This document shows, in pieces, positions 1 through 64,000 of a stretch of DNA of 64,000 nucleotides (positions within the stretch are counted from its first letter, which is position 1; the number at the start of each line of letters is the position of its first letter). The DNA lies in the NCBI GenBank assembly GCA_028690055.1, contig JAQVBZ010000003.1, forward strand, positions 7,779 to 71,778, in the 5' to 3' direction. Made by a program: the position numbers and the translations under genes. The notes beneath the pieces are model-generated. The model saw only the letters and a program-made list of their open reading frames with translations, had not been told where the DNA came from and searched no databases. The stretch comes from Minisyncoccota bacterium (GTDB lineage: Bacteria; Patescibacteriota; Minisyncoccia; JAHIHE01; JAGLIN01).

Positions 1-45
1 TTATGCCAGAAACGACGCATCGTCTTTTACTGTTTGGAATGTAAT

Positions 46-73
46 GGGATTCTTCGGGGTACCTCAGAATGAC
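46..73. repeat. Solo arm of the REP/MITE-like repeat family (GGGATTCTTCGGGGTACCTCAGAATGACA)
   Basis: 28-nt match to the core CTGAGGTACTCCGAAGGATCCC / reverse complement that recurs about 10 times in the window; it lies just downstream of the minus-strand deacylase gene. Confidence 0.6.
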
Positions 74-126
74 ACGATATCTATAGTTACCAATACCACG
101 ACAAAAATTATCGGGATTCCTTCTTC

Positions 127-1704
127 TTACTTAGAAAGTACCGCACCGGCCAGTTCCCCGGTGTGAACCCCTTTGTCCACGACCAGCTTGCCGTTTATCA
201 CTACATATTCTACGCCTGTCGAATATTGATAAGGATTCTCAAAGCTGGAGCAGTCGTTGATTTTCTGCTCGTCAAAAATCACTATATCTGCAAAATAGTC
301 TTTCTTGAGGAGCCCTCTTTTTGTGATGCCCATCTTCTGAGCAGGAAGAGATGTCATCTTGTAAATCGCCTCCTCCAAGCCGAGAAGTCCTTTCTGCCGA
401 ACGTACTTACCCAGTACGCGAGCGAAAGTGCCGAAACATCGCGGATGTACCAACTCTCCACTTCGAACATATTCGATATTGTACGCGGCATCAGCGGAAG
501 AGATAATACAATACTTGTTCTGCATTTCCTTTTCAATATTCTTCTCTCCCAGGACGCCCTTATCAAACACTATGACATGTCCGCCCGCACTAATCAGGAG
601 TTCAATGATTGCCTCCTCCGGCTCAATGGACTGGCTCTCTGCGATATCGCCGATTTTCCTGCCCACCACTTCGCGCATGTTCGGACAGATAGAAACGATG
701 ATGTTATTGTAATCGCGGTTCATCCCTTTCATTTCTTTCACAATTTTCCCGCGCAGCTCCTGATCCTTCAGGCGTTCAATCATTCTCTTGCGTCCTCCTT
801 CCGGAACCCAATCCGGCAACAAGATATAAAGGACGGAACCGGTGGTATCGTAAGGATAGATATCAAAATTGATGTTAACGCCCTCTTCGTTGGCAAGGTC
901 GATCATCTGAACCGCTCTTTCCATATCAGGCCAATATTTTTTGCCGATCGACTTGAAATGGGATATCTCGATAGAGACTCCAGTCTCCCTGCCGACCTGG
1001 ATAGTCTCATTGACACTGGGCAAAAGCTCCTCCGCCTCACCGCGAATATGGCTAGCGTAACAAGCATCGGCAGATTTCAAAATACCTGTCAGATATTTTA
1101 TTTCTCCGGTACTGGCCATCTTGGAATGAGAAAAAACCAATCCGGTCGACATACCGAAAGCGCCCTCGTTCAAAGCATCGCCCAGCATCTTGCCGATCGA
1201 CTTGACTTCGCTTTCCTTGATTTTCCGTACGTCGTCGCCCATCAACCCTCGACGGAGAGTCTCATGTCCGACCAGAGTTCCGAAATTGAGACCGATATCC
1301 CTTTTCTTCAGTTCCTGCAAAAATTCTTTCGTCCGTGTCCAGTTTACGCTGATATTATCCATATTCACCCACTTGCGCAGCGAACAGACAGAATCAGATC
1401 CCAGCACCGGCGCCAACGACGACCCACAGTTCCCGCCTATGATCGTGGTAACTCCCTGCATTACCTTACTGTCCAATCTCGGAATCGTAAAAAGTGTCCA
1501 AAAGCTATCCGAGTGATCCAAGATGTCAACAAACCCAGGACAAACTATCTTGCCTTTGACATCAATGATTTGTTTCGTCTGGAATTTTCCCGGCAGCTTT
1601 TCCACGGCGGCTATTTTTCCGCCCATGATAGCGATGTCCATATCCGTTCTCTTTGCGCCGGACCCATCGATTACCGTGCCGTTTTTTATGACTAGATCAA
1701 ACAT
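127..1704 (-). CDS. N-acyl-D-amino-acid deacylase (D-aminoacylase)-like amidohydrolase
   Basis: 525-aa ORF. The N-terminus (DLVIKNGTVIDGSG...DIAI.GGKI) and the CPGFVD..H motif, with overall length and layout, fit metal-dependent amidohydrolases of the D-aminoacylase type. Confidence 0.65.
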   Translation of the reverse strand: MFDLVIKNGTVIDGSGAKRTDMDIAIMGGKIAAVEKLPGKFQTKQIIDVKGKIVCPGFVDILDHSDSFWTLFTIPRLDSKVMQGVTTIIGGNCGSSLAPVLGSDSVCSLRKWVNMDNISVNWTRTKEFLQELKKRDIGLNFGTLVGHETLRRGLMGDDVRKIKESEVKSIGKMLGDALNEGAFGMSTGLVFSHSKMASTGEIKYLTGILKSADACYASHIRGEAEELLPSVNETIQVGRETGVSIEISHFKSIGKKYWPDMERAVQMIDLANEEGVNINFDIYPYDTTGSVLYILLPDWVPEGGRKRMIERLKDQELRGKIVKEMKGMNRDYNNIIVSICPNMREVVGRKIGDIAESQSIEPEEAIIELLISAGGHVIVFDKGVLGEKNIEKEMQNKYCIISSADAAYNIEYVRSGELVHPRCFGTFARVLGKYVRQKGLLGLEEAIYKMTSLPAQKMGITKRGLLKKDYFADIVIFDEQKINDCSSFENPYQYSTGVEYVVINGKLVVDKGVHTGELAGAVLSK

Positions 1705-1822
1705 AACATTTTTGTGATTTGATTACCTGTGTTGATTCTATTATACAATCCTTTTTGTTTTTCTTCAATTCTAAAATAGGGGTGTCATAATGAATTCAGC
1801 CGAAGAATAATAAAGAGAATAT

Positions 1823-2899
1823 TTAAAAAGTATAAACCCCGCGCCCCAGAAGTCCAATTACCAAACCGACAGCACACATGAAATAAGAGATAACCCAAAA
1901 ACGCATTACGATTTTGGACTCCGACCAACCCTTAGCTTCAAAATGGTGGTGGATGGGGGCACTGAGAAATACCTTCTTATGCCTGAATTTTTTGGAAGTC
2001 AGTTGGATGATTACCGAAAGCGATTCGATAACAAGGATGAATCCCACGAATGGCAGGATAAGAAAAGAATCCGTGAGCATCGCTACCGTCCCAAGCGTCA
2101 CCCCCAGCGCCATCGATCCTGTGTCGCCCATAAAGAACCGCGCGGGAGGAATATTGAACCAGAGGAATGCCAAGAGGGCTCCGATTATGGCGCCACAAAA
2201 CATTGCAAGCTCTGTCTTGCCCTGCATAAAAGCAATGGCGGCAAAAACTGCGAGAGCCGGGAGGACTACCCCGCCCGCCAGTCCATCCAGACCGTCCGTT
2301 TCATTAAGAGAGAAGGAAGTGGCCACGATGATAAAAATAAACAGCGGGATATACCAGATGCCGATAGTGAGGTCGCCGAACGCCGGGATATGGACTGTGT
2401 CCCAACCGAGACGAAAATAGAACCAGTACGCCCCGACAACCGCCACGAATAGATAAAGTAGCATCCGATCTTTCATACTGAGTCCGCCGCCCTTGGGTCC
2501 GATACGGAATACCCCCATCATATCATCAAGCATCCCCACAATCGCCGCAAGCACCATCAGCCCAATAGGCAGGAAAGTCTCACTCCGATTAAGAAAGTCC
2601 AGCGACTCGAATATAGAGAAGTGAGTTAGTGACGATAGTAGGGAGAAAAGTAGCGCCAATATCAGCACTACCCCCCAAATAATGATTCCGCCCATAGTTG
2701 GTGTGCCACGCTTTTTTTCGTGTAAAGCCGTAAAAACAGGAGTATCTCCATCCGCACGGATCTGTTTGCCAATCTTATATTTATAGAGATAGTGTGTAAG
2801 CAGCGGAGTCAGCGCCATAGCCACGGCGAAAGAAATAGAGGCAATACCGAAGACTCGCACGATTTCATACACGCCGTAAGAACCTTCAAAGGGAATCAT
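1823..2899 (-). CDS. mraY: Phospho-N-acetylmuramoyl-pentapeptide transferase
   Basis: 358 aa and polytopic. Conserved MraY motifs are present: GTPTMGG, DDxxG, NLTDGLDGLAGG, FMGDTGS, and HHHFE near the C-terminus. Confidence 0.9.
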   Translation of the reverse strand: MIPFEGSYGVYEIVRVFGIASISFAVAMALTPLLTHYLYKYKIGKQIRADGDTPVFTALHEKKRGTPTMGGIIIWGVVLILALLFSLLSSLTHFSIFESLDFLNRSETFLPIGLMVLAAIVGMLDDMMGVFRIGPKGGGLSMKDRMLLYLFVAVVGAYWFYFRLGWDTVHIPAFGDLTIGIWYIPLFIFIIVATSFSLNETDGLDGLAGGVVLPALAVFAAIAFMQGKTELAMFCGAIIGALLAFLWFNIPPARFFMGDTGSMALGVTLGTVAMLTDSFLILPFVGFILVIESLSVIIQLTSKKFRHKKVFLSAPIHHHFEAKGWSESKIVMRFWVISYFMCAVGLVIGLLGRGVYTF

Positions 2900-2913
2900 A
2901 AGTAGAATTTTAG

Positions 2914-3321
2914 CTATTTAACTTTTTTAATGCTAGCATCCATGAATCTTTTGTCAATCAAAAAAACCGATAAAAATATGCCCAGGCTGTCTATTGTCAC
3001 GTCCACCGCGTTACCGCTACGGCCGGAAATAAAAGTCTGGTGGTATTCGTCACTAAGCGCGAAAGTGAGCGCAAAAAGCGCAGCGTACGCGATAGCCCGC
3101 CGCCTGCCGATATTCTGCGCCGCCGCCCGATAAAAAAGGAAGGTGAGGACAGCGTACTCCGTGATATGAGCAATCTTGCGCAGGATCAAATCCCAATTAT
3201 CGGCAAAGTCGCTGCGCAAACTGGGAATACTGGAAAGGTAAAATATGCCTGCGCACCAGAAAAAAACCGGAAGCCAATAAAAGATTATCGATCGCTTTTG
3301 TTTTTTGTTTAGCGCAATCAT
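2914..3321 (-). CDS. VanZ-family membrane protein
   Basis: 135 aa with 4 TM helices. The central motif 'RKIAHITEYAVLTFLFYRA' and the C-terminal 'DEYHQTFISGRSGNAVDVTIDSLG' are characteristic of VanZ-like proteins. Confidence 0.65.
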   Translation of the reverse strand: MIALNKKQKRSIIFYWLPVFFWCAGIFYLSSIPSLRSDFADNWDLILRKIAHITEYAVLTFLFYRAAAQNIGRRRAIAYAALFALTFALSDEYHQTFISGRSGNAVDVTIDSLGIFLSVFLIDKRFMDASIKKVK

Positions 3322-4472
3322 GAATTATAAATTATTCCATAAATTATACCGGAGAGATAAACGAGTATCATCAAAAAAGACATCCCTTTGGAAATGTTGA
3401 TTTCATATTCTGGCCTGCGATCGCCTTTTTCTTTCGCATTATAGAAGATAAGAATGATTAAGATGCCTACAAGTCCACCGGTCACGCTTCCGGTAAAAGT
3501 TATAACCCGGATAAAATCCCGATACCCGATAAGAAAAAATAAATAGGGAACGATGGACGCCAAAAACCAAGATGAATCTTCTTTCATCCGATAATCGTAT
3601 TGAAAAATCTCCTTCAGTGCAACATTGGAAACGAGATAAGAGGTGATTGTTGCCAAAAACCCGAGAAAAAAACCGGCAACAATAACTCCGTCACCGATAA
3701 AGTGACTAAGCCCGACAAAAGATTCTTCGGAAGTCAGATCGCCCGTCACACCCACTATGGCCGCGATGAAAATAACATAAATCAAAGTATAGAGAATTGT
3801 CCCCCAAGTAAGCACCTTCTTAATCCTATTTTTTCTTTTTGAAATGATGCTAATAATCTCCGGGACTGCTGAGCTTGCCCCCAATGAAAAAAGTATGACA
3901 CCGAAAGGCAGAAAAAACTGAGTAAAATCACTGGTCATATAATTCCCAGTATCGATATAGGGGGCACTCTTAAATGATACCACCCCGACAATCACGACCA
4001 AGAGCAATACCATCCACGACTCTACCAAGCTGAAAATCTTAAAATCAAAACGAGTAACGATAAAAATAAAAACAAAAGTTAAGGTGGAATATAAAAATTC
4101 ATCTCCTCCAAGAGAGGGCGAAAGAAGTGAATTCAGGAAAATACCGGACAAGATGATATAGACCATATTGCCGGAATAAAAAGACAAGAAAGAAGCAAAG
4201 GAAGCAAGTTGTTTGCCGGTTCCACCCAAATATCTTTTTGCACAGCCCACCAGTCGGCAGCGTTTTTTGCTGCGAAGGATTATCTCCCCATACATAAGAT
4301 TGGTCACCAGCATCATCACGCCCAGAAGAAACATCAGGGCCATCGAAGGAAGAAATCCCGCCTTTGCTATTACATACGGCAGACCAAAAATTCCCGCGCC
4401 TATTGCAGTCCCGATCAGAGTGGCCATCGCCATCAGAAATTCTTTATCTATCAATCTTCCCTTTTTTGCCAT
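3318..4472 (-). CDS. Polytopic membrane transporter (aromatic amino acid/Trp-Tyr permease-like)
   Basis: 384 aa with about 11 predicted TM helices. The stop overlaps the VanZ start. Family assignment rests only on size and topology. Confidence 0.35.
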   Translation of the reverse strand: MAKKGRLIDKEFLMAMATLIGTAIGAGIFGLPYVIAKAGFLPSMALMFLLGVMMLVTNLMYGEIILRSKKRCRLVGCAKRYLGGTGKQLASFASFLSFYSGNMVYIILSGIFLNSLLSPSLGGDEFLYSTLTFVFIFIVTRFDFKIFSLVESWMVLLLVVIVGVVSFKSAPYIDTGNYMTSDFTQFFLPFGVILFSLGASSAVPEIISIISKRKNRIKKVLTWGTILYTLIYVIFIAAIVGVTGDLTSEESFVGLSHFIGDGVIVAGFFLGFLATITSYLVSNVALKEIFQYDYRMKEDSSWFLASIVPYLFFLIGYRDFIRVITFTGSVTGGLVGILIILIFYNAKEKGDRRPEYEINISKGMSFLMILVYLSGIIYGIIYNS

Positions 4473-4651
4473 TATGACTTTTTATTTTTATTTTACACAA
4501 GGAATGCTCACGTATGGAGTAGTAGACTTTAGTCTGCGCTGCTGTCCGATGCGGATAAAACGTGTTAATGCGACATTTTTTTCGGCTTGGGACAGTCGCG
4601 CGGGATAAATCCCGCTAATATCCCGTCCGTTCACCACAAATAAACCGATCA

Positions 4652-5440
4652 CTATTCAATGATATCCACCTTCACAATCTCATCCCCCTGCTGCATGCCC
4701 TGCACAACTTCTTGTCCTTCCAATACCTGTCCGAAGACGGTGTGCTTACCGTTAAGATGCGGCTGATCCGCCACTGTGACGATAAAAAACTGGCTGCCAT
4801 TGGTATTTGGTCCGGAATTGGCCATCGCCAATGCACCCACGGTCATCTGGTGCGAAGTCAAATCTTTGTTATACACGTATCCAGCGCTTTCATAAGAATT
4901 GATAAGCGAGTCACTGAGCCCCAAGCTCCAAGGATTGATTTCGTCCCCAAAGGAATAGCCGGGGCCTCCTGTGCCGGCGATAGGCAGATTATTGGGATTG
5001 TCATTCGCGTCATAAACGAAATCCACGCCTGCCGTGCCTCTGGAATTCGGATCCCCACCTTGAATCATAAATTCGGAAATCACGCGGTGAAATTTGAGAC
5101 CGTCATAAAAACCTTCTTTGGATAGTTTAAGGAAATTCTCCACGGTCTTGGGAGCGTCTTTGGCATAGAGCTCCAGAGTGATATCGCCATGTGTCGTTTC
5201 CATCACAACTTTCTTATTCTCTACGGATTGATTTTCGGTTGATTGTTCCATTTGATTATTTTTTTCCTGTTGGTTAGCTTCATTCTTATTAAACGCGATA
5301 TAAGATTCGTAAGCGGCCACCACTAGCAACAAGAGCAATAGCGCAAATACCTTGTTCTTTTTCTTGTTCTCTTTTTGCGCTACTTCCATTTCTTTTTGCG
5401 CTTCTTTTCTCTGAAGCTTCAACTTCTCTTTTCTTCCCAT
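4652..5440 (-). CDS. Peptidyl-prolyl cis-trans isomerase, cyclophilin type, membrane-anchored
   Basis: Lys/Glu-rich N-terminus, then one TM helix (FALLLLLLVVAAY), then a cyclophilin domain (HGDITLELY..APKTVENF...FHRVI..FMIQGGDP). Confidence 0.85.
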   Translation of the reverse strand: MGRKEKLKLQRKEAQKEMEVAQKENKKKNKVFALLLLLLVVAAYESYIAFNKNEANQQEKNNQMEQSTENQSVENKKVVMETTHGDITLELYAKDAPKTVENFLKLSKEGFYDGLKFHRVISEFMIQGGDPNSRGTAGVDFVYDANDNPNNLPIAGTGGPGYSFGDEINPWSLGLSDSLINSYESAGYVYNKDLTSHQMTVGALAMANSGPNTNGSQFFIVTVADQPHLNGKHTVFGQVLEGQEVVQGMQQGDEIVKVDIIE

Positions 5441-5504
5441 AGTTTGTGATATTAATGTTTAATGGATATTCTCTCCTTGCATGCAACCGACCGACAGCCT
5501 AAAC

Positions 5505-5850
5505 ATAATTATCGGTTATTTCCTCTTTCCTCTTTTTTTCTCTTCTCTTCTTCCTTCTCCTTGCGCATCATTTTAATACCTTCCAGAGTCAGCCAGATTG
5601 GCATGAAGAGGTTCAGATATTTTTCATACAAACCTTCGTATTCCTTTTTTGCCATATTTTTATCAAATTAATTTTTCATAACCGACTATCGGTTATTTCC
5701 TCTTTCCTCTTTTTTTCTCTTCTCTTCCTCCTTCTCCTTGCGCATCATTTTAATACCTTCCAGAGTCAGCCAGATTGGCATGAAGAGCTCTAAATATCTT
5801 TCATATAAACCCTCAGTTTCCTTTTTCTTGCCTACTCTTGTCCACATATT
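5505..5850. repeat. Tandem direct duplication (2 x ~165-180 bp, about 90% identical), each copy carrying a 48-53-codon ORF on the minus strand
   Basis: Units 5509-5655 and 5686-5847 share the polypyrimidine tract ...ggttatttcctctttcctctttttttctc... and ...gcgcatcattttaataccttccagagtcagccagattggcatgaaga.... On the minus strand they translate to MAKKEYEGLYEKYLNLFMPIWLTLEGIKMMRKEKEEEKRKKEERGNNR and MWTRVGKKKETEGLYERYLELFMPIWLTLEGIKMMRKEKEEEKRKKEERGNNR. Confidence 0.8.
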
Positions 5851-5854
5851 TTGA

Positions 5855-8701
5855 TCAAATTTGTTTCAATTGTTCCACTTCAACACGAAAAGTGTCGCCG
5901 CGCTTGATATTGCCCTTAAGGAATTCCACGGCGATGAGATTCTCCAGCTTCTCCTGCATGGTTCGTTGTAAGAATCTCGCCCCATACTCCGCATTATACC
6001 CGACTTCTACCAAATAAGAAACCGCTTCGTCGCTGAGCTCGACTTTGATGCCCTGCGCCTCGTCCAGTCTCTTAGCGAGACCCTTGATCTGCAGTTGAGC
6101 GATCAGGAGTAAATTCCGCGGCGTAAGGGAGTGAAAAACGATCTTATCCGTGAAGCGATTCAGGAATTCTGGAGTAAAGTACTGCAAGAGGTAAGGATCC
6201 AGCATCTCTAAGATTCTATCATTATCACTATTCTCGTCAACAAATATCTTGCTCACCTCTTTGCTTCCGGCGTTGGAAGTGGCGATAATTATGGCGTTGG
6301 TAAAATCCACCGTCCGCCCCAGATTATCCGTCAGCCGCCCGTCGTCAAAAACTTGCAAAAAAAGGTTCAGAACATTCTTGTTCGCCTTCTCCAATTCGTC
6401 CAAGAGCAATAGAGAGAACGGATTGCGTTTGACCGCCTCGGTCAGGATACCGCCACCGGCATTATCATCACTGCCTTCCGAAGAAGAATAGCCAATCAGT
6501 TTTTCCACACTGTCCACCGTCTGATATTCGCTCATATCCAGCCGGATCATCGCTTCTTCATTGCCATAATAAATCTCCGCCAGCGCTTTGGCAAGCTCGG
6601 TCTTACCCACCCCGGTCGGCCCTATGAATAAAAATGCTCCGATAGGGCGGTTTTGCAATTTCATCCCCACCCGCACCCGACGAATAGCTGAAGACACGGA
6701 CTTGATTGCCTGATCCTGCCCGATAACCCGCCGATGCAGACTCTCTTCCAGATTCAAAAGTTTTTCCGCCTCGTTAGAATTTATACTCTCCAGAGGAATG
6801 CCGGTTTTTTCCGTAATGATTTTCATGATATCCTCGTCGCGCAGTGTCTGCCCCTCGCCCCGGCGACGTACCTCTACGGCTGTTTCCGAGAGCAAATCGA
6901 TCGCCTTGCCGGGCAGCAAACGGTCGGGGAGATATCGATTGGAAAGTTCCACTGTTTTCTTGATAGCGCCGTAAGTCATTGTCACGCCCTCTCGTGCCTC
7001 GATATATCCCGCTTGGATAGCCAGGACCTGGAGTGCGTCTTTCTCGTTAAGTTCCTCCACTTTCACTGTATCAAAACCGTTAGCAAAATCGCCGCGCGGT
7101 TCAATGAAGCGATGATAATTACGATAATCGGTCGAGCCGATAATTTGAAAAAGTCCTTGTGAAAGGATAGGAGACAAAATTTTGGAAGCGTCGAATCCTT
7201 CCCCGTTTCCCGCCGCCGCCAGATTATGAATATCGGGAATATATAAAATAATGTTCCCGCCGCGTCCCATATCTTCCAAAACTTTTTGAATCCTCAGCTC
7301 CAGGTCTCCGCCAGCGCTAGCCCCCGCAATCAATGCGGTAATATCCAACACCACCAGTCTCTTGTCGCGCAGCGTCGGCAGGACCTCGTCGTGGATCATC
7401 CGGTTGGCCAATGCTTTGACAATCGTGGTGCGTCCGCTACCCTCCTCGCCGACAAGTAACGCATTGTTCTGACTGGTTCTTTCCAAAATCCGCATCAGTT
7501 CGTCCAGCTCTCTACTGCGATTAACGACATTTCCTGTCAGCCCCGAACGGGCGCGATCAGTCATATCGTAACTGAATTGATCTAGCTCGGGAGTAGTGCG
7601 CGCCGTCCAAGCTTTATTCATTACCGTATGTGTAATCTTACGCGGACGCCCATTTCCTATTCGCACCTTGCCCAAACTCCTCGTCCAAAGCAAGGCGCTG
7701 CGGATGTCCTGTAAATCAAATTTGGCATCGTGAAAATATTTTTCCATATCTTGGTCACAGAAAAGCGCGAGAAAAAGTGCTTCCGGCTCGATCATATCGA
7801 AACCCGCGATTATACTTTCCTGCAGCGCGAAAATCGCGAGCTGCTTCATTTCCGGGCTCATCACGGTCCCTTTCTTTCTGTTGTAATGATCGTTTGTAGG
7901 CAGATGCTTAATGGCATCGTCCAAAAACGCACCGAAAGCCTTAGTATCTATTTCCATTCTCATCGTCAAACTCCTGATATCATCATCTCCCAGCAGAACT
8001 CTCGCCAGATGAAAAACACCGGGGGCCTGCGCATGATCGTGCGCCAGATCCAATGCTTTCTTCAACATGCCGAGCGTCGAAACGGAGGCGAAGGCGGACA
8101 CGTCTATGGCTTTTTCCAGCTTGGCAGGATTTTCCTCATAGAAAGGCTTGAATTCTGTATCTGTAAGACTGATTTCCTTGCGGGAAAGATCGGCGGTTCG
8201 GGCAAAATAATAACAGCACATCGCGCCCAAAAGGCCCGACCAAAAAAGCAGAGTTCCCACTCCCCGCTCCGTAAAAATCACACCGAGAGCCTCTACAATA
8301 TTCAAAGCGAAATAATAGGCGGCAATAACAAGGGCGCCGAAGATATCATCCTTCGCAAGACGAACCGAGTCTACATCGCTTTTGAAACTCACAAAAAAAT
8401 CCCCATTTTGAGAAACAATGAAGAAAACTCCGTAAATCAGGGCTGCGAACGCCAAGAAATAAGAGAGGAATCGCGCCGAAGATTGCAGCGCGTGACCGAA
8501 CAATCGGAAAAAAGAAAGATTTCCCGACAAGTCAGAACCCCAGAAATAATCCCCCGCGCCGCGGACGCGCAACAAAACTCCGCCGCCATCGCAGGTAGGA
8601 CATTTCGACCCGTTATCCCGAAATCCGTCAGCCTGACATTCGGGGCACCGGATCACTTCCGACACGGCTTGATTCTCTTGTTTTCCTTGTTCCTCTGGCA
8701 T
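5855..8701 (-). CDS. Hsp100/Clp-family AAA+ ATPase with N-terminal zinc ribbon and transmembrane anchor (ClpA/ClpC-like; degenerate D1, canonical D2)
   Basis: 948 aa. An N-terminal C4 zinc ribbon (CPEC...CPTC) is followed by 3 hydrophobic helices, two Clp_N repeats (HLARVLLGDD / EALFLALFCDQD), a degenerate D1 (P-loop GEEGSGRTT, no Walker B Glu), the RYLPDRLLPGKAIDLL linker, a canonical D2 (GPTGVGKT, LLLDELEKA) and a GARFLQR C-terminal small domain. Confidence 0.85.
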   Translation of the reverse strand: MPEEQGKQENQAVSEVIRCPECQADGFRDNGSKCPTCDGGGVLLRVRGAGDYFWGSDLSGNLSFFRLFGHALQSSARFLSYFLAFAALIYGVFFIVSQNGDFFVSFKSDVDSVRLAKDDIFGALVIAAYYFALNIVEALGVIFTERGVGTLLFWSGLLGAMCCYYFARTADLSRKEISLTDTEFKPFYEENPAKLEKAIDVSAFASVSTLGMLKKALDLAHDHAQAPGVFHLARVLLGDDDIRSLTMRMEIDTKAFGAFLDDAIKHLPTNDHYNRKKGTVMSPEMKQLAIFALQESIIAGFDMIEPEALFLALFCDQDMEKYFHDAKFDLQDIRSALLWTRSLGKVRIGNGRPRKITHTVMNKAWTARTTPELDQFSYDMTDRARSGLTGNVVNRSRELDELMRILERTSQNNALLVGEEGSGRTTIVKALANRMIHDEVLPTLRDKRLVVLDITALIAGASAGGDLELRIQKVLEDMGRGGNIILYIPDIHNLAAAGNGEGFDASKILSPILSQGLFQIIGSTDYRNYHRFIEPRGDFANGFDTVKVEELNEKDALQVLAIQAGYIEAREGVTMTYGAIKKTVELSNRYLPDRLLPGKAIDLLSETAVEVRRRGEGQTLRDEDIMKIITEKTGIPLESINSNEAEKLLNLEESLHRRVIGQDQAIKSVSSAIRRVRVGMKLQNRPIGAFLFIGPTGVGKTELAKALAEIYYGNEEAMIRLDMSEYQTVDSVEKLIGYSSSEGSDDNAGGGILTEAVKRNPFSLLLLDELEKANKNVLNLFLQVFDDGRLTDNLGRTVDFTNAIIIATSNAGSKEVSKIFVDENSDNDRILEMLDPYLLQYFTPEFLNRFTDKIVFHSLTPRNLLLIAQLQIKGLAKRLDEAQGIKVELSDEAVSYLVEVGYNAEYGARFLQRTMQEKLENLIAVEFLKGNIKRGDTFRVEVEQLKQI

Positions 8702-8710
8702 TGCAAAAAA

Positions 8711-9079
8711 TTATCCGACTAAAAGATAAAACAGGTTTTCCCAAAACATCACGAGCGCGACAGGAGGAAGTAATAGCCAGAGAGCGTAGCAGGCGATAAT
8801 AAGAAACGAAAGAAAAATTGCGAGTAGAATCCCGAAAAACACCCGGCACAGACGAAAAATCGGACCAATCAACTTGCCGATAAGGGAATAATCGCCATAG
8901 ATGGGCTGAAAGATCAGTTTCAGATTGATTAAGACACCAATATCCCTCCCCACACCCTTAATCATATTTACTTCCCTGTGCCAGAAATCTTGCGATCCCC
9001 GAACATACCAAAAAGACAAAAAGCCTGATATGCCTTTGAAGATTCGAAAAGGTGATAAGATAAAAGAGTCAGTTGCCAT
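8711..9079 (-). CDS. Small hypothetical membrane protein
   Basis: 122-aa ORF with two hydrophobic segments, immediately upstream of the Clp gene on the same strand; no recognisable family. Confidence 0.35.
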   Translation of the reverse strand: MATDSFILSPFRIFKGISGFLSFWYVRGSQDFWHREVNMIKGVGRDIGVLINLKLIFQPIYGDYSLIGKLIGPIFRLCRVFFGILLAIFLSFLIIACYALWLLLPPVALVMFWENLFYLLVG

Positions 9080-9301
9080 GGAAATGGATTTTAGAGGGGT
9101 ATCGTATTATTATCAAAAATAAACACCGTCATCCTATTGTGTTCAAAGATGACACAGAATATACTGCAAGATATAACGAAACAGGAAAAAACAAATTATC
9201 CCGGATCAGGTTAATCTGATATAATTAACCGAAGAGTAAACGCAAAAAACGAGAGTAACCTTGAGTTCATTATACCATAAATTATTATTTTACTTAAATA
9301 G

Positions 9302-10915
9302 ATGATTAACAAATACATCATAGAAGAAATCGTCAAGCGGGCCGCTGCGGGGAAGAAAGATTTTTCCGAAAAAAAGATATCTAAAATCAAGCGGGCCGCC
9401 TCGAAAAAATTCGGCACCTCCTGTCCTACAAACATTGAGCTACTACGTGAGTATCGCAAACTGTTAGCGCAGAAAGAAATTGTAAAAAGCGAAATCATCG
9501 AGAAAGCGCTGGTCACAAAAGAAATCCGCACCGAGTCTGGCGTGGCTATCGTGGCGATTCTGACCAAACCTTACCCCTGCCCGGGAAAATGCGCCTACTG
9601 CCCCGACGAGAAAAATATGCCCAAGAGTTACCTTTCCAACGAACCGGCCGTGATGCGCGCGGTACTCACCAAATTCCGTCCGTACGAGCAAGTGAAAGCA
9701 CGATTGGAATCGCTGGAAACCACCGGACACAAGACCGACAAGATTGAACTCATCGTAATGGGCGGGACTTTTTCGTATCTTCCCAAACGCTATCAGACTT
9801 GGTTTACCAAAGAATGTTTTCGCGCCTGCAATGAATTTGGCAAAGAAAAGGGAATTTATAAAGATTTAGATTTGGAAGCACAGCAAAAGAAAAACGAAAA
9901 AGCTAAAAAAAGAATCATAGGGCTGACGCTGGAAACGCGTCCGGATTATATCGACGAGAAAGAAATTCTCAGTATGCGCAAATTAGGCGCCACGCGCGTC
10001 GAACTCGGAGTGCAGAGTGTGTATGATGATGTTTTGAAGCTCAACCGGCGCGGACACGGCGTAGCGGAAACCGTGCGCGCCACCCGGCTGCTCAAAGAAG
10101 CGGGCTTCAAGGTCAACTATCATATGATGCCGGAACTCCCCGGCTCCGACGTGGAGCGGGACGTGCAAATGTTCGCGGAGCTTTTTGGCAATCCCGATTT
10201 CCAACCGGATATGATAAAGGTCTATCCCTGCGTAGTCGTCAAAGGCACCCTCATCTATAAATGGCTGCGAACGGGAAAATATCAACCCTATTCCGACCAA
10301 GAGCGCCTCGACATGCTAGCGCGCATCAAGAAGAATCTCCCCTACTATGTCCGCGTCACGCGTCTCATCCGCGACATCCCCTCGACCAGCATCATCGCAG
10401 GCAACAAGATTACGAACCTGAGACAAGCACTCGAAATGAAAAGTGAAAAGGAAGGATGGAAATGCAAATGCATCCGCTGCCGGGAAATACGCAGCGAGAC
10501 GCAGGTAGAAGAAAAAGATTTGCAACTTTTTCGCGAAAGCTACGAAGCATCCGACGGCAAAGAAATTTTTCTCACTTTCGAGGACAAAAAACGCGAACAC
10601 CTCTATTCGCTGCTGCGGCTAAGGATAAATTCCGAAGAAGCCGGTGCCAATCATTTCATCCCCGAACTACGAAACGCCGCTCTCATTCGCGAAGTCCATA
10701 CTTACGGCAAACTCGTGCCAGTCAAAACCCGTGACTCCAAATCCGCCCAGCACATCGGACTCGGGAGAAGGCTTCTTTTGGAAGCGGAAAAAATAGCCCG
10801 TGAAGAATTCGGAGCAAAAAAAATCGCCGTCATCAGCGGTGTGGGCGTGCGTGATTATTACCGTAAAAATGGTTATAAGTTAGAAGGAAGTTATATGGCG
10901 AGAAAATTATTATAG
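9302..10915 (+). CDS. elp3: Elp3-like tRNA uridine(34) carboxymethyl-modification radical-SAM / GNAT acetyltransferase
   Basis: 537 aa. A radical-SAM Cys cluster (CPGKCAYCP) is followed by the Elp3 signature RVELGVQSVYDDVL..RGHGV and a C-terminal GNAT-like domain. This two-domain layout is diagnostic of Elp3/KAT9 homologues. Confidence 0.8.
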   Translation: MINKYIIEEIVKRAAAGKKDFSEKKISKIKRAASKKFGTSCPTNIELLREYRKLLAQKEIVKSEIIEKALVTKEIRTESGVAIVAILTKPYPCPGKCAYCPDEKNMPKSYLSNEPAVMRAVLTKFRPYEQVKARLESLETTGHKTDKIELIVMGGTFSYLPKRYQTWFTKECFRACNEFGKEKGIYKDLDLEAQQKKNEKAKKRIIGLTLETRPDYIDEKEILSMRKLGATRVELGVQSVYDDVLKLNRRGHGVAETVRATRLLKEAGFKVNYHMMPELPGSDVERDVQMFAELFGNPDFQPDMIKVYPCVVVKGTLIYKWLRTGKYQPYSDQERLDMLARIKKNLPYYVRVTRLIRDIPSTSIIAGNKITNLRQALEMKSEKEGWKCKCIRCREIRSETQVEEKDLQLFRESYEASDGKEIFLTFEDKKREHLYSLLRLRINSEEAGANHFIPELRNAALIREVHTYGKLVPVKTRDSKSAQHIGLGRRLLLEAEKIAREEFGAKKIAVISGVGVRDYYRKNGYKLEGSYMARKLL

Positions 10916-10946
10916 AAACCTCCTAAAATTTCTAAATAACGCGGGG

Positions 10947-11027
10947 GTATCATCCTGAATGTAGCGGAGCGGAACGAAGGATCCCGTTACTATAATGGGA
11001 TTTTCGGAGTACCTCAGAATGACACGG
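10947..11027. repeat. Two-armed REP/MITE-like element (variant left arm)
   Basis: The left arm ATCATCCTGAATGTAGCGGAGCGGAACGAAGGATCCC is inverted relative to GGGATTTTCGGAGTACCTCAGAATGAC. The element lies directly after the elp3 stop. Confidence 0.6.
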
Positions 11028-11294
11028 TTCATTTAAATAAATTTAATCAACATATTTTGTAAATTGTATTTAACCACATCCCGAAAGGATGTGCGAAAGC
11101 AGGTAAAAACATAATCAATGAAATATCGTCTGGTGCGTATGGTTCACGCCCTTTCAGTCGTGGTCCAACAAATTAAAAACGCATTCCATAGAAACGTTAT
11201 ATTCTATGAATTATATTTAGGGGTCACGTCTGAAAAGGTATGAATGTTAAGCAAGGCATTTTTCTCTTGAGATAAAAAATTCTTGTTTTCGACG

Positions 11295-12008
11295 CTATCT
11301 TCTCATTTCCAAAACAATCTCCTCTCCGTTTTCTTTTCTTTTTCCCGCACGATCATAATAGCCTATTCTGACATCAGAAAAACCTGCTCCTTCCGCCAGC
11401 GCGCGTAATTCCTCCTCGGAAAATTGGTGCACGAAACGATTTACTATTGCCCCGCGTGTACCTTTCCAAGGCACGGTAACATCGCCACTGATTTTTCCCT
11501 CTAGTTGCGACCCGATATCAAACCGGCCACTCGCCCATTCGTTAAAAAGATTCCAGACAGTGATTTTCACGCGACCGTTCGGTCGCAAGACCCTCCGTAT
11601 CTCCTCGAAAAACTTTTTGTGCAGCAGGGGCGATGGCAGATGATGCAATACCGCAAAACTGATTATAAAATCAAATTCTTCGTCTCTGACCGGCAATTCT
11701 GTCGCCTCGCCTATGACAAAACGCACCCGGCCACTCTCGATTGCTCCCATATACCTTTCCTCGGCAATATCGATCAGGTTCTCCGCGATATCTACACCCA
11801 TATAACAAGCTTCTTTCTTCAACAGAAAAGGCAGCATCAGCCCGTTGCCGCAGCCGATGTCCAGCACTGTCGCGCCTGTCGGCAAATCGCCGATAAGGTT
11901 AAGCTTGATCTGCGAAGGTCGGCTCCGACTCTGATCCCATTCCCGAGCGATAAGATTGTAGTCGTCTTTAACTTTTTTCACTATCCTCTGCGGATCGGTT
12001 TGTGACAT
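11295..12008 (-). CDS. Class I SAM-dependent methyltransferase
   Basis: 237 aa with motif I (VLDIGCGNG) and a post-I acidic residue (MGVDI); Methyltransf_11-like. Confidence 0.75.
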   Translation of the reverse strand: MSQTDPQRIVKKVKDDYNLIAREWDQSRSRPSQIKLNLIGDLPTGATVLDIGCGNGLMLPFLLKKEACYMGVDIAENLIDIAEERYMGAIESGRVRFVIGEATELPVRDEEFDFIISFAVLHHLPSPLLHKKFFEEIRRVLRPNGRVKITVWNLFNEWASGRFDIGSQLEGKISGDVTVPWKGTRGAIVNRFVHQFSEEELRALAEGAGFSDVRIGYYDRAGKRKENGEEIVLEMRR

Positions 12009-12106
12009 ATATTTAAAATTACAATAAAAAGTTGCTACCTTAATAATAGTTTTTATAGGAACTTTTGTCTACAAAAAAAGGGAAGAGCATAAGTTCTTCC
12101 TTAAAT

Positions 12107-12544
12107 TTAAAACGGTAAGATTATATCGTCGGCGTCGAAATTTATTTCGAGTACTACATCTTGTAGCGGGCGCCAGTTACCGTGAACATAAACTTTGAAG
12201 TTAAATTTCGTACTTGCTGGAATCAAATGCCACAGGGCTTCGTATGCAGTATTTATTTCACTGCGATCGAACTCTAGGTGGTACGTCTTATCATACTTAT
12301 CTATGCGCTCTAACATCTTTATAAATAATGTAGGACTGCTGCATATTTTAAACGCTACTTCCGAACTCGGAATTTCCACATCTATACCACCGGATTCTGA
12401 GGCAGTAAGAGAGTATAATTTGCCTTCGGTGTCTCCATAACTGCGCTTTGCAGGAGACGCAGTAGCTGACGATACGGTTGTCGACAGCACAATCAGCACG
12501 ATAAGTACCGATGATATTTTCCGTATTTTTCTCGATGAGATCAT
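12107..12544 (-). CDS. Hypothetical secreted protein
   Basis: 145 aa with a signal-peptide-like N-terminus (KISSVLIVLIVLSTTVSSATA) and no recognisable domain. Confidence 0.35.
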   Translation of the reverse strand: MISSRKIRKISSVLIVLIVLSTTVSSATASPAKRSYGDTEGKLYSLTASESGGIDVEIPSSEVAFKICSSPTLFIKMLERIDKYDKTYHLEFDRSEINTAYEALWHLIPASTKFNFKVYVHGNWRPLQDVVLEINFDADDIILPF

Positions 12545-13047
12545 TCTATCTTTCTCCTAAATAGAAAAACCCCCAACCACCGTCGTCAATCCTAGCATAA
12601 AAATATTATTTGTCAGTTGATTGATCTGATTTTAGCTGCGGATTTATTTACAAAGAAGCGCGAAATAATCCGCCTTTTAAGACCACGAACTATGGTAGGG
12701 CCAGGCTGAGGCTCCTTTTTTCTCATGACTTCAGATGCCTGCAAATAGCCATAAAACTGCCCTTGATTCCCATTCCGAAACTAACCGGAAGCAAGACTCA
12801 GCTCATCCACAAAATCCCCGAAGGAATAATCATATGGATTGGATAAAATCAGAAAATACTTTCTGCCATCCCTTTAATATCCAAAAAACAGAAAAAATGT
12901 CCGGCAAATAAAACTATAAAAATAGCCAAGCTGTTCCAAGGGCATAACCGAACTTCTCGCAGCCTCATCCATTTTTGAAAGATAAAAAACAGACATAAAA
13001 ATTCTTATTTCTCGAATCTTTATGCCCGCACTGCATGATTTACAATT

Positions 13048-13560
13048 TTATATTTTCATTTCTTCGACCAGCTTTCTTACATCCGGGCCATAGTCATCCT
13101 GATACCCCTCATCACCGATACATGCGCGTTTTGACACTTGTCTGCTCCACATCCATTCTCCGTCCTTTATTTCGAACTGCATATTAGGAACAAAGAAATA
13201 TACCCGCGCATGGAACTGCGCCGCATCTGCGACATCATCGACGGTCCATTCATGAAGATGGATACCGTTTTCGCCAACGAATTGCACCCCTTGCTGCCCG
13301 AGTTGCATCGCACACCTATCACTGGTAGCGATTTTAATATCACTGATTTTATCGAAATGGACCTGGAATGATTCGGTCCCGCTTTTTTCAAAATGATAAG
13401 CGGATGCCGGTTGTACTGCTATGACTATGGATAGCAACGATACGATGGCCAAGGAAGAAAGCCCCTTTTTGTTCTCCATATTTTTCACCTCAACAGAAAC
13501 GTGTGCCGTATTCACAAAAAGACGCAAAAATTTTGCGCCTTTTTGTAAAATACGACCCAC
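13048..13560 (-). CDS. Hypothetical secreted protein
   Basis: 170 aa with an N-terminal signal/TM segment (LSSLAIVSLLSIVIAVQPASA) and a Cys-containing mature part. Confidence 0.35.
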   Translation of the reverse strand: MGRILQKGAKFLRLFVNTAHVSVEVKNMENKKGLSSLAIVSLLSIVIAVQPASAYHFEKSGTESFQVHFDKISDIKIATSDRCAMQLGQQGVQFVGENGIHLHEWTVDDVADAAQFHARVYFFVPNMQFEIKDGEWMWSRQVSKRACIGDEGYQDDYGPDVRKLVEEMKI

Positions 13561-13604
13561 TGTCAGTTCAACCTAAAACCTGGTTTGAATCGACCTTACA
13601 ATCG

Positions 13605-14525
13605 TTATGACTTCAGATATCGGCGGATGGCAATGAAGCTGCTCAAGATTCCCATGCCTACCCCGATTAGAAGTAATACCCCGCTGATGTTCCAGAAATT
13701 GCCTATGAAATAGTCATACAGATAAAAACCGGAAAAGATTTGTGCCATCCGTACGGACAGCGAAACAGACAAGAGGTAAGTGAGTAGCATGGTTACGGCG
13801 CATCCTATCACCCCGAAAATCGCGCCCTCGATAACAAAAGGCAGCTTGATATACCAGTTGCTCGCTCCCACCAGCCGCATAATCTCAATTTCGACTCGAT
13901 GCGAATACATCGCTAATCGTATAGTATTGAAAGCAATCAAGATACTGATGGCCACGAAGAGCAGCGTGAGCGTGGTGATACCCCGACGAACATTATCGAG
14001 CGCATTGGAAAGACTCTCGATTACGTCTTTATTCTCTCCGTAGTCCACTTCCTTAATGATTGATTTATAGTTCTGATTGCCTTTGATATAATCATCTACT
14101 GTCTCAAACTGTCCCAGCTCATTGGTCTTTATATTAAGCACGGCGAAGAGAGGATTATCCCCCAACTCTTCAAGGCTCTCATTGATATCCTGATCATCCA
14201 CATGCGCCTCTTTAAAACTTAAGAGAGCCTGATCTTTGGAGACATAAATCACGCCCTTGACCTCCGACATATTTTCCAAATCCTTCTTGAGACTGAGAAT
14301 TTTCTCCTCGCTGGCATCGTCCTGGAACTGGATGGAGATATCTATCTTGTTCTGGAAAGATTGCAGGGTATGATTTCCCACCGCATCGATTACCAGGCTT
14401 ACAGATACGGTAAAGAGCGCTATCACGATAATTATAACGGTCGCCATATTCAGCCAAACGTTCCGGGTTAAATCCTGAACGGCTGAAGTTATAAGCCTCT
14501 TGAAACTTCTACTCCAAAACATCAT
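13605..14525 (-). CDS. ftsX: Cell-division ABC transporter permease FtsX
   Basis: 306 aa with an N-terminal TM, a periplasmic loop and 3 C-terminal TM helices. The RLAMYSHRVEIEIMRLVGA motif is typical of FtsX. It sits immediately downstream of ftsE. Confidence 0.85.
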   Translation of the reverse strand: MMFWSRSFKRLITSAVQDLTRNVWLNMATVIIIVIALFTVSVSLVIDAVGNHTLQSFQNKIDISIQFQDDASEEKILSLKKDLENMSEVKGVIYVSKDQALLSFKEAHVDDQDINESLEELGDNPLFAVLNIKTNELGQFETVDDYIKGNQNYKSIIKEVDYGENKDVIESLSNALDNVRRGITTLTLLFVAISILIAFNTIRLAMYSHRVEIEIMRLVGASNWYIKLPFVIEGAIFGVIGCAVTMLLTYLLSVSLSVRMAQIFSGFYLYDYFIGNFWNISGVLLLIGVGMGILSSFIAIRRYLKS

Positions 14526-14587
14526 TTTTGTTTCTGAAAATTGATAAAGATTATATCACAAAGACTATATATACGTGTATGACTTTG

Positions 14588-14626
14588 TAAATATCGCCCC
14601 CTCTCCCATCGGGAGAGGGTTAGGGT
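14588..14626. repeat. Hairpin plus G-tract repeat (CCCCCTCTCCCATCGGGAGAGGGTTAGGGTGGGGGAGG)
   Basis: A 9-bp perfect stem CCCTCTCCC/GGGAGAGGG is followed by four G-tracts. Related copies lie at 38625-38665 (opposite strand), 56150-56188 and 63367-63425. Confidence 0.6.
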
Positions 14627-14689
14627 GGGGGAGGAATAATGCTCTTGTATCCCAATCCTATTTTTCACAGTTCCGTCCCGCGTAATAAC

Positions 14690-14718
14690 GGGATCCTTCG
14701 GAGTACCTCAGAATGACA
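14690..14718. repeat. Solo arm of the REP/MITE-like family, inside the ftsE-ftsX intergenic region
   Basis: GGGATCCTTCGGAGTACCTCAGAATGACAG lies between the ftsE stop (14728) and the ftsX start (14525). Confidence 0.6.
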
Positions 14719-14727
14719 GGTTAAATC

Positions 14728-15411
14728 TTATATGATATATTTCCCTCGGTCAAGCTGGTCCTTGGCAATCCTGCCGTTGTCAATCGTAATGACTCTTTTA
14801 TTGAGAAGGTTTACCACTTCGTGATTGTGCGTCGCCAGAATGACAGTAGTACCGTACTGATTAATTTTGGTGAGCAATTGCACGATATCCCAAGTGTTGA
14901 CCATATCCAAGTTTCCCGTCGGCTCATCCGCCACAATGATATCCGGACGGTGTACCAATGCCCTCGCAATCGAAACGCGCTGCTTCTCTCCGCCCGAAAG
15001 CTCATGAGGATAGCGGGCGACTTTCTCTGCCAAACCGACGATGTCCAAAACTTGCGGCACATCAATCTCGATTTCCTGATCACTCTTGCCGGAAACTTCC
15101 ATAGCAAAAGCCACGTTCTCAAAAACGGTTTTTTTGTCCAGAAGTTTGAAATCTTGGAAGACCACGCCGATATGTCTACGCAACACGGGCAGCTTGCTTT
15201 CCTTGATCTGAGTGATATCGCGACCCTTGATATAAACTTTGCCCTGTGTCGGTTTTTCTTCGGCAAATATCATCTTGAGCAACGTGGACTTCCCCGCCCC
15301 GCTCTGGCCGACGATAGAAACGAACTCCCCTTCTTTGATTTCGAAATTGATATCATGAAGAGCGGCTCCGTTCTGGTTGTATTGTTTAAAAACGTTATCA
15401 AAAAGTATCAT
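14728..15411 (-). CDS. ftsE: Cell-division ATP-binding protein FtsE
   Basis: 227 aa with Walker A GQSGAGKST, the ABC signature LSGGEKQR and Walker B IIVADEPTGNLD. Confidence 0.9.
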   Translation of the reverse strand: MILFDNVFKQYNQNGAALHDINFEIKEGEFVSIVGQSGAGKSTLLKMIFAEEKPTQGKVYIKGRDITQIKESKLPVLRRHIGVVFQDFKLLDKKTVFENVAFAMEVSGKSDQEIEIDVPQVLDIVGLAEKVARYPHELSGGEKQRVSIARALVHRPDIIVADEPTGNLDMVNTWDIVQLLTKINQYGTTVILATHNHEVVNLLNKRVITIDNGRIAKDQLDRGKYII

Positions 15412-15538
15412 CTTTTGGTTCTTTATATCTTATGCCGAATTAACGCAATGCTATAAGCATCTTACATCCCATCGAGAAGGCAGGGCCGGTAGAAACAAAT
15501 AATTTTTAAACATTATTTTCTCCGCATTGTCCGATTTT

Positions 15539-16036
15539 CTACTTCTTCTCCGCTTTCGCCTTCTTTAATTTGAAGACTTTTCTCTCATTATATTCCGAAA
15601 CTTTTCCGTTATTCCACTGCTGTACCGGGCGCAAATATCCCACCACGCGCGAATAAACTTCGCAGGGCTGTTCAATCAGACATTTGGGGCAAGTAAAATG
15701 TTCTCCTACCAAATAGCCATGATTCGGGCAAATGCTGAAAGTCGGAGTCAGCGACAGATAAGGCAGAGAATGCTTCTCGAAAATCTTCTTAATGATCAGT
15801 TTAGCCTCTTGACCGCTCGGCAGTCTCTCTCCTACAAAAGCGTGTAGCACTGTTCCTCCGGTATATTTGGTCTGTAACGGATCTTGCAATCTTACCGCTT
15901 CAAAGAGATCGTCAGTATATCCTACCGGCAGCTGAGTCGAATTGGTGTAATATGGTTCTCCTTTTGCTTTAGCTTCCTGAATTTTTGTAGCTTTTGTCAT
16001 AGTTTTAAAATTATGTTTTAAAAATATCCGGTCCAA
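15539..16036 (-). CDS. Stand-alone NrdD C-terminal zinc-ribbon/glycyl-radical domain (anaerobic ribonucleotide reductase fragment or spare-part-like protein)
   Basis: 165 aa. The sequence YYTNSTQLPVGY...LQTKYTGGTVLHAFVGE...TPTFSICPNHGYLVGEHFTCPKC...EVYSRVVGYLRPVQQWNNGKVSEYNERKV matches the conserved C-terminus of class III RNR, where the RVxGYL glycine-radical loop is followed by WNxGKxxEYxxRK. No NrdD body lies upstream. Confidence 0.6.
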   Translation of the reverse strand: MDRIFLKHNFKTMTKATKIQEAKAKGEPYYTNSTQLPVGYTDDLFEAVRLQDPLQTKYTGGTVLHAFVGERLPSGQEAKLIIKKIFEKHSLPYLSLTPTFSICPNHGYLVGEHFTCPKCLIEQPCEVYSRVVGYLRPVQQWNNGKVSEYNERKVFKLKKAKAEKK

Positions 16037-16089
16037 ACAAGATTCTTTATATTACTGTGCCGAATTTCTCGTCGTCAGCGATAATCGTT

Positions 16090-16863
16090 TTAATTGACTC
16101 CCGCCCATACTTTCGCGACATCATAAGAGTCGAACTGCTGCTGCTGCAAAGACCTCATATCTACTCCAAAAGCCCCGTAGTCTTTATTAGCCAAATCATA
16201 AATCGCCGTCTGATAAATCATTTTGCTGTCATCCGTCGAGAAGACAACGTTACCTACCATATCATATTTACTATCCATGATTCCAAAAGACATAAATTCA
16301 TCTTTTCGCGCAGGATTGTAAAGTTTAAATATCACTGAACCGTCAATACTATCAGTACTTACAACCACGAGAGTAGTTCTATCATGAGATATGGTCTTCA
16401 CGGAACCCTCTGTTTCTCCGTATATTTTTTCCATTTGCCCGGATTTCAAATCAATTCTATAGAGACATGAATAATTATCTTCGAACGGTATATATCCGCC
16501 CGCCCCTTCGCGCTTCGTAGTCAAGAACAGACTATTGCCAGCCTGAGCCAAACGTTTAACGGAAAAATAAAAATCTTCTTTCATCTTCCCGATTTCGATT
16601 TCTCCGTTCTTAACCGTAAACACCTGAGAAATATCCTTCCCGTCCTCCGCCTCTATTTTTAGATTATCAAGAGAAATTGCATTTCCGATTTTATTGTTTT
16701 CTACGGCCTGTTCAGGGTTTTTGTCCCCCATAAAGACACTGAAATTATCGAAATAATACAAAGTCGCGCATATCAGCAAAATAACTGCCAACGCCAGAAC
16801 AGTTTCTAACGGATTCTTCTTTTTTTCCGGAGAATTCCCCGCATTCTCGACCCACTCTTCCAT
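16090..16863 (-). CDS. Hypothetical membrane-anchored extracytoplasmic protein
   Basis: 257 aa with an N-terminal TM (LALAVILLICATLYYF) and a beta-rich C-terminal domain; no assignable family. Confidence 0.4.
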   Translation of the reverse strand: MEEWVENAGNSPEKKKNPLETVLALAVILLICATLYYFDNFSVFMGDKNPEQAVENNKIGNAISLDNLKIEAEDGKDISQVFTVKNGEIEIGKMKEDFYFSVKRLAQAGNSLFLTTKREGAGGYIPFEDNYSCLYRIDLKSGQMEKIYGETEGSVKTISHDRTTLVVVSTDSIDGSVIFKLYNPARKDEFMSFGIMDSKYDMVGNVVFSTDDSKMIYQTAIYDLANKDYGAFGVDMRSLQQQQFDSYDVAKVWAGVN

Positions 16864-16978
16864 ATTTTTTACAGATTAGGTTAAGATTAGGCTAAAAAAT
16901 ATCAGTTATCCGTTAGGCAGCTTTTATTGCGAAACAGTTATGCATTCCGTACTCCCATTATACATCAAAAAGTTATTT

Positions 16979-17344
16979 TTAGGTAGTCGCACTCTCCACT
17001 ACTTTCTTATCAGCCTTTCTTTCCTTCAAGAAAAAGAAAATTCCGGCAGAAATATAAAATAATGCGGACACGAAAGATAGAGAGGCGAGAGAATACGCAC
17101 CCAAAACATCGATTGTAGCCGTAGTTGCAAATATCATAAATATTACCACCAATACACTTAAAACAGCTCCCGCAAATTTTCTCCGGCTAGACGACAAACC
17201 GACCACTTTCCTCTTCAACCTCAAGAAAACAACAGGAGAAATAAATATAAAAGAATACAGGACAATAGCTAAATAACCGCCAAGTCCGATTCCATCAGAA
17301 CAATGATTCTGATAGCACCTTATATCATCGGGAACGACAGACAA
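16979..17344 (-). CDS. Small hypothetical membrane protein
   Basis: 121 aa with 3 predicted TM helices. Confidence 0.3.
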   Translation of the reverse strand: MSVVPDDIRCYQNHCSDGIGLGGYLAIVLYSFIFISPVVFLRLKRKVVGLSSSRRKFAGAVLSVLVVIFMIFATTATIDVLGAYSLASLSFVSALFYISAGIFFFLKERKADKKVVESATT

Positions 17345-17421
17345 AAAAGTAAAGATAAGATAAAAATCCCCATAATGCCAAACGCCAGCCTTTAATTTTC
17401 ATCTTTATAGCTAAAATAAAA

Positions 17422-18508
17422 TTAACTCCTCAGCCTCGCCTCGATAAAACCCTCGATATCTCCATCCAGCACATCTTCTGTCTGTGCCGTTTCCATTTTG
17501 GTTCGATGATCCTTGACCATTTTGTAGGGATGCAAAACATAGGACCTGATCTGATTTCCCCACTCTGCCGATTTATATTCTCCCCGCAAATCCCGTTTCG
17601 CCTTTTCTTCTTCTTCTTTTCTCAGCGTATATAATTTTGACCGCAACATATTCATCGCCTCCTCTTTGTTCTGCATCTGGCTTCTTTCGTTCTGGCACGC
17701 TACCACGATTCCGGTCGCAAGATGCGTGATGCGTACCGCCGAGTCCGTTTTGTTGACATGTTGCCCACCTGCGCCCGAGGAACGATAGGTGTCGATGCGG
17801 ATTTCTTCATCCCTTATCGGTACTTCGGCATTGTCAGCGATTTCCGGCAGAACTTCAACCGAAGCAAAAGATGTTTGACGCAAGCTGTCTGCATTAAAAG
17901 GCGACAAACGTACCAATCGATGCACTCCGATTTCATTTTTCAGATAACCGTAAGCATATTTACCCGTAACCTTAAAAGTAGCACTCTTGATGCCGGCCTC
18001 CTCGCCGCGAGAATCATGAGTGATTTGCGTTTTGTAATTTTTTCTTTCCGCATACCGAAGATACATCCGAAGCAGCATCTCGGAGAAATCCTGAGCATCC
18101 ACTCCGCCCGCCCCGGAGCGTATCGTCACGATAGCATTGGACGGATCATTTTTTCCGTTCATAAAGACCAAATGCTCGTTTTTTAGAAAGATTTCCTCGA
18201 TTTCAGCAAGTTTATTTTCGATTTCCGCCTTAAGTTCTTTATCCTCCTCACTTTCCGCGAGTTTCGCCATTTCCTCCAAACTTGCGACTTCATCCCGGAG
18301 TCCATTCCAAAAAGCGATCGTTTCTCGACCGTTCTCGATTTGCCGCATTATCTTCCCTGCCTTCTCCGGCTCGCTCCAAAAGTCTTCTTTCTGACTCAAA
18401 GACTCCAGTTCCCACACCTCTTTTTCCTTTTGAGCGAGGTCAAAGACGGTCACTTACGGCAAGTATCCTGTCTTTCAGATCCTCAATTTTTTCGATGGTT
18501 TCTTTCAT
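17422..18508 (-). CDS. prfB: Peptide chain release factor 2, expressed via programmed +1 frameshift
   Basis: Frame 0 begins with ATG at 18508 (MKETIEKIEDLKDRILAVSDRL) and ends at an in-frame UGA within CTT TGA C at about 18440-18446. The +1 frame continues as DLAQKEKEVW... through the universal SGAGGQHVNKT motif (GGQ) and the RF2 SPF-region. The list ORF 17422..18453 is the downstream segment. Confidence 0.9.
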
Positions 18509-18605
18509 GGGGAAATTATAGCATAGAATAAATATAATAAAAAATGGACGAAATAAAAGGCCTTCAAAAAGAATCAGGCCTCAAAACTTCAGTTTTTGAT
18601 TGTTT

Positions 18606-18920
18606 TTATTTTCTTCTAAGCGACACTATGTAATATTTAGTGTCGTCTTTTTCCGCTTCCTGTCCTATTACATCCCTTTTTTCTTCCCGCCTAATTTCTT
18701 CGCAGACAATTTTAAACGATTTCACTTTAAACGATTTCAATGCCTCTTCTGCCCCCTCCTTAAAAACCGACGTATTCTCTTCAGCTCCTATCCAAATAGG
18801 GAAGGTGTAACCTTTGCCTTCTTTTTTGGCTGCACCTATCTCTTTTTGACAAAACCCAATCACGTCACTCGCAATTTTTTTTATTTTTTTTATTTCTTCT
18901 TTACTTTTATCTTTAGTCAT
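18606..18920 (-). CDS. Hypothetical protein
   Basis: 104-aa charged ORF with no recognisable domain. Confidence 0.3.
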   Translation of the reverse strand: MTKDKSKEEIKKIKKIASDVIGFCQKEIGAAKKEGKGYTFPIWIGAEENTSVFKEGAEEALKSFKVKSFKIVCEEIRREEKRDVIGQEAEKDDTKYYIVSLRRK

Positions 18921-19087
18921 GACTTACCTCCAAAATTTTATTGTTTACCCCACAGAGCTTTTCCTGGGAGGGGTAACTTCATATTGTATATTAGTCTTAC
19001 CCGGATGTCCAGCCAATCATCTATATCTCGAAACCGGATGAATTATTTTAAAATTATTTGCTGTCACCGATTGTTGTCCGTAAAATA

Positions 19088-19120
19088 AAAAACAAGCCTT
19101 TACAAAGGTTTGTTTTATGA
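19088..19120 (-). terminator. Rho-independent terminator downstream of tRNA-Thr
   Basis: The hairpin AACAAGCCTTT-ACA-AAGGTTTGTT is followed on the minus strand by a U-run. Confidence 0.5.
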
Positions 19121-19122
19121 TG

Positions 19123-19195
19123 AGCCATCTGTCGGGATCGGACCGACGACCTGCGGTTTACGATACCGCCGCTCTACCAACTGAGCTAAGATGGC
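19123..19195 (-). tRNA. tRNA-Thr (anticodon CGT)
   Basis: Manual cloverleaf: acceptor GCCATCT/AGATGGC, D-arm GCTC-AGTTGGTA-GAGC, anticodon stem GCGGT/ACCGC with loop ATCGTAA, T-arm GTCGG-TCCGATC-CCGAC; no encoded CCA. Confidence 0.8.
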
Positions 19196-19345
19196 CGAAA
19201 AAACTAAAAATGCCCAGAATAAATCTTGCATATTCATCTTATATTCTATTAGGAAATAGGTCAAGATGCACAGTTGGTTCAATCGTCTCGATTGAAATTT
19301 CCGTTTTTATTTCACAAAAAACTTTTCCATTTTATATTACCCTAC

Positions 19346-19930
19346 CTAAACATACGAAGTTTTTCCAAACACCTCTTTAAGTGATTTGTACCGGTCTTCG
19401 GCTCCCGCTTTTACCTCCCCAAAGAATATCCTCTTATTAAAATCACGCTCTATTTTCTCATTCACCCATTCGATAAATTCCCTATAGGCTTTCCCCGCGG
19501 GGATATGTTTCCAAGCAAACTGGATATAAAAATCAGTATTCAAATGAGCCAAAGCATCCGCAGTCGCCAAAACTTTTCCCTCTATGGTCCGAGGTAAATT
19601 TTCGCCCCTACATGAATGAGGCTCAATGATTACCGCCAGGACTTCTTGGATCTCTTCGTTCGAATATCCCGACTCTTTTAAGACCTTGATTGTTTCCGCC
19701 TTGGAAACTTCTTCGAATCCTTGGGCATGCCTGTCGATGAACACATCTCCAAAATCGTGTAGCCAAGCCCCGGCCACAGCTAAATCTTCATTGGCACCAA
19801 ACTCTTTAGAAAGTTTTTCCGCGTTTTTAGCCACGAACTGAACATGATTTTGCCATGACCATTGAGCAAAATCCTCTTTTGAGGAGACATAAGCACTCTC
19901 AACTAACCGAGCAACTCTGTAATGTTTCAT
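19346..19930 (-). CDS. HD-domain phosphohydrolase
   Basis: 194 aa with the HD motif region ...AGAWLHDFGD... and a downstream conserved Asp. Confidence 0.7.
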   Translation of the reverse strand: MKHYRVARLVESAYVSSKEDFAQWSWQNHVQFVAKNAEKLSKEFGANEDLAVAGAWLHDFGDVFIDRHAQGFEEVSKAETIKVLKESGYSNEEIQEVLAVIIEPHSCRGENLPRTIEGKVLATADALAHLNTDFYIQFAWKHIPAGKAYREFIEWVNEKIERDFNKRIFFGEVKAGAEDRYKSLKEVFGKTSYV

Positions 19931-19983
19931 TAAACTTATATAGTTAATTATGAACTTTTAAAAGATTATTAGATAAAACTCTG

Positions 19984-20054
19984 AGCGGATAACGGGAGTC
20001 GAACCCGTCTCTCAACCTTGGGAAGGTCGCATAATACCGATATACTATATCCGC
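19984..20054 (-). tRNA. tRNA-Gly (anticodon CCC), probable
   Basis: Manual fold: acceptor GCGGATA/TATCCGC, anticodon stem CGACC/GGTTG with loop TTCCCAA, T-arm ACGGG-TTCGACT-CCCGT. The D-arm is short and irregular, hence moderate confidence. Confidence 0.6.
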
Positions 20055-20113
20055 AAATATTTCACCGCACGTTGCCATTATACCCGCCCTTTCGCCGATT
20101 TGCAAGTTAGAGC

Positions 20114-20524
20114 CTATATTTCCTCTCTACTGGCAAAGAAATAATTCCACCATTTTGTCCGATTGGGAATACTGGCTTCCCTTGCCTCTTCATCAGCCTG
20201 AACTTCCTCCACGCTTTTATCTTTTTCCTTTATCATCAATACTTGTTCGCCCTCGGCCTTCAGATTGAGTCTCTTGCGCGCCTCCGCCTCCTTATATTGA
20301 TCGGTCTTGTAATATTCAAGAAGCTGCGAGAGATCATAATTGTCTTTCTCCATGGAACCTATCTCCGCTTTAAGCACGTCGATTTCTTTTTTGATTTTGT
20401 ATTCACGATAAAGCTCCTTACTGAGCGCCGACCCTAGGCACAAAACAACCACCACGACAATCAACGCCGCCGCTTGGAACGTGACCTTCTTGGAAGAACT
20501 TCTTTTTTTGTTGATTCCTACCAT
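20114..20524 (-). CDS. FtsB/DivIC-like septum formation initiator
   Basis: 136 aa with an N-terminal TM (AAALIVVVVVLCLGSA) followed by a coiled-coil segment (KIKKEIDVLKAEIGSMEKDNYDLSQLL) typical of FtsB/DivIC. Confidence 0.5.
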   Translation of the reverse strand: MVGINKKRSSSKKVTFQAAALIVVVVVLCLGSALSKELYREYKIKKEIDVLKAEIGSMEKDNYDLSQLLEYYKTDQYKEAEARKRLNLKAEGEQVLMIKEKDKSVEEVQADEEAREASIPNRTKWWNYFFASREEI

Positions 20525-20692
20525 TGTCTTTTGTGCTTTTATATTTATATATTTTTCAAGGACACGCGATCGGACCGAGTCTGACGTAAATTTTCGTGGA
20601 CTTCGGACAAAATCAATGATAAAATAATATCAGGGTAAATCTCACCAAAATAGATTTCGTCCCACTTTTACCTATAATCAAGCTACTCTATA

Positions 20693-20809
20693 TGAAGAAA
20701 AAGAAAATCTTTGAAACCCTCAAGTTTTTTGCCGTTTTGTTAGTAGGAATAAGTGTCATTGTGTCGCTATTCGCGCCATTCATACTCAGCTACTCACAGA
20801 AGTAATATA
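20693..20809 (+). CDS. Possible small membrane peptide (38 aa)
   Basis: ATG-start ORF MKKKKIFETLKFFAVLLVGISVIVSLFAPFILSYSQK. It is followed at 20860-20900 by the hairpin CAATCG-TTT-CGATTG and a T-run, which would act as a plus-strand terminator. Confidence 0.25.
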
Positions 20810-21102
20810 CCATATTTTCTTAGAAAAGGTAATCATTCTGCCACGGGTTTCTGCCGGTCCAATCGTTTCGATTGAACCTTTTGTTTTGATTGCAAGAATA
20901 TCCTAAACAACCACATCAATAATGCCATTACGAGATGTAGGGGCACAATATTTTGTGCCCTTTTCGATATGACAATTTTTCTAACGTAATCCACAAAACG
21001 TAAGATAATATCTATTCTGCATAGGTTCAGGATTGCCGCGTCGTCGCAAAGACCTCCTCCTTGCAATAGCAGAAACAGACAAGAACTATCCCGAATAATA
21101 AA

Positions 21103-21132
21103 ATCCCACTCCGGAAGGAGCGGGATTTTTAT
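21103..21132 (-). terminator. Terminator hairpin downstream of gyrB
   Basis: AAAATCCCACTCC-GGAA-GGAGCGGGATTTT is a 13-bp stem with a GNRA loop, about 15 bp after the gyrB stop. Confidence 0.5.
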
Positions 21133-21145
21133 CAAAAGACTCTTA

Positions 21146-23206
<2,061 letters not shown>

Positions 23207-23444
23207 TTACTAAAATAACGCTTAAAATCCACAAATAAAACCATAAACTAGCTGGTAGTTTATGGTTATATTGTAGCAGACTTCGGCTTTTTCTTCAATA
23301 GCTGGGGGATTTTTAATTATATTCAGATCAAGCCACCTCTCACACACCTTGTTATTCCCGCCCTTGCTCCAATAAGATAAACTCCGAAGAAAATCCAGGG
23401 TAAGAATACCAGACAAGACAGTTGATCCCAATACCCACGGAGCC

Positions 23445-25814
23445 TTATTTCCTGATTTCCCCGCCAAGATTCTTAAGCGTTTCGATAATCTTATCCATGA
23501 TAGCTTTGATTTCACTGTCACCGAGAGTCTTATCTTCCGCCTGACAAACCACCTTGAAAGCGACGCTCTTTTTATCCGCATCGATATTTTCGCCCTCATA
23601 AACATCGAAAGGAATAACCCTTATGATATTCTTATCGCCCAAGCCGAAAACTGAGTCGGCTATTCTCTGCCATTCCAGAGACTTATCAACCACTACCGCC
23701 AAATCGAATTCACTTTCCGGCAGCTTGTTTATACCTTTGAAAACTCCGCCCTCCTTCCGTAGCGATGCTAAGTCTTCTTCATAAACTTCAAAACCAAAAA
23801 CCCTGACCTCCATATCCAGCTTTGATAAAATCTGCGGATGAATGACTCCCATTTTCCCGACAGGCTTGCCGTCTATGATTATGACAGCCGATTGTCCGCC
23901 GTGCCACAATTTTCCCGCTTCGGACATCGCTTCATATTTCACACCTTCAAAACCAAGATTTTCCAAAAATGCTTCTACCTTGCCCTTGCCGATAGAAAAA
24001 AGCTTATCTTTGTCGATATTTTTTGATGATAAAACGCCGCTCAGATATTTCTTCTCCAAAGGAAGCCCATCCTCCCGCTTGAAGGCCACCCGTCCCGACT
24101 CGAATATCCGCACCTCGTCACGATATTTTAGATTCTCTTCCACATTCTTCAGAAGTCTCGGCAGTAAGCTGGTCCGGAAAAACTTGGCATCTTCACTCAG
24201 ATAGTTCTTAAGCTCCAAACATCCGCCATCACCGAGGTCAAAAATCTCTATATCTTTTTCACCGATAAGCGAATAGTTGTATACTTCAAGAAATCCCAAG
24301 CCTTTCCAGATAGAATTTATTTCCCTTTCCATTTTCCACATCAGGTCCTGACAAACTTGTTTCATCTCCACCTGTGCCGATTGTGCGCCGATGTTATCAT
24401 AGCCATATATCCTCGCAATCTCTTCGATTACATCATTCACTTTTTCAATATCGATTCTGAAAGTCGGCACAATCACTTTGATCATATCGCCTTCACTTAC
24501 TGCGCGCAATCCAAGCGAATTCAAAATCGTCAGCGCTTTTTCTTCTTCGATTTTAATACCGAGCAAATTTTCTACTCTTGAATATTCCAATTCGATCTCT
24601 TTTTCTTTCCGAGGCTCGAAATAGACATCGATCAAATCTTCATTAATTTTACCACCGGCAATTTCCGTGACGAGCTTCATCGCCTCTTGCAGACACATCA
24701 TCGTAATTTCCGGATCGATTTCTCTCTCGAAGCGGTGCGAAAAATCGGTAAACACTTTCAGTCTTTGCGCCGTCTTACGGACCCCCGTACCGAAGAAATT
24801 CGCTGATTCAAAAATGATATTCTTAGTCGATTCCGTGACCGAAGTTTCTTTTCCTCCGATTACACCCGCTACCGCAATAGGTTTTTCCGCGTCACAGATC
24901 ACGAGATCATTCTCCGTAAGCTCGTATTCCTTATCATCCAGCGCCAAAATCTTTTCGCCCTTTTGCGCAAGCCTCACCACGATTTTGCCGTTTAATTTAT
25001 CCGCGTCAAAAGCGTGCATCGGTTGACCGAAAGAAAACATAATATAATTGGTAATATCGACGATATTATTGATAGGTCGGAGCTCCACGCTCTCCAATCG
25101 AGCCTTTATGGAATCCGGAGACTCTTTGACAGTTACATCGTTCACGACCACCGCACTATATCTGCGGCACAATTCTTTTTCCAAAACCTCAACTTCCAAA
25201 ACGGCATTTTTATTTTTCTTCTCAATCAGACATTTCGTGCTAAACCTCTTTAATTCCTGCCCTGTAAGTGCTGCCGTTTCCCTCGCTACGCCTAAATGGC
25301 AAAGACAATCATGCGCACGATTAGGCAAGATATCAACTTCAAAAACGGTATCATCCAACTTCAAAGCCTCCTTGATCGGCGTGCCAATTTTCAAATCCGC
25401 AGATAATACCATAATTCCATCATGGCTTTTTCCGAGACCCAACTCATCTTCCGCACAAATCATCCCACAAGACTTCTCCCCGCGCACTTTCCTTTCCTCG
25501 ATTTTCATTCCATTAGGAAGCTCAGCGCCGACCAAAGCCACCGCCACTTTCTGCCCGACTTCAACATTAGGCGCACCGCAGACGATATCTAAGATTTCAC
25601 TTTCCGAGATTTTGACTTTGGTAACACTGAGCTTATCCGCATCCGGATGCTTCTCTTTAAAAACCACCTCGCCCACCACGACATTATCCAGCCCTTCGCC
25701 CAGCTTAATGATATTCTCCACCTCAAAAGAATGCCGGGTCAAAAGTTCCGCCAATTCTTCCGGCGTCTTATCGATTGCAACGAAGTCTTGAAGCCATTTA
25801 TATGATATTTTCAT
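23445..25814 (-). CDS. pheT: Phenylalanine--tRNA ligase beta subunit
   Basis: 789 aa with the N-terminal tRNA-binding fold (MKISYKWLQDFV), B3/4 and B5 domains and a C-terminal FDX-ACB domain. Confidence 0.95.
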   Translation of the reverse strand: MKISYKWLQDFVAIDKTPEELAELLTRHSFEVENIIKLGEGLDNVVVGEVVFKEKHPDADKLSVTKVKISESEILDIVCGAPNVEVGQKVAVALVGAELPNGMKIEERKVRGEKSCGMICAEDELGLGKSHDGIMVLSADLKIGTPIKEALKLDDTVFEVDILPNRAHDCLCHLGVARETAALTGQELKRFSTKCLIEKKNKNAVLEVEVLEKELCRRYSAVVVNDVTVKESPDSIKARLESVELRPINNIVDITNYIMFSFGQPMHAFDADKLNGKIVVRLAQKGEKILALDDKEYELTENDLVICDAEKPIAVAGVIGGKETSVTESTKNIIFESANFFGTGVRKTAQRLKVFTDFSHRFEREIDPEITMMCLQEAMKLVTEIAGGKINEDLIDVYFEPRKEKEIELEYSRVENLLGIKIEEEKALTILNSLGLRAVSEGDMIKVIVPTFRIDIEKVNDVIEEIARIYGYDNIGAQSAQVEMKQVCQDLMWKMEREINSIWKGLGFLEVYNYSLIGEKDIEIFDLGDGGCLELKNYLSEDAKFFRTSLLPRLLKNVEENLKYRDEVRIFESGRVAFKREDGLPLEKKYLSGVLSSKNIDKDKLFSIGKGKVEAFLENLGFEGVKYEAMSEAGKLWHGGQSAVIIIDGKPVGKMGVIHPQILSKLDMEVRVFGFEVYEEDLASLRKEGGVFKGINKLPESEFDLAVVVDKSLEWQRIADSVFGLGDKNIIRVIPFDVYEGENIDADKKSVAFKVVCQAEDKTLGDSEIKAIMDKIIETLKNLGGEIRK

Positions 25815-25839
25815 TTTGGTTGGTTATTCTTATTAATAT

Positions 25840-25868
25840 TTGACAACTTGATAGGTTAAATGTATATT
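25840..25868 (+). promoter_or_regulatory. Sigma-70-like promoter (TTGACA-N17-TATATT) upstream of ORF 25900-26322
   Basis: Near-consensus -35 TTGACA at 25840-25845, a 17-nt spacer, and -10 TATATT at 25863-25868. Confidence 0.4.
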
Positions 25869-25899
25869 CTATATTAACATAACAAAAAAAGATTCAGAG

Positions 25900-26322
25900 G
25901 TGATAAGAGTGGAAGAAACGATGAAAGAGATATACTGTTATGAATCCATACAGAATGAAAAGGGAGAATTTAACAGTTCTTTCACGGGTCAGCTTCCTGA
26001 TTTCATAGAAGAAAAATACCCAATAAGAAAGTTTGAGGAACAAGTAGAAAAGTTTACTGTGGTAATACACCATTCTGAGGGGCAAACCGCAGTCGATTTG
26101 CTGAGATGCCGCGTAGACAAATTGACTATCTTCGGCAATCAGATGATAATGGCTTACCGGAATGAAGGTCTACAGTGTTATAAGATCTTTCAGAGATACC
26201 TCCTGCACGGACGACAAGCTGATATAACTATCGGACATGTCCACGAGTTTATCCTGATGGATAACCTGCTCTTCATACGGGAGATAACCAAATCGACCGC
26301 TGATGCCAAATATGTAGATTGA
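25900..26322 (+). CDS. Hypothetical protein inserted between pheS and pheT
   Basis: 140 aa on the opposite strand to pheST. The likely real start is ATG at 25921, preceded by GGAAG. No recognisable domain. Confidence 0.4.
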   Translation: MIRVEETMKEIYCYESIQNEKGEFNSSFTGQLPDFIEEKYPIRKFEEQVEKFTVVIHHSEGQTAVDLLRCRVDKLTIFGNQMIMAYRNEGLQCYKIFQRYLLHGRQADITIGHVHEFILMDNLLFIREITKSTADAKYVD

Positions 26323-26419
26323 ACAAAAACAGAATGGTGAGAAAAAACCACAAAAAACATTTTTTCAAACAGAAGGTTGATCTTTTAAATTTTAACTTTC
26401 TTTTTTTGTTTTCAAAAAA

Positions 26420-26684
<265 letters not shown>

Positions 26685-26721
26685 CATCGATCATTCCCGT
26701 ATAAATCAAATTTTCAAAAAA

Positions 26722-27747
26722 CTAAAACTGCTCCAAAAATCTCAAATCGTTTCCATAAAATAATCTCAAATCGTTCACTCCGGTCTTGATCATAGCGATA
26801 CGCTCCAACCCCACTCCGAAAGCAAAGCCTTCGTATTTTCCTTCCTCAAATCCCACTGAGGTAAACACCTTCTGATTGACCATCCCCGCGCCCAAGATTT
26901 CAATCCATCCCGTCTGCTTGCAGATACGGCATCCTTTGCCGCCGCAATATGGACAAGCAACATCAATTTCAAATCCCGGCTCCACGAATGGGAAGTAGCT
27001 GGGACGGAGTCTTATCTCTAATTCTTTCCCGAAAAGTCCTTTCATAAATTCCGCCATCACTGACTTGAAATTTGCCACCGTGAGTTTGCCGCTCTCATCC
27101 ACCATCAGACCTTCAACCTGATGGAAATTCGATTCGTGTGTCGCATCCGCGTTTTCAAAACGGAAAGTTCTGCCTGGCACAATAATACGAAACGGCGGTT
27201 TGTTTTCTTCCATAAAACGGACCTGCATCGGCGAAGTGTGAGTGCGCAAAAGATTGCCATCCGTAAACCAAAAGGTGTCCCACATATCCCGCGCTGGATG
27301 ATTTGATGGAATATTAAGCGCGTCGAAATTATGGAACTCGTCTTCAACTTCCCTACCATCGGCAACCAAAAAACCCATCGAGCGAAAAATATCCTCGACT
27401 TCATAGCGAGTCTTAGTGAGAGGATGGATGTGTCCCACCGCAGGTTTTTCACCCGGATAAGTGACATCCACTTTTTCTTTCGTGTCGAGCTCGGCGAATT
27501 CTTTCTCTTTCATTTCCGTTTCCTTCGTCGCAAGAGCCGATTCGATTTCATTTTTTGCAATGTTGGAAATTTGTCCGATCTCTTTTTTCTCTTCCACGGA
27601 CATATCCTTGAGCCCCTTCAGGACTTCCGTAAGCTCGCTCTTGCGCCCCAGATATTTCACCCGCACTTCTTCCAACGCCTCAGCGCTTTCCGCTGCGGTA
27701 ATTTCCGTCAAGGCGGTATTTTTTATATTTTCGATTTTATCTTTCAT
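26722..27747 (-). CDS. pheS: Phenylalanine--tRNA ligase alpha subunit
   Basis: 341 aa with class II aaRS motifs ([35 protein letters not shown]). Confidence 0.95.
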   Translation of the reverse strand: MKDKIENIKNTALTEITAAESAEALEEVRVKYLGRKSELTEVLKGLKDMSVEEKKEIGQISNIAKNEIESALATKETEMKEKEFAELDTKEKVDVTYPGEKPAVGHIHPLTKTRYEVEDIFRSMGFLVADGREVEDEFHNFDALNIPSNHPARDMWDTFWFTDGNLLRTHTSPMQVRFMEENKPPFRIIVPGRTFRFENADATHESNFHQVEGLMVDESGKLTVANFKSVMAEFMKGLFGKELEIRLRPSYFPFVEPGFEIDVACPYCGGKGCRICKQTGWIEILGAGMVNQKVFTSVGFEEGKYEGFAFGVGLERIAMIKTGVNDLRLFYGNDLRFLEQF

Positions 27748-27780
27748 ATGATTAGATTATTTTATTTACTATAGTACCTG

Positions 27781-27870
27781 TCATCCTGAGGTACTCCGAA
27801 GGATTCCGTTATATTCCGCATAGCGTCGGGATTCTTCACTTCGCATCCGCTCCGTTCAGAATGACGCCAT
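27781..27870. repeat. Two-armed REP/MITE-like element between pheS and the NIF3 gene
   Basis: GTCATCCTGAGGTACTCCGAAGGATTCCG ... CGGGATTCTTCACTTCGCATCCGCTCCGTTCAGAATGACG. Confidence 0.6.
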
Positions 27871-27873
27871 GGA

Positions 27874-28662
27874 CTATACCTCATTCGGCACATCCACAAA
27901 TTCCACTTCTATCTTAAATTTCTTCGCAACCATATTTCCCAGATTCCTGATTCCCTCTTTTTCCGTATTGTAATGTCCAGCGCTTATATAATTCATCCCT
28001 ACCTCTTCCACTTTGCGTACCACTTCTTCCCAAATATCTCCCGTCAAAAACACATCCGCTCCGGCCAGATACGCTTCTTCAAAATGCGGAGAGGCGCTGC
28101 CGGATATGATTGCCACTTTTTTTACCTTCTTTTTCCCTTCTGCCATTGCAAGACTATGAGTGCATAATTGCACTTCAACTTTTTTCTTGAATTTCTCAAA
28201 ATCCATCTCTTTTTCAAGTTCGCCGATAAATCCCAGACTAAACGGCTTATTCTTTACAAGGCCGAGCATCTTTGCCAAACTTATGTTATTCCCGATTGTC
28301 GGATGCGCATCCAACGGCAAGTGGTAACCCGCCAGATTGATATCGTTTTCCAAAAGCACTTTGACTCGGTTCTTTTGGACACCTTTCAAGCGAAAAGGAG
28401 CCGGAATGTCACTCTTAAAAAATCCGTGATGCACCATGATCATATCCGCCTGCTTTTCCATCGCCTTTTTGATAAGCGCCTTGCTGAGCGATACGCCAGT
28501 CACAATTTTCGAAATATCTTCCCTACCTTCGATTTGGAGACCGTTAAAACAGCCATCCTCGAAATCTTTTACTTTGAGATACTCGTCACAGAATTGGATT
28601 ATCTTGTCTCTTTTTACTGGCATAAGTTTAATATTTATTTCTTGCAATCTCCTTTGCTTCAT
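27874..28662 (-). CDS. NIF3-family dinuclear-metal protein (YqfO/YbgI-like)
   Basis: 262 aa with the NIF3 N-terminal His cluster (MIMVHHGFF) and a C-terminal lobe (FLTGD...HYNTE). Confidence 0.8.
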   Translation of the reverse strand: MKQRRLQEINIKLMPVKRDKIIQFCDEYLKVKDFEDGCFNGLQIEGREDISKIVTGVSLSKALIKKAMEKQADMIMVHHGFFKSDIPAPFRLKGVQKNRVKVLLENDINLAGYHLPLDAHPTIGNNISLAKMLGLVKNKPFSLGFIGELEKEMDFEKFKKKVEVQLCTHSLAMAEGKKKVKKVAIISGSASPHFEEAYLAGADVFLTGDIWEEVVRKVEEVGMNYISAGHYNTEKEGIRNLGNMVAKKFKIEVEFVDVPNEV

Positions 28663-28835
28663 TCCAAAATCCTTAACAGTAACGAATGCACAAAAACTCC
28701 ATCCCCTCCGATGGATTCTAAAGGCAACTTGATTCTATCAAAGTTTCTAGCATTTTTCAAGTAATTAAGGCTATATTTCAGATTATACGAAACAGATACA
28801 TATCAAGAAATACATCTTCCCCTTGTCGGTGATAC

Positions 28836-29279
28836 CTATCTTTTAACCAGAAAATAAAACTCCATCACCACCACGAACAATACGAAAAAGAATGCGCTAT
28901 AGATATCGAGCCTTCTTTCCCCCTGCAAAATCAGCAATCCCACAAAAGTCACCGCGAGAAACATCCCCTGTCGAAAAGCGATTTCTACCTGCTGAAACTC
29001 AATCTTGTCCTCGAAAATCCGCCGCCGCAGATAGAATCCTAAAAGCGAGAAAAGACTGGTCAAAGCGAAAAATAGTGTGAAGTAAAAAAGCAGAAAACCT
29101 CCGAGATGCGCGCTATCAGGACTAATGTTCTGCAACACCAAAAACCAAGCCGCAAAAGAAACGACTGTACTAAAAATCATTCCCCATAGGTAAGTTTTAA
29201 TAGTCATAGGTTCAAGATTATCCGCCTTATAATGATTACATTCTAACCCATTTACGCCCTTTACGCAAAACTTAACCAC
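28836..29279 (-). CDS. Hypothetical membrane protein
   Basis: 147 aa with 4 predicted TM helices. Confidence 0.35.
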   Translation of the reverse strand: MVKFCVKGVNGLECNHYKADNLEPMTIKTYLWGMIFSTVVSFAAWFLVLQNISPDSAHLGGFLLFYFTLFFALTSLFSLLGFYLRRRIFEDKIEFQQVEIAFRQGMFLAVTFVGLLILQGERRLDIYSAFFFVLFVVVMEFYFLVKR

Positions 29280-29336
29280 CCGCGCTTAAGACCTTTTGTT
29301 TCAGCCGAATTAAAATATAATAATCTTTTTTTATTT

Positions 29337-29692
29337 GTCATTCTGGAATTTCGTTACTGCGAAATATCCGGAATCCCGAGACTATGCAAGACAAATATTA
29401 TACTTCGGTCTTATAACTAAGCCTTACTGGCTTAGCAGTGGGATCTCTGATAACAGCTTCGCAAATTTCGGGATAACAGACTGTAAAAAAGTAAAAATGC
29501 AATAAATTTAATAAGCCAAAGATAAATCGGGGGGGAAGCACAGGTGTGTCGAAAGCTTTTATCTATGTCATTCTAAAAGCAGCCCAAGCTTAATATACCC
29601 TCATCTGAATGGTATATTACAGCAATAATTTATCATTTAAGACTGATAAAGTTCAAGGGATTCCTCCGCTTCGCTGCGGAATGACAAAACGA
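29337..29692. repeat. Composite palindromic repeat region (second hairpin-repeat family)
   Basis: Left hairpin GTCATTCTGGAATTTCGTTACTGCGAAATATCCGGAATCCC; right unit AAAGTTCAAGGGATTCCTCCGCTTCGCTGCGGAATGACAAAACG. Both units recur at 63040-63095 and 63230-63290. Confidence 0.55.
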
Positions 29693-29820
29693 TGGATTTA
29701 CAGCAATAAATAAAGTTTTGACGAAATGATGTTAAAATCTCGAAATTCACATTACCACCCCTTGCCTTCTTTCTTTTTTTCATATATACTCTACCTATCC
29801 TCATAAAAGGATATTTTTAT

Positions 29821-29892
29821 CGCGGGGTAGAGCAGCGGCAGCTCGCGAGGCCCATAACCTCGAGGACGGGGGTTCGAATCCCTCCCCCGCAA
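29821..29892 (+). tRNA. Initiator tRNA-fMet (anticodon CAT)
   Basis: The 5' CGCGGGG... and 3' ...CCCCGCA ends give an unpaired C1/A72, the bacterial initiator hallmark. The anticodon loop is CCCATAA on a G-C-rich stem, and the T-arm is GGGGG-TTCGAAT-CCCTC. The sequence closely parallels E. coli tRNA-fMet. Confidence 0.85.
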
Positions 29893-29985
29893 CAACCAAA
29901 CGAAAGCACGCCTGATAAGGTGTGTTTTTGTTTGGTTGTTTAAAAATTGATATTCGAAGTTTATGCCCCGGAATCTTGCGCTGCG

Positions 29986-30024
29986 GGAGCAGGTTTAAAC
30001 CTGCTCCTGCTACTCCATTTTTTA
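29986..30024 (+). terminator. Palindromic terminator-like hairpin plus T-run
   Basis: The perfect 22-nt palindrome GGAGCAGGTTTAAACCTGCTCC is followed by ...CCATTTTTTAATTT. A related GCAGGTTTTAACCTGC hairpin follows the HD gene at 34683-34700. Confidence 0.4.
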
Positions 30025-30094
30025 ATTTGACAATCTTTATACTATGTCTATAATAGTATATAAAGAATAACATATTATTTTTAATAGCAAACAT

Positions 30095-30445
30095 ATGGAT
30101 TCATCACAAGAGATGACACGCGGCGCCATCGAACTTGTCGTGCTACAGACACTCTCCAACTACGGAGACAACTACGGCTATGAGCTTATCAAGATCATCG
30201 CGCAAAAAAGTGAGAGTATTTTTGAATTCAAAGAAGGAACACTTTATCCTTTGCTTTATCGTCTGGAGGAAAAGAAACTGGTAAAGAGCTATCGCCAAGT
30301 CGCCGAGAGCGGCAAAGAGAGAAGATTCTATCACATCACTGCCGCCGGAGAGAAAAAGTTGGCAAGCAAAAAATCAGAATTTGAGACTTTCCTCGCGGGG
30401 ATGGACGCAATCCTCAAGCCTAATCATTTAAGCTTGGAGAGATGA
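30095..30445 (+). CDS. PadR-family transcriptional regulator
   Basis: 116 aa with a winged-HTH containing the PadR signature (GAIELVVLQTL...GYELIKII...EGTLYPLLYRLEEKKLV). Confidence 0.85.
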   Translation: MDSSQEMTRGAIELVVLQTLSNYGDNYGYELIKIIAQKSESIFEFKEGTLYPLLYRLEEKKLVKSYRQVAESGKERRFYHITAAGEKKLASKKSEFETFLAGMDAILKPNHLSLER

Positions 30446-32073
30446 AGAACCGAACAATCCATAAACAATATGTGGACGACATAATCCGGGAGCTTCCCAT
30501 ATCCGAATACACCTCGCGATTTTGCGAGGAGCTTTTGGAGCACTTGGAAGACTGCGAGGAAGATTTCAATGATCAACCAGGGGCTGATAGTCCGAAACAA
30601 ACTGTGCGAAAAATCGGAGACAAAGATTTGATTATCCGAACCTACAAAGAATTTCACCGCGAACGTCACTCCAAACTCCGGCGGCTGGAACTCTCTTTTT
30701 ATGTCATATTTTCCTGGCTGATATTTTTTATTACCTCGACGATACCTAACTATTTAGAATCGACTTATCTCTACTCCGATCACCCCGCCCCCTTGTTTTC
30801 TGGCATCATGATTTTTTGTGCCGCCATCTTCTGTACTCTGGCTATTAATTATACCTTCTATAATTTTCTATCCGTCCGTCTATCCCTCCACTCGGAAAGT
30901 GACGATCGCAAGCAAAAATTGCTGGTCATATTCTTTTTTCTGCCAGCGATAAGCGCGCTGGTGAATCTTATGACTGCCTTCTCCGCCCCAGGGCAAGCTC
31001 AGCTCTGGGGAATATTGATTGCGCCCCTGCCCTTCCTCAGCGCCTTCCTGCCGGCGCTGATTAATTTTAAGATTATTTGCAAAAACAAAAAAAACGTCGG
31101 ACTCGACGCCACTCTACCATATCTGACTCTAACCGTTTTTTTGGTTTTTCTGCTTTTGGTCGCCGCCACAGACAAGATACTGTTTTTAGAAACACTGTCA
31201 CCCCTGCAAGCGATAGTCAATATTTTTTACATATTCCATTTCATATTATTTATCCTTATCGATGTCATAGTCGACTTGCCCTTTTTCGCACTCTTTCCTA
31301 TGGATAATTCCAATTCCGCCTCTTATGTGGTACCCGTACAAATGGTGAGCGTCAACATCGCCATCGCCGCCGCATACGTTATGTCGCTGGGAGCAATAGG
31401 TGTTTTAGCACTTCGCTCCGCGCGCAAGCAAAAAAATCTTGCAGAAAAAAGATGGAATAGAGCTGTCGGATTGATACTCTGCGCTTATGCCATATTTATG
31501 TTTCTGCCAATAAAATCCATAGACACACCGGCAATCAACTGGAATGTACCGGCGAAAGAAATTTCCAAACAAATTGAAAAGAAACAGTTCGGAATCTTTT
31601 ACAGTTTCATCAAATTCAAAAACGATGATGAGGGGTATGTTTACAATTATGACACTTGCAGCACCGAGAACGGCTTTATCGCCAAGCAAAGTTCAGGACA
31701 GATTTTCTACTTCGACGTGACGGGAGCTTCATCGATCAGAGAGGTAAAGACGGTGCGGATGGAGAAGCAAAAGGGGAAAGAATATTGTGCACAGATCCCG
31801 ACAAAAGGATATGACGCCGAAAGCCTTTTCTTTTTCCAAGAAGGATGGAAGTGTCTGGATAAAGAGGATACCCCTCTTCCCATGGGCAGGCTCGAAGGTT
31901 GCGCAAAAATCACTTACGCGGACCGCGAGATATTTAAGGAAACCTATGAACATTCTACGAGCGAGATCCAGTCCATCGAGATGAGTGCCGACGGAAACTG
32001 GGCGCTGATCAAGATGGCTGACGTTTACAGCGTAGATTTCTTGTACCTGGCAGATTTGCGAGAACCGAAATAA
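30442..32073 (+). CDS. PadR-associated membrane sensor (N-terminal HAAS/DUF1700-like domain, polytopic, C-terminal extracytoplasmic domain)
   Basis: 543 aa. The start overlaps the PadR stop (ATGA). The N-terminal ~80 aa (YVDDIIRELP...EELLEHLED...IGDKDLIIRTYKEF) fit the HAAS/DUF1700 pattern usually paired with PadR. About 7 TM helices follow, then a ~180-aa C-terminal soluble domain. Confidence 0.55.
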   Translation: MKNRTIHKQYVDDIIRELPISEYTSRFCEELLEHLEDCEEDFNDQPGADSPKQTVRKIGDKDLIIRTYKEFHRERHSKLRRLELSFYVIFSWLIFFITSTIPNYLESTYLYSDHPAPLFSGIMIFCAAIFCTLAINYTFYNFLSVRLSLHSESDDRKQKLLVIFFFLPAISALVNLMTAFSAPGQAQLWGILIAPLPFLSAFLPALINFKIICKNKKNVGLDATLPYLTLTVFLVFLLLVAATDKILFLETLSPLQAIVNIFYIFHFILFILIDVIVDLPFFALFPMDNSNSASYVVPVQMVSVNIAIAAAYVMSLGAIGVLALRSARKQKNLAEKRWNRAVGLILCAYAIFMFLPIKSIDTPAINWNVPAKEISKQIEKKQFGIFYSFIKFKNDDEGYVYNYDTCSTENGFIAKQSSGQIFYFDVTGASSIREVKTVRMEKQKGKEYCAQIPTKGYDAESLFFFQEGWKCLDKEDTPLPMGRLEGCAKITYADREIFKETYEHSTSEIQSIEMSADGNWALIKMADVYSVDFLYLADLREPK

Positions 32074-32245
32074 ACGCCTAAAATTAAAATAAGATTAGAA
32101 CATTAATGTAAAGATAAATTTTATATCTTCGTTCCTATCACCATGTCATAAAAATAAAAACATTACCGGATTCTCCCCTCTTCCGATACTACAAATTATT
32201 ATTTTGTAAATCGGCCCAAGAAATTGACCATATAAATGTAGCGCG

Positions 32246-33910
32246 ATGAAAGAAATAGCAAATACCGATAAATATGTGGACGACATCATCAAAGAGCTGC
32301 CGCCTTCACCACGCACGCGGAGATTCCGCGAGGAGCTCTTGGAGCATATAGCCGATGCCGAAGAGGATCTGCAAAATCAAGAAAATAATTTTAACCAAAT
32401 CAAAACAAAAGTCATGCAAAAAATCGGAGACAAAGACACACTAACCAAAAGTTACGTCGATTTCTATAGAAGCAGCCTATCCTCTCTGTGGCCGATAGAG
32501 CTGCTCATCTACATCGCCCTATCTTTGTGCGTCTTTCTCGTCACGGATCTTATCCTGAGTCCGTATGAACTGATTACAGACTCCTCGCTCTGGATCTTAA
32601 AAATAGCAGTGATCATTTTCTCCATCTTGGTTGCATATGTTTTCAACCGCATCGTGTATACTTTTGCTGCTAAACGCCTATCCCCGCACTTGTCCAGCAA
32701 GAAAGCCCACATTTTGGTAGCCTGGTCACTCGTAATCATGCCCATCCTCTCCTTTATTTACGGCTGGGCATACATTCTTTATTGGGAAGTGCAAAAGTCC
32801 GGCCTGGAATTTTTCATATCCGAATACTTCGCTATCACGGTGTTAAAAATTGCGATTATGCATCTGGCTGCCGCCATCGCTTTCGGCATCATCCCACGCC
32901 GAAAGAAAAAAGTTTCTACCCTCAGCAATAAAGTCCCGTATCTTCTCCTGTTCATCTTTCTGACAATAATGTTTTTTTCCGTCATGCTAGCCCAGCAAAA
33001 ATCCGACTCGCTCTCCGCGTCCGGGCAATTCATAAATGTACTGACATCTTATCTGGCGATGCCGATTAATATTTTATATTCTTTCCTGGACGGCCTGGAT
33101 GTCTATGCTCCGAGCGGTGGGCAGATTTTTACCCTCAACGTTTTCGCCGCCCTGGATTCGTTAGCATTCTTCAGAATGTTTTTGGCACTCTTGATCATTA
33201 CAGCCGTGGGAGGTGTTTGGCTTATCATTTCCGCCGATAAATCCAAGTCAGAAAACGGCAAAAATTGGAAGCGCGCCACAGGCATCGCTCTTATCGCCTA
33301 CTCCGCCTTTGTATTGCTCCCCATTAACAAAGTGCAGCAAGAGGATCCGATTTTGAACGTTCCAGCTTTCAACGTAACGCAGAAAATCGAACAAGATCAA
33401 CGGGGGTTACTCTATCCGGCACTAAAATATGTAGACCAAAGTATTAGAAATAATGCCTTCTACGCGGTCTATAGAGATGGCAATCTCTTTACTATCGGAC
33501 AATCATTCGGTGCAGCGGGCAACTATTTTCTGATCGATGTAAACAACGTTCCGGAAGGACAAGATCCTGTGATTTCTACCAACGCGAAAGAAAAAGGGAT
33601 GGAATCCTACACGCTGGAATTCAATCCGTTCGAGGGAATGATTCCACAGGGATTCGAATGCCCCGATTGCATAACAACCAGGGAAAACGACGAAGCAGAA
33701 GACATATCGTACTCCTCTTATGATGATTCAGGAACAAGAACGTACTATTCTGCAGATTATACAAATTTGACCTACAACGGGCACAGGCTCTTAGCCGAGG
33801 GAAAAAATGTAAAACCTCACGAGATCAAGGTAAGTGCCAATCAAGAGTGGGCGCTCATCGAGTTTGATAGTGAGCAGTTATATCTGATAGATTTGAGAAG
33901 ATTGAAGTAG
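32246..33910 (+). CDS. Tandem paralogue of the PadR-associated HAAS membrane sensor
   Basis: 554 aa. The N-terminal cytoplasmic module (YVDDIIKELPPS..EELLEHIADAEED..IGDKDTLTKSYVDF) and the C-terminal tail (...EWALIEFDSEQLYLIDLRRLK vs ...NWALIKMADVYSVDFLYLADLREPK) are conserved with the upstream gene. The central TM and extracellular parts have diverged. Confidence 0.55.
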   Translation: MKEIANTDKYVDDIIKELPPSPRTRRFREELLEHIADAEEDLQNQENNFNQIKTKVMQKIGDKDTLTKSYVDFYRSSLSSLWPIELLIYIALSLCVFLVTDLILSPYELITDSSLWILKIAVIIFSILVAYVFNRIVYTFAAKRLSPHLSSKKAHILVAWSLVIMPILSFIYGWAYILYWEVQKSGLEFFISEYFAITVLKIAIMHLAAAIAFGIIPRRKKKVSTLSNKVPYLLLFIFLTIMFFSVMLAQQKSDSLSASGQFINVLTSYLAMPINILYSFLDGLDVYAPSGGQIFTLNVFAALDSLAFFRMFLALLIITAVGGVWLIISADKSKSENGKNWKRATGIALIAYSAFVLLPINKVQQEDPILNVPAFNVTQKIEQDQRGLLYPALKYVDQSIRNNAFYAVYRDGNLFTIGQSFGAAGNYFLIDVNNVPEGQDPVISTNAKEKGMESYTLEFNPFEGMIPQGFECPDCITTRENDEAEDISYSSYDDSGTRTYYSADYTNLTYNGHRLLAEGKNVKPHEIKVSANQEWALIEFDSEQLYLIDLRRLK

Positions 33911-34023
33911 CTTGCCACCGCTTTTACATACAGAAACAAAAAGTCCGGATCGCCTCTGGACTTTTTTGTTTTTTTATATTACTATTGAAAGGTATTTGAC
34001 AGGCTTTATTTACAAATCGCAAC

Positions 34024-34098
34024 ATACCCGCGCCAGGGTAGCTCAGTTTGGTTAGAGCATAGGACTCATAAACCTAAGGTCGTGGGTTCGACTCCCAC
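34024..34098 (+). tRNA. tRNA with CAT anticodon (elongator Met or lysidine-modified Ile2)
   Basis: Manual fold: acceptor GCCAGGG/TCCTGGC, D-arm GCTC-AGTTTGGTTA-GAGC, anticodon stem TAGGA/ACCTA with loop CTCATAA, T-arm GTGGG-TTCGACT-CCCAC. Confidence 0.75.
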
Positions 34099-34124
34099 TC
34101 CTGGCACTCACTAAGTTTACAATC

Positions 34125-34673
34125 ATGAACCGAGACAGAGTAGCCGATTTCCTCTTCGAAATCGGCACTTTGCGCAATATGCGCAGAATGCAAAGCCAAA
34201 TCTTACCAGAATCAAATGACAGCATCGCTTCTCACTCTTTCGAAGTGGCAATCATCGGTATGATTCTTGCCCGAAGCGAAAACGCTGATGAGAATAAAGT
34301 AATCAAGATGTGCCTCTTCCACGATATCGCAGAAGCAAGGATCGGAGACGCAAATTTCATCCACAAGTTTTATGTTCAAGCTGACGAAGACAAGGCGTTG
34401 CGCGATCAAATCGCCGACACGCCGATTGCTGAGGAGATTTTGGCAATCATCAACGAATTTGAAGCGAGAGAGAGTAAAGAGGCTATTATCGCCAAAGATG
34501 CGGATCTGCTGGATCAGATTTTAGTCCAGTCTGCCACAATCAAAAACGCCGAGGACAAAAAGCTCTGGAATGAAAACAGCGCCAAAGACCTCCAAACTGA
34601 AATTGCCAAAGAATTGGCCAAGGCCCTGTCAGACACAAATCCCCTGTCCTGGGTTTATAAAATGGCAGAATAG
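34125..34673 (+). CDS. HD-domain 5'-deoxynucleotidase (YfbR-like)
   Basis: 182 aa with the H...HD...D metal motif (ASHSFEVA..., CLFHDIAEARIGD). Confidence 0.7.
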   Translation: MNRDRVADFLFEIGTLRNMRRMQSQILPESNDSIASHSFEVAIIGMILARSENADENKVIKMCLFHDIAEARIGDANFIHKFYVQADEDKALRDQIADTPIAEEILAIINEFEARESKEAIIAKDADLLDQILVQSATIKNAEDKKLWNENSAKDLQTEIAKELAKALSDTNPLSWVYKMAE

Positions 34674-34846
34674 CCCCTGGAGTAGCAGGTTTTAACCTGC
34701 ACTGTTATCCCAAGCCGACAACACACCCTTGTTCCTATGGAACAGCCGGCGCGGGATGAATCCCACTACTCCACCAAAAAAACTACATTGCGCCTCTTGT
34801 TGACATTTCTCACAGAATTGCTATTATTTAAAAGTCGAATTCATAT

Positions 34847-34920
34847 GGGGGCGTAGCTCAGTTGGTTAGAGCGTCTGCTTGTCACGCAGAAGGTCATGGG
34901 TTCGAGCCCCACCGTCCCCG
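34847..34920 (+). tRNA. tRNA-Asp (anticodon GTC)
   Basis: Acceptor GGGGGCG/CGTCCCC, D-arm GCTC-AGTTGGTTA-GAGC, anticodon stem TCTGC/GCAGA with loop TTGTCAC, T-arm ATGGG-TTCGAGC-CCCAC, discriminator G. Confidence 0.85.
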
Positions 34921-34926
34921 CATAGA

Positions 34927-34958
34927 AGAAACAGGATTTTTAAGCCCTGTTTTTGTTA
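34927..34958 (+). terminator. Rho-independent terminator after tRNA-Asp
   Basis: AAACAGG-ATTTTTAAGC-CCTGTTTTTGTT is a stem followed by a T-run. Confidence 0.55.
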
Positions 34959-34987
34959 TCAAAAAAACTTGGAACATAGAGTCCAAG

Positions 34988-35437
34988 TTATAAATATTTT
35001 ATATACGTTTCATCATTTTTCTCTTCAATAGAGAGATGCTTACTCTGCTCCAGTACTTTGTCGCTTATCAAACGACCACCACAATATATGCTGGTTTCTG
35101 AAAAACAGGCGTAAGACAATCTCTCCTCCCCTTCCGCCTCAAATATATCGGCGATTTGTCTTGCGGTAAAAGTTTCCTCAGGTCGACTTTCAACAAGCCG
35201 ATATAAGCGATCATAATAACACTCTTCTCTCTTCCTTCTTTCTTCAAGAGCCTCCATCAGCTCTTCTTCTTCCATCCTGTTTTTTTCAATCTCCGCAAAT
35301 TCTAACTCGCGCTCCTCCTCTTCAGTCAAAGGCGCACCTTTTTTCTCTTCTGCGATTTTCTTTTTCGTCTCACCGAAAATTATTTTCAAAATATATTTTT
35401 TATGCATTTCTACTTCTTCTCCTTTTTGTTTCTTCAA
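34988..35437 (-). CDS. Hypothetical Glu/Lys-rich protein
   Basis: 149-aa ORF, highly charged, with a C-terminal Cys-containing segment; no family. Confidence 0.3.
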   Translation of the reverse strand: MKKQKGEEVEMHKKYILKIIFGETKKKIAEEKKGAPLTEEEERELEFAEIEKNRMEEEELMEALEERRKREECYYDRLYRLVESRPEETFTARQIADIFEAEGEERLSYACFSETSIYCGGRLISDKVLEQSKHLSIEEKNDETYIKYL

Positions 35438-35729
35438 TAACCCATTAAGACTATCTTATTCGGCAGTATGAGTTGTTTTTCGGGAGATGTCAATCCCGCA
35501 CTATTCTTTAGACTGTATGCATTTGGCAAGAATGATAGAGCTGATATCAGATTACGCGACATACTCAAAATATTTCGGATAATATCCAAGATGCCCCGCA
35601 AAATAAGAATCGCTCACAAAAACGTTTTTTTGTATAGATTCGGCAGGATTTGGACTTTTGATTAAATAATTTGACTATATTCCTATGTCATTGCTAATAT
35701 ATCATTATATCCGTCAGACGAACTAAATT

Positions 35730-36065
35730 ATGATTCAAGCAATCAAAGAATTTCTGAAACCTACCAAATGGACGATTATTGCGACAATTATTGTAATAAT
35801 TGTTTATTTGATCAATCTAGACATAGTGGCCCGAACATGGCCTACAAAGACGATATCTTTAACGATGTCTACTATTTTTCTCAGCCCGATTGTTTTTGTT
35901 ATAGATAGAACATATATCCTTTTATTCGTAGACGAACACTCTTTTTTTGCTGGACTTATTTCGTTTGTATTAGACATTCTATACTATTATGTTTGGGGAT
36001 GCATCATGGTTTATATAATAAGACTATATAAGAAAAGAGTGATTAAAAAAATAATTCGATCATAA
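35730..36065 (+). CDS. Small hypothetical membrane protein
   Basis: 111 aa with 3 predicted TM helices. Confidence 0.3.
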   Translation: MIQAIKEFLKPTKWTIIATIIVIIVYLINLDIVARTWPTKTISLTMSTIFLSPIVFVIDRTYILLFVDEHSFFAGLISFVLDILYYYVWGCIMVYIIRLYKKRVIKKIIRS

Positions 36066-36462
36066 TTTTTTCTATTGAAAATTACCTCTCTCTAGAGCTG
36101 CCTATTCAAATTGTGCCGTTGTTTTAAGGAACTTTTTTATTTCAGCTCCTAACCGCAAGTATAACAATAAAGATAACTATTTTTGTCAAAGTTTGCCACA
36201 TTTCGTCTATCTCACCAAGAACTTTTCCAACTGCCTAACATTCAATTCTCCCACTGTCTCCATCCGATCCATAGTTCTAAAGTCGTCCCACATTCCACGC
36301 ATTTAATGTAATACCAGTAAAAATCACGTATGTCTGCGTGTTTTTTTGATATTCAGGTGCTTGACTGGCAACCGATATCTAGCTTGAGTTTTTCAAAGAA
36401 AACCTCTATACTTTAGCTGAAGTTCAATCGATAATTATAGATTTCATAATAAAAGATCAACT

Positions 36463-37203
36463 ATGTGCTCATTCAAGCTGATACAGTAGAATGTCTGGTT
36501 CAAAGAAAAACCGGAGAACATTGCAAACTTCCTGAAAGAAGCTGACGCTGATATTATATGTGCCCAAGAGCTCATAAAAGATTCAAGAATAAATCTTGAT
36601 GTTGCAAAATATGTTGCTGAAAAACTGGGGTTCGGATATTATTATCACGATGGAGATACTTGGGACAACCGCCCGGACAAAGAGGCTCAAGGTAATGCTA
36701 TTTTTTTCCGCTATCCGATAGTCAGCTCAAACTACATTTATGTACAGTGCCCAAAACATAATTCTTCAGATTTCTCAGAAGAGGGGCGAGTATATATAGA
36801 GGCTGTAATCAAAGTCGGCGGTAAAGGATTAACCGTTGGCACGACTCATCTTTCGTACTCGGACCGTTTTATAATCGCCAACCGAAGGAAAAAAGAAATC
36901 GATACTTTGGTCAATATTCTAAAAGGAAGAAAAAATAACTATATATTCACAGGTGATTTGAATTCGCTCCCGGATTCATACGCAATTCCCCAACTAGAAA
37001 AAATTCTTTCACATTCCGGACCGGCTTACAGTCAAAATTCTTGGACAACCAAACCTTTCAAATATGAAATCTTTCAGGAAAACGAGCTCAACCACCGATT
37101 GGATTATGTTTACAACTCCAACGATATCAACATCGTTGATTCAAAAATTCTTGAGTGCCCATACTCGGATCATCTGCCAGTCCGGACAAGATTTAAATTT
37201 TAA
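36463..37203 (+). pseudogene. Endonuclease/exonuclease/phosphatase (EEP) family gene interrupted by an in-frame TAG at codon 9
   Basis: ATG at 36463 gives MCSFKLIQ, then TAG at 36487-36489. The same frame continues open for 238 codons (NVWFKEKPENIANFLKEADADIICAQE...HLSYSDRF...FTGDLNS...DHLPV) with the EEP catalytic motifs. There is no ATG, GTG or TTG start between the TAG and 36907. Confidence 0.6.
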
Positions 37204-37262
37204 GATTGGTCGCAATATATGACGTACACAAAAATTTTACCGATTATTAATATTAAGCAGAA

Positions 37263-38120
37263 ATGAATATCATTTTCCTTGCATTGATAAATACCCTGTC
37301 TGGAGCAATCATTACGATAAAATGGAAACGCCTGAGGACCAACGGTTTGCATCCGGTGAGTGCTTTGGGATTATTCTGTTTTGGCATTCCACTATGGCTG
37401 GCTTCATTTATCGCACTCAGCTATAAATTCGACATCGTTTATTCCGGTGAATATCTCTTCTATATTCTTTTATGGTCAGTAATCGTGATTGTTACTAACC
37501 TAGGTTCTATTTTTCTGATGAAATTCCAGGCATTATCAGAGATGACCGTTTATAAGCTGGGATTTTCTACCGCACTGGGGATCGCCGTCGATTCCATTTT
37601 CTTCAAGACAAACTTCAGCTTTTATATGCTGATAGGAATATTTTTCTTATTTATTTCCGGAATTTTATTATCAAAAAATAAGAGGGCCAACGACATGAAT
37701 ATTCTCGTAACGTTATCGATAATATTGATTCTGAGCATTCTCGGCATATCTTTATATTCGATTTACAAATACGCAATGCCCATCCAACCCAACCCGGTGA
37801 TACATGGCGTTATTTCTCAGTTAGTCGTCTATGTATTATTTTCTTTCTTCGCCTACAAATATTTGCGCCAGGACTATACGGCACAACTCTATAACCGCAA
37901 AGATGTTATAGCCTTCAGCTTATTGATTTTCATTTTTACCGTTACAGAAGCTTTCCTTTTTAAAGAACTGCCCCTAACAATCATAATATTGCTATCGGTC
38001 ATAAGTTTATTGATTTACGCTGTTTATGACATCAAAAAGAAAGAGATAATCCTGTCTCGACAGATCTACCTGGCAGGAGCGCTATCAACTATCGCTTTAA
38101 TTATGATTAACCATAAATAA
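37263..38120 (+). CDS. Polytopic membrane protein
   Basis: 285 aa with about 9 TM helices (possibly a DMT/EamA-like fold); assignment weak. Confidence 0.4.
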   Translation: MNIIFLALINTLSGAIITIKWKRLRTNGLHPVSALGLFCFGIPLWLASFIALSYKFDIVYSGEYLFYILLWSVIVIVTNLGSIFLMKFQALSEMTVYKLGFSTALGIAVDSIFFKTNFSFYMLIGIFFLFISGILLSKNKRANDMNILVTLSIILILSILGISLYSIYKYAMPIQPNPVIHGVISQLVVYVLFSFFAYKYLRQDYTAQLYNRKDVIAFSLLIFIFTVTEAFLFKELPLTIIILLSVISLLIYAVYDIKKKEIILSRQIYLAGALSTIALIMINHK

Positions 38121-38139
38121 ACAATTCACTCTCAAAACG

Positions 38140-38583
38140 ATGAAAATCATCAGCGCTTGCTTGTGCGGTGTAAACTGCGCTTGGAACGGTCAAACGAAAA
38201 CTTCCGAAAAAGCTATTGAACTTGTAAAGAAAGGAGAAGCTATTCCTGTGTGCCCCGAGCAGCTAGGAGGATTGAGTACGCCGAGAATCCCACAAGAAAT
38301 TCAAGCAGGTTCAGGAGAGGATGTACTGTGCTGCAAATGCAAAGTTGTGAATAAAAACGAAGAAGATGTCACCGCTCAATTCATTAGAGGAGCCGAGGAG
38401 ACTTTGAAAATTGCAAAGCTGATCGGAGCGACTGAATTCATCGCCAAATCCAAAAGCCCATCCTGCGGATGCGGTTCGACTTATGACGGAACTTTCTCTG
38501 GCACGCTGATTACGGGAGACGGAGTCACTACGGCACTCTTGAAGCAAAACGGAATCAAGGTGATAAGCGAGAACGGATTGTAG
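38140..38583 (+). CDS. DUF523-family protein (TudS/YbbK-like thiouracil desulfidase fold)
   Basis: 147 aa. The N-terminal SACLCGVNCAWNG motif and C-terminal CGCG cysteines match the DUF523 Fe-S family. Confidence 0.65.
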   Translation: MKIISACLCGVNCAWNGQTKTSEKAIELVKKGEAIPVCPEQLGGLSTPRIPQEIQAGSGEDVLCCKCKVVNKNEEDVTAQFIRGAEETLKIAKLIGATEFIAKSKSPSCGCGSTYDGTFSGTLITGDGVTTALLKQNGIKVISENGL

Positions 38584-38810
38584 TACCGAATCAACTAAAT
38601 CTGTGACATAATAATTTCACTTTTATTCCCCCTCACCCCGACCCTCTCCCGGTAGGAGAGGGAGAAACTCCTAATGCCACAAACCAGATTATAGAACAGA
38701 TTAAGTTAATTTGGCATAACAACAGAAAAAACCGCGAGGCTTCATAAAAAAATAACTCAGTGAGTTATTTTTTTGTATCAATATTTCGATTCCTGTTTTT
38801 GCGAGACAGT

Positions 38811-38842
38811 ACGGGATCCTTCGGAGTACCTCAGGATGACGC
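38811..38842. repeat. Solo arm of the REP/MITE-like family
   Basis: ACGGGATCCTTCGGAGTACCTCAGGATGACGC lies just after the MFS gene stop. A hairpin/G-tract family copy is adjacent at 38625-38665. Confidence 0.6.
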
Positions 38843-38857
38843 ACACGGAGATAAAAC

Positions 38858-40069
38858 TTATTGCTTCCGCAAAGGCAGTATATGCTCTCTATGGCGATTG
38901 TAAACAAAAAATATTAAACCCGTAACTACAATCAGTAAAAATGACAATGCAAAGCCGAGCCGGAAAGAGAAATATGTAATGGCAATTCCGGTAGCGAAAG
39001 GTCCGATTGTTTGGCCAATATCCATAATGGCCGAGAGCGCGCCCAGAGAAGAACCGAGCTTTTCGGGGCTGGTCACTTCTGCGGCGTAGGTACTGGTCGC
39101 AACCGTGGAGAAAGAGAGACCGAGACCAAAGAGCAAGCCCAGCACGATGGCCGCGGTCACAGATTGGAAAAATCCCAGCACACCTATCGACACTCCGAGT
39201 AGCAGCGCCCCGAGCATAATCTGTTTTCTCTTATCCACCCTGTCGGCCAGCTTTCCGAACAAAGGTTTGGAAAGCGCGATGGCCAAAATCTGCGTAGAAA
39301 AAATAACGCCGATTTCCGATGCCGAGATATCGAGCTGCGTCAAATACAAAGGCAGATAAGTTTCGAAAGCACCGTAGGCAAAATATATCGCCATCTCGAC
39401 ACCGGCGGTCGATATCAATCTCTTGTTATCAAAAAGATATTTCAAGTCTGTGTAGAAATCACGTGTGCTCACCTTCGCTCCGCCCTTTCCCTCGTCTTTA
39501 AGAAACACAGTCAAGATAAATACCGGTATCGCCAGAAGAAAAGCAGCCGCATAAACATATTTGTAACCAACGAGAGAGACTCCCTCCTTTGCAAAATAAG
39601 CGATGATAAACCCTCCCAGCATAGGAGCCAGCGCCCGCCCTACTAGAGTAGAAGAAGAATAGAGTCCGAGCTTCTCCCCTTTTGATGCCGCATATTTTTC
39701 AACAATCATCGCCGAGGTTACCGGCCCTAGAATAGCGGTCGCCATCCCATGAAAGAACCTTATGGGGATGAGCCACATCGGAGTGTCTACTGACAAATAG
39801 AGCAAAGGGCAGACGAGAAAGATCGCCCCCGATATCACCAAAAGCTTTTTTCTGCCTATCTTATCCGACATCAGCCCCACGGGAAAGCTGAAAAGTATTC
39901 CTGCCAGAGGCGAAAAAGCGGAAATGAGTCCTATAATTATTTCATTCCCGCCCAGAGCCTGAACGTACAGCGGCAGCACCGGACTCTTGGAAATCGTCGT
40001 CGAGAAGATGGCGAAGAATCCGATCAGTGACAAATAATATATCATGCTCGACTTCAAATCTTTTTTCAT
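38858..40069 (-). CDS. MFS transporter
   Basis: 403 aa with 12 TM helices and the MFS motif A-like loop (GLMSDKIGRKK). Confidence 0.85.
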   Translation of the reverse strand: MKKDLKSSMIYYLSLIGFFAIFSTTISKSPVLPLYVQALGGNEIIIGLISAFSPLAGILFSFPVGLMSDKIGRKKLLVISGAIFLVCPLLYLSVDTPMWLIPIRFFHGMATAILGPVTSAMIVEKYAASKGEKLGLYSSSTLVGRALAPMLGGFIIAYFAKEGVSLVGYKYVYAAAFLLAIPVFILTVFLKDEGKGGAKVSTRDFYTDLKYLFDNKRLISTAGVEMAIYFAYGAFETYLPLYLTQLDISASEIGVIFSTQILAIALSKPLFGKLADRVDKRKQIMLGALLLGVSIGVLGFFQSVTAAIVLGLLFGLGLSFSTVATSTYAAEVTSPEKLGSSLGALSAIMDIGQTIGPFATGIAITYFSFRLGFALSFLLIVVTGLIFFVYNRHREHILPLRKQ

Positions 40070-40159
40070 GCTCTTTTTAAGTAATAAATATAAGTATCGT
40101 AACTGTACACTTTAATCATACGTACACCCTGACCTTACGTAAAAATCACTCACGCGCCT

Positions 40160-40190
40160 ATCATTCTGAGGTACTCCGAAGAATCCTGCA
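40160..40190. repeat. Solo arm of the REP/MITE-like family, between rdgB and the MFS gene
   Basis: TCATTCTGAGGTACTCCGAAGAATCCTGC. Confidence 0.6.
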
Positions 40191-40201
40191 TATCCCGCAC
40201 A

Positions 40202-40792
40202 TTAAAAAGTTTTTACAATCTTCTTGATTTTTCTGATTACCTCACTGTCCGCCTCGCGCTTCTCCTCGATAGTCATCTGTCGCCAAGTCTTATCGATTCT
40301 ATCCACTTTAAAAACAGTACCAAAAGCAAAATTATATTGAAAACCTTGCCCAAAAAACGACCAATCCAGTCTTCCGTCCAGTTTATTAGAAAATGACTGC
40401 ACGGCACCATCAGGATTTGCAATAGCATATGCGCTTTGAAAATAACAAGACAAATCATCGATATTTTCTGTTTCGTTTTTCAGATATTGCAAAAGCTCAG
40501 GCTTATTCATTTCTTTTTCAAACCTCCCTCCCCACCTTTTTACCGACACGCCGGGAAAACCACCCAGAGCGTTCACAAAAAATCCGGTATCGTCACTGAG
40601 CGTAACTTCCCCGCTTGCCGCCGCCCAAGCAAGTGCTTTCTTCTTGGCATTTTCTTCCAGCGAATCGATACCTTCCTCCACCTCTATTTTATCCAATCCC
40701 AAATCTTCATACGACAAAACATCCCAAGTCGGGAAATATTTTCTCCAATCACTTATTTTCCCCGGATTGCCTGAACCGATAAATAGTCTCAT
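40202..40792 (-). CDS. rdgB: Non-canonical purine NTP pyrophosphatase (Ham1/RdgB family)
   Basis: 196 aa with the N-terminal FIGSGNPGKISD (xTGNxGK) motif and SDDTGFFVNALGGFPGVS (DDSGL..ALxGxPGvyS). Confidence 0.7.
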   Translation of the reverse strand: MRLFIGSGNPGKISDWRKYFPTWDVLSYEDLGLDKIEVEEGIDSLEENAKKKALAWAAASGEVTLSDDTGFFVNALGGFPGVSVKRWGGRFEKEMNKPELLQYLKNETENIDDLSCYFQSAYAIANPDGAVQSFSNKLDGRLDWSFFGQGFQYNFAFGTVFKVDRIDKTWRQMTIEEKREADSEVIRKIKKIVKTF

Positions 40793-40906
40793 ATTTTTTG
40801 AATGATAGATTCTATCTATATATTATATCACTCTCCTGCCCCTACGAACACAACAAAAAACACCCCGGAAATCCAGGATGCTTTTTTAAATATCTCAAAA
40901 GAGATA

Positions 40907-41104
40907 TTATGCCTTCTGTACATCAGAAGCGGCAGGACCCTTTGGGGTATCCTTTACTTCGAAAGTAACAGCATCACCTTCTCTAAGGTCGTTGAAATCA
41001 ACGTCGATAAGGTCATTGGCGTGGAAGAAAAGGTCTTTTGCACCATCTTCCGGTGTGATGAAACCGAACTTTTTATCGTTCAGTCTTTTGATTTGTCCTT
41101 GCAT
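40907..41104 (-). CDS. cspA: Cold-shock protein
   Basis: 65 aa with RNP1/RNP2 motifs (KFGFI, FFH) and full-length similarity to the CspA family. Confidence 0.9.
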   Translation of the reverse strand: MQGQIKRLNDKKFGFITPEDGAKDLFFHANDLIDVDFNDLREGDAVTFEVKDTPKGPAASDVQKA

Positions 41105-41369
41105 TTTTTTGTATGTTAAGTAAATAAGTCCGAAGTGATATGTGAAATATTAATAGTGACAATAATATATCCGCATCCTCTTGCGGCAGCCTTAAAATAA
41201 GACCGATCATCTCAAGTTGCAAGACTCAAGCTAACGAGTTGACTATATCATAGAATATTAATACTGTCAAGCATTTTATTAAAGACTCTTTTTTGCCACA
41301 AAGAAGGGGTGATTTTCGTTCGTCTATGCTATTGGAGAGAGTGACAAATTTCAGACGCAAAGCTATAAA

Positions 41370-41565
41370 ACTTTGAATTACGAAATGCTTCATTTTATAA
41401 ATCAATCCTCTTTGTATCATTCTACAGTGCAGTAAAATAAACTCTTGATTGTCTGTCATTCTGAGGTACTCCGAAGAATCCCGTGAGAAAGCGCGAGGAA
41501 TCTGACAATGGGATCCTTCGGAGTACCTCAGAGCCTGCCCTCGACCTGATCGGGGGATGACAAAC
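41370..41565. repeat. Left copy of a ~195-bp inverted repeat flanking the 41685-43220 cassette; it embeds a two-armed REP/MITE-like element (41455-41535)
   Basis: It aligns with the reverse complement of 43433-43630. The shared blocks are CTTTGAATTACGAAATGCTTCATTTTA, GTCATTCTGAGGTACTCCGA(A/G)GAAT(C/T)CCGTGAGAAA and GGGATCCTTCGGAGTA(C/T)CTCAGAGCCTGCCCT(C/T)GA(C/T)CTGATCGGGGGATGACAA. Confidence 0.7.
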
Positions 41566-41684
41566 AAGTTATTCCGTAATTCAAAGGATAAAAAACAAAA
41601 GACCTGGCACTATATGTTTTGATAAAAATTAAAAGCCGGAAAGGTGATTCTCTTTCCGGCCGATGTTTTTTATTTATTGTTTTT

Positions 41685-43220
41685 TTAAGATTTCTCTTGT
41701 ACCCATTTAAGAAGTCTCATAATCCCCTCTCCCGGTTTAGAAGAATTAGATGGGGGTATCTCTGTTTCTTCCTCCACGTATTCCTCCGTTACGGTTTCCG
41801 AAGAGTTGAAACATCTGTGGACAAGATCAAAGAAACCTCCTATGATATTTTTCAGCCCCTCCCCCTGTTCAAGCGGTACCTCTGATTTTTTCTCCGTTTC
41901 CGTTTCCGAAGAGTTAAAGTACGTCGGTACGACTTTCACATAGAAAGTCTTTTCAGCTTTAATATATCTTCCGCTGGCGTCACGTACCTCCACACGAATA
42001 CTCCTGTCTCCACTAGTCTCCACGAACATGATAGATGGAGTCTGCCAATGATAATCACCGGGTGTGGATACCTTTTTCACAAAGGTTCCATCGGCCTTAG
42101 AAAGAAAAATATAGAACGTGTCATCATCTTTGAGACCCGAACACTTCCTAAGATCCAAGGTGAAATAGGTATTCCATGTCACTTCTTTGGGGGTATCGCC
42201 AAAATCAATCGTTATACCACCATCGCCCACCTGGGTTTTTTCGGTAACGGATGTGGTAGTTCTATCTTTTTCACCTGATGATTTTATATATGAGGATTTA
42301 ATATTGATAAGATACGTTTCCTTCTCCAGGACTTTTTTTGCCCCGGAGTCATAAACAATAATATCTATTTTTTTCTCCCCGGAAGAATCGAATATATACT
42401 GCGTTTTAAGTGGACGAGACGGATGCTCAACGAAGAATTTCAGACTCTTGTCTTCGAAACCATCAACTTGAATATTGATGATCGCATCTGTACCGGCATA
42501 GAAACCTCCGAAGTCTAGGGTGACAGATTCTCCTATTCCGGGATTACTTGGCGTAATCCTAACCTTGAAGATAGATTTATTCGACTCTTTTGCGTTATTA
42601 ACAACGAAGATATACGTTTCTTCACGAATCACTCCTAATCTATTATTGACCGTTATCGTCAGATTATACCTTCCATTAGGTAGAGAATCTGTTCGATAAT
42701 TATCTGTGAAGAACGTTCGTTTGGTTGGAATCTCTCCTCCACTGATTGCCCCGCGTATTTTCTGGTCAATAAGGGCCGCTTCATCTCTAGGAACATCGGT
42801 GCCTATCGTGATGTTTATAAAATGATTCTCCTCAGAAACGATAGAAACTTCCAAATCCATCTTACTCGGCTCGATGATACGGAATTCGATTGTCTTCTCT
42901 CCTCCCTTTTGCTTCCCGTCCGTATCAAATACCCCATATTTTATTTTTGTTTTACCTTCTTTGTCCTCACTTGCCCTGAGTTCAATGCGATTAGCGCCTC
43001 CCGTAGGCTGTTCGGTAATTATTTCGAAGAACTTTTTATCGGACTCGGTTATTTTTAGAAGATACCCGCCACTCACAGACAGTACTATTTCCTCATTGTT
43101 AAAAACTTGATAGACAGGAGGATTCTTGGTAGGTATCTGCTGATTGTTTATTTTTAACTTAGCCGTCTCGCTTCCCAAAGCAGGAATACTGCAGAGACAA
43201 CAAATAAGTAAAACTATCAA
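41685..43220 (-). CDS. Secreted repetitive Ig-like/beta-sandwich protein (hypothetical)
   Basis: 511 aa with a signal peptide (MIVLLICCLCSIPALGSE), several ~90-aa beta-rich segments and a C-terminal tandem CFNSSETxTE(E/K)...EIP repeat. Confidence 0.5.
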   Translation of the reverse strand: MIVLLICCLCSIPALGSETAKLKINNQQIPTKNPPVYQVFNNEEIVLSVSGGYLLKITESDKKFFEIITEQPTGGANRIELRASEDKEGKTKIKYGVFDTDGKQKGGEKTIEFRIIEPSKMDLEVSIVSEENHFINITIGTDVPRDEAALIDQKIRGAISGGEIPTKRTFFTDNYRTDSLPNGRYNLTITVNNRLGVIREETYIFVVNNAKESNKSIFKVRITPSNPGIGESVTLDFGGFYAGTDAIINIQVDGFEDKSLKFFVEHPSRPLKTQYIFDSSGEKKIDIIVYDSGAKKVLEKETYLINIKSSYIKSSGEKDRTTTSVTEKTQVGDGGITIDFGDTPKEVTWNTYFTLDLRKCSGLKDDDTFYIFLSKADGTFVKKVSTPGDYHWQTPSIMFVETSGDRSIRVEVRDASGRYIKAEKTFYVKVVPTYFNSSETETEKKSEVPLEQGEGLKNIIGGFFDLVHRCFNSSETVTEEYVEEETEIPPSNSSKPGEGIMRLLKWVQEKS

Positions 43221-43432
43221 GAATACTTTTAATGCGCCCTTTGTTAGTATTTTATCTATCGCTATATTTTTTGTTTTCGTTTCTCATTCCTCCTAGATTT
43301 TTGCTATTCAGCTTTCTTTTTTCTTAAGGTTTCTTGGTTAGAAACATACCACAAATTTCATCTGAAGTCAAGCATGTGGTCTTAAATTCTATTCTGAAGT
43401 GCAGTTCCCTTTTAAACAAAATATCGCTTGTC

Positions 43433-43630
43433 ATCCCCCGATCAGATCAAGGGCAGGCTCTGAGATACTCCGAAGGATCCCGTTATCAGATTCCACGCGT
43501 TTTCTCACGGAATTCCTCGGAGTACCTCAGAATGACGATAATCAAAAGGTCGGTTTACTTAACTTTGGGGTGGCACAAAGAGAATTGAGTTGTAAAATGA
43601 AGCATTTCGTAATTCAAAGGAAGGCGGGAA
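43433..43630. repeat. Right copy (inverted) of the ~195-bp repeat; it embeds a two-armed REP/MITE-like element (43455-43535)
   Basis: Reverse complement of the 41370-41565 copy at about 80% identity. Both termini are near-identical and the middle has diverged. Confidence 0.7.
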
Positions 43631-43711
43631 TCCTGCACGAACGAATACGAATTTACCCTCGCAAAAAAAACAGCAGCGTTTTGACGACTGCTATCTTTAT
43701 GCAAAAAGCCC

Positions 43712-45292
43712 TTAAACTGTGACACTTTTTTTCTTGCGCTTGCGGATGCGGATGAATCCGTAGATGGAAATGATTATCGCCCCGCCACCGATAGCCAAAA
43801 ACTTCCAAGAGTTTTTCGCGCTGTCGCTAATCTCTTCAAGAGGACGGTCGGAAACGTTCTTGGCGCGGATTGAGGAAAGATCGGCTGAACTGGAAATGCT
43901 CTCGACAAGATTGGTGAAAAATATTTCATTGTCCTGGATCGGCGTTTGAAAGAATACCGGTGATGCAAAATCACTGTCCCCGATCACAATCACCTGCCCG
44001 CCACCATTTTGCGCCGTCGAAATCGCAGCCAAAGTATTCTTGCTGCCATTTAGGAAAGAGAGGTTGGTGTTAGGAGTAAGCTTGATATTTTCAGAAATGG
44101 TCTCACTGCCCTTGCTGGAACCTATAAGGCTCTCAACCTCGTAACCGTCCTTGTTTTCTGTTTTGAGAGAAGAGGCCCAGAGGAATGTCAAAGTGTTCAG
44201 TTTGAATAGAGATGGATGATCGCTGAAGTTTTCCTTAACTGCTCTTACCCAATAGGGATACTCGATATAGTATATCGGCGAATTCAATTTGTCGTATACC
44301 AGGTCGTCATTAATCTCTATGCCGTATGTCTTAGTAAAATCATTCATATTGCTCTCGTTCTTTTTTACAAAGAAGCCTTGCTGCAACAAATCGATATCGA
44401 TATTATTCTTTTCTGACATCACTACGACTTTCCCGCCTTTGATAACAAAGTCATCCAAGACCGCTATCTCCTCCGCACTCAAAGTACTCGTCGGACCGGC
44501 GATGATCAAAGTCTTAGGTGAGACCGATTCTTTTTTCTCTATCTCGCCTTCCGCGGTAGCGACGGCCACGTAGAAACCCTTACTATCCTCTTCGGTGGAA
44601 ATGTTTACATCCTTGATCGTGTAAGACTTGGCCAGGTCGGTCGTAACTATAGCTTTCTCTCCGTGTCCTTGCAGGAAGGCGACGACTTCTTTATTTTCTG
44701 TGGAAACAGAATAGACGGCCGAGATCAGGTCATATTCAAAACTTCCCAACGCCGTGACGCTAGCGAGCGTTTCCGTCTTTGCATTACTCCCCTCGCCGGC
44801 AGAGATAGTCGCGCCGAAGAAGAAATTCTTGACCTCATACTTGTCCTTTTCCACCACCTGTCCTTGCAACTGAGGGATACCCTTGGATGCCAGATCCTGT
44901 ACGGTAGCAGTTTCATTGTCCGGCGCTTCGTATTTTACTGCCAGTTTACCTTTGGATAAATCTTCATATTGGTTCAGAAGGTCCTGAATTTGGGTCTTGA
45001 AAATAACATAATCCGACGGCAGATCTTTGGAGATGAAGAAAGTTACTGTCACCGGCTCGTCCAAGTTATTCAAGATATTTTTTGACGCTGGCGAAGCAGT
45101 ATATATCTTGTCCTGCGTTAGGTCCAGATAGAAGGAACTTTGCGAAACGAGATAATTAAAAGCCAGAAGGAAGACAAGGAAAATCACAGCCGAACCCTGA
45201 GTCGACTTCAACAAAGAGCCTTGCGACCTTTTAGTGATTGATGATAATTTCGGAATTTTTTTATTCATAAGATTAATTAGGGTTATTGACAA
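43712..45292 (-). CDS. GldG-like auxiliary component of an ABC-2 transporter
   Basis: 526 aa with an N-terminal TM, a large extracytoplasmic domain and a C-terminal TM with a basic tail (IRIRKRKKKSVTV). It is directly downstream of the ABC ATPase and ABC-2 permease, a GldA/GldF/GldG-type arrangement. Confidence 0.55.
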   Translation of the reverse strand: MSITLINLMNKKIPKLSSITKRSQGSLLKSTQGSAVIFLVFLLAFNYLVSQSSFYLDLTQDKIYTASPASKNILNNLDEPVTVTFFISKDLPSDYVIFKTQIQDLLNQYEDLSKGKLAVKYEAPDNETATVQDLASKGIPQLQGQVVEKDKYEVKNFFFGATISAGEGSNAKTETLASVTALGSFEYDLISAVYSVSTENKEVVAFLQGHGEKAIVTTDLAKSYTIKDVNISTEEDSKGFYVAVATAEGEIEKKESVSPKTLIIAGPTSTLSAEEIAVLDDFVIKGGKVVVMSEKNNIDIDLLQQGFFVKKNESNMNDFTKTYGIEINDDLVYDKLNSPIYYIEYPYWVRAVKENFSDHPSLFKLNTLTFLWASSLKTENKDGYEVESLIGSSKGSETISENIKLTPNTNLSFLNGSKNTLAAISTAQNGGGQVIVIGDSDFASPVFFQTPIQDNEIFFTNLVESISSSADLSSIRAKNVSDRPLEEISDSAKNSWKFLAIGGGAIIISIYGFIRIRKRKKKSVTV

Positions 45293-45528
45293 ATAGACAA
45301 TTCATGCTATCATATCCTCATAAAATAGGTAGGGAGAATTAGTATGACAGTGGAAACAAAAAATAAAATTTTTTTGTTGCATATCACTTCGCAACTTATC
45401 ACTCGGATATGCAATATGATAGACTACGCGATATACGGGTGTTATCCTGTATTCAACAAAGAACAAGCTAATGAAAGGAAGAGAGACATGAAGAGAACCT
45501 GAATTCAGGCTCTTCTTTTTTCTAAAAA

Positions 45529-46245
45529 TTACTTCCACTTCCTCTCTTTGATTGCTTGCGTATTTAAGAAAAGGAAAAATATCACGACGGAAAAATAATA
45601 AACCAAATCCTTGAGCGAAATAACACCGCGCAAAATAGAGTTGAAGTGCGTTGCCAAACTGATGTTCTTTCCGACGATAGCAATGATGGAAGGTGCAGTA
45701 TCAAGAACGAAAGAACTTCCGACGATATAAAAAAGAAATATTACAACCAGAGACAAAAGGAAGGCGGTAATCTGATTTTTCGTAACCGAAGATACCCAAA
45801 GCCCGATGGCGATATAGGCAGCACCCAGAAAAAGCGTACCCAGATAACCGGCAAAGATCAGCCCCCAATCCGGCTCACTTAAACTTCCTAACATCAAAGG
45901 AATCATAAAAGTGAAAAACAAAAGTTTCACCAAAAAAACGAATGCTGCCAAAAACTTTCCCAGCACCACCTGGATATTTTCCAAAGGCAGCGTAAGTAGC
46001 ACCTCTGCCGTGCCACTTCTCTTTTCTTCCGCCCAAGAAGACATTGTGACAGCCGGTAAGATAAAAATGAGAATAGCCGGCATCAACGCAAAGAATCCAC
46101 GCATCGTAGCTTGACCGGAGATAAAGAATCCCTGCATAAAAAGCCAGCCACTGGCTACCAAAAATACACTGGCGACCAGATAGCCCAGAGGAGAATTGAA
46201 ATAGGAATTGATTTCCTTTTTTGCAAGTGTAATAGTTCTATTCAT
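45529..46245 (-). CDS. ABC-2 family transporter permease (GldF-like)
   Basis: 238 aa with 6 TM helices. Its start overlaps the ATPase stop. Confidence 0.7.
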   Translation of the reverse strand: MNRTITLAKKEINSYFNSPLGYLVASVFLVASGWLFMQGFFISGQATMRGFFALMPAILIFILPAVTMSSWAEEKRSGTAEVLLTLPLENIQVVLGKFLAAFVFLVKLLFFTFMIPLMLGSLSEPDWGLIFAGYLGTLFLGAAYIAIGLWVSSVTKNQITAFLLSLVVIFLFYIVGSSFVLDTAPSIIAIVGKNISLATHFNSILRGVISLKDLVYYFSVVIFFLFLNTQAIKERKWK

Positions 46246-47167
46246 TTCCTTGATCCGTTAAATTGATAAAAATATCTTCCAAGCTGGTTTCTTGTTTTTC
46301 AAGCGCCAAAAGTCCTGCACCGCTCTCTACTACCGTCCGGGCGACCTCGGCACGGATATCCGTTTCCTTAAGGACTTCGATATCTATTTTCTTTCCCTCG
46401 AACTTCACCCCAATCACACCATCAAGACTTTGCAATTTTTCTTCCAACGATTGCGATTCTCCTCGGACCTCTATCTTTATCAGAGTATTCGCCTTGCCTT
46501 CTTTCTCCAAATCCTCAGGAACACCATCTGCCACAATCTTGCCTCGATTGATAATGATCACACGCGAACAAGTCGATCGCACCTCGGAAAGGATATGACT
46601 GGACAAAATAATCGTCCGATCCTTGCCGATCTCTTTGATGAGATCACGGATTTCAATTCTCTGCTTCGGATCCAGCCCGGTAGTCGGTTCATCAAGAATG
46701 ATTATTCTGGGATTATGTATGAGTGCCTGCGCGATGCCTACTCTCTGCCGATAACCTTTGGAAAGCGTACTTATCTCCGCATTCTTCTTCTCGGACAATG
46801 CGCATTTTTTTATGACTTCTTTCACTTTGCCGTCGATTTCTTCTTCGCTTATACCCTGCATTCTGCCGATAAATCCCAGATATTCCACAACCAGCATATC
46901 TTCATACAATGGCGCTTGCTCCGGCAGATAGCCGATCTTGCTTTTTATCTTCTGATCCATCAGAGGATTATTGACATCCATTCCCTCAATCTCCACCTCG
47001 CCTGCGCTGGGTTTTAAAAAAGATACCAGAATGCGCAGCAGCGTAGTCTTACCGGCGCCGTTCGGACCCAATAGTCCGACCACTTCCCCCTCCTTGAGCT
47101 CGAAAGATACGTCACGTAGCGCTATGAAATCTCCGTATTTTTTTGTCAGATGTTCAACTTTGATCAT
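46238..47167 (-). CDS. ABC transporter ATP-binding protein (GldA/CcmA-like)
   Basis: 309 aa with Walker A GPNGAGKTT, the signature LSKGYRQRV, Walker B IIILDEPTTGLD and a C-terminal extension. Confidence 0.9.
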   Translation of the reverse strand: MIKVEHLTKKYGDFIALRDVSFELKEGEVVGLLGPNGAGKTTLLRILVSFLKPSAGEVEIEGMDVNNPLMDQKIKSKIGYLPEQAPLYEDMLVVEYLGFIGRMQGISEEEIDGKVKEVIKKCALSEKKNAEISTLSKGYRQRVGIAQALIHNPRIIILDEPTTGLDPKQRIEIRDLIKEIGKDRTIILSSHILSEVRSTCSRVIIINRGKIVADGVPEDLEKEGKANTLIKIEVRGESQSLEEKLQSLDGVIGVKFEGKKIDIEVLKETDIRAEVARTVVESGAGLLALEKQETSLEDIFINLTDQGNE

Positions 47168-47328
47168 TGTTTTATATTACTTCTAAAATATCATTTTCTC
47201 GAACCATATATATGCCGAGATACCTCGGACATGTTCCCAAGCATTTTTTGCTGGCGCAAATTTTCATTTTTTTATCGTACAAGATTCTCCGCAAAGCGAG
47301 GGGGCATAGCATTAAGCTATTCGAGAAA

Positions 47329-48651
47329 TCAATCCCGCTTGACGAGATGGTTCAATTCCTTGTTCATATTTTCCAGAACCTGGAGATAATAGTTAAGAAA
47401 AAAACTATGGATGCTGTGCCACTTCTTTTCCCGATACATCTGCTCCACCCCCAAACGTCTCAGAGTTTTGAAAAATTCCTCATCTTCCGTATGTTCTACC
47501 ACCGCCTCTAAAGCCATATCAAGCTGCCTGAAACCGTAAAAATTATAATCCACACCGACTTTACGGGAGCTGAGGAATAATAAAAGTTGAGGCAAGAGCA
47601 TCTCCTCTTTCTGCTCGCCGACATTCACCCAAATTTCCCGAGCCTCCTTCTTACTGAAACCGTGACTTCTGACGACCGGGTCCACGGCGCGAATGACCTC
47701 TAGCAACTCCTTACATAGATCAAAGAATATTTCCCGATCATCGATAGACTGCGACTGGTATATTATAAGTTCATTGCCGGGAAAAATCTTGAAGCCGAAT
47801 CCTTCACTCACAAGTGTCTTATTATTCATTTGCGCTCTGAGGATACATATCTTAATCATAACATCCGAATTGCTGTATATGGTATTTTCCGGCGTATCTG
47901 AACGAAAAGAGCCGATTTTCTTCCCCAAGTTTTCCAATATCTCCACTGACTCAGCATTACCGTTTTCTAAAATAAGCTTTTTCAATTTCTTGGCATTTTC
48001 CGTCTTGCAGAAAAGCAGTTTTTTGGCAATACTCTTCTCCAAGCCGGTATGCTGAACCTTTGTAAAATAGTTTTCAATGAAAAAATCTATCTGTTCCTCC
48101 TGTTTGAAATCCAGGAGGTAATTCAACGATACGGCCTTTTCCACATTGTCGGTGTCCTTGCTGAAAATAAGCTCGCGTAATTTATTTTCATACTGGATAA
48201 GCATATCCTGCTTGAAAAGATAATCCAAGACACAGCCCAGCCCGATGCCGTTCAAATTGAAATCTTGGCGGAATTCCAAGTCAGCGCAGTAATCGAGATA
48301 CATTGCTGCCATCCTGTCTCCTATGTCGCTGAAATAGTTCCTCTCTGCCATAAGGAATAGCGCCATCGGAATGTGTTCTTTTTGAATCTCATAGCTTTCA
48401 AGAAGCTCGTTCAATCTCCTGCCCAAATTCTGATAATCCAGACGGGAGAGACTCCAGATAAAGTAATATCCCACAGAGGAATATCTATGCTTCTTGTATC
48501 CGTCCAGAATAGGGTACACGAAGATACCGTTTCCCGATTCATCCATATATTCTAAGACATCGTAAATTTGCGGCTCATGTTTAGCATTATATAGATCTGA
48601 AATAAGTTTAGAATCTTCCTCTGATTGCATATTTTTTCCCTTAATAATCAA
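47329..48651 (-). CDS. Hypothetical cytoplasmic protein (orphan)
   Basis: 440-aa alpha-helical ORF with no TM segments and no motif I can assign. Confidence 0.4.
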   Translation of the reverse strand: MIIKGKNMQSEEDSKLISDLYNAKHEPQIYDVLEYMDESGNGIFVYPILDGYKKHRYSSVGYYFIWSLSRLDYQNLGRRLNELLESYEIQKEHIPMALFLMAERNYFSDIGDRMAAMYLDYCADLEFRQDFNLNGIGLGCVLDYLFKQDMLIQYENKLRELIFSKDTDNVEKAVSLNYLLDFKQEEQIDFFIENYFTKVQHTGLEKSIAKKLLFCKTENAKKLKKLILENGNAESVEILENLGKKIGSFRSDTPENTIYSNSDVMIKICILRAQMNNKTLVSEGFGFKIFPGNELIIYQSQSIDDREIFFDLCKELLEVIRAVDPVVRSHGFSKKEAREIWVNVGEQKEEMLLPQLLLFLSSRKVGVDYNFYGFRQLDMALEAVVEHTEDEEFFKTLRRLGVEQMYREKKWHSIHSFFLNYYLQVLENMNKELNHLVKRD

Positions 48652-49019
48652 CCGCCCTGCTCTTTTTGAAAATAAAAAAACTGCAAATGAAACAGAAGTT
48701 TTTCCAGCTTGTGTCTCTGGACGTCTTTATTTCTCCACATTATTATACGCTTTTTGTCTGTTTTTCTTTTCCTTGAATTCTTTAGGCAAATGAGTGCGAT
48801 GTTTCATATATTTCATTATCATACACTTTCTAAAAAAAATCAAAAAAATATGAGGCGTTTATCCCCAAGGGCCCTTTTTAAAGCGAAAACAGGGTCAGGA
48901 GATTAAAAATAACCGGGTTTTTTCATTCATCATAAAGGAATCCGCGCTACAGAAAAAGAGACGAGATAAATCAACGTCTCTATTTCTCACAGACAAGGGT
49001 TTTAACATTAGTTTTAGAA

Positions 49020-49424
49020 TCACCTCGCTTTCAAGATATCCCTGATTTCCGTCAGAAGCTTTTCCTCCACACCGGGAGGGGCGACTTCCTGTGGCTTTTC
49101 CCGCTCGGCCTTTTTTGTCAGCCGATTGGAAAATTTAACCACCATAAAAACCGCAAAGGCGATGAACAGAAAATCCACAACATTCTGCAAGAACAAGCCG
49201 TAGCTAATCGCCACCTCCGAGTTGGTAGCGGTAGCTTTTTCGAGCACAATTTTCAAATTGCGAAAATCTACCCGACCAAGAAGCAATCCGATGGGCGGCA
49301 TCAGGACATCGCTCACAAAAGAAGAAATAATCTTGCCGAACGCACCCCCGATAATAACGGCGACCGCCAGATCGAGAACGTTGCCCTTGATAGCAAACTG
49401 TTTGAATTCTTCAATGATTTTCAT
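49020..49424 (-). CDS. mscL: Large-conductance mechanosensitive channel
   Basis: 134 aa. The N-terminus (FKQFAIKGNVLDLAVAVIIGGAFGKII) and the MPPIGLL loop are MscL hallmarks. Confidence 0.9.
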   Translation of the reverse strand: MKIIEEFKQFAIKGNVLDLAVAVIIGGAFGKIISSFVSDVLMPPIGLLLGRVDFRNLKIVLEKATATNSEVAISYGLFLQNVVDFLFIAFAVFMVVKFSNRLTKKAEREKPQEVAPPGVEEKLLTEIRDILKAR

Positions 49425-49468
49425 ATTTTTTTCTTACGATTTAATAGCTTGCAAAAATAAGACAAGCT

Positions 49469-51124
49469 CTATTTCAGAAATCCTCCGTCTTTATAATAAT
49501 CAAGCTCTGTCTGGTTGACGTCAATGACCTGGTCCCAATTAAAATTGTACCTGTCGAATACAGCCGCATTATAGATCTTCTTTTTCGTATCACCCTGGAT
49601 CAGATAAATATCATTGGAACCGCTCAGCCGGACGAGATTAGAAATAGTATAAGACTCCATCTCCTTTTTGGATATGATCTGTACATCCTCCATCCTATTG
49701 CCATAAGAATTAAAAATCTCCAAGGTGGGAATAAATTTACGGACACCGCCACTGAGATAATAGACGCTAGGTTCCTTACTGGCCCGAATAAGAAATGCGG
49801 TCTTGTATTTGTTGACCACGGAAACGTTCACATCTTTTACATCATTCCAATCGAAACCGTAATCTATGAAAATTTCCGGGTTGGGAATATGACGCTTGAT
49901 ACCGTTCGTCACTAGAAAAATCTTGGCGTCCCCGGACTGCCTGATAAGGTTGTCTTCGAAATCAGCAATCTTGTTGAGCTCCGCATCCGAAAGAATTTTG
50001 ATATTGGTCCACTGATACCCCAGTTGCTCGAAGACTTCGGGAGTCGAAATCCATTTTTTCTTCCCGCCGATCATCACATATACTTTAGTAGAGGAAGCGG
50101 TCTTGATAAGAGTACCGTCGCCGTTGGACGGTGTAGGAGTCGGAGTGGGAGTAGGCGTGGGTGCGGGTGCTGGAGTCGCTTTGTACGTTGCTGTTAGACT
50201 GAGTCCGTGATCGGGTATGGTGACTATCGTCGTCGAGGAGGTCGTGCTGGAGATATTGCCCGTATCCCCGGTCCAACGGTCGAAAACTCTGCCCGAAGCT
50301 GGCGCATTCGCATTAACCGTTACTTTCTCCCCGAGATAATACGTTCCCGAACCGGAACCGTTATTAACGGAGAGGGTGTACACGACGGCATTAGTGTCCC
50401 GGTACGTCGCTGTCAGACTGATGTTGCCTTCCGGGATTGTGACCCTAGTGGCAGAAGCATAGAAATCATAAACAAGACCGACGTCGCCCGTCCACTGATC
50501 GAATAATTTGCCATAAGCCGGAGCATTGGCTGAAATATTCACCACGGTGCCGGGAGTATAGGAACCGGATCCGGAACCGCCATTTACTGTGAGGCTATAC
50601 TTGGGTATGGCTACCGTTTTGAAATTCGCAGTAAGATTGATGTTCCCTTCCGGAACAGTAACTTTGGTGTTCGCAGCATAAAAGTCATTCACATAACCGA
50701 TATCGCCCGACCATTGATCAAAGGCCTGACCCACCCCCGGAGTATTAGCATAGATACTCACCTCGGTACCGGCAGTATAAGTCCCCGAACCGCTGCCGCC
50801 CGTAACCGTAAGGGTATATTTCGAAACAGGCGCATCCTTATAAGTCGCAATCAAAACGATATCGCTTTCCGGAATCGTCACCTTGGTGCTAGATGCGTAA
50901 ATATCAAAAACATAGTTGATATTCCCCGCCCATTTATCAAAAACCTGACCGGCAGGAGGAGTATAAGCCATAATATTCACATTCATGCCGGGAGCATAAG
51001 AACCCGATCCGGAGCCTCTCGTAACATCGAGATAGTAATCTTCCGAAGCCGCCAGAACACCAAAAGCCGCAGAGCAGGATAAGATGCAGAGCAAAATAAA
51101 AGATTTTATAACTTTCATGTTCAT
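49469..51124 (-). CDS. Secreted surface protein: InlB B-repeat (Flg_new)-like repeats, Pro/Thr linker, C-terminal 4 x ~45-aa repeat domain
   Basis: 551 aa with a signal peptide. Five ~70-aa repeats follow (Y.LTV.GGSGSG.YT.GT.V.I.A....G..FD.W.GD.G). Then comes APAPTPTPTPTPTP, then four repeats of the form K(V/I)(Y/F)....GG.(K/R)K.I.....F...G(Y/F).W..V..V. Confidence 0.55.
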   Translation of the reverse strand: MNMKVIKSFILLCILSCSAAFGVLAASEDYYLDVTRGSGSGSYAPGMNVNIMAYTPPAGQVFDKWAGNINYVFDIYASSTKVTIPESDIVLIATYKDAPVSKYTLTVTGGSGSGTYTAGTEVSIYANTPGVGQAFDQWSGDIGYVNDFYAANTKVTVPEGNINLTANFKTVAIPKYSLTVNGGSGSGSYTPGTVVNISANAPAYGKLFDQWTGDVGLVYDFYASATRVTIPEGNISLTATYRDTNAVVYTLSVNNGSGSGTYYLGEKVTVNANAPASGRVFDRWTGDTGNISSTTSSTTIVTIPDHGLSLTATYKATPAPAPTPTPTPTPTPSNGDGTLIKTASSTKVYVMIGGKKKWISTPEVFEQLGYQWTNIKILSDAELNKIADFEDNLIRQSGDAKIFLVTNGIKRHIPNPEIFIDYGFDWNDVKDVNVSVVNKYKTAFLIRASKEPSVYYLSGGVRKFIPTLEIFNSYGNRMEDVQIISKKEMESYTISNLVRLSGSNDIYLIQGDTKKKIYNAAVFDRYNFNWDQVIDVNQTELDYYKDGGFLK

Positions 51125-51322
51125 TTAAGTCAAATGGAAAATAGGCGGAAGATTATACTCATATCCGCTATTAAAATTATAACACACTGGCCCGTCTGAG
51201 TCTACAAAAAATAGCGTAAGACAGCGTTTTTATCCAGCGACAGCCCCCTGTAAGCCAAAGGATTTTTACCATCAATAAAAAATCCCGTGCCATTTGAGAT
51301 TTTCGATATGGAATATAAATTT

Positions 51323-52057
51323 TTACTTACCCGCCCGCTTATTTCTCGCCAATATAAAGCCCAAATCACGCTCAAACTGTGAGGGAAAGATTTGCACGCT
51401 AAAACCGTGTTCGCGCAATATCGTCTCAATCTCCCGGTGATTCCTCCCGTCGTAATCGTGATATTCCAAAAAAATGTTATGGATTTTGGCGAAATCTTCT
51501 TCTGTCAGATTTTCAAAAACTTCATACTCGCCCGCTTCGATATCCATTTTCATAAGATCGACGGCGCTGATGTGATTTGTCTCGAGAAAATCCGCAAGAG
51601 AAACCGCCACTACTTTTTCTGTTTGAGCATCTTCCGCTATATTTTTCTCACTGTCTGATATAAGATGATGATTGATGCTGTCCGACGCGAGAGCGAGTTC
51701 CCGTTCCCCGGCCCTACCGGCAAGCGCAACTTTGTGAGTCTTTACGTTCCCCAACTTATTGACAGAAATATTTTTCAAAAGCAACGCAAAATTGACCCTC
51801 TCCGGCTCCAGCGCATATATTTTCAAAGTCGGATTTAGTGCAGAAACATATAGGGAGAAAATGCCAATGTGAGCACCCACGTCCAAAATCGGCAGATTGC
51901 CTTTCTCGATGATTTCTTCGATTACTTTATAATCCCGCCATTCGAATATTTCCGCCACCACGCTTTCGTCAGCATCCGGCCGCAAGCGAATCTCGAATTT
52001 CCGCTTGTGAAATTCTATCCTTTCCAAAAGTAATTTTTCCTGCTTTTCTTTTTTCAT
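51323..52057 (-). CDS. FkbM-family methyltransferase
   Basis: 244 aa; the ILDVGAHIGIFSLY motif and overall pattern fit FkbM. Confidence 0.75.
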   Translation of the reverse strand: MKKEKQEKLLLERIEFHKRKFEIRLRPDADESVVAEIFEWRDYKVIEEIIEKGNLPILDVGAHIGIFSLYVSALNPTLKIYALEPERVNFALLLKNISVNKLGNVKTHKVALAGRAGERELALASDSINHHLISDSEKNIAEDAQTEKVVAVSLADFLETNHISAVDLMKMDIEAGEYEVFENLTEEDFAKIHNIFLEYHDYDGRNHREIETILREHGFSVQIFPSQFERDLGFILARNKRAGK

Positions 52058-52216
52058 AAAATTTTTTTATCCCCTAACGATAGTTTGATATGGAGTAGCA
52101 GACTTTAGTCTGCGCAACATCTAATGCAGACAGAACGAGTATACACAACGTCTTTTTCGCGCTTCCCGCCAGCAAGGACCAAAACCCTCTTCTCCACACA
52201 ATAGATAGTTATCTGA

Positions 52217-53275
52217 CTATTTCCGCTTTGCCATCACTTCATTGATAGCTGTATAAGAACTTTTTGGAGAAAAATCTTCCGCCACAATCCCGCCCGCATC
52301 ACTACTACCGTCACGCAGCTGTCCTAAGATAATACCGGAAAAACCAGCGGAATTGGCCAAGTGAAGGGAATAAAGGAAATAGTCTTCTTGCTCTGCCATA
52401 TCATTACCCGAATCGTTCCTTACATTTCCCATCCAGACCTCCCCCTCCCAGTGATATTTCTTTTTCATACCCAGCAAATTTTTCTTTCCCCCTTCCAACT
52501 CCGTCGCACTTCCGGCATTCATAGAAAAAATATCGATGACAGCATCATTATTTCCCAACACCCTTTCAGCGAATGTCCTGTCCATTGCTTTCGCTCCGTC
52601 GGATAAAACCGTCCCTTCTAACGCGACTTTCGTAGAAAATGAAATTTGCTTTATCGCGAGCCCTACCTCCTTGGAAAAATTGAACCACTCTTCCAGCGAG
52701 CGCCGAGAATCCACTTGCCTGCCGATGCTGTAGGGACACTCCGGCAATATCAAAAAATAATCCGGTTTGTATCTAGCCATCAAAAAAACCGTATCCGATT
52801 TGTACTCTTTTTTAAAATCATCCCAGCTCGCATTACCTCCGCCTTCATTCGATCCGAGCCAGGAATTCCTGCCCAGATACGCCAAGTATACTTTCATTTT
52901 CTTATCTCGCGCACATGCAACAGCCCCATCCAGTTTCGCCAGTTCGCCAGCACTTTCCAAAGTTCGACGCTCGAGATCAAAACGTACCAGACCAGCCCCC
53001 AGATCGGATGCGAGAGATATCTCTTTCTCAACGTTAGAAAGATCAATAGCAAAATCTTTTTCTCTTCCCACCTTCGCGGAAGCGGCGTTGATAGTAGTAC
53101 CGAAAGAAACATTTTTCGAGAATGACACCATATCGGAAGACAATTCCGGAATTTGCGGCTCGCTAAATTTTTTATAACCGAGATAAACTGAAACAAAAAG
53201 CAACAAAATGATTAGCAGTTTCATGTTCTCTTTGAGATTGCCTTCCATAGTATTTAATATTTTAGCGCACAGCAC
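52217..53275 (-). CDS. Hypothetical secreted protein (possible glycoside-hydrolase-like TIM barrel)
   Basis: 352 aa with a signal/TM anchor (LLIILLLFVSVYLGY) and no firm family assignment. Confidence 0.35.
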   Translation of the reverse strand: MLCAKILNTMEGNLKENMKLLIILLLFVSVYLGYKKFSEPQIPELSSDMVSFSKNVSFGTTINAASAKVGREKDFAIDLSNVEKEISLASDLGAGLVRFDLERRTLESAGELAKLDGAVACARDKKMKVYLAYLGRNSWLGSNEGGGNASWDDFKKEYKSDTVFLMARYKPDYFLILPECPYSIGRQVDSRRSLEEWFNFSKEVGLAIKQISFSTKVALEGTVLSDGAKAMDRTFAERVLGNNDAVIDIFSMNAGSATELEGGKKNLLGMKKKYHWEGEVWMGNVRNDSGNDMAEQEDYFLYSLHLANSAGFSGIILGQLRDGSSDAGGIVAEDFSPKSSYTAINEVMAKRK

Positions 53276-53299
53276 CCGATTAATTCAAACATATTAGAA

Positions 53300-55843
53300 C
53301 TATACTTTTCTACCACTGCCTTTTTCCCCTCCTATACTTTTATAATAGAGCAATTTTATTGTTTCGGAAACAACAAAATATACTACCACGATAGCCATAT
53401 CCAAAGCTATAGAGCTCGCGCTGATAGCCACAAAACCGAATACTTCCTGCCCGAATCGCGTGAAAGGTATGACGAGAGTAACAGCCGCCGCCAGTGTGGC
53501 AAGAGAAATCAATTGAAAAGACGGACAGACCGCGCGCCAGAAAGGCTTGCGGGTGCGAATAGAGAATATGAAAGCGAGCTCGGTCAAAATGCTACCGATG
53601 AACCAATTGGTGCGCAATATCTCCGGAGAAATCTGGTAATAGAGCCCGAAAAAAAGAAAATCAAACACCGAACTTACCACACCCAAAAGCGAAGCGATAA
53701 GCACGATATCCTTAACCTCATATTTGCGCGGAGTCCGGAGTTCCGAGTCGTCCACCGTGTCCGAGCTTACCGCAATCATCGGAAAATCAGAAAGAAGATT
53801 GATAAGCAAAATCTGTAGCGGCAACATCGGTAAAAAATCTATGAGTAGAGAGGCTGAAGCCACGGCAAAGAAATTGCCAAAATTGGAAGCGAGAGTGGAT
53901 TTGATATATTTGGTCGTATTGGCAAAAACCGTCCGCCCTTCCCGGATGCCTTCAATAATGACACCGAGACTCTTATCGAGAAGAATGATATCCGCCGACT
54001 CTCGCGCGATGTCCGACGCCCCATTAACCACGATTGATACCCCGGCAACTTTCAGCGCCGGTGCGTCATTAATGCCCTCGCCCAAAAATCCGACTTGATA
54101 TCTTTCCTGCAGCTCCTTGATGATTTTATATTTCTGCTCCGGCGTTACGCGAGCGATAACCGAATATTTATCCAAGGCCACCGCACGGGTCTTGCGATCC
54201 ATCTCATCCAGCGCCGCCGCAGTGATAACCTCTTCCGGAGACTGGCTGAGCCCGATTTCATATGCCACCGCCCCCGCCACTTCCGCACTGTCACCGGTCA
54301 ATATCTTGATCCGCACGCCCAATTTCTGCGCATTCTTGATAGCCGCAAACGTACTCTTTTTGATAGGATCAACAAAAGAGACTATACCCAAAAGTTCGAA
54401 GCCCTCTACTTGAGCGCGAGCTTCCGTCTCCATATCATCCACATCGGGGGCTATCTCTTTGCGAGCAAGCGCCAGCACACGCCGGCCGGACAACCCCTCT
54501 TGCTTGATCCAATACATGATCTCCATGTGTTGCTTCTTGGATATGGAGTTGCAGTATTCCAAAATCCTTTCAGGCGCACCACGATAGATGAGCTCGCGTT
54601 TGCCTTCGCGCTCCACCATCACTTCGTTCTTTTTCTTCTTCGGATTAAAAGACTCCTCGTAGATGCGATTGTATTTTCCCAGCTCATTTTTTTGCGCTGC
54701 GGAAATTTTTTTCCATAACGCAAGATCGAAAGGCTCCGTCTTCTTCTTCTTGATATCGGATGAGGCTAAATTAGCGTACAGGAATAATGTATTTACGTCT
54801 TCGCCCCACGTCTCCGCCACCGTGAGCGAATTCTCTGTCAACGTTCCCGTCTTGTCCGTACAGATTATTTCCACGCCCCCCAGATCCTCCACCGCAGACA
54901 GCCTCTTGACGATTACCTTGCTTCGTGCCAAAACACGCGCGCTATGTGAAAGAGCAAAAGTAGTCACCAATGGCAACGCTTCGGGAATGACCCCTACCGT
55001 CAATGCGATAGAAAAAAGCAACAGCTCACTTATCTCAAAAGTGCCTGCACGCAAAATAGCGTTAGATGCGAATACCAGAACGAGCGTGACCGCGATAAGT
55101 TTCAATATGAAAGCGGAAAAATCATTGATACCTTTTTCGAAGTTACTCACACTCTTGGTGGCCGAGGCGAGACGTGCGATACTTCCCATCACAGTCCTCT
55201 TGCCGGTTTTGATTACCACCGCCTTGGCAGTACCGTCTACCACTGCCGTACCGGAGAAACCTATGTTTTCCGCCTCAAAAAAATTATCCGCAATCTTCTG
55301 CAACACCCCGCTAATTTTGTGCGCCGACACTGACTCTCCCGTAATAACAGATTCATCTGCCTTAAAATTCTCCGTTTTCAAGAATCGGACATCCGCTGGA
55401 ATCTTATCACCCGTTTCCAAAAAAATTATGTCTCCCACCACCAGCTCTTCGGATTTTACCAAAGATATCTTGCCGCCGCGCAAAGTCTTTACATTCGAGA
55501 CTACGAACGCTTTAAGAAGCTCTATCGTCTTTTCCGACCGATATTCCTGAAAAAATCCCAAGGTGACGTTGATTGCCAAAAAAACAGCGATCATAAAACT
55601 ATCGGTCTTCTCCCCCAAACAGAGCGCCAGTATCGCAGCGCCGATCAGAAGATAGATGAAGGCTGATTTGAATTGGCGAAAAAACACTTCCTGCCATTTC
55701 AATTTTTTATCCGCAAGCGCATTTGATCCATATTTTTCCAATCTCGCCCCAGCTTCTTTCACTGGCAATCCTTTTTGCTCATCCACTTTGAGCTCCTGCA
55801 AAATATCCTCTACCCGTCTGGCGCTATAAGAAAAAACCTCCAT
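53300..55843 (-). CDS. P-type cation-transporting ATPase (P2/P3-type)
   Basis: 847 aa with the phosphorylation motif ICTDKTGTLTEN, the actuator TGES, the hinge GEGINDAPALKVAGV and 10 TM helices. Confidence 0.9.
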   Translation of the reverse strand: MEVFSYSARRVEDILQELKVDEQKGLPVKEAGARLEKYGSNALADKKLKWQEVFFRQFKSAFIYLLIGAAILALCLGEKTDSFMIAVFLAINVTLGFFQEYRSEKTIELLKAFVVSNVKTLRGGKISLVKSEELVVGDIIFLETGDKIPADVRFLKTENFKADESVITGESVSAHKISGVLQKIADNFFEAENIGFSGTAVVDGTAKAVVIKTGKRTVMGSIARLASATKSVSNFEKGINDFSAFILKLIAVTLVLVFASNAILRAGTFEISELLLFSIALTVGVIPEALPLVTTFALSHSARVLARSKVIVKRLSAVEDLGGVEIICTDKTGTLTENSLTVAETWGEDVNTLFLYANLASSDIKKKKTEPFDLALWKKISAAQKNELGKYNRIYEESFNPKKKKNEVMVEREGKRELIYRGAPERILEYCNSISKKQHMEIMYWIKQEGLSGRRVLALARKEIAPDVDDMETEARAQVEGFELLGIVSFVDPIKKSTFAAIKNAQKLGVRIKILTGDSAEVAGAVAYEIGLSQSPEEVITAAALDEMDRKTRAVALDKYSVIARVTPEQKYKIIKELQERYQVGFLGEGINDAPALKVAGVSIVVNGASDIARESADIILLDKSLGVIIEGIREGRTVFANTTKYIKSTLASNFGNFFAVASASLLIDFLPMLPLQILLINLLSDFPMIAVSSDTVDDSELRTPRKYEVKDIVLIASLLGVVSSVFDFLFFGLYYQISPEILRTNWFIGSILTELAFIFSIRTRKPFWRAVCPSFQLISLATLAAAVTLVIPFTRFGQEVFGFVAISASSIALDMAIVVVYFVVSETIKLLYYKSIGGEKGSGRKV

Positions 55844-55869
55844 TGTTTTTTGTTTAAATATTTATTTTT

Positions 55870-55925
55870 ATTGCAAATATCACATATCAATAATCCCACT
55901 TTATAGGCAGGATGTCAAAACGAGA
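55870..55925 (-). promoter_or_regulatory. Conserved upstream motif/promoter shared by the P-type ATPase and DUF2207 genes
   Basis: The minus-strand sequence TTGACATCCTGCCTATAAAGTGGGATTATTGAT sits 30-80 nt upstream of the ATPase start. A near-identical TTGACAGCTTTCTTATAAAATGGGATTATTAAG lies upstream of the DUF2207 gene (58015-58050). Confidence 0.45.
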
Positions 55926-55934
55926 AAACTCATA

Positions 55935-56030
55935 TTTTGTTATTCTGAAGAATCCCGTCATATACCACGGGATAAACAAGATAACTATTATTTCGTCATT
56001 CCGAGGTACCCCGAAAAATCCCTTCATTTT
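55935..56030. repeat. Two-armed degenerate REP/MITE-like element
   Basis: TGTTATTCTGAAGAATCCCGTC ... GTCATTCCGAGGTACCCCGAAAAATCCC. A hairpin/G-tract family copy is adjacent at 56150-56188. Confidence 0.5.
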
Positions 56031-56224
56031 TTGCGTGGTAACGAGATTCTCCCTTCTGCTAAGAGTGACTTATAATGAAACGGCTCTCTCACAATAATTA
56101 CTATCGCAATAAGATGAGCGTAAACAATTTTATCGTCATCAGTACGTCCCCTCTCCTACCGGGAGAGGGTCGGGGTGTGGGGGATGATAATATTTAAACC
56201 TTTTTGAAAAGTACGATTAACACC

Positions 56225-57988
56225 TCACCAACTCCCGCCGCCACCGCCTCCGAAACCGCCACCGGAAAATCCACCGCCTCCGAAACCGCTTGAGCCGGAT
56301 GCAGCAGGAGAAGTCACGGCAGAAGAACTGAAGTCGGATCGAAAATCACCCAAGCTATTCACAAAATAGAGCGCCGTGAAATTATTGAATCCCCGCGAGT
56401 CTTCATACCAGGACGGCGAAGCATTATAAATCCCTACGAATTGTTTCGCCCATTCTTTCTCCACCCCGAGCGTGATCGCATAAGGAAGTAGTTTCTCAAA
56501 CTGTTCCGGATTTTTCTCCGGCGCATTATGGAATTCCAAACGGTCCTTCTCCGCCACGGTCAGATAATTTTTCAGCCCCAGAATCTTCTCTTTGAGAAGA
56601 ACCCCCGATTCGGTTTTTTGCGGCATTGCAAAAGAAAAAATACCGATAATCGCAAAAGAGACGACAAGACTCAGGATCGCATAAGCCCCGAAAACGCCAC
56701 CAAGAAAATTGAAGATGATCAAGAAGAACCCGATAAGGATAAAAAGATAGATAACGAAATATTTAACTCGCGCCTCCTGCGGATTTTTAAAAAAATAACC
56801 TTTTTGCGAAACGGAACCATAAACCTCTTTGACAAAAAGATTGTATTTCTTATAAAAAGTGTTCTTTAGATCCGAAAGTTTAACCGAATTCCCTTTCTCG
56901 AAAATTCCGCCCAACAAAATCTTTTCATGCTCACTGAGAGATTCATCGGCCTCTTTCAATTTCTCAAAATAATATTCCGCGCTTTTTACAAAAAGCATTT
57001 CCTTCTCTTGCCGCCTGATTTTGAGATATCCTTTCACCGCCAACTCTATAATCTCCGCAGAAAGTTCTTTTTGATCACATTTTTCATCCACCATCGTGCC
57101 CGCCTCCGCCGGCGTGACATTGTCCGGCACGTCGAATTCCGTGATAATTGTCCCCCTTCCTTTCGGGTCTTTACCTCTTTTTCTCCAGATACAGAAAGCC
57201 AAGATGAATACCAGGAAAGGTACGAACAAAACAATATTGTCGATGAGAGTCTCTCTGAAAACTTCAGATGCGGTCGGCTGATAAATTATCCCCCTGGGTA
57301 CCCCAACCACGACCGTCAGCCCCTCACCCGCCGATAAATCTTGCGCGACAAAGTTCGCCCCTCCTACAAAACCACTGTCAGATGAGAGGATATACCCCGC
57401 CATATCACAGGCATCAGCGCTGCCCGATAAACCGGAAAAACATTTTATCTGCGTATCCTCTTTTCTAAAAACCTCCGGAAAGGAAACTTGCGCGCTCGCC
57501 TGTACTATCGGTACTATGAATCGGTTGCCCGTCACATTCCAATAGAGTTCATCATAATTACCCAGATAATTGATAACGCGCTTGACCTTGTAACTGATAA
57601 TATAAGTCTTTGCCCCTGTCACAAGAGTATCCGCGTTACCGATCTTTATTTCCTTGTTGTTTCCGCTATCCGAAACCACAAACTCATACGTCGCGCCGTC
57701 GGTGTCAACAACCGAAACATCGCTCAAGCGCACGTTGTAGTTTCCTCCCCTCGCCGCGTAACGCACAGGAATATCTCGATAAATCCCATGTTTCTGAAAC
57801 TGCCCGAAATCATAATCAATTCTCTCCGTTACATCGACACTGGCATCCGTGTTCATCTTGACCGTAACGTCGAAGCTATCGATCTTCTCCTCTCCCACCG
57901 CGAGGGCAAAATTATTCCCGCATAAAAAAATCAGCGCCAAACCCAAAACCGAGGTCACCGCCTTAAATTTTTTGTTATTAATTTGCAT
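56225..57988 (-). CDS. DUF2207-family membrane protein with glycine-rich C-terminal tail
   Basis: 587 aa with a signal peptide, an extracellular domain, 3 TM helices and a C-terminal ...SGSSGFGGGGFSGGGFGGGGGGSW tail typical of DUF2207. Confidence 0.65.
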   Translation of the reverse strand: MQINNKKFKAVTSVLGLALIFLCGNNFALAVGEEKIDSFDVTVKMNTDASVDVTERIDYDFGQFQKHGIYRDIPVRYAARGGNYNVRLSDVSVVDTDGATYEFVVSDSGNNKEIKIGNADTLVTGAKTYIISYKVKRVINYLGNYDELYWNVTGNRFIVPIVQASAQVSFPEVFRKEDTQIKCFSGLSGSADACDMAGYILSSDSGFVGGANFVAQDLSAGEGLTVVVGVPRGIIYQPTASEVFRETLIDNIVLFVPFLVFILAFCIWRKRGKDPKGRGTIITEFDVPDNVTPAEAGTMVDEKCDQKELSAEIIELAVKGYLKIRRQEKEMLFVKSAEYYFEKLKEADESLSEHEKILLGGIFEKGNSVKLSDLKNTFYKKYNLFVKEVYGSVSQKGYFFKNPQEARVKYFVIYLFILIGFFLIIFNFLGGVFGAYAILSLVVSFAIIGIFSFAMPQKTESGVLLKEKILGLKNYLTVAEKDRLEFHNAPEKNPEQFEKLLPYAITLGVEKEWAKQFVGIYNASPSWYEDSRGFNNFTALYFVNSLGDFRSDFSSSAVTSPAASGSSGFGGGGFSGGGFGGGGGGSW

Positions 57989-58158
57989 AAGATTGTTTTA
58001 AAATCTTAAAAATATAACTTAATAATCCCATTTTATAAGAAAGCTGTCAAAGAAAATAACTTAAATTCTATTCTGAAATGCAATCCCCTTTTAAACAAAA
58101 GACATCTCGTTTGAGGTATAATAGTTACGTAGAATAACTAATCATTAACCCTAACGAA

Positions 58159-59128
58159 ATGTCCTATCAACAGCTTACATTAAAACAACGTTTTCAACTA
58201 GAGACACTACGGCAGACTATGGGAACCCAGAAAGAGATAGCGGTGTGGATGAGAATAAGCGCTAGTACTGTTTCTCGTGAACTCAGAAGGAACAGGAAGG
58301 AAGGTTATGAGGCGCGCAGCGCCCATAGCCTCTGCAAGAGGCGCAGGAAAGAAGCCAAGCGTGTAACCAAGAAGCTCTTGCATGATAAAGAGGTTTATAC
58401 TTTTGTGAAAGATAAAATCACAATAGGTTGGTCACCGAAGCAGATCGCAGGACGCTTGAGAGATGATACGGGATTGATTATCTGTCACGAGACCATCTAT
58501 GATTTTATCTATACGAAAAAGAAAGAGTGGATCGAATGTTTAAGAAGAAAGAAAAACAAATACCGCAGGAATAAAGGAACCAAAACGAGGGAAAAAAGGC
58601 GAGAAGAAGCCAAAAAAAAGGATTGATACCAGACCGAGTGTGGTGGAAACGAGAGAAAGGATCGGAGACTGGGAAGGAGGTACTATCGTAGGAGGAGAGA
58701 AGATAACAGGTATCATTACCTCTGTAGAAAGGAGAAGTGGATGTTTATTGGGAGATCTATTTTTAAAAAAGAAAGCGGAAGTAATCAAGATAAAAACAGT
58801 TGCCAGATTCAAGAAGATTCCGGTTGATAAGAAATACACCATTACCTATGATAATGATGTAGAGTTCTCAGAGTATGAGATGATTAAGAAAGAAACAGGA
58901 ATGGATATATACTTTGCTTATCCCTATTACTCATGGGAGAGGGGAACCAATGAGAATACCAATGGACTTCTGAGACAGTTCTTTCCTAAAAAAAGTATGT
59001 TTGCTAAACTGACACAAATGGACGTTGATAAAGCCATTCTGCTTATCAACAATCGTACCAGGAAAAGACTTGGCTATCTGACCCCTTACGAGGTTTTTAT
59101 TGAAGGGAAGAATTGCAGTCCAAGGTAG
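58159..59128 (+). mobile_element. IS30-family insertion sequence; transposase split by a frameshift in an A8 run at about 58608-58616
   Basis: OrfA (58159-58626) carries the IS30 HTH (KEIAVWMRISASTVSRELRRN). OrfB (58640-59128) carries the DDE domain (GDWEGGTIVG, YDNDVEFSEY, YSWERGTNENTNGLLRQFFPK). Reading across the A8 tract in the +1 frame joins them as ...AKKKRIDTRPSVVETRERIGDWEGGT. The terminal inverted repeats were not resolved by eye. Confidence 0.8.
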
Positions 59129-59886
59129 AATGTACGAAATGCCACCCATTGCGATAAGCAACAGGGAAACGGCCAATATCAGTCCTTGTCTTTTCATAAA
59201 ACTTTATTTAGATAAAATTATACCCCTCCTCTATATCTTTAAAAAATTTTGTTTTCAAAAAAACACTCTGCCGAATCGGACAGAGTTTTTTCGCAAAACA
59301 GGACAGACGGAATAATTGATGCTGATTCGAGGCTAATGCATATTTCGATTATTGATCGCATTTATTTACACAATAGACTAAAAAATAGAGGATGGCAAGC
59401 GTTTGCGGAACATGAATCAGGTCGCGTCTATTGCCATCCCTAACTCACTTGCATTTTAAGCCTTCTATTCCAACCAAAAGTTTCAATGTGATGTATTTTG
59501 ATTCCCCGCTTTAAGAGAGGCGGCGTCAACATAAGCGTAGCATTGTTGCCGCGCGGGGTGTGTGGGAACGGCCTGCTACTCATAACTTCAATATCACATA
59601 GCGATTGCGTTTATTAAAATGTAAATCATCAGTTGTTAGTCGATTCAACACACCCCTCGCAACGTTATAGCTCTTCCCTTCTCGAGAGGGGAATCTGATC
59701 CAGATTCTTCGGATGAAAATATACTACGGGAAATACAGGTGGAACATATTGCCATCTAAATACTAGGTTAGCCTAACCTGTATAATATTGTATTTTTTTA
59801 CGATATAAAACGAAGATTCCGGGTCGAGCCCGGAATTACAAGATAATAAAAAATACGAATAATATTATAATAAAGTCTACGTCGCC

Positions 59887-60975
59887 TTACAAGCTAAGCT
59901 CTTTTCGCATATCCTCCGGAGCTTCCCATAGAAAACAATCCTCGGGGTTGAACCAGAAATAGATAGGATCGCCGACTTTGAATTTTTTCCTGAGCTGGTC
60001 TTCCTTGAATTGCTTGTAGGCCCAGACAAGGTCTTCGCCGCTGCGGATCTGGTATTCGTAGAAATGGCCCATAAAGTTTACTGATTCCAGCCTTCCCTGA
60101 AAATAATTTTTGCCTGACTTGCTCTCGATATGGATCTTCTCAGGACGTACGCCGATTGCGATACGGGAAAATCCGGTATGACGTGCGATAGCGATAATCT
60201 TGTCCCGGCACTTCACCTCGTGCGCAGAAATCCTTTCACCGGTAAAAAAATTGCATTTGCCGATAAAGTTAGCAGCGAAGACAGAATTGGGCTTTTCATA
60301 AAGCTCCTCCGGCGTGCCAGTCTGGATGACCTTGCCCTGTCTCATAAGTATGATATTGTCAGCAATTGTCATCGCCTCTTCCTGATTGTGCGTGACATGA
60401 ATGGCCGTGATGCCATATTTCTTGGCGATGCGCTTAAGCTCGTAGCGGAGATATTCCCCGATTTTGGCATCCAGCGCCGAAAGCGGTTCGTCCAAAAGCA
60501 AAATTTTTGAGTTGGTAGAAAGAGCGCGCGCCAACCCCAGCCGCTGTCTCATCCCGCCCGACAGTTCATCCGGCATCGCGTGCGGACGATCGGATAGCCC
60601 TACTCTTTTCAGATTGCTCCGCACCGAATCTTCAATTGCTGCCTTACTCCATCCCTGCACCGTCGGCCCGTAAGCTACATTCTGCCATACATCCAGATGA
60701 GGGAAAACTGCGAAATGTTGAAAAACAAACCCCACATGGCGCTGTTGTACCGACATGTTAAGGGCGCTGCTGCCGTCAAACAGAATATCTCCTTCAGTCG
60801 GATTTTCCAGCCCCGCGATGCAGCGCAAGAGAGTGGTCTTGCCACAACCCGAAGGACCGAGCAAGGCGTTGTATTCTCCTTGCTTGATATGCAAATCGAT
60901 ATCATCAAGCGCTATAACTTTCTTGTCGACAGAAGGAAAACATTTTCCCAAATTCTTAATTTCTATTTCCGGCAT
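59887..60975 (-). CDS. ABC importer ATP-binding protein (PotA/FbpC-like, with C-terminal TOBE domain)
   Basis: 362 aa with Walker A GPSGCGKTT, the signature LSGGMRQR, Walker B ILLLDEPLSALD and a C-terminal TOBE-like domain. Confidence 0.85.
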   Translation of the reverse strand: MPEIEIKNLGKCFPSVDKKVIALDDIDLHIKQGEYNALLGPSGCGKTTLLRCIAGLENPTEGDILFDGSSALNMSVQQRHVGFVFQHFAVFPHLDVWQNVAYGPTVQGWSKAAIEDSVRSNLKRVGLSDRPHAMPDELSGGMRQRLGLARALSTNSKILLLDEPLSALDAKIGEYLRYELKRIAKKYGITAIHVTHNQEEAMTIADNIILMRQGKVIQTGTPEELYEKPNSVFAANFIGKCNFFTGERISAHEVKCRDKIIAIARHTGFSRIAIGVRPEKIHIESKSGKNYFQGRLESVNFMGHFYEYQIRSGEDLVWAYKQFKEDQLRKKFKVGDPIYFWFNPEDCFLWEAPEDMRKELSL

Positions 60976-61030
60976 AGTTGTATTATTTATTTTTTATGAA
61001 TGCTGATTGTGATAGATACCTTCGATTATC

Positions 61031-61108
61031 TGTCACGCTGAGGGTAGTGTAGGATTCCGTTACTATGCGGGATATTACGGGATCCTTCGGAGTACCTCAG
61101 GATAACAC
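61031..61108. repeat. Two-armed REP/MITE-like element between the ABC permease and ATPase genes
   Basis: TGTCACGCTGAGGGTAGTGTAGGATTCCG ... GGGATCCTTCGGAGTACCTCAGGATAACACG, inside the permease-ATPase operon junction. Confidence 0.6.
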
Positions 61109-61124
61109 GTGGCGTTCCCTCCTC

Positions 61125-62697
61125 CTATACCCGTTTCACGGTTCTTGCCGTCTGCGTCTTTTTGAGAATAACAAGAAAAACCAGCGAGAATGAAAAAAGT
61201 ATGAGGCACGCAATCGCCGCTTCGTCCAATCTGTTTTCTTTGAAGAGCTCAACGATAAGCACAGAGACCGTTTTGATATTCTGGCTCACCGCGAGAGTAG
61301 CCCCTGTTTCCGAAAGACTACGCATAAAAACCATAATCGCACCGGTAATCAGCGCCGGTTTTATCTGCGGCAGAATGACCGTGCGAAAAATCCGGACCGT
61401 GCCGGCGCCCAGCGAATAAGCGGCATCTTCCTGGTCAGTGGAAATATTTCGGAAGGCAGCGACGAGCGGTTTTACAAAAAGCGGGAAAGTGAAACAAAGA
61501 TGGGCAAGGATCAAGATGACTATTTCCCAAGGTAAAAATTGCCGCCAAAAAAGCGCCAGAGAAAGTCCCAGGGCGCTAGTGGGGACGATCAGAATAACTT
61601 CGTTCAGGCTCTCGACGATTTCCCCTATTCCCATTCGGTTGCGAGCAATGATGTAGGCAATCGGCAGGGCTAAAAAAGCATTGAATAGCGTGACGATCCC
61701 CGCTACAGCAAATGAAATCAGAAGACTTCCGGTCAAGGCGCTTATGTCCACCGCTTTGAAATTCATAAAATAGTAAAGTACCAAGAAAATCGTAGGTAGA
61801 AAAATCATCGCAAAATAGACGAAAGTGACGATGAAATTGCGAGGAGAAAATAGCCCGGAAAGTTTTTTCTCAAAATCGGGACGGATGGTCGGCAAAGTAA
61901 AAGTTTTTTTGCCGAAAGCCGTCCGAGCCAGAACCAGTATCAAAAGTGCGATAAGGATAAGAATAATACTGAGTGATGCCGCCGCGGGAAAATTATCAGC
62001 GTCTTTGAGAGATACGATTAGAACCGGCGCGGTAGCAAAGACTCCTGCCACCATCATCGTCGCGCCCGTTTCCGAAAGGCTGCGCGTGAAAGAGAGAACC
62101 GCACCATTGATTACTCCATCACGGCAAAGCGGTAGCGCAATAGTACGGAAAAAGCTGAAAGGGCTGGCACCCAGACTATCCGCCGCCTCTTCGTAAGCGA
62201 CGTCAAGCTGCATAATCGCCGCCGAAACCGAGCGCACCATATACGGCAGTGTAAAAACTATGTGCAGTAAGATTATGAGTAGTGGCCCCTGGCTCACCAA
62301 CCCGCCTTCAAGTCCGATAAGTCTGGCTACACCCCAGTTCGTGCCGTAATAGAAATATACCGAAAATCCCAGTGCGGCAGTCGGCATCACCAGAGAAAGG
62401 TCGATAAGGTTATCAAGCCACTTGAGAAAACGATTCTTGCTACGCACGATCATCCATGCCAGCGGCACACCCAGAATCAGATTGAATATCGTGACGATTA
62501 AACCGATTGAGAGCGACAAGAAAAGCGCCCGGATTATCTCCGGATCCAGCAGCGCATCAAAATTCCCGAAGTAGCCCAAGATATAGACCGCGGGAATAAA
62601 AATCACGACAACGAAGAATAATAGCGAGGATAAAAAACCGAGATGAGCAGCCTTTTTCGACCAAGCAAAAGAGTGATTGCTTTTTGTGTCTGACATT
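61125..62697 (-). CDS. ABC importer permease, fused double-permease (FbpB/ThiP-like)
   Basis: Two tandem TMD modules each carry an EAA-like loop (SLSETGATMMVAG / SLSETGATLAVSQ). The preferred start is ATG at 62697 (MSDTKSNHSF...). The list ORF extends to a GTG at 62768 that lies inside a terminator-like hairpin. Confidence 0.8.
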
Positions 62698-62739
62698 ATT
62701 TTCTGTGAATGGGAAATTATTACTCTCTTATTATAACAT

Positions 62740-62778
62740 ATGGGGCGCAAAAATAAAAAAACGGACACTTAGTCCGAT
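62740..62778 (-). terminator. Terminator/attenuator-like hairpin plus U-run about 40 nt upstream of the ABC permease start
   Basis: The minus strand reads CGGACTAAGTGTCCG followed by TTTTTTTATTTTTG. Confidence 0.45.
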
Positions 62779-63454
62779 TGAAGGTTTTAATGCCGCGGGA
62801 TATTTTCTATATATACTTGGCTCACCTGCTTTTCCTATGGCTTATTTCATGCTAATAAATCTGGAATTATGCCAGATTAACTTATTTTGAATTACAAAAT
62901 ACCTTACTTGTTATTCCTGTACAAGTTAGACAGTTCGCTGACAAAATACTACATAATTTTCATCTATATGATATTTTTCGTGTGTCATGCTGGGCTTGAC
63001 CCGGTATCTTCTTTATATTTCGCTTTTACTTTGCCATAACGCTTAATCGTTATACTCCGTAGATTCCGGATATTTCGCAGTAACGAAATTCCGGAATGAC
63101 AAATATCGTGGATTTGGTGTTTAAGAAAAATTCTTCGAAAGATTCTTTTAAAAGTGTCAGCGAATCATCCGGCTTGCACAATTCCGTAAGGACCCCTTGA
63201 GAAGTAGCCTTAGACAAATCTCCTTATCATAAAAGTTCAGCAATAAACCGAGGGATTCCTCCGCTTTGCTGAGGAATGACAAAATGTCGGTTTTATTACG
63301 GAGAATACAGTCTGGATGATTTGAAAAAGTATTCTTAAGATTAGAATTAAATAAGAACTTGCTTCCATTCCCTCTCCCACCGGGATTATCGCCGTGCCAT
63401 AGTAAAGTGACGGCAGGAGGGCGTTAGGGGGATAATTATTTCACTATCAATCAT

Positions 63455-63739
63455 CTACCAATCCAATTTGTATTTTTTATGTCGTCTGTCTTCTATATAG
63501 AGAATCCTCCACCAGTATTTCCCCGCATAATATCCGACGAGAGCACCCATTAAGTCAAAAACTATTTCCGGTAACGGCCGTAATGCAAAAATATTTTCTG
63601 CGCCGTAAGTATACCGATTTCCTCCCGCTGTTAACAATGAATCCACATAAGAAATTTCCAGCAAATCATACACGATATCTCCTAAAAGCACAAATAGAAA
63701 AATCACAAGCAAAGTATATGCGGTTTTTTTAGTGGGCAT
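63455..63739 (-). CDS. Small hypothetical membrane protein
   Basis: 94 aa with 2 TM helices. Confidence 0.3.
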   Translation of the reverse strand: MPTKKTAYTLLVIFLFVLLGDIVYDLLEISYVDSLLTAGGNRYTYGAENIFALRPLPEIVFDLMGALVGYYAGKYWWRILYIEDRRHKKYKLDW

Positions 63740-64000
63740 AATATTCTATATATGATTAGATTCGACCAAAAAACAATGCTGGAAACAAAAGAAACGAGGC
63801 CTTTTATTTATTTAGGACATCAATCCAATCAATAAATCCATTCATAAAATTCCCTCTTCTTTCTCTCATCTCAGGAGACAACAATTCTATCAATTTTACT
63901 TTCATCTGTTTCACATCGACACCCTTCCATCGTTCTTTAATCCTGACAGCAACCACAGGAGTCTCTCCATCCCATTCATCAGGGATTGTGATAAAGCCGA

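Follow-up and report, generated by a model that had tools for sequence, protein, structure and literature searches.

Introduction

Hsp100/Clp proteins are textbook soluble threading motors: they work through pore-loop tyrosines and two active rings, and they are coupled to ClpP or to Hsp70. The pore-1 aromatic grips substrate in ClpA, ClpB, ClpC and FtsH, and mutation of the D2 pore-loop tyrosine abolishes disaggregation by ClpB. ClpE carries an N-terminal zinc finger, while the N-terminal anchor of FtsH places the entry face of its ring at the membrane. Some type II AAA+ proteins have an inactive ring (NSF D2, Pex1/Pex6 D1): one ring serves assembly or structure and the other hydrolysis. Torsins are membrane-associated AAA+ proteins related to Clp D2; they have no aromatic pore loops and require small membrane-spanning partners (LAP1/LULL1). 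Patescibacteria make up a very large share of bacterial diversity and their cell biology is almost entirely uncharted. Here we describe a patescibacterial Clp protein that, by alignment, departs from the textbook motor in both of its rings and carries a predicted membrane anchor.

A double-ring Clp protein with an extended N-terminus

The gene lies in a window of 64,000 nucleotides (the whole stretch of DNA analysed, to which all coordinates refer). The first-pass annotation correctly saw a Clp gene here, but it is coded on the minus strand, from the ATG at 8701 to the stop codon at 5855-5857; the plus-strand reading of 5855..8701 contains many stops. The product is entered at NCBI as MDD3006173.1, 'AAA family ATPase', from a Candidatus Pacebacteria MAG. 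Its features are:

5855..8701, minus strand: membrane-anchored class-I Clp/Hsp100 paralogue, 948 aa, as predicted from the ORF, Pfam/NCBIfam and structure-match alignments
8543..8662, minus strand: predicted C4 zinc ribbon (aa 14-53), two CxxCxGxG-like knuckles
8408..8470, minus strand: predicted transmembrane span 1 (aa 78-98), hydropathy 2.3, preceded by an amphipathic helix (aa 63-77)
8270..8344, minus strand: amphipathic hydrophobic helix (aa 120-144), from the family charge and hydrophobic-moment profile
8201..8260, minus strand: predicted transmembrane span 2 (aa 148-167), from the family charge profile; AlphaFold helix 148-169
7667..8104, minus strand: putative Clp_N-like N-domain (aa ~200-345), comprising some eight main helices
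7559..7642, minus strand: clade-specific N-domain/D1 linker (aa 354-381), RPRKIxHxVMNxAWTARxTPELD, conserved and predicted disordered
6857..7549, minus strand: D1 AAA+ module, putative pseudo-ATPase (aa ~385-615), from alignment to ClpC/ClpB and family counts
6134..6784, minus strand: D2 AAA+ large domain (aa ~640-856), Pfam AAA_2, E=8e-51
6449..6493, minus strand: D2 pore-1 loop (aa 737-751, GYSSSEGSDDNAGGG), Ser/Asp/Gly-rich, variable, without the canonical Tyr
5867..6127, minus strand: D2 small domain (aa 859-945), Pfam ClpB_D2-small, E=8.7e-21

Together with a match to AAA_lid_9 (2e-12), the AAA_2 and ClpB_D2-small hits establish the features of a two-ring, class I Clp/Hsp100 protein, and the solved structures of ClpC, ClpB and ClpA are matched with E-values down to 1e-135. 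The identical 948-aa protein is present on seven contigs from several samples. Some 60 full-length homologue clusters (54-88% identity) likewise have the zinc ribbon and anchor, with invariant cysteines; the fusion is therefore not an artefact of assembly. Mean column identity in a 63-sequence homologue alignment (32-88% identity) is 64%, from which purifying selection is visible along the whole protein.

The four cysteines of the zinc ribbon proposed by the first-pass annotation (C19, C22, C34 and C37) are invariant in these 63 homologues, and AlphaFold places strands at 14-18, 42-46 and 50-53. In four of four divergent members the best Pfam match of the ribbon is DnaJ_CXXCXGXG (PF00684), at E-values of 3e-4 to 1.4e-3 and 19-21 bits against a cut-off of 32.7. 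With a score below gathering and two repeats instead of four, this is resemblance to the DnaJ cysteine-rich domain and not membership; two repeats imply a single zinc centre, where the four of PF00684 form two.

Hydropathy, the family charge profile and AlphaFold helices agree on a membrane anchor. Of the 'about three' transmembrane helices previously proposed, two charge-free spans (78-97 and 148-167) hold up, but the helix at 121-143 is charged and amphipathic. Span 1 lacks charges in 51 of the 63 homologues, has a positive N-terminal flank (R66, K74, R77) and falls within an AlphaFold helix at 63-98. In span 2 L151, F153 and W154 hardly vary, and the flank after it is rich in Lys (K168, K170, K174, K175). 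The helix between them averages 1.9 charges per sequence and has a hydrophobic moment of 0.36, about three times that of the two firm spans (0.12 and 0.10); it may be interfacial or buried within an oligomeric bundle, and its standing as a third span is uncertain. Residues 99-147 form a short loop of low conservation. We infer an N-in/C-in topology, because the positive-inside rule applies at both ends and the ATPase must be cytoplasmic.

Two Clp_N repeats had been placed after the anchor. Such a domain is supported by alignment to the ClpA N-domain, which begins at residue 226 (ClpA residue 24), and by the AlphaFold model, in which some eight main helices occupy 207-343, and the database record carries a Clp_N match; the Pfam match is nonetheless weak and below cut-off (E=0.002, 18.7 bits versus 20.7), and covers the second repeat only. 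The linker that joins this domain to D1 has six invariant residues in the 63-sequence alignment (T366, T370, L373, D374, D379, T381) and eight nearly invariant ones (R354, M361, N362, A364, W365, A367, R368, P371), with pLDDT below 50 at 347-352 and 359-367. Its WTA[RK]xTP motif aligns in distant family members and is missing from ClpB.

Catalytic residues, pore loops and coupling elements

Motif status was read from alignment to solved ClpC and canonical ClpBs, with counts over 98 and 147 relatives. The D1 P-loop reads GEEGSGRTT (K424R) and the D1 pore loop SAGG in place of KYRG, both as the first-pass annotation had it. The sequence it took for Walker B (LVVLDITAL) is instead the strand before pore loop 1; Walker B proper, IILYIPDIH, pairs in the alignment with IILFIDELH and has PD in place of DE (D489P, E490D). 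The claim that the catalytic Glu is missing survives this correction and is strengthened by it, because the Walker B Asp is gone as well. Alignment thus restores neither the Walker A Lys nor the Walker B Glu, and the loss goes further than was claimed, since the Arg fingers have also changed from RR to NG (541-542). None of 98 relatives retains the Walker B DE, the Arg-finger RR or a D1 pore aromatic; the Walker A Lys persists in 43/98, and its replacement by Arg is not family-wide. We therefore reject D1 as a competent ring of the ClpA/ClpB/ClpC kind: on its motifs it is catalytically dead. D1 still has its P-loop glycines and sensor-1 T524, and invariance of G418, G421 and G423 across the 63 sequences despite the dead ring indicates that D1 is under selection.

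D2 is, by the same alignments, catalytically complete, in agreement with its earlier description as canonical. K700, D768/E769, sensor-1 N810 and the Arg finger R849 are invariant in the 63-sequence alignment and kept in 98/98 and 147/147 relatives; R909 of the sensor-2 motif GARFLQR is likewise invariant there and present in 98/98. The D2 pore loop had been described as an expanded GYVG. Alignment with ClpC (GSPPGYVGYDEGG) and with ClpB shows that the pore Tyr is missing: Y738 is not conserved and falls opposite the Ala/Ser of G-A-P-P-G-Y-V-G. The loop varies across the family, with pLDDT below 50 at 740-748. Thus the protein has no canonical gripping aromatic in either ring, SAGG and YSSSEGSDDNAG standing where ClpB-type proteins have KYRG (D1) and GYVG (D2). 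An aromatic occurs in the D2 loop of 9/98 and 26/147 relatives, the latter being some basal members of the clade described below; some basal members (19/147) also retain the D1 Walker B DE. The 'dead' features are accordingly derived and do not define the clade.

Both coupling elements are missing, as the first-pass annotation had stated. D1 sensor-2 and the D2 P-loop are 95 residues apart, where the ClpB median is 217; alignment to three ClpBs reveals a deletion of ~120 residues at the M-domain, and linker lengths give no M-domain in any of the 98 relatives. The ClpP-docking tripeptide [ILVM]G[FL] is found in 0/98, and the loop position is six residues shorter than in ClpC. Loss of M-domain and ClpP loop makes independence of ClpP and Hsp70 plausible.

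A Patescibacteria-wide clade outside the named Clp families

On a rough neighbour-joining tree, one clade holds 77 of the 80 relatives sampled and is separate from the 36 canonical ClpB/ClpC sequences. Of the best 150 cluster representatives at 50% identity, 147 fall, by a rough tree, in a single Patescibacteria clade. By these placements the protein is a member of a large and widespread Patescibacteria-specific clade that spans much of the group. A canonical ClpB adjoins a family member in one Falkowbacteria locus (L089). Neither this clade nor the conserved upstream gene described below had been picked up in the first-pass annotation.

The top NCBIfam match is ClpB (TIGR03346), at 565 bits against an equivalog cut-off of 1232; M-domain and pore tyrosines are lacking, and the assignment fails. 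So do ClpA (TIGR02639; 504 bits, equivalog cut-off 993), ClpV/TssH (TIGR03345; 505 versus 885) and the stand-alone disaggregases ClpG and ClpK (470 and 467 bits, exception-model cut-off 1900). There were no type VI secretion genes among the neighbours examined. FtsH is rejected, as two Clp-type rings extend to the C-terminus and Peptidase_M41 is not among the best 25 of 46 Pfam hits. The anti-phage defence AAA+ proteins DolB and PDC-M37B (PADLOC) match only across the generic D2 region, 637-821; the neighbours of the membrane Clp are housekeeping and envelope genes, with no defence-island setting.

With ClpB/Hsp104 the protein shares two AAA+ modules, a putative Clp_N-type N-domain, the D2 module with ClpB_D2-small, the catalytic residues of D2 and the lack of a ClpP-docking loop. 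It differs in its dead D1, the loss of both pore tyrosines and the presence of zinc ribbon and anchor; without a coiled-coil M-domain it would have no coupling to DnaK. The D1-D2 spacing without an M-domain is that of ClpA, and a single alignment joins residues 226-943 to ClpA 24-736, but the IGL loop, the active D1 and the pore tyrosines of ClpA are missing and the protein is membrane-anchored. Among solved structures ClpC and ClpE match best, both in sequence and in fold; unlike them, the membrane Clp lacks the short M-domain, the VGF loop and evident MecA-type regulation, and has an anchor between zinc finger and N-domain.

Likeness to FtsH (with HflK/C) is one of architecture only: an N-terminal two-span anchor, a hexameric AAA+ ring beneath the membrane and membrane partners. 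FtsH belongs to a different AAA clade and has a single ring, a C-terminal metalloprotease and an aromatic pore loop. Torsins share the relation to Clp D2, membrane association, the lack of aromatic pore loops and a small membrane partner, but are eukaryotic, lumenal and single-ring, and have no Arg finger of their own, whereas R849 is invariant here. NSF and Pex1/Pex6 differ in being soluble members of another AAA clade whose active ring keeps aromatic pore loops. A precedent for an additional class of double-ring Clp enzymes, delimited by bioinformatics, is ClpI of Actinomycetota (PMC10149685); the abstract of that source gives it intact ATPase modules, intact unfolding motifs and an M-domain, and mentions no anchor. 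The first-pass annotation did not recognise the architecture of the membrane Clp among described Hsp100 proteins; in keeping with this, no description of a membrane-anchored Clp of this kind, or of the gene pair, was found in the searchable literature.

A conserved upstream gene and putative partner

Directly upstream lies a second gene:

8711..9079, minus strand: partner gene, 122-aa protein; ORF with its stop codon 9 nt before the Clp ATG

The predicted partner has a long N-terminal helix and the conserved motif LFxP[ILM]YxDYSxxGRxIGPxFR, as well as a hydrophobic segment of ~40 aa that is kinked at a conserved LP(P). It has no match in Pfam, NCBIfam or PADLOC, and its 40 homologues are 'hypothetical' wherever the source gives a name. 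The AlphaFold model is all-helical (pLDDT 81), and a fold search with it returned no PDB match. In 12 of 14 assessable loci, these 12 coming from distant lineages, the gene directly upstream of the Clp gene codes for a homologous membrane protein of ~120 aa; the two genes overlap there or are no more than 22 nt apart. A profile built from close homologues scores the upstream genes at 37-175 bits, with one marginal exception (17 bits, L021).

Recurrent neighbours of the membrane Clp include MraY/GT4, mraZ-rsmH-PBP, ftsEX and a membrane-anchored cyclophilin; ftsEX, pilin-like/PilM, GT4 and half-size MFS genes adjoin it in several lineages. These loosely suggest the cell envelope or cell division as its field of action. 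The neighbourhood is heterogeneous, and linkage beyond the partner could be incidental, because small Patescibacteria genomes pack housekeeping genes tightly.

Discussion

The protein and its gene context are best accounted for by a membrane machine that is independent of ClpP and Hsp70, is powered by D2, acts with the partner and engages substrate in a non-canonical manner; from sequence and gene context we put its probability at roughly 55%. In the proposed hexamer D1 would be a non-hydrolysing ring for assembly and structure, and D2 the sole motor. With both ends of the anchor cytoplasmic, the D1 face, N-domains and zinc fingers would lie against the inner face of the membrane, where the anchor and the hydrophobic segment of the partner would form a collar. 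The machine would operate without ClpP and without DnaK, engaging clients, for example, by clamp-and-release or by remodelling membrane or envelope proteins partially, in their cytoplasmic segments. A more ambitious proposal, which we offer tentatively, is a Patescibacteria-wide, ATP-driven Clp-partner machine that keeps the Hsp100 chassis and works otherwise than by threading with pore-loop tyrosines: it might be a nucleotide-gated clamp, a mechanotransducer acting on envelope or division proteins, or a gated conduit.

The unfoldase of the first-pass annotation, meant perhaps for extraction or quality control of membrane proteins, corresponds to a classical threading motor that would pull them along the axial channel, starting at the D1 side next to the membrane, with D2 alone supplying power. 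Its premise of a single catalytically intact ring agrees with the alignments. Its geometry would fit as well, given that the anchor would put D1, where substrate enters, at the membrane in the manner of FtsH; the D2 ATPase residues are intact, the N-domain and zinc finger could capture substrate, and the D2-loop aromatic is kept in those 26 of 147 clade members. However, pore-1 aromatics are missing from D1 altogether and are rare in D2 (0/98 and 9/98), and the D2 loop, being variable, acidic/Ser-rich and predicted disordered, is unlike a conserved gripping element. Absence of the D2 Tyr from such a loop makes canonical threading or membrane-protein extraction doubtful. Loss of the aromatics is no proof that translocation is lost, but processive, tyrosine-driven threading appears unlikely, the 'unfoldase' label is weakened, and we consider this model improbable, though the best of the alternatives.

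Less probable again is a transport or gating motor, in which Clp and partner, in a 6:6 assembly, would form a channel or collar of ~24-30 membrane helices above the ring and D2 would move a polymer across the membrane or gate a conduit through it, by analogy with HSP101-EXP2 in the Plasmodium PTEX translocon and with mechanotransmission by FtsEX. The tight and ancient gene linkage with a small membrane protein, the conserved intramembrane LFW motif and the adjoining ftsEX, pilin-like/PilM, GT4 and half-size MFS genes would all fit. Yet the extracytoplasmic part is minimal (loop 99-147), the fold search with the partner gave nothing channel-like, stoichiometry and complex are hypothetical, and known Hsp100 translocation proceeds from D1 towards D2, a direction that in this protein leads off the membrane into the cytoplasm.

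That the protein is an ordinary ClpA/ClpC-type partner of ClpP which merely has an anchor is very improbable. Many relatives are recorded as 'ATP-dependent Clp protease ATP-binding subunit' (the 948-aa Clp itself only as 'AAA family ATPase'), and the ClpC structure match and ClpA-like spacing agree with that name; against it stand the docking tripeptide missing from 98/98 relatives, the shortened loop, scores far below every NCBIfam equivalog cut-off, the dead D1 and the missing pore tyrosines. Finally, a decaying gene, or an N-terminal 180 aa that belongs to a separate gene through frameshift or mis-assembly, is effectively refuted by the seven identical copies, the ~60 clusters with ribbon and anchor and the 64% column identity, even if database entry P0066, which resembles a chimera of the partner C-terminus and a Clp without zinc ribbon, indicates that such artefacts or deletions can happen.

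On the evidence of its sequences, this clade has rebuilt the Hsp100 chassis: a membrane tether gained, one ring silenced, the tyrosines and both coupling elements gone, and a small membrane protein added. If these proteins are active, then either Hsp100 rings can work without aromatic pore loops or the fold serves a new, membrane-associated task; either outcome would widen the mechanistic view of AAA+ machines, and a role would follow for a conserved gene pair in ultra-small Patescibacteria. Should the machine prove to work without tyrosine-based threading, it would be a functionally new class of Hsp100 and possibly a core, hence targetable, component of ultra-small episymbionts. Saccharibacteria relatives are genetically tractable, which makes the question testable.

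A tandem pair of small ORFs downstream

Two small ORFs follow the Clp gene:

5686..5847, minus strand: tiny ORF copy 1, 53 aa, FMPIWL hydrophobic core and Lys/Glu-rich tail; 7 nt after the Clp stop
5509..5655, minus strand: tiny ORF copy 2, 48 aa, tandem duplicate of copy 1

No such ORF adjoins the more distant family members examined. Copy 1 is a called gene in locus L081 and is conserved as a single copy in loci L084 and L086; in the window the duplication is apparent as a 140-nt direct repeat (5510-5649 and 5687-5826) whose two units are 92% identical.

Identity of the membrane Clp gene

The 948-aa Clp/Hsp100 ATPase (hereafter membrane Clp), the small membrane protein gene directly upstream of it (the partner) and a tiny duplicated ORF downstream all lie on the minus strand:

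5509–5847, minus: tiny ORF as a tandem duplicate, 53 aa and 48 aa
5855–8701, minus: membrane Clp, 948 aa
8711–9079, minus: partner, 122 aa, ending 9 nt ahead of the Clp ATG

A plus-strand reading of 5855–8701 was rejected, the translation being riddled with stops; the G+C content of the window is 43%. NCBI record MDD3006173.1, annotated 'AAA family ATPase' and derived from a Candidatus Pacebacteria MAG, is the identical protein, and the adjoining record, MDD3006174.1, is the small upstream ORF. Membrane Clp sequences are already public, under generic names. The same protein sequence occurs on 7 contigs from several samples, and its N-terminus is common to ∼60 full-length homologue clusters (54–88% identity). 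The fusion of the N-terminal module to the Clp body is therefore genuine and not an assembly artefact. A word-indexed search with the N-terminal 365 aa alone gave one match; relatives came from full-length and exhaustive searches. Membrane Clp is real and widespread; its function we infer.

Pfam matches are AAA_2 (8e-51), ClpB_D2-small (8.7e-21) and AAA_lid_9 (2e-12), with the first AAA module matched weakly. The top-ranking NCBIfam models all fall far under their cut-offs: ClpB (565 bits versus 1232), ClpV (505 versus 885), ClpA (504 versus 993), and ClpG and ClpK (∼470 versus 1900). The nearest solved structures are ClpC, ClpB and ClpA; residues 226–943 align in a single stretch with ClpA 24–736. 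An AlphaFold model of the full-length protein (63 sequences, mean pLDDT 79.5) matched only ClpC, ClpB and Hsp104 folds in the PDB, which were uninformative on the N-terminal module. A role in defence was rejected because PADLOC matches span the generic second AAA+ ring only and the neighbouring genes are housekeeping genes.

Our literature search found nothing on a membrane-anchored bacterial Hsp100, on Clp proteins of Patescibacteria or on the membrane Clp clade, in keeping with the earlier view that the architecture is undescribed. The main text of a Saccharibacteria Tn-seq paper makes no mention of Clp, AAA or chaperones. Among newly defined classes of Clp the closest precedent is ClpI (PMC10149685), whose motifs are intact and whose abstract makes no reference to an anchor. 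Membrane Clp, with its membrane anchor and dead first ring (D1), is mechanistically unexpected to AAA+ specialists.

A dead first ring and a complete second ring

Motifs were compared with those of B. subtilis ClpC and three canonical ClpBs.

Table. D1 motifs, canonical and in membrane Clp
P-loop: GEPGVGKTA; GEEGSGRTT (Lys to Arg)
Pore loop: AGTKYRGEFE; AGASAGGDLE (aromatic lost)
Walker B: IILFIDELH; IILYIPDIH (Asp-Glu to Pro-Asp)
Arg fingers: ALERRFQ; DFANGFD (Arg-Arg to Asn-Gly)

The alignment upholds two substitutions read previously from the sequence, Arg for Lys in the P-loop and SAGG for KYRG in the pore loop. The catalytic Glu of D1 is indeed missing, but the stretch formerly taken for Walker B, LVVLDITAL, is the strand preceding the pore loop. 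D1 nonetheless retains its P-loop glycines, of which G418, G421 and G423 are invariant, as well as the Thr of sensor 1 (T524).

The second ring (D2) is catalytically canonical, as had been claimed: GPTGVGKT, LLLDELEKA, N810, R849 and GARFLQR are all present. Its pore loop is not, as had been proposed, an expanded GYVG. Rather, the canonical GSPPGYVGYDEGG is replaced by GYSSSEGSDDNAGGG, of which residues 740–748 are disordered in the AlphaFold model. Since Y738 aligns to the canonical Ala/Ser position, and many relatives have Ser there, the gripping Tyr is lost. The predicted absence of an M-domain holds: there is a gap of ∼120 residues against the ClpBs, and the linker is 95 residues long (ClpB median 217).

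Motifs were counted in 98 close and mid-distance relatives, in 147 family-like representatives (50% clusters from an exhaustive search) and in canonical controls.

Table. Motif retention (98 set; 147 set; controls)
D1 Walker A: Arg 55, Lys 43; Lys 116, Arg 27; Lys throughout
D1 Walker B Asp-Glu: 0/98; 19/147; all
D1 Arg fingers Arg-Arg: 0/98; 9/147; nearly all
D1 pore aromatic: 0/98; 5/147; nearly all
D2 pore aromatic: 9/98; 26/147; all
D2 Lys, Asp-Glu, Asn, Arg: 98/98; 147/147; all
D2 sensor-2 Arg: 98/98; 146/147; all

These counts show an absolute constraint on the D2 motor, and a progressive loss of D1 catalysis and aromatic grip across the clade.

N-terminal module and membrane anchor

The zinc ribbon noted at the N-terminus is confirmed, with C19, C22, C34 and C37 invariant; AlphaFold models it as three strands round two CxxCxGxG-like knuckles. 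The DnaJ cysteine-rich domain ranked first in Pfam for four divergent members, though below threshold (19–21 bits versus 32.7), with Anti-TRAP and BSD2 following; we take the likeness to DnaJ as no more than a resemblance.

Hydropathy and AlphaFold place hydrophobic helices at 78–98, 120–144 and 148–169. Among 63 homologues the outer two are almost without charge and have a low hydrophobic moment, whereas the middle helix carries 1.9 charges per sequence and three times the moment of the outer helices. The outer flanks of the anchor are rich in Lys and Arg (R66, K74 and R77 at one end; K168, K170, K174 and K175 at the opposite end). Thus, of the 'about three TM helices' proposed earlier, three hydrophobic helices stand, but only two are likely to span the membrane. 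From the positive-inside charge rule, and because the ATPase requires cytoplasmic ATP, we infer an N-in/C-in anchor of two spans joined by a ∼50-residue loop bearing the amphipathic helix.

A further clade-specific element is the linker at aa 354–381 (nt 7559–7642; RPRKIxHxVMNxAWTARxTPELD), which varies little or not at all among distant members and is predicted by AlphaFold to be disordered (pLDDT<55). The linker may act as a peptide for docking or autoregulation.

A conserved partner gene

The partner, which is absent from the first-pass annotation, is found widely beside the Clp gene. A homologue (∼115–143 aa), overlapping the Clp gene or no more than 22 nt away, lies directly upstream in the window and in the database loci L084, L086, L087, L089, L001, L021, L052, L090, L091, L092 and L093. 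With a profile made from close homologues, the locus homologues score 37–175 bits, L021 being marginal at 17 bits. The partner is missing upstream in L088 and L078; L002 was left out of the count, its contig ending there. All 40 partner homologues are 'hypothetical' wherever the source supplies a name, and for at least 7 the longest contig is equal in size to that of a listed Clp homologue. Scans of the partner and the tiny ORF returned no Pfam, NCBIfam or PADLOC match. The partner model is all-helical (pLDDT 81), and a fold search against the PDB gave nothing better than E = 4.5. The ancient and tight coupling of partner and Clp is the strongest clue to function.

One database protein, P0066 (618 aa), looks like an in-frame chimera of the partner C-terminal membrane segment and a Clp lacking the zinc ribbon; this may be a real deletion and fusion, or else an artefact of assembly or gene calling.

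Distribution among genomes

An exhaustive HMMER search gave 48,646 matches, the best 150 representatives all at E≤1e-130. Of these 150, 147 lack GYVG. At least one hydrophobic segment precedes D1 in all but ∼13, of which several are truncated, and about one third additionally carry the CxxC…CxxC ribbon. Source names of relatives include Pacebacteria/Paceibacterota, Minisyncoccia, Wolfebacteria, Liptonbacteria, Falkowbacteria, Saccharibacteria and Parcubacteria. A rough neighbour-joining tree of the D1–D2 core groups 77 of 80 sampled relatives in one clade, apart from 36 canonical ClpB/ClpC sequences.

A contig scan with generic D2 peptides (GPTGVGKTE) returned 80 loci, mostly ordinary ClpB/ClpC; six hold family members (L001, L002, L021, L052, L078 and L077), all analyzed but L077. 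Three of them (L002, L052, which has the partner gene, and L078) come from co-assembly bins named 'uncultured Gammaproteobacteria'; the labels may be wrong or the bins contaminated, or else the family extends past Patescibacteria.

The Falkowbacteria locus L089 also encodes, ∼2 kb from the membrane Clp–partner pair, a canonical ClpB of 880 aa (1226–3868 on the minus strand of the locus) that has an M-domain, KFRG and GYIG. Since the two coexist, membrane Clp is a paralogue that adds to ClpB and does not replace it.

A possible mechanism

Membrane Clp thus has an established domain architecture, a dead D1 with its P-loop glycines, a complete D2 and a partner gene, and is missing the M-domain, ClpP loop and gripping tyrosines. 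In NSF and Pex1/6, rings that bind nucleotide without hydrolysing it serve assembly or structure, and D1 of ClpA mainly supports hexamerisation. By analogy with NSF and Pex1/6, D1 of membrane Clp would be an assembly or structural ring and D2 the sole motor. The D1 face, N-domains and zinc fingers would be pressed to the inner membrane surface, anchor and partner together forming a membrane collar; the machine would operate without ClpP and without DnaK, and would engage substrate in a non-canonical way. To this mechanism as a whole we assign a probability of 0.55.

Classical threading or extraction, as in the first-pass annotation, would draw on the same intact D2 motor, and would do so with the gripping tyrosines gone; we consider it unlikely. 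Somewhat more doubtful again is a motor for transport or gating. A partnership with ClpP is very improbable: as stated earlier, the docking loop is absent, the region being 6 residues shorter than in ClpC and [ILVM]G[FL] occurring in 0/98 relatives. That membrane Clp is an artefact can be dismissed almost entirely.

Gene neighbourhood

The tiny ORF (FMPIWL core, Lys/Glu-rich tail) lies downstream of the Clp gene in close relatives. In the window its DNA is repeated (5510–5649 and 5687–5826, 92% identical, spaced by 177 nt); in L084 and L086 it is single-copy, and it was not found adjoining distant family members. A universal third component was rejected because conservation is limited to close Paceibacteria relatives.

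Paceibacteria-type loci have a membrane-anchored cyclophilin downstream. In L052, L078 and L002 the next predicted ORF of the same strand is a GT4/MraY-type transferase, which in L089 is found a short way downstream; mraZ–rsmH–PBP follow membrane Clp in L021, mraZ–rsmH precede it in L078, and L088 has ftsEX upstream and pilin-like/PilM genes downstream. In the window MraY, VanZ and an amino-acid permease are downstream, with FtsEX 5 kb upstream. The order uracil-DNA glycosylase–partner–Clp–half-size MFS (∼220 aa) recurs in L001, L090, L091 and L093, a shorter subgroup (∼845 aa Clp, no zinc ribbon) spanning Saccharibacteria, Liptonbacteria and two other lineages. These neighbours lean towards an envelope or division role without being decisive, compact genomes tempering their weight. 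Scanning the operon region for promoters and terminators was uninformative, counts being no higher than in shuffled sequence.

Other features of the window are as follows:

9302–10915, plus: bacterial Elp3-type radical-SAM/GNAT tRNA-modification enzyme (TIGR01211, 605 bits versus cut-off 350), divergent from the partner–Clp operon, a synteny that L084 and L086 share
15539–16036, minus: 165-aa ORF, by eye like the C-terminal end only of NrdD (glycyl-radical and zinc region); it may be an NrdD fragment or split gene
30095–33910, plus: PadR-family regulator (TIGR03433, 90 bits, under the cut-off of 101.8), then two paralogous ORFs (543 and 554 aa) with similar N-termini and no NCBIfam match
58159–59128, plus: two short neighbouring ORFs of 155 and 162 aa, by eye a putative split IS30-type transposase

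Follow-up and report, generated by a model that had tools for sequence, protein, structure and literature searches.

The Ssn system, which pairs a small nuclease with a short repeat, was not described until 2025, largely from work on Neisseria and other Pseudomonadati (PMC11893778). SsnA is a 94-aa GIY-YIG protein (cd10448; Chenal et al. 2025, PMC11893778) that binds the Neisseria repeat NTS, CGTCATTCCCGCGMAVGCGGGAATCYRG, and cuts a few nucleotides upstream of it. The enzyme is active on single-stranded DNA alone and on one strand alone, and it does not bind RNA. Cutting depends most on the three bases before the palindrome of NTS, and binding depends most on the C that follows it. SsnA homologues occur in many phyla, where they are flanked by Ssn-related motifs (SRMs), while single-strand-specific cleavage has been demonstrated for the Neisseria and Wolbachia enzymes only. 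In Neisseria, the Ssn/NTS system lowers transformation by NTS-flanked DNA. The mobility of SRMs is offered there as a hypothesis only, and the term Patescibacteria is absent from the main text (PMC11893778).

The REPs tagged with CGTC or TGTC, or alternatively CCTC, carry the tag unpaired at one end and have stems of 8-9 bp that start with AT, loops of 4-5 nt, and a 3-nt, CCA-like tail (Di Nocera et al. 2013, PMC3733652). Most form inverted dimers, whose conserved spacers are 20-100 bp long, and hetero-dimers are common. Their superfamily includes RPE-4 and RPE-6 of Rickettsia and the CGTC-4 family of Wolbachia. No dedicated enzyme was found in that study, and Patescibacteria and Planctomycetota are not among the phyla in which it reports CGTC-type repeats (PMC3733652). 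These REPs and the NTS/SRM repeats are two described classes that overlap.

Here, we describe a family of short palindromic repeats in a 64-kb stretch of DNA, which was analysed as a whole and is referred to below as the window. The window repeats are likely to be Ssn-related motifs, that is, repeats of the CGTC/TGTC-tagged REP or Neisseria NTS/dRS3 kind, which a nuclease of the Ssn family would cleave. Their arms form a divergent sequence class in a lineage for which no prior description was found in the literature. No later paper on Ssn/SRM arms was found, and a search with the repeat sequence as a string returned only primers.

Arms and their placement in the window

The 22-nt core CTGAGGTACTCCGAAGGATCCC has 10 matches in the window at up to 3 mismatches (positions 46, 14690, 27786, 38813, 40166, 41461, 41510, 43460, 43509, and 61079) and none in any of 100 dinucleotide shuffles. 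The preliminary description had counted at least 10 occurrences of the core in 64 kb, with solo arms at 46-73, 14690-14718, 38811-38842, and 40160-40190, two-armed copies at 10947-11027, 27781-27870, 41455-41535, 43455-43535, 55935-56030, and 61031-61108, and a variant second arm in some copies, all of which were found as described. The family is larger than first noted, with extra arm types at 29337-29477, 29658-29685, 62984-63009, 63062-63100, and 63254-63280. With these further types included, the window holds about 23 related arms at 13 intergenic sites, several of them degenerate, which corresponds to roughly one arm per 3 kb (Table 1).

The repeat unit is a single arm and not a long palindrome. 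The arm follows the consensus (T/C)GTC-ATYCT-GA-[insert]-GA-AGRAT-C-C, is 27-39 nt long, and folds on itself. Its type is set by the insert within GTCATYCTGA-[insert]-GAAGRATCC, which is GGTACTCC in type A and about 18 nt long in type B (for example, ACGGAGCGGATGCGAAGT); types C and E, present in the window, and type F, present in relatives only, carry other inserts. Arms in the window start with GTC, or with ATC or GTT in decayed copies, and inverted pairs of about 86 nt each are frequent.

Table 1. Arms and arm pairs of the repeat family in the window
Feature	Coordinates	Strand	Context and remarks
Solo type-A arm GTCATTCTGAGGTACCCCGAAGAATCC	47..73	-	Follows the amidohydrolase gene 127-1704(-), 53 nt past its stop
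Inverted dimer	10947..11023	+	Between convergent radical-SAM and methyltransferase genes; B-like arm 10949-10984(+) with tag ATC, spacer CCCGTTACTATAATGGG, type-A arm 10997-11023(-)
Solo type-A arm 14691-14717 with spacer remnant	14668..14717	-	10 nt past the ftsE stop, upstream of ftsX
86-nt hetero-dimer	27780..27865	+	Type-A arm 27780-27806(+), spacer, type-B arm 27829-27865(-); begins 8 nt past the NIF3 stop and occupies most of the 126-nt NIF3-pheS spacer
E-type (longer arm) dimer	29337..29477	+	GTCATTCTGGAATTTCGTTACTGCGAAATATCCGGAATC at 29337-29375(+), fold -9.2 kcal/mol, z -3.9; degenerate partner 29440-29477(-)
C-type arm GTCATTCCGCAGCGAAGCGGAGGAATCC	29658..29685	-	With 62984-63009, the arm type here closest to Neisseria NTS
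Solo type-A arm	38814..38840	-	17 nt past the stop of an MFS transporter gene
Solo type-A arm, tag ATC, with spacer remnant	40160..40186	+	Between rdgB (Ham1) and an MFS gene
A/A dimer	41455..41563	+	Right arm with 24-nt insert 41538-41561; within the 193-nt inverted repeat 41371-41563
Inverted copy of the 41455-41563 dimer, 92% complementary	43428..43536	-	Within the inverted repeat 43428-43619
Two decayed dimers	55941..56070	+	Minimal arm pair 55941-55985; second dimer with type-A arm 55995-56021(+) and degenerate partner arm 56044-56070(-)
Dimer	61032..61106	+	Degenerate left arm 61032-61057(+), type-A arm 61080-61106(-); 18 nt past an ABC permease stop, upstream of an ABC ATPase gene
Possible short arm GTCATGCTGGGCTTGACCCGGTATCT	62984..63009	+	Read from sequence; stem of 8 positions with a loop of 5 nt, as in classical CGTC REPs
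E-type arm	63062..63100	-	98% complementary to the arm at 29332-29375
C-type arm GTCATTCCTCAGCAAAGCGGAGGAATC	63254..63280	-	Intergenic

Every arm lies outside real genes, in a window with a coding fraction of about 0.82. The intergenic placement that had been claimed is confirmed, the sole overlaps being with spurious ORFs that run through the repeats; those over 41455-41563 and 43428-43536 are read-through artefacts with no Pfam match and are absent from the gene list of an identical contig. The neighbours named earlier (ftsE and ftsX, ABC permease and ATPase, pheS and NIF3, rdgB and MFS) are correct, and the frequent placement within strings of co-directional genes was likewise recovered. 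The ABC genes of the window are GldG-like, a trait suggestive of a Bacteroidota host, which the PheS homologues (see below) do not support. The arm end ...GAATGACA gives a -35-like ATGACA 16-17 nt from a -10-like hexamer, as a match to the consensus alone, and such arm ends at 27784-27756(-) and 29341-29314(-) lie just upstream of pheS and of the ORF 28836-29279, respectively.

Other repeats share the window with the arms. A second family, CCCTCTCCC-N3/4-GGGAGAGGG followed by GGGGTGNGGGG, is found at 14595-14631(+), 38627-38662(-), and 56145-56184(+), with a variant at 63368-63425. It combines a perfect 9-bp hairpin with four G-tracts of G-quadruplex-like look, and each copy is 60-170 nt from an SRM arm, a pairing that is also present at the metagenome loci L064 and L076. 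A palindromic family, GGAGTAGCAGACTTTAGTCTGCGC, occurs at 4513-4539, 34676-34702, and 52089-52115. The 193-nt inverted repeats at 41371-41563 and 43428-43619 (80-92% complementary) contain one SRM dimer each and bracket a secreted-looking 511-aa ORF, 41685-43220(-), with no Pfam match, an arrangement that resembles the "NTS-gene-NTS" units around surface-protein genes of Neisseria. No inversion of this ORF was seen, its orientation being the same in five assemblies. The 24-nt insert of these dimers, AGCCTGCCCTCGACCTGATCGGGG (41538-41561 and 43430-43453), is a small hairpin placed within the type-A arm between CTCAG and GATGAC, and it also occurs at an unrelated metagenome locus (L125). The 3' end of pheS has a 116-nt copy, 91% identical, in the pheS-pheT spacer (26409-26524 versus 26711-26826), which is a partial gene duplication. 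A 140-nt direct repeat (5510-5649 versus 5687-5826; 92% identical, 177 nt apart) lies 3' of the 948-aa gene 5855-8701(-).

Hairpin anatomy and comparison with described repeats

The hairpin of the arm in single-stranded DNA is real. Among 177 non-redundant arms, the stem variants are ATCCT/AGGAT (117 arms), ATTCT/AGAAT (34), ATGCT/AGCAT (6), and ACCCT/AGGGT (2), mismatched combinations are rare, and the Y at arm position 6 covaries with the R of GAAGRATC within the same arm. A structure of 5 bp, GA/GA, 2 bp, and a 4-nt loop was tested on an alignment of 44 distinct arms, mostly partner arms that lie outside any search pattern. In this alignment, 96.4% of the cells are paired, and changes on both sides are found in four of the seven pairs (22 cells); none of 500 shuffles reached the covariation score, and slid registers collapsed. 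The bases G5, T6, and C7 of the tag, A8 and T9 at the start of the stem, and C30 after the palindrome are each conserved in at least 90% of the 44 arms. GTC is preceded mostly by T or C, and 164 of the 177 arms have the C that follows the palindrome. The GTC and this C are the very positions on which cutting and binding by SsnA, respectively, depend most (PMC11893778). The type-A palindrome, ATCCT-GA-GG-TACT-CC-GA-AGGAT, followed by C, has nine stem positions and a 4-nt loop, positions 6-7 being G.A/A.G and not Watson-Crick pairs. The tail reads C-C/T-N, and the B and E arms are far longer than an 8-9 bp stem with a 4-5 nt loop.

The DNA fold predicted for type A (ViennaRNA, DNA parameters) is the same hairpin as that obtained from covariation, although it is weak, at -3.2 kcal/mol and z -0.5, compared with -8.9 kcal/mol for NTS. 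A single long hairpin is predicted for the A/A copy at 41451-41567 (-31 kcal/mol, z -6.5). Each A/B copy instead gives two small hairpins, one per arm, and the earlier picture of two-armed, hairpin-forming copies needs correction in that only the A/A copies form a long hairpin. Thermodynamics gives no significant support to the type-A arm or to the A/B dimers; the case for the hairpin rests on covariation. Both the tag and the tail are conserved although they are unpaired, which indicates recognition by a protein and not an RNA stem.

The nearest Neisseria relative of the window repeats is dRS3/NTS and not the Correia element. Like NTS/dRS3, the arms have a GTC tag, a palindrome starting with AT, a C after the palindrome, and a length of about 27-28 nt; they are directional, intergenic, and clustered around some genes, and genes for SsnA homologues are flanked by them. 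Unlike NTS, which has 8-9 Watson-Crick pairs, the window stem consists of 5 bp, tandem G.A, and 2 bp, and the longer arm types carry inserts of at least 18 nt. The window arms are also missed by the published degenerate SRM string, HGTCWYN(0-2)YYVSBRHN(0-5)WNVSBRGN(0-2)RNCYNB, which has 0 matches in the window against 0.16 expected and 5 matches in about 1 Mb of window and loci; as a positive control, it recovered 6 of the 9 NTS copies of the gonococcal locus. With the CGTC REPs, the arms share the unpaired (C/T)GTC tag, the AT at the start of the stem, the prevalence of inverted dimers, the hetero-dimers, the placement downstream of genes, and the lack of RAYT association, and they resemble them in the 4-nt loop (type A) and the CC-N tail, whereas the GA.GA interior and the long B, E, and F arms are found in none of the four published families.

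Distribution, Ssn homologues, and host lineage

The exact 22-mer is present in MAGs labelled Patescibacteria, Paceibacterota, Saccharibacteria, Tepidisphaerales/Phycisphaerales, and Gammaproteobacteria, with the same element architecture in all of them. The exact 27-mer arm is present in MAGs of Patescibacteria, Planctomycetota, and Gammaproteobacteria and in at least 112 metagenome stretches, and its loci span 32-70% GC among the matches listed. An inverted partner ends within 160 nt in 85 of the 128 non-redundant exact A arms among the matches listed, for which the median element is 86 nt. Spacers and partner arms of the dimers are modular, and A/B hetero-dimers are present. The spacer motif CCCG(A/T)nnCTATGCnGGAAT is common to differing arm types and to orthologous sites of relatives (window 27807-27828 and 29376-29395; L147 3333-3525), and its recurrence suggests a spacer core that either persists when arms are lost or is swapped together with them. 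Phage carriage is not indicated, as a scan of viral contigs gave a single one with an arm. In plasmid and phage DNA, the only matches were B-arm-like ones in cyanobacterial plasmids and one chance match inside a phage gene.

The window and the fetched loci were searched by phmmer with GIY-YIG queries of the YhbQ/YazA-like type. No GIY-YIG or ssn gene was found in the 64-kb window, either by phmmer or by a strict motif regex, and small GIY-YIG ORFs were found by phmmer in the fetched loci, with arms identical to the type-A arm beside some of them. At locus L078, complete dimers stand 17 nt upstream and 29 nt downstream of the ORF, and their inner arms are of type A. At L102, the ORF is preceded by a type-A arm and the inner stem module agcctcgaacgtaa(a/g)ggcc and followed by the complementary module gggccctgacgttcgaggct; the same pair of modules surrounds a small loop in the short dimers. 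Other arm types flank the ORFs of L101, L030, L112, and L148, the last being a Paceibacterota ssn gene with arms of type F, not A, immediately beside it. In a relative, the orthologous locus (L152) has an A/A dimer about 830 nt upstream of ssn, and F-type arms are also present within 1 kb upstream. A second ssn copy at L148 5369-5572 is truncated exactly at the start of an SRM arm (...AKYRLN/WFSPRFLNRSTSFRNDN*, with the slash marking the start of the arm), which points to a rearrangement at an arm.

The arm-flanked ORFs are single-domain proteins (PF01541 only), are 34-45% identical to gonococcal SsnA, and are assigned by sequence as SsnA homologues. A comparison of the L102 ORF with N. gonorrhoeae gave one locus, at 48% identity and E 1e-16, where nine NTS copies (CGTCATTCCCGCG...GCGGGAATC) lie within 600 nt around the ORF. 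The catalytic Y, Y, R, H, and E are conserved in the Ssn-like ORFs; the only PDB matches are distant UPF0213 structures with weak similarity, and NCBIfam gives no family name. The specificity of the link between arm and enzyme is supported by a control, an IS200-like Y1 ORF that is flanked by unrelated palindromes. This unit (L038; palindromes CCCTGTGCGACCGGAGTACCGGACAGCACAGGG at 7005-7040 and 7545-7580) has a RAYT-style look; its metagenome contig is apparently of low GC and comes from a similar type of sample.

PheS of the window is 91-94% identical to proteins of Candidatus Paceibacterota, which places the window in a genome of Paceibacterota (Patescibacteria), a lineage of small genomes, in line with the small genome that had been supposed. 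The exact PheS, GyrB, and RdgB of the window occur in NCBI Paceibacterota MAGs (PheS MFA7170372, GyrB MFA7170369). An Ssn homologue, P0122, is identical to MFA7170520, which is named Candidatus Paceibacterota and whose accession is 148-151 numbers away from those of PheS and GyrB. The P0122 gene has arms on both sides and is found on contigs from ERZ27247361 and JGI 3300014206, the two sources of contigs that are 99.8% and 99.7% identical to the window, respectively. Accession numbering and sample co-occurrence give strong, though indirect, evidence of the cognate ssn gene, which a conspecific Paceibacterota MAG very probably contains.

Orthologous sites were compared in relatives with 84-92% PheS identity. 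The NIF3-pheS synteny is kept and the content of the spacer differs in each: a different, E-type dimer in L143, a GCAAT-type dimer with a similar spacer in L147, and in L145 (MAG JAQUYG01, 2722-2852) another palindromic family, a relative of GGAGTAGCAGACTTTAGTCTGCGC. The sites downstream of ftsE and MFS hold eroded versions in relatives. Such differing and eroded occupants indicate that the sites have long been occupied and that their contents are changing. No insertion polymorphism was seen among the same-strain assemblies (L001, L002, L140, and L153-157), and no clean pair of filled and empty sites was found in these or in more distant relatives. The contigs L154-L157 end near SRM dimers, L156 and L157 stopping at the 41455-41563 dimer, about 150-210 nt beyond the 511-aa gene, and the repeats may therefore break short-read assemblies.

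Alternative readings, proposed mechanism, and significance

The preliminary description had likened the repeats to REP and Correia elements and proposed a RAYT partner. A genuine family of palindromic units is indeed present, without the GTAG tag or the RAYT partner of a REP. The REP, BIME, and REPIN-RAYT systems of E. coli and Pseudomonas are similar in combining a small enzyme with a single-stranded hairpin that bears an unpaired tag, in their inverted dimers, and in the flanking of the enzyme gene by its own repeats, but their tag is GTAG and their enzyme an HUH Y1 transposase, whereas here the tag is (T/C)GTC and the enzyme GIY-YIG. That the window repeats are REPs or REPINs mobilised by a RAYT of the IS200/IS605 family is extremely improbable, for all the similar look of short, intergenic hairpins in inverted dimers: no Y1 transposase was found in the window by phmmer, CGTC repeats are never associated with RAYT genes (PMC3733652), and the suggested search for a transposase yielded, in the loci, a single IS200-like ORF that has other palindromes of its own and whose nearest SRM arm is about 600 nt off. 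The enzyme class that accompanies the arms is instead the Ssn GIY-YIG nuclease. Correia elements (CREE/NEMIS) are MITEs of 100-155 bp with 26-nt terminal inverted repeats, a TA duplication, and an IHF site. The window repeats are likewise small, abundant, intergenic, and sometimes co-transcribed, yet the MITE size, the 26-nt TIRs, the TA duplication, and the IHF site are all absent. A classical, Correia-like MITE, which is an internally deleted IS with terminal inverted repeats and a DDE transposase, would fit the two-armed copies of about 86 nt with conserved ends and the different occupants of the same intergenic site in relatives. Such an origin is nevertheless very unlikely, as the flanks of more than 100 copies have no target-site duplication, each end folds as a hairpin of its own whose stem covaries internally, arms often stand alone, the GIY-YIG ORF of about 90 aa is the sole gene found within or between arms, and no transposase Pfam domain is found beside the arms; with the hairpin nature of each arm and the lack of duplications, the Correia/MITE analogy falls away. 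The RAYT-REPIN, the Correia-type MITE, and the intrinsic terminator are rejected because each fails a defining feature.

A role in termination or mRNA processing had also been put forward and received no support, since T-runs are absent after the arms, elements point both with and against transcription, and hairpins of terminator type are present apart from the arms (for example, 41634-41661 and 40855-40886). Of the 30 terminator-like sites in 26000-45000, not one falls on an arm, the type-A and A/B folds are not better than those of shuffles, an Rfam search at gathering and E-value thresholds returned tRNAs and noise only, and SsnA lacks RNA binding (PMC11893778). Five elements do begin 8-18 nt past a stop codon, several stand between co-directional genes, and REPs are mostly downstream of genes and may be transcribed (PMC3733652); even so, we regard a mainly RNA-level role, in which the repeats would terminate transcription, stabilise mRNA 3' ends, or serve as intra-operon processing sites, as quite unlikely, while an RNA-level side effect is possible. 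The repeats could alternatively be decaying relics of an ancient expansion, recognised by no enzyme and now devoid of function. Truncation or degeneration is seen in many copies (40160, 55941-56070, 61032), and the eroded versions in relatives and the uniformity of five assemblies of the strain point the same way. What weakens this reading is that tag, tail, and compensatory pairs stay conserved in hosts that differ greatly in base composition: among the matches listed, the 27-mer is unchanged at 32-70% GC, and partner arms outside the search keep all three features. In addition, an ssn gene that is still intact very probably exists in a conspecific MAG. We consider the relic reading unlikely.

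Each arm is a directional hairpin of single-stranded DNA, with an unpaired 5' (T/C)GTC tag, a palindrome running from AT to AT, and an obligatory C after it, and it occurs alone or in inverted pairs with the tags outward around a 15-35 nt spacer. If the window repeats are Ssn-related motifs, a single-domain GIY-YIG nuclease of the Ssn family, about 90-120 aa long, would bind the folded arm and nick a few nucleotides 5' of the tag, as judged from the enzymes of Neisseria, N. elongata, N. wadsworthii, and Wolbachia. Nicking would take place solely on single-stranded DNA, during replication, repair, or DNA uptake. The copies in the window would be non-autonomous, with the nuclease gene elsewhere in the genome and embedded in such arms, and the cognate enzyme would both cleave the arms and spread them.

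A bolder proposal, which we hold only tentatively and think more doubtful than not, is that arm pairs and ssn together constitute a single-strand DNA transposon that moves between phyla, with the short dimers as internally deleted, non-autonomous copies. It draws on the occurrence of the same 27-mer in Patescibacteria, Planctomycetota, Gammaproteobacteria, and soil bacteria (32-70% GC), and the L102 gene, which sits inside a dimer and is flanked by the stem module of the short dimers, fits the relationship of an autonomous element to its derivatives. If the proposal were true, a GIY-YIG nuclease of about 90 aa would act as a transposase. The exact 27-mer across phyla and the nesting of ssn in arm pairs provide material with which SRM mobility can be tested.

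The arms account for many spurious small ORFs and may account for contig breaks, which is of use in annotation, and they may offer new pairs of enzyme and site for single-strand DNA tools. Patescibacteria are small-genome episymbionts that are reported to take up DNA. If Ssn cuts the arms, the system could influence how incoming DNA recombines in Patescibacteria, as it does in Neisseria, and in this episymbiont lineage it may limit the recombination of incoming single-stranded DNA.

Follow-up and report, generated by a model that had tools for sequence, protein, structure and literature searches.

What can the detached end of an anaerobic ribonucleotide reductase do in a genome region that holds nothing else of the enzyme? 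This question is raised by an open reading frame (ORF) on the minus strand (15539..16036) of the 64-kb stretch of DNA analysed here in full (hereafter the window). An initial sequence-only reading had recognized in it the terminal module of class III ribonucleotide reductase (RNR), NrdD, had seen neither the RNR body nor the activase NrdG in the window, and had proposed either a spare part of the GrcA/YfiD kind or a decayed relic in an organism with a salvage lifestyle. All motifs that it had quoted can be read from the ORF (YTNS, LQTKYTGGTVLH, CPNHGY...CPKC, SRVVGYLRPV, and WNNGKVSEYNERK), with zinc ligands and radical glycine intact, and the CPR-like origin that it had assigned to the DNA also held.

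The program-made ORF begins at a TTG codon. Because orthologues start at the same Met, the true start of the gene, here named nrdD_C, is almost certainly an internal ATG, which makes the TTG start probably wrong and gives a protein of 153 aa (the coordinates of this and other features of the window are listed in Table 1); the identical 153-aa product has been called by gene callers on nine public contigs. The Pfam profile PF13597 matches this protein over profile positions 436-562 of 562 (E=1.4e-45, 156.4 bits with a cut-off of 26.2), and the NCBIfam profile PRK08270 over positions 545-683 of 684 (E=3e-58), while the cut-offs for full-length equivalogs were missed both for PRK08270 (197.5 bits vs 548) and for TIGR02487 (124.9 vs 326). 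In a PDB search it aligned to residues 518-642 of Thermotoga maritima NrdD and residues 608-735 of Prevotella copri NrdD. By these alignments, homology to the NrdD C-terminus is far beyond chance, scores below the equivalog cut-offs are read as those of a fragment by design, and the claim that the ORF aligns only to the C-terminal end of NrdD (the last ~130 residues) was borne out. A Pfam scan at E<=1 returned PF13597 alone and no PF01228/GrcA-type match. Scanning for promoters and terminators around nrdD_C gave none beyond shuffle expectation.

Table 1. Coordinates of nrdD_C, its predicted parts, and other ORFs of the window mentioned in the text (aa numbering of the 153-aa protein).
Feature	Position	Strand	Remarks
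nrdD_C, C-terminal half of a probable split class III RNR, 153 aa	15539..16000	-	stop codon 15541..15539
Probable start codon (ATG)	16000..15998	-	same Met in orthologues
Lys-rich N-terminal extension, aa 1-15, MTKATKIQEAKAKGE	15956..16000	-	alignment of stand-alone vs fused forms
Barrel segment, aa 16-88	15737..15955	-	alignment to P. copri NrdD from residue 608
Zinc-ribbon region, aa 91-113, C91-P-N-H94...C104-P-K-C107...C113	15662..15730	-	sequence positions
Glycyl-radical loop, aa 115-126, VYSRVVGYLRPV	15623..15658	-	read directly from sequence
Radical glycine G121 (codon GGA) in SRVVGYLRPV	15638..15640	-	
C-terminal tail, aa 127-153, QQWNNGKVSEYNERKVFKLKKAKAEKK	15542..15622	-	W, G, K, E, R motif conserved
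257-aa ORF between prfB and nrdD_C	16090..16863	-	no Pfam match
121-aa ORF between prfB and nrdD_C	16979..17344	-	no Pfam match
Radical_SAM + Radical_SAM_C ORF, 537 aa	9302..10915	+	sole radical-SAM ORF of the window
HD_3/YfbR-like gene	34125..34673		
Ham1 gene	40202..40792		

Stand-alone homologues of nrdD_C of ~150 aa are abundant, and alignment of 40 of them, together with fused NrdDs, allowed the protein to be divided into parts. Its N-terminal extension is without counterpart in fused NrdD and stands in for the linker that follows 'YPDIITA(G)' there; among stand-alone forms it varies in length and sequence and is always Lys-rich, and in an AF2 model of nrdD_C its pLDDT is below 50. The barrel segment comprises the last beta-alpha units of the NrdD core, modelled by AF2 (at low to moderate confidence) in the order PYYTNS strand, helix, YTGGTVLH strand, helix, and LPYLSLTPTF strand. 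Residues T20, N21, S22, G49, G50, H54, P87, T88, and F89 are invariant in the 40 homologues (in the numbering of that alignment, which equals the numbering of the 153-aa protein plus 1). The four zinc ligands (C91, H94, C104, and C107) are all present; the C and H residues of the ribbon are invariant or nearly so in the 40 homologues and are kept in fused relatives too, and the counterpart of this ribbon is the structural Zn site of the glycyl radical domain (PMC11226230). In the glycyl-radical loop, which aligns with RIVGYL of T. maritima NrdD, the residues E, V, Y, R, V, G, Y, R, and P do not vary across the 40 homologues. Thus, the short form with intact Gly and zinc ligands is a property of related genomes as well. 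The tail equivalent to that of nrdD_C lies across the top of the barrel in P. copri NrdD, whose barrel core spans residues 123-671 and whose glycyl radical domain spans residues 676-739 (PMC11226230). Given these domain limits and the alignment, nrdD_C corresponds to the last ~65 barrel residues plus the whole radical domain. AF2 models of the isolated C half (pLDDT 66) and of a fused homologue (pLDDT 61) are both of low confidence, and Foldseek found no match with E<0.1 in the PDB for the former.

We then considered what else the window encodes. The ten-stranded barrel with its thiyl-radical Cys loop is found neither in the nrdD_C ORF nor anywhere else in the 64 kb: Pfam scans of the large ORFs revealed no NrdD body, and tblastn queries with a natural N half and three full-length NrdDs, run at E values up to 10, matched the window at one place only, 15572-15982, within nrdD_C itself. 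NrdG-like activases (tblastn, E<10) and ftsZ were likewise absent from the window. The gene is thus stand-alone, and the statement that the window lacks both an NrdD body and NrdG was confirmed. The only radical-SAM ORF of the window was rejected as a glycyl-radical activase on the grounds of size and architecture. The two ORFs that lie between prfB and nrdD_C have hydrophobic N-terminal or internal stretches; they are kept on contigs with the identical protein, whereas at this place other lineages show other small ORFs or lack any.

Considering that short NrdD-like ORFs are common at the ends of metagenome contigs, nrdD_C might be an artefact, namely a frameshifted or mis-assembled full-length nrdD. 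However, the gene sits mid-contig (on contigs of 64, 97, 98, and 56 kb) with unrelated housekeeping genes on either side, none of the frames contains a remnant of an NrdD body, and the same architecture appears in independent assemblies (ENA, JGI, NCBI, and Logan), all of which make this explanation extremely improbable. The gene order prfB-(0 to 2 small ORFs)-nrdD_C-ftsE-ftsX was observed in the window and in L001-L006, L015-L020, L035, L095, and L189-L194, on contigs of up to 98 kb. This setting is conserved in more than 10 species, including seven GTDB species genomes (L015-L020 and L035), and so is the start codon of nrdD_C. One of these loci (L017, JAHYJV010000001.1) carries two tandem C halves (10001..10390 and 10590..10979) between prfB and ftsE, the coding sequences of which are identical (0 synonymous and 0 non-synonymous differences), so that the copies stem either from a duplication that is very recent or from faulty assembly.

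Patescibacteria have a reduced metabolism. Together with the absence of an RNR body and NrdG from the 64 kb and the presence of HD_3/YfbR-like and Ham1 genes in the window, this would fit a decaying nrdD remnant in an organism that has no de novo dNTP synthesis and lives on salvage. The pattern of sequence evolution speaks against such decay, however. By the Nei-Gojobori method, dN/dS of the C half was 0.029 for the window and L015, whose orthologue is 94% identical, and 0.05-0.07 in other pairs that were not saturated, synonymous sites being saturated in most comparisons; the catalytic and structural residues are all invariant in the 40 homologues; and the 153-aa product is intact on nine contigs, with start codon and gene order retained in more than 10 species. 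The corresponding values in relatives were 0.03-0.05 for the N half described below and 0.10-0.13 for nrdG, so that nrdD_C, nrdD_N, and nrdG are all under strong purifying selection (dN/dS 0.03-0.13). A decayed relic is hence very unlikely. The HD and Ham1 genes on which the proposed salvage lifestyle was based do exist in the window, but the argument from them to loss of RNR did not hold.

Where the rest of the enzyme may be found is indicated by relatives. In L009 (GCA_017973895.1), a 581-aa ORF comprises an ATP-cone and PF13597 positions 1-434, and a 153-aa ORF located 32 nt downstream comprises positions 436-562, so that the two halves tile the profile without overlap. Adjacent halves were also found in L186/L187, as an operon ftsZ-nrdD_N(608 aa)-nrdD_C(145 aa)-nrdG, and in L037, where nrdD_N is followed by nrdD_C. 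Lineages close to those with a relocated C half have the order ftsA-ftsZ-nrdD_N(577-582 aa)-nrdG, with no C half nearby. A homology search with the N half yielded two length classes (~577-614 aa and ~700 aa), and among the best 120 clusters homologous to it, 82 were N-only. The MCCR motif of the thiyl-radical loop is present in every one of these 82 clusters, and YTNS or RVVGY in none. When the tails of 40 of the 82 were inspected, 'YP(D/E)II(T/S)A' was followed by no more than a few residues in the shorter forms and by a further tail of 20-35 aa in the longer ones. In the alignment the split point coincides with a variable linker of fused enzymes, and in the low-confidence AF2 model of a fused homologue it falls in the loop that joins a helix to the YTN strand. 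The adjacent-split N halves (P0272-P0287; L037 6480..8318 and L186 8001..9827) have an extra conserved C-terminal tail of ~35 aa (...KADLVVKMVNxEAQKQAVCA), which is absent from fused NrdD and from N halves of the relocated clade and may be a new docking element.

Both halves were also detected together in one metagenome-assembled genome (MAG), GCA_023135635.1, where the C half (P0394, MCK4799483.1) lies on contig JAGLSR010000030.1 and the N half (P0372, MCK4799536.1) lies with nrdG on contig JAGLSR010000040.1; this co-occurrence is that of two contigs in a binned MAG and not of a closed chromosome. The same P0394/P0372 pair co-occurs in metagenomes ERZ23498528, ERZ23498442, and ERZ23498510. 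In relatives nrdG adjoins the N half, as it does in this MAG, and its product (~240 aa) has Fer4_12 and Radical_SAM domains. A metagenome scan with N half P0288 added 13 contigs (L195-L205, L209, and L222) on which nrdD is N-only and a C half is missing; on nine of these the fetched stretch also includes nrdG. The scan gave fused and adjacent-split examples too, and it returned no N half from JGI samples 3300035208 or 3300048050, in which the exact protein of the window occurs. No C half was found in the cluster listings for an 831-kb scaffold that carries N half P0351, and comparison of P0018 with N-half proteins by NCBI accession numbers gave no match. Since relatives have an N half and nrdG, and one MAG holds all pieces, the supposed absence of an RNR body and NrdG from the organism is not supported, and consequently neither of the two interpretations built on it, spare part or relic, is supported either. 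The underlying idea that the radical module must act in trans was upheld. Taken together, these comparisons argue that the product of nrdD_C is most likely the small subunit, carrying the radical, of a class III (anaerobic) RNR that is split by nature and whose N half and nrdG are presumably located in the window's own genome outside the 64 kb.

It was also considered whether nrdD_C might be a spare part similar to GrcA/YfiD, which would replace the oxygen-cleaved C-terminus of a full-length NrdD encoded elsewhere. In favour of this, the radical module is intact and stands alone, phage-like contigs have the C half and no other piece, much as phage T4 carries the GrcA homologue Y06I (PMC8683613), and L017 has two tandem copies. 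However, relatives with the same arrangement possess only a truncated N half, which ends exactly where nrdD_C begins and is followed by nrdG, with no full-length parent; nrdD_C includes ~65 barrel residues beyond the glycyl radical domain; it lacks a PF01228/GrcA-type match; and lineages with full-length NrdD have a different candidate of ~92 aa for such a role. A spare-part function of nrdD_C is therefore improbable. Because the N-half partner never had a radical domain of its own, nrdD_C would be obligatory and not spare. Alternatively, the relocated C half might have been co-opted to serve another partner, be it another enzyme or a role connected with prfB or ftsEX, given its stably conserved position between prfB and ftsE far from nrdD_N-nrdG and its occurrence in phages without an N half within 10 kb. 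Such a change of partner is likewise hard to credit, considering that the protein is 62-75% identical to the tails of fused NrdDs, including barrel strands that are meaningful only against the NrdD core, that the N half found in this clade would otherwise be without a radical glycine, and that neither an activase nor a second glycyl-radical enzyme turned up in the window.

With regard to the origin of the split class III RNR, the ancestral state in neighbouring Patescibacteria, the fused NrdDs of which provide the tails compared above, is ftsZ-nrdD(fused)-nrdG. In a neighbor-joining tree of the N region, N-only proteins form one near-monophyletic group with a single fused exception, P0344. This fused protein (as well as L206-L208) nests inside the split clade and has a longer linker, and its position there requires either two fissions or a re-fusion. 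Split-intein trans-splicing was rejected as an origin of the two pieces: N halves end in variable tails, C halves begin with a Met-initiated, Lys-rich extension without intein blocks, and the in-frame inserts of other nrdDs sit at positions other than the split. These inserts (one to three per gene, ~0.3-1.2 kb, near N-half residues 230, 282, and 393) are presumably inteins; they give open frames of 1025-1488 aa and occur in GTDB genomes L041, L057, L066, L072, L074, L083, L088, and L094 as well as in many viral loci (L111, L115, L129, L132, and others). A homing endonuclease at the junction was also rejected, the spacers of 32, 110, and ~170 nt in L009, L186, and L037, respectively, containing no ORF of note.

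Based on these observations we propose the following scenario. In an ancestor of this Patescibacteria clade, nrdD would have been cut in a variable surface linker between 'YPDIITA(G)' and 'EPYYTNS'. The N half (~578 aa), retaining the ATP-cone, the thiyl-radical Cys loop 'SMCCRL', and the greater part of the 10-stranded barrel, would have remained together with nrdG, the gene for the activase, at the ancestral locus ftsZ-nrdD-nrdG, and the C half would have moved, in the lineage of the window, to the distant site between prfB and ftsE. The 153-aa protein may bind the N half non-covalently and contribute the last beta-alpha barrel units, the zinc ribbon, and the glycyl-radical loop. The radical-SAM activase NrdG would then abstract a hydrogen from G121, and the loop of the C half would insert into the barrel and pass the radical to the Cys of the N half, after which ribonucleoside triphosphates would be reduced as in ordinary NrdD. 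Physical assembly and activity of the two halves are thus predicted from their sequences.

Other class III RNR loci showed detached radical modules of several kinds. The C half alone was found on phage-like contigs L106 (9998..10459, IMGVR_UViG_3300035208_000971), L007 (4746..5168), L008 (10001..10423), and L107 (6936..7304), with 72-86% identity to the window protein and with neither an N half nor nrdG within 10 kb. Its neighbors are a DnaB-like helicase, HNH endonucleases, NinB, and an exonuclease in L106, and portal (SU10 portal in L007), CHAP, and SSB genes in L007/L008. The C half of L106, which is 86% identical to the window protein, comes from JGI metagenome 3300035208, and the exact protein of the window is also present in this sample (L193). 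Lineages with fused nrdD often have an ORF of ~92 aa between full-length nrdD and nrdG, for example at 10425..10703 (+) of L044 on the complete chromosome OZ246399.1, and also in L038, L043, L045, L048-L051, L054, L055, L061, L066, L069, L078, L086, and L094. Its product has a CxxC...CxxC zinc ribbon of its own followed by a near-exact copy of the glycyl-radical loop and tail of NrdD (TEVYSRVVGYLRPVSQWNEGKQQEFKDRKEFK), and belongs to a family of at least 120 clusters (86-110 aa, down to 54% identity) that includes MNSN_06970 of the cultured Minisyncoccus archaeiphilus. This small protein is a candidate for the first 'spare part' of a class III RNR. A second break was observed in L183 (8243..11207, IMGVR_UViG_3300045988_178698), L185, L217, L220, L221, and L223, where NrdD (~686-741 aa) stops within the zinc ribbon and is devoid of the Gly loop. 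In the viral locus L183 the truncated nrdD is followed by nrdG and then by a 66-aa ORF with SRVMGYYRP, and in the cellular loci L217, L221, and L223 a Gly-loop ORF of 54-74 aa lies between truncated nrdD and nrdG; no Gly-loop ORF was detected beside the truncated nrdD of L220, a 701-kb contig.

The phage C halves, mini-proteins, and second break suggest that glycyl radical modules working in trans are a recurring theme among class III RNRs, and on this recurrence we base a further, tentative idea: the split might be adaptive and not neutral, with the oxygen-labile site of the glycyl radical placed on a 17-kDa 'cartridge' that is cheap and can be exchanged; we regard this as possible though rather doubtful. 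After cleavage at G121 by O2, re-synthesis and re-activation by NrdG would be needed for the small subunit only, and the 65-kDa body would be reused. Phages of these bacteria would carry a cartridge gene of their own and thereby boost dNTP synthesis of the host, and the ~92-aa mini-proteins of sister lineages and the second break before the Gly loop could represent independent solutions to the same problem.

Compared with canonical NrdD/NrdG (phage T4, Escherichia coli, T. maritima 4COI, and P. copri 8P23), nrdD_C belongs to the same family by sequence and shares the zinc ribbon, the RVxGY radical loop, and the C-terminal tail, and relatives of the window have the same type of activase. The difference is that the last ~130 residues form a separate polypeptide encoded by a separate, distant gene, and that in relatives the body (ATP-cone, barrel, and Cys loop) is a second polypeptide. 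Natural splits are familiar from other RNR classes, and a class II enzyme divided into NrdJa and NrdJb occurs in Pseudomonas aeruginosa. The same class II division (nrdJa/nrdJb) is known in Thermus phage phiYS40, and Aeromonas phage Aeh1 has NrdA-a/NrdA-b; in these split class I and II RNRs the complete family profile is spread over two ORFs, whose products are believed to join non-covalently, and introns or inteins can interrupt nrdD genes of phages (PMC3653736). Those splits, however, concern class I or II enzymes encoded by adjacent ORFs, whereas the present one concerns class III, its detached piece carries the radical cofactor, and this piece has been relocated in the clade of the window. 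In addition, the Aeh1 split was caused by insertion of a homing endonuclease, whereas no mobile element is found at the junction here (L009, L186, and L037).

To our knowledge, glycyl radical enzymes are thought to hold radical glycine and active site on one chain. The in-trans radical modules known are only GrcA and Y06I, both for pyruvate formate-lyase, and according to a 2026 review spare parts are known only for formate lyases (PMC13450708). By analogy, nrdD_C may resemble GrcA/YfiD and T4 Y06I as a small stand-alone protein with an activatable radical glycine that docks into a larger barrel, and a phage-borne version exists for both. However, GrcA derives from pyruvate formate-lyase, consists of the radical domain only, and rescues a damaged full-length enzyme, whereas nrdD_C derives from NrdD and has extra barrel strands and a zinc ribbon. 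In the literature searched, the coverage of which was incomplete, we found no report of a split nrdD in Patescibacteria, of a spare part for NrdD, or of a class III RNR whose radical-bearing tail is a separate, relocated gene. The phage-like lone C halves, the ~92-aa mini-protein, and the second break point are also new with respect to the literature searched.

A split class III RNR would have consequences for annotation as well as for enzymology. Annotation pipelines label the pieces 'hypothetical' or 'ribonucleoside triphosphate reductase', which is likely an annotation error that the split reading corrects, and metabolic reconstructions could wrongly score these Patescibacteria as lacking RNR or as having a broken one. 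In fused enzymes the glycyl radical domain is highly mobile (PMC11226230), and because of this mobility its docking steps are hard to trap there; the two-piece NrdD would offer a system for following docking of the domain, its presentation to the activase, and its return to the barrel. The lone C half of phages and the mini-protein of the cultured M. archaeiphilus make the repair idea experimentally testable. If the exchangeable-cartridge interpretation were true, glycyl radical domains supplied in trans would be a trait that recurs among class III RNRs.

Follow-up and report, generated by a model that had tools for sequence, protein, structure and literature searches.

The window, by which we mean the whole 64-kb stretch of DNA analyzed here, carries three genes on the same strand that form, with a probability that we put at roughly 70%, an autoregulated operon for HAAS-PadR signalling in a bacterium of the Patescibacteria (CPR). 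The first gene, padR, is joined to the second by an ATGA overlap of stop and start codons (30442-30445), and the second and third encode multi-spanning membrane proteins, referred to here as A-type and B-type (Table 1); the overlap and the positions of all three genes agree with an initial annotation of this DNA. No terminator was found between the start of padR and position 33938, where a terminator-like hairpin closes the operon.

Table 1. Features of the padR operon (positions are those of the window; residues are those of the A-type protein).
Feature	Residues	Positions	Strand	Description or basis
Sigma-70-type promoter, TTGACA-16 nt-TATAAT		30027-30054	+	12/12 consensus match
Putative PadR operator, ATACTAT-N7-ATAGTAT		30039-30059		21-bp palindrome
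padR		30095-30445	+	116 aa; ORF call
A-type HAAS membrane protein gene		30442-32073	+	543 aa; start overlaps padR stop
A-type HAAS domain, cytoplasmic (inferred)	1-78	30442-30675	+	AF2 helices, hhalign
A-type polytopic membrane core, unnamed family	79-360	30676-31521	+	Hydropathy, charge statistics
A-type C-terminal domain, probably extracytoplasmic	361-543	31522-32070	+	AF2, cysteines
Spacer between paralogues		32074-32245	+	172 nt, conserved
B-type HAAS membrane protein gene		32246-33910	+	554 aa; same three-part architecture as A-type
Intrinsic terminator-like hairpin closing the operon		33938-33976	+	12-bp stem and T-run

The product of padR is a PadR regulator of the short, single-domain winged-helix type, matching PF03551 with 78.1 bits (cut-off 27; E=5.2e-22) over residues 16-90 and model positions 1-74 of 75. 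Its relatives in the PDB are PadR-family chains throughout, the closest being short regulators (e.g. 5dym, E=9e-15, and 3f8b, E=8e-11), and the NCBIfam model that it fits best, TIGR03433 (padR_acidobact), gives 90 bits, short of the 101.8 required. The putative promoter of padR and the genes behind it is the sole 12/12 site within 29600-34300. Its -35 hexamer, and the sequence from there to the -10, are kept in loci L001, L002, L003, L006, L009, L010, L011 and L013, and the non-coding DNA that flanks the promoter has diverged in these same loci. Between the -35 and the -10, and overlapping the latter, lies a 21-bp palindrome whose perfect form is present in a single copy in the window. The palindrome is conserved in each of the 10 loci for which upstream DNA is available, as one copy at the padR promoter, being exact in L002, L003/L004/L005, L006, L009, L010, L011, L012 and L013 and a one-mismatch variant in L001. 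The window PadR shares 42-49% identity with PadRs from distant loci, among which the stretch EGTLYPLLYRLE is invariant, and this recognition stretch remains so while the partner membrane proteins drop to 18-20% identity. PadR is predicted to bind the palindrome.

The assignment of the membrane proteins had to be made through family profiles, because neither has a direct significant HAAS or DUF1700 match in Pfam or NCBIfam: the A-type protein (ORF2) has no match in either collection, whole or as an isolated N-terminus, even at E<=10, and the isolated N-terminus of the B-type protein (ORF3) reaches perm_prefix_1 with 21.5 bits (E=1.6e-4), below the cut-off of 30. An exhaustive profile search yielded a family that comprises 135 representatives when clustered at 50%, mostly full-length (a word-indexed search had returned only 5 and 9 clusters, which was wrongly small), and 95 of them were aligned and scanned. 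Pfam HAAS (PF22564) matched 22 of the 95 and NCBIfam perm_prefix_1 (NF038403) matched 35 (best E=3.1e-13). In every case the match lay at residues ~5-65 and spanned all 55 positions of the model. One member, P0128, exceeds the Pfam gathering score, with 31.6 bits against PF22564 (cut-off 27). When only the N-termini were compared by hhalign, the window subclade matched a distant HAAS-positive clade at 98.9% (E=1.3e-17, 73 columns), and NCBI itself names a distant family member “permease prefix domain 1-containing protein.” The DUF1700 model PF08006 matched neither the window proteins nor any of the 95 members at E<=0.01. Thus, of the HAAS/DUF1700 N-terminus originally proposed, HAAS stands, with the profile similarity that was to test it present by way of the family, and the DUF1700 model drops out.

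An AF2 model of the A-type protein, with a pLDDT of only 55-73 in this region, places helices at residues 4-17, 22-42, 50-58 and 61-75 with a break at G59-D60, i.e. three consecutive helices of which the third is kinked at G59, which fits the HAAS definition of PMC11237479. The kink glycine is conserved in 93 of the 95 members. At position 61, where the GxP motif has its proline, 52 of the 95 members carry P, but the subclade of the window proteins, and both of these proteins, read G-D-K, with K61 invariant in subclade A1; the proposed PadR-contact groove may therefore differ in this subclade. Together, these data indicate that both membrane proteins carry a predicted N-terminal three-helix HAAS domain.

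An alignment of the two proteins runs over their whole length (28% identity, E=1e-42), a resemblance far beyond chance since both belong to the 135-representative family. As annotated, they have in common the N-terminal motif YVDDII.ELP...RF.EELLEH..D.EED...IGDKD and the C-terminal motif WALI...YL.DLR. The accompanying statement that the membrane core and the ~180-aa C-terminal domain had “diverged completely” was too strong, as the cores compared alone give E=3e-6 and the C-terminal domains E=3e-8; identity is 46% in the HAAS domain, 24% in the core and 25% in the C-terminal domain. In a neighbor-joining tree, which is distance-based and weak at its deeper nodes (bootstrap 50-75), the core A-type and core B-type clades each have a bootstrap of 100. 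Judged by sequence, the two are old, anciently diverged paralogues. The A-type protein is identical to an NCBI entry named “hypothetical protein [Candidatus Paceibacterota bacterium].”

Hydropathy suggests seven passes in the A-type core plus one K/R-poor hydrophobic segment (residues 248-297), and positive-inside statistics over 90 members show alternating K/R-rich loops (2-3, 4-5 and 327-339). AF2 instead draws eight membrane helices, which would put the C-terminal domain in the cytoplasm. That domain (~185 aa) is modeled as a helix and a beta domain of ~10 strands (domain-only AF2 model, pLDDT 83.9, pTM 0.84), is acidic across the family (charge statistics, 90 members), and in the A-type has conserved cysteines C471 and C487, found in 97% and 94% of members; in the B-type, C-P-D-C replaces the second. 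On the basis of the charge statistics and the cysteine pair, the C-terminal domain is probably outside the cell and the HAAS domain on the cytoplasmic face. Foldseek comparison of the domain-only model with the PDB gave no fold match (best E=0.017, TM<=0.25), so that, within the limits of that search, the domain is indeed not assignable to a known fold, as had been suggested. A beta-propeller or its blades (PD40, WD40 or prolyl-oligopeptidase N-domain) was considered and rejected, with no significant sequence or fold match. The core had no consistent Pfam, NCBIfam or PDB match across the 95 members or the window protein: FtsX appeared once in 95, weakly (E=0.0076, 16.7 bits, cut-off 25.5), a PDB sequence-profile search returned transmembrane noise and did not retrieve 2O3L (DUF1048), and the best Foldseek hit of the full-length A-type model (pLDDT 70) in the PDB was a non-significant GPCR (E=0.056).

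All 12 independent loci have padR directly upstream of the family gene, in most cases overlapping it by 4 nt, and they include clades without other shared synteny. A B-type gene away from PadR, which the initial annotation would have taken as refutation, was never found; in L003/L004 a B-like gene is the sole copy and is itself overlapped by padR. All family members with a source name are from Patescibacteria, and a scan of GTDB representative genomes found a single locus.

These observations are consistent with a circuit in which a PadR dimer would bind the palindrome and shut off padR and, presumably, both membrane protein genes. The outer or membrane part would then perceive a signal that alters the HAAS groove, such that PadR would be captured at, or released from, the membrane and the operon derepressed. 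This capture/release scheme was put forward for HAAS-PadR dyads by two papers, PMC11237479 and PMC12419801, which offer the HAAS-PadR contact as a proposal and report no experimental demonstration of it. Because the sole operator in the 64-kb window is the operon's own, and because the Listeria regulators LstR and LltR (see below) act mainly on the operons that encode them, the membrane proteins are probably both sensor and main output. With one to three paralogues per PadR, a single repressor would receive several inputs differing in specificity, and for the window we infer two sensors feeding one PadR.

Among the alternatives, the one that survives best, and that we nonetheless regard as unlikely, makes PadR itself the sensor: a small molecule would bind PadR, which would leave its operator, and the membrane proteins would be pure effectors (e.g. 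exporters or agents of envelope remodelling) with the HAAS domain serving at most for feedback. PadR is indeed short, and its closest solved relatives include the LmrR group (3f8b/3f8c). LmrR binds drugs directly. The regulon seems limited to the operon, as with efflux-controlling PadRs, and the core, at 7-8 helices, is of transporter-like size; however, it resembles no transporter family in Pfam, NCBIfam, Foldseek searches of the PDB or PDB sequence-profile searches. The HAAS domain, moreover, is the best-conserved part both between the paralogues (46% versus 24-25%) and across the family, the 12/12 adjacency to PadR exceeds what a simple regulator-target link would need, and a large outer domain of the disulphide type is more typical of a sensor, all of which speaks against PadR as the sensor.

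Copy number bears on whether the two proteins are alternative inputs or obligate partners in one heteromeric complex. One to three HAAS membrane proteins follow a single PadR, and tandem duplication occurred independently at least twice, L006 having been duplicated on its own. The window and L002, and probably L010, retain both types; L001 has only an A-type copy, L003/L004 only a B-like copy, and L011-L013 a single copy each (a 2.1-kb uncalled gap in L011 was searched for a hidden extra copy, and none was found). The age of the two lineages, their joint retention, their apparent co-transcription without an intervening terminator and the conservation of the spacer between them would all suit an obligate complex, but each type also occurs as the only copy in some genomes, copy number varies from one to three with an independent duplication in L006, and each copy keeps a complete HAAS domain of its own. 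We consider an obligate complex improbable, less so only than a convergent origin of the N-terminal helices in PadR-regulated membrane proteins of unrelated function, which the lack of a direct HAAS, DUF1700 or perm_prefix match for ORF2 and of the GxP proline in the window subclade might suggest but which the N-terminal hhalign result, the 22 HAAS and 35 perm_prefix_1 matches at the same position, the predicted kink at a conserved glycine and the NCBI name largely refute.

The spacer itself is 79.7% identical in nucleotide sequence to that of L002, against 38% for a neutral-looking upstream gap, and contains conserved blocks and, in three loci, an inverted repeat, TACAAA-N7-TTTGTA. It holds no terminator, and the scan of the 64-kb window found no PadR operator in it before the B-type gene. 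A riboswitch or other known RNA was rejected, with no match in Rfam. The spacer may hold a separate promoter or a translational element, and a promoter of its own could free the B-type gene from regulation by PadR.

The window operon belongs, as a lineage-restricted member, to a scheme already described, so that the kind of system is not new. HAAS-PadR-like wHTH dyads (Ravi et al. 2024, mSystems, PMC11237479; Pfam HAAS PF22564), a comparative-genomics proposal of an alternative to two-component systems, likewise have a standalone short PadR just upstream of a HAAS membrane protein with a kinked third helix. Their obligate pairing is matched here in 12/12 loci, and PMC11237479 lists HAAS fused to uncharacterized multi-TM domains, as in our family. 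The core and C-terminal beta domain, in contrast, are not among the named partners (PspC, LiaI-LiaF-TM, Toastrack, FtsX, FtsW/RodA, VanZ), no PspC, Toastrack or Lia genes lie near the operon, and the subclade differs in having GxK for GxP and 1-3 tandem HAAS proteins per PadR. The Listeria monocytogenes LltR (Lmo0599)-Lmo0600 and LstR-Lmo0421 operons (Hauf et al. 2019, PMC6624303) also encode a multi-spanning membrane protein whose N-terminus is of the DUF1700/HAAS type, under autorepressing PadRs whose regulon is essentially their own operon. There, however, a DUF1700 membrane protein is followed by a DUF4097 protein, or the partner is an FtsW/RodA homologue, neither homologous to the window's core or C-terminal domain, and duplication of the HAAS protein is not reported (PMC6624303).

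Acidobacterial PadRs and the ADOP permeases, which combine perm_prefix_1 with FtsX (NF038403), show a further likeness: TIGR03433 is the best NCBIfam model of the window PadR, and the perm_prefix_1 N-terminus is common to 35 of the 95 family members. The family differs in lacking FtsX or MacB-type domains, apart from the one weak match. FtsX/MacB proteins have their large outer domain between TM1 and TM2, whereas here it is C-terminal. HAAS-FtsX fusions are listed in PMC11237479. Anti-sigma/ECF sigma pairs and one-component membrane-tethered regulators are alike in proposed logic, in that a cytoplasmic helical domain holds or releases a soluble transcription factor, and in forming a single translationally coupled, self-regulating operon; here, however, a PadR repressor takes the place of the sigma factor, neither sequence nor fold shows a relationship, and protease sites and RIP components are not in evidence.

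By itself, the window operon leaves knowledge of the HAAS-PadR kind of system unchanged. Its family, with two kinds of parts, a sharp, near-invariant 21-bp operator and an invariant PadR recognition stretch, provides a clean test case, and the natural range of one to three sensors per repressor and the confidently modeled outer domain make it a practical system in which to test HAAS capture or release of PadR. For CPR bacteria, about whose sensing of the environment little is known, the family adds a candidate signalling route. A more far-reaching reading, in which these are Patescibacteria-restricted surface receptors of about seven passes, with an extracellular fold without a solved relative, signalling in one step through HAAS and PadR and arranged in tandem-duplicated multi-input arrays, is tentative and in our judgment has the odds against it; if true, such arrays would be a compact substitute for two-component systems in reduced, host-dependent genomes, possibly for sensing of the host or the envelope.

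ORF calling reproduced exactly, all on the + strand, the three genes of the initial annotation (table), including the coupling of padR to ORF2 through an ATGA shared by stop and start. The first protein is a PadR, as had been claimed (Pfam PadR, 78 bits; cut-off 27); among NCBIfam models TIGR03433 padR_acidobact fits it best, with 90 bits, a score under that model's cut-off. The sole 12/12 promoter in the region, a perfect match, lies 5' of padR, a strong terminator-like hairpin follows ORF3, and no terminator was found between the three genes. A tRNA-Met(CAT) gene stands on either side of the operon; one of the two may be an initiator or tRNA-Ile2, and the same arrangement occurs in three related genomes (L001, L002 and L003; L001 to L013 are fetched loci containing family relatives). 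A GC-rich hairpin between tRNA and padR promoter is kept in L001 and L002, its flanks not; it is not a classical terminator because it has no T-run. Divergent from the operon, on its 5' side, is a gene for a predicted membrane protein of 147 aa that matches nothing in Pfam. It has a syntenic counterpart (123 aa) in L001-L004 but none beside the distant members of the family, and so probably does not belong to the module. Elsewhere in the window, and unrelated to the operon, a 551-aa protein carries four InlB B-repeat (Flg_new_2) domains, all divergent (E=7e-47). It is probably exposed at the surface, which makes it interesting in an episymbiotic CPR cell.

Features of the padR operon, its surroundings and related loci (window coordinates unless a locus is named)
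Feature	Position	Strand	Remark
147-aa membrane protein	28836-29279	-	predicted
tRNA-Met	29821-29893
GC-rich hairpin GCGGGAGCAGGTTTAAACCTGCTCCTGC	~29976-30003
Promoter TTGACA-16-TATAAT	30027-30054
21-bp palindrome ATACTAT-N7-ATAGTAT	30039-30059		inside padR promoter
padR (116 aa)	30095-30445	+	ORF call
Shared ATGA	30442-30445
ORF2, A-type (543 aa)	30442-32073	+	ORF call
172-nt spacer ORF2/ORF3	32074-32245		equivalents L002 4990-5153, L010 3776-3941
ORF3, B-type (554 aa)	32246-33910	+	ORF call
Motif F-E-C-P-D-C of ORF3	around 33600-33625
Terminator-like hairpin	33938-33966
tRNA-Met	34032-34107
551-aa InlB B-repeat protein	49469-51124	-
Imm50 gene	L007 1978-2400
Three tandem members	L010 499-5576

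The N-terminus had been read as a HAAS/DUF1700 helix. The DUF1700 half of that reading fell away, as the model matched neither the window proteins nor any aligned family member; the HAAS half held once family profiles were used. In direct scans ORF2 matched no HAAS model and ORF3 reached only a sub-threshold 21.5 bits with perm_prefix_1 (NCBIfam NF038403; cut-off 30). Among 95 aligned members, Pfam HAAS (PF22564) matched 22 and perm_prefix_1 matched 35 (best E=3.1e-13), always at residues ~5-65 and over the full 55-position HAAS model; a single member, P0128, exceeded the HAAS gathering score (31.6 bits). So that neither the TM nor the C-terminal part could account for the link, we restricted an hhalign comparison between the window subclade and the distant clade to the first 78 residues, which gave 98.9% probability (E=1.3e-17, 73 columns). 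By definition, HAAS domains consist of three helices, with a kink in the third at a conserved GxP, and always neighbour a standalone PadR (PMC11237479). In the AF2 model of ORF2, helices span residues 4-17, 22-42 and 50-58/61-75, with a break at G59-D60; the kink glycine is kept in 93/95 members and the GxP proline in 52/95, the window subclade having lysine (G-D-K). By profile, the N-terminus can be assigned to HAAS at the level of the family.

NCBI has proteins identical to ORF2 and ORF3, annotated as hypothetical, from Candidatus Paceibacterota / Pacebacteria MAGs, which places the window in a CPR/Patescibacteria genome. A word-indexed homologue search returned just 5 and 9 clusters, and an exhaustive search of 1.84 billion representatives, with a profile built from the window subclade alone (alignment A1), yielded 135 proteins at E<=1e-3 and 94 at E<=1e-10, mostly full-length (480-560 aa). 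All three members with a source name come from Patescibacteria, and NCBI labels one of the distant family members a "permease prefix domain 1-containing protein"; GTDB species representatives contain a single locus of the family. Adjacency to PadR is obligate: padR lies directly 5' in all fetched contexts, usually with a 4-nt overlap. Close relatives (the window, L001, L002, L003/L004, L009 and L010) have the synteny gyrB-pheT-pheS-NIF3...HD hydrolase in common, while the distant-clade loci (L006, L007, L008, L011, L012 and L013) share only the pair of padR and membrane-protein gene, indicating that this pair is the conserved unit. Across clades PadR identity is 42-49%, with an invariant EGTLYPLLYRLE stretch, and that of the membrane partners falls to 18-20%. 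In one case (L007), a gene with an Imm50 domain (polymorphic-toxin immunity) lies directly 3' of a distant family member.

The putative operator is the 21-bp palindrome inside the padR promoter. Ten fetched loci, of which L003, L004 and L005 represent the same place, contain the exact palindrome once each, in every case at the promoter of padR, and L001 has a variant with one mismatch. Promoter and leader are 88.6% identical between the window and L002, compared with 38% for surrounding non-coding DNA. From these sequences we strongly infer that PadR represses its own operon via the palindrome.

The initial annotation described ORF3 as a paralogue conserved at both ends and completely diverged between them. 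N-terminus and extreme C-terminus are indeed the best-kept parts, but the remainder is recognizably homologous: the alignment spans both proteins in full (28% identity, E=1e-42), and even in isolation the TM cores (E=3e-6) and C-terminal domains (E=3e-8) match, with identities of 46% for residues 1-78, 24% for the TM core and 25% for the C-domain. In a neighbour-joining tree, ORF2 and ORF3 belong to A-type and B-type clades (core bootstrap 100 each), both nested in a single subclade (bootstrap 100); support for the deeper A and B groupings is only 67-75%. One PadR is accompanied by an A-type and a B-type copy in the window and L002, one A-type copy in L001, one B-like copy, itself overlapped by padR, in L003/L004, two copies in L009 and L006, three in L010, and one each in L011, L012 and L013. 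In L006 the two copies are sister to each other (bootstrap 100), and that duplication is therefore independent. Duplication thus occurred independently at least twice, copy number per PadR ranges from 1 to 3, and every copy retains a full HAAS domain. The L010 members (522, 533 and 544 aa) stand behind a single padR, and their two spacers have a common 5' part, indicating that duplications took intergenic DNA along.

The spacer before the B-type gene is itself conserved, being 79.7% identical to that of L002, against 61% for the B-type coding sequence and 38% for a neutral-looking upstream gap. It contains blocks common with L010 and an inverted repeat (TACAAA-N7-TTTGTA), and a TATAAAT box lies 9 nt ahead of the B-type ATG; its 172 nt hold neither a PadR operator nor a terminator, and match nothing in Rfam. 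The spacer may act as an internal promoter, which may give a near-leaderless mRNA, or as a translational element, and B-type expression could then be independent of PadR.

Hydropathy gives eight hydrophobic stretches and AF2 eight helices. Over 90 full-length members, loops 2-3, 4-5 and 327-339 are K/R-rich (mean K+R 3.7, 4.3 and 2.9), whereas loops 1-2 and 3-4, like the 45-residue segment 248-297, have few K or R and are acidic; the C-domain, also acidic, keeps two cysteines in 97% and 94% of members. This charge pattern fits an N-in protein that crosses the membrane seven times, with one hydrophobic segment lying outside without crossing and the C-domain extracytoplasmic, although seven passes are at odds with the naive helix count. 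In A1, the second of the family's conserved cysteines is missing from the B-type core clade, where a vicinal C-P-D/N-C takes its place; this suggests that the outer domain has a rearranged disulphide, or else a redox or metal site.

HAAS-PadR dyads, and HAAS fused to assorted multi-TM domains, are already known, and the window operon is the same kind of system, with HAAS on a multi-TM partner. New are the lineage-restricted partner family, its outer domain with a fold not assigned to a known one, the very sharply conserved putative operator, and the arrays of 1-3 HAAS proteins per PadR. In the scheme proposed for such dyads (PMC11237479, PMC12419801), a signal alters HAAS-PadR binding and leads to derepression. 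Here, PadR at the palindrome would repress the operon, HAAS domains would bind PadR at the membrane, a signal at the outer or membrane parts would alter that binding and derepress the operon, and the paralogues would be inputs of differing specificity. It is unlikely that PadR itself is the direct ligand sensor, with the membrane proteins acting solely as effectors. Rather less probable is that A-type and B-type proteins, paired in the window and L002, are obligate partners, a reading weakened by single-copy genomes of either type. A spurious HAAS resemblance, for which the weak direct scans speak, is very unlikely in view of the N-terminal profile alignment.

No other perfect copy of the palindrome occurs in the 64-kb window, and Listeria LstR and LltR regulate mainly the operons they belong to, whose products include HAAS/DUF1700 membrane proteins (PMC6624303). 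Together, these observations suggest that the membrane proteins are probably the main output of the system as well as its sensor.
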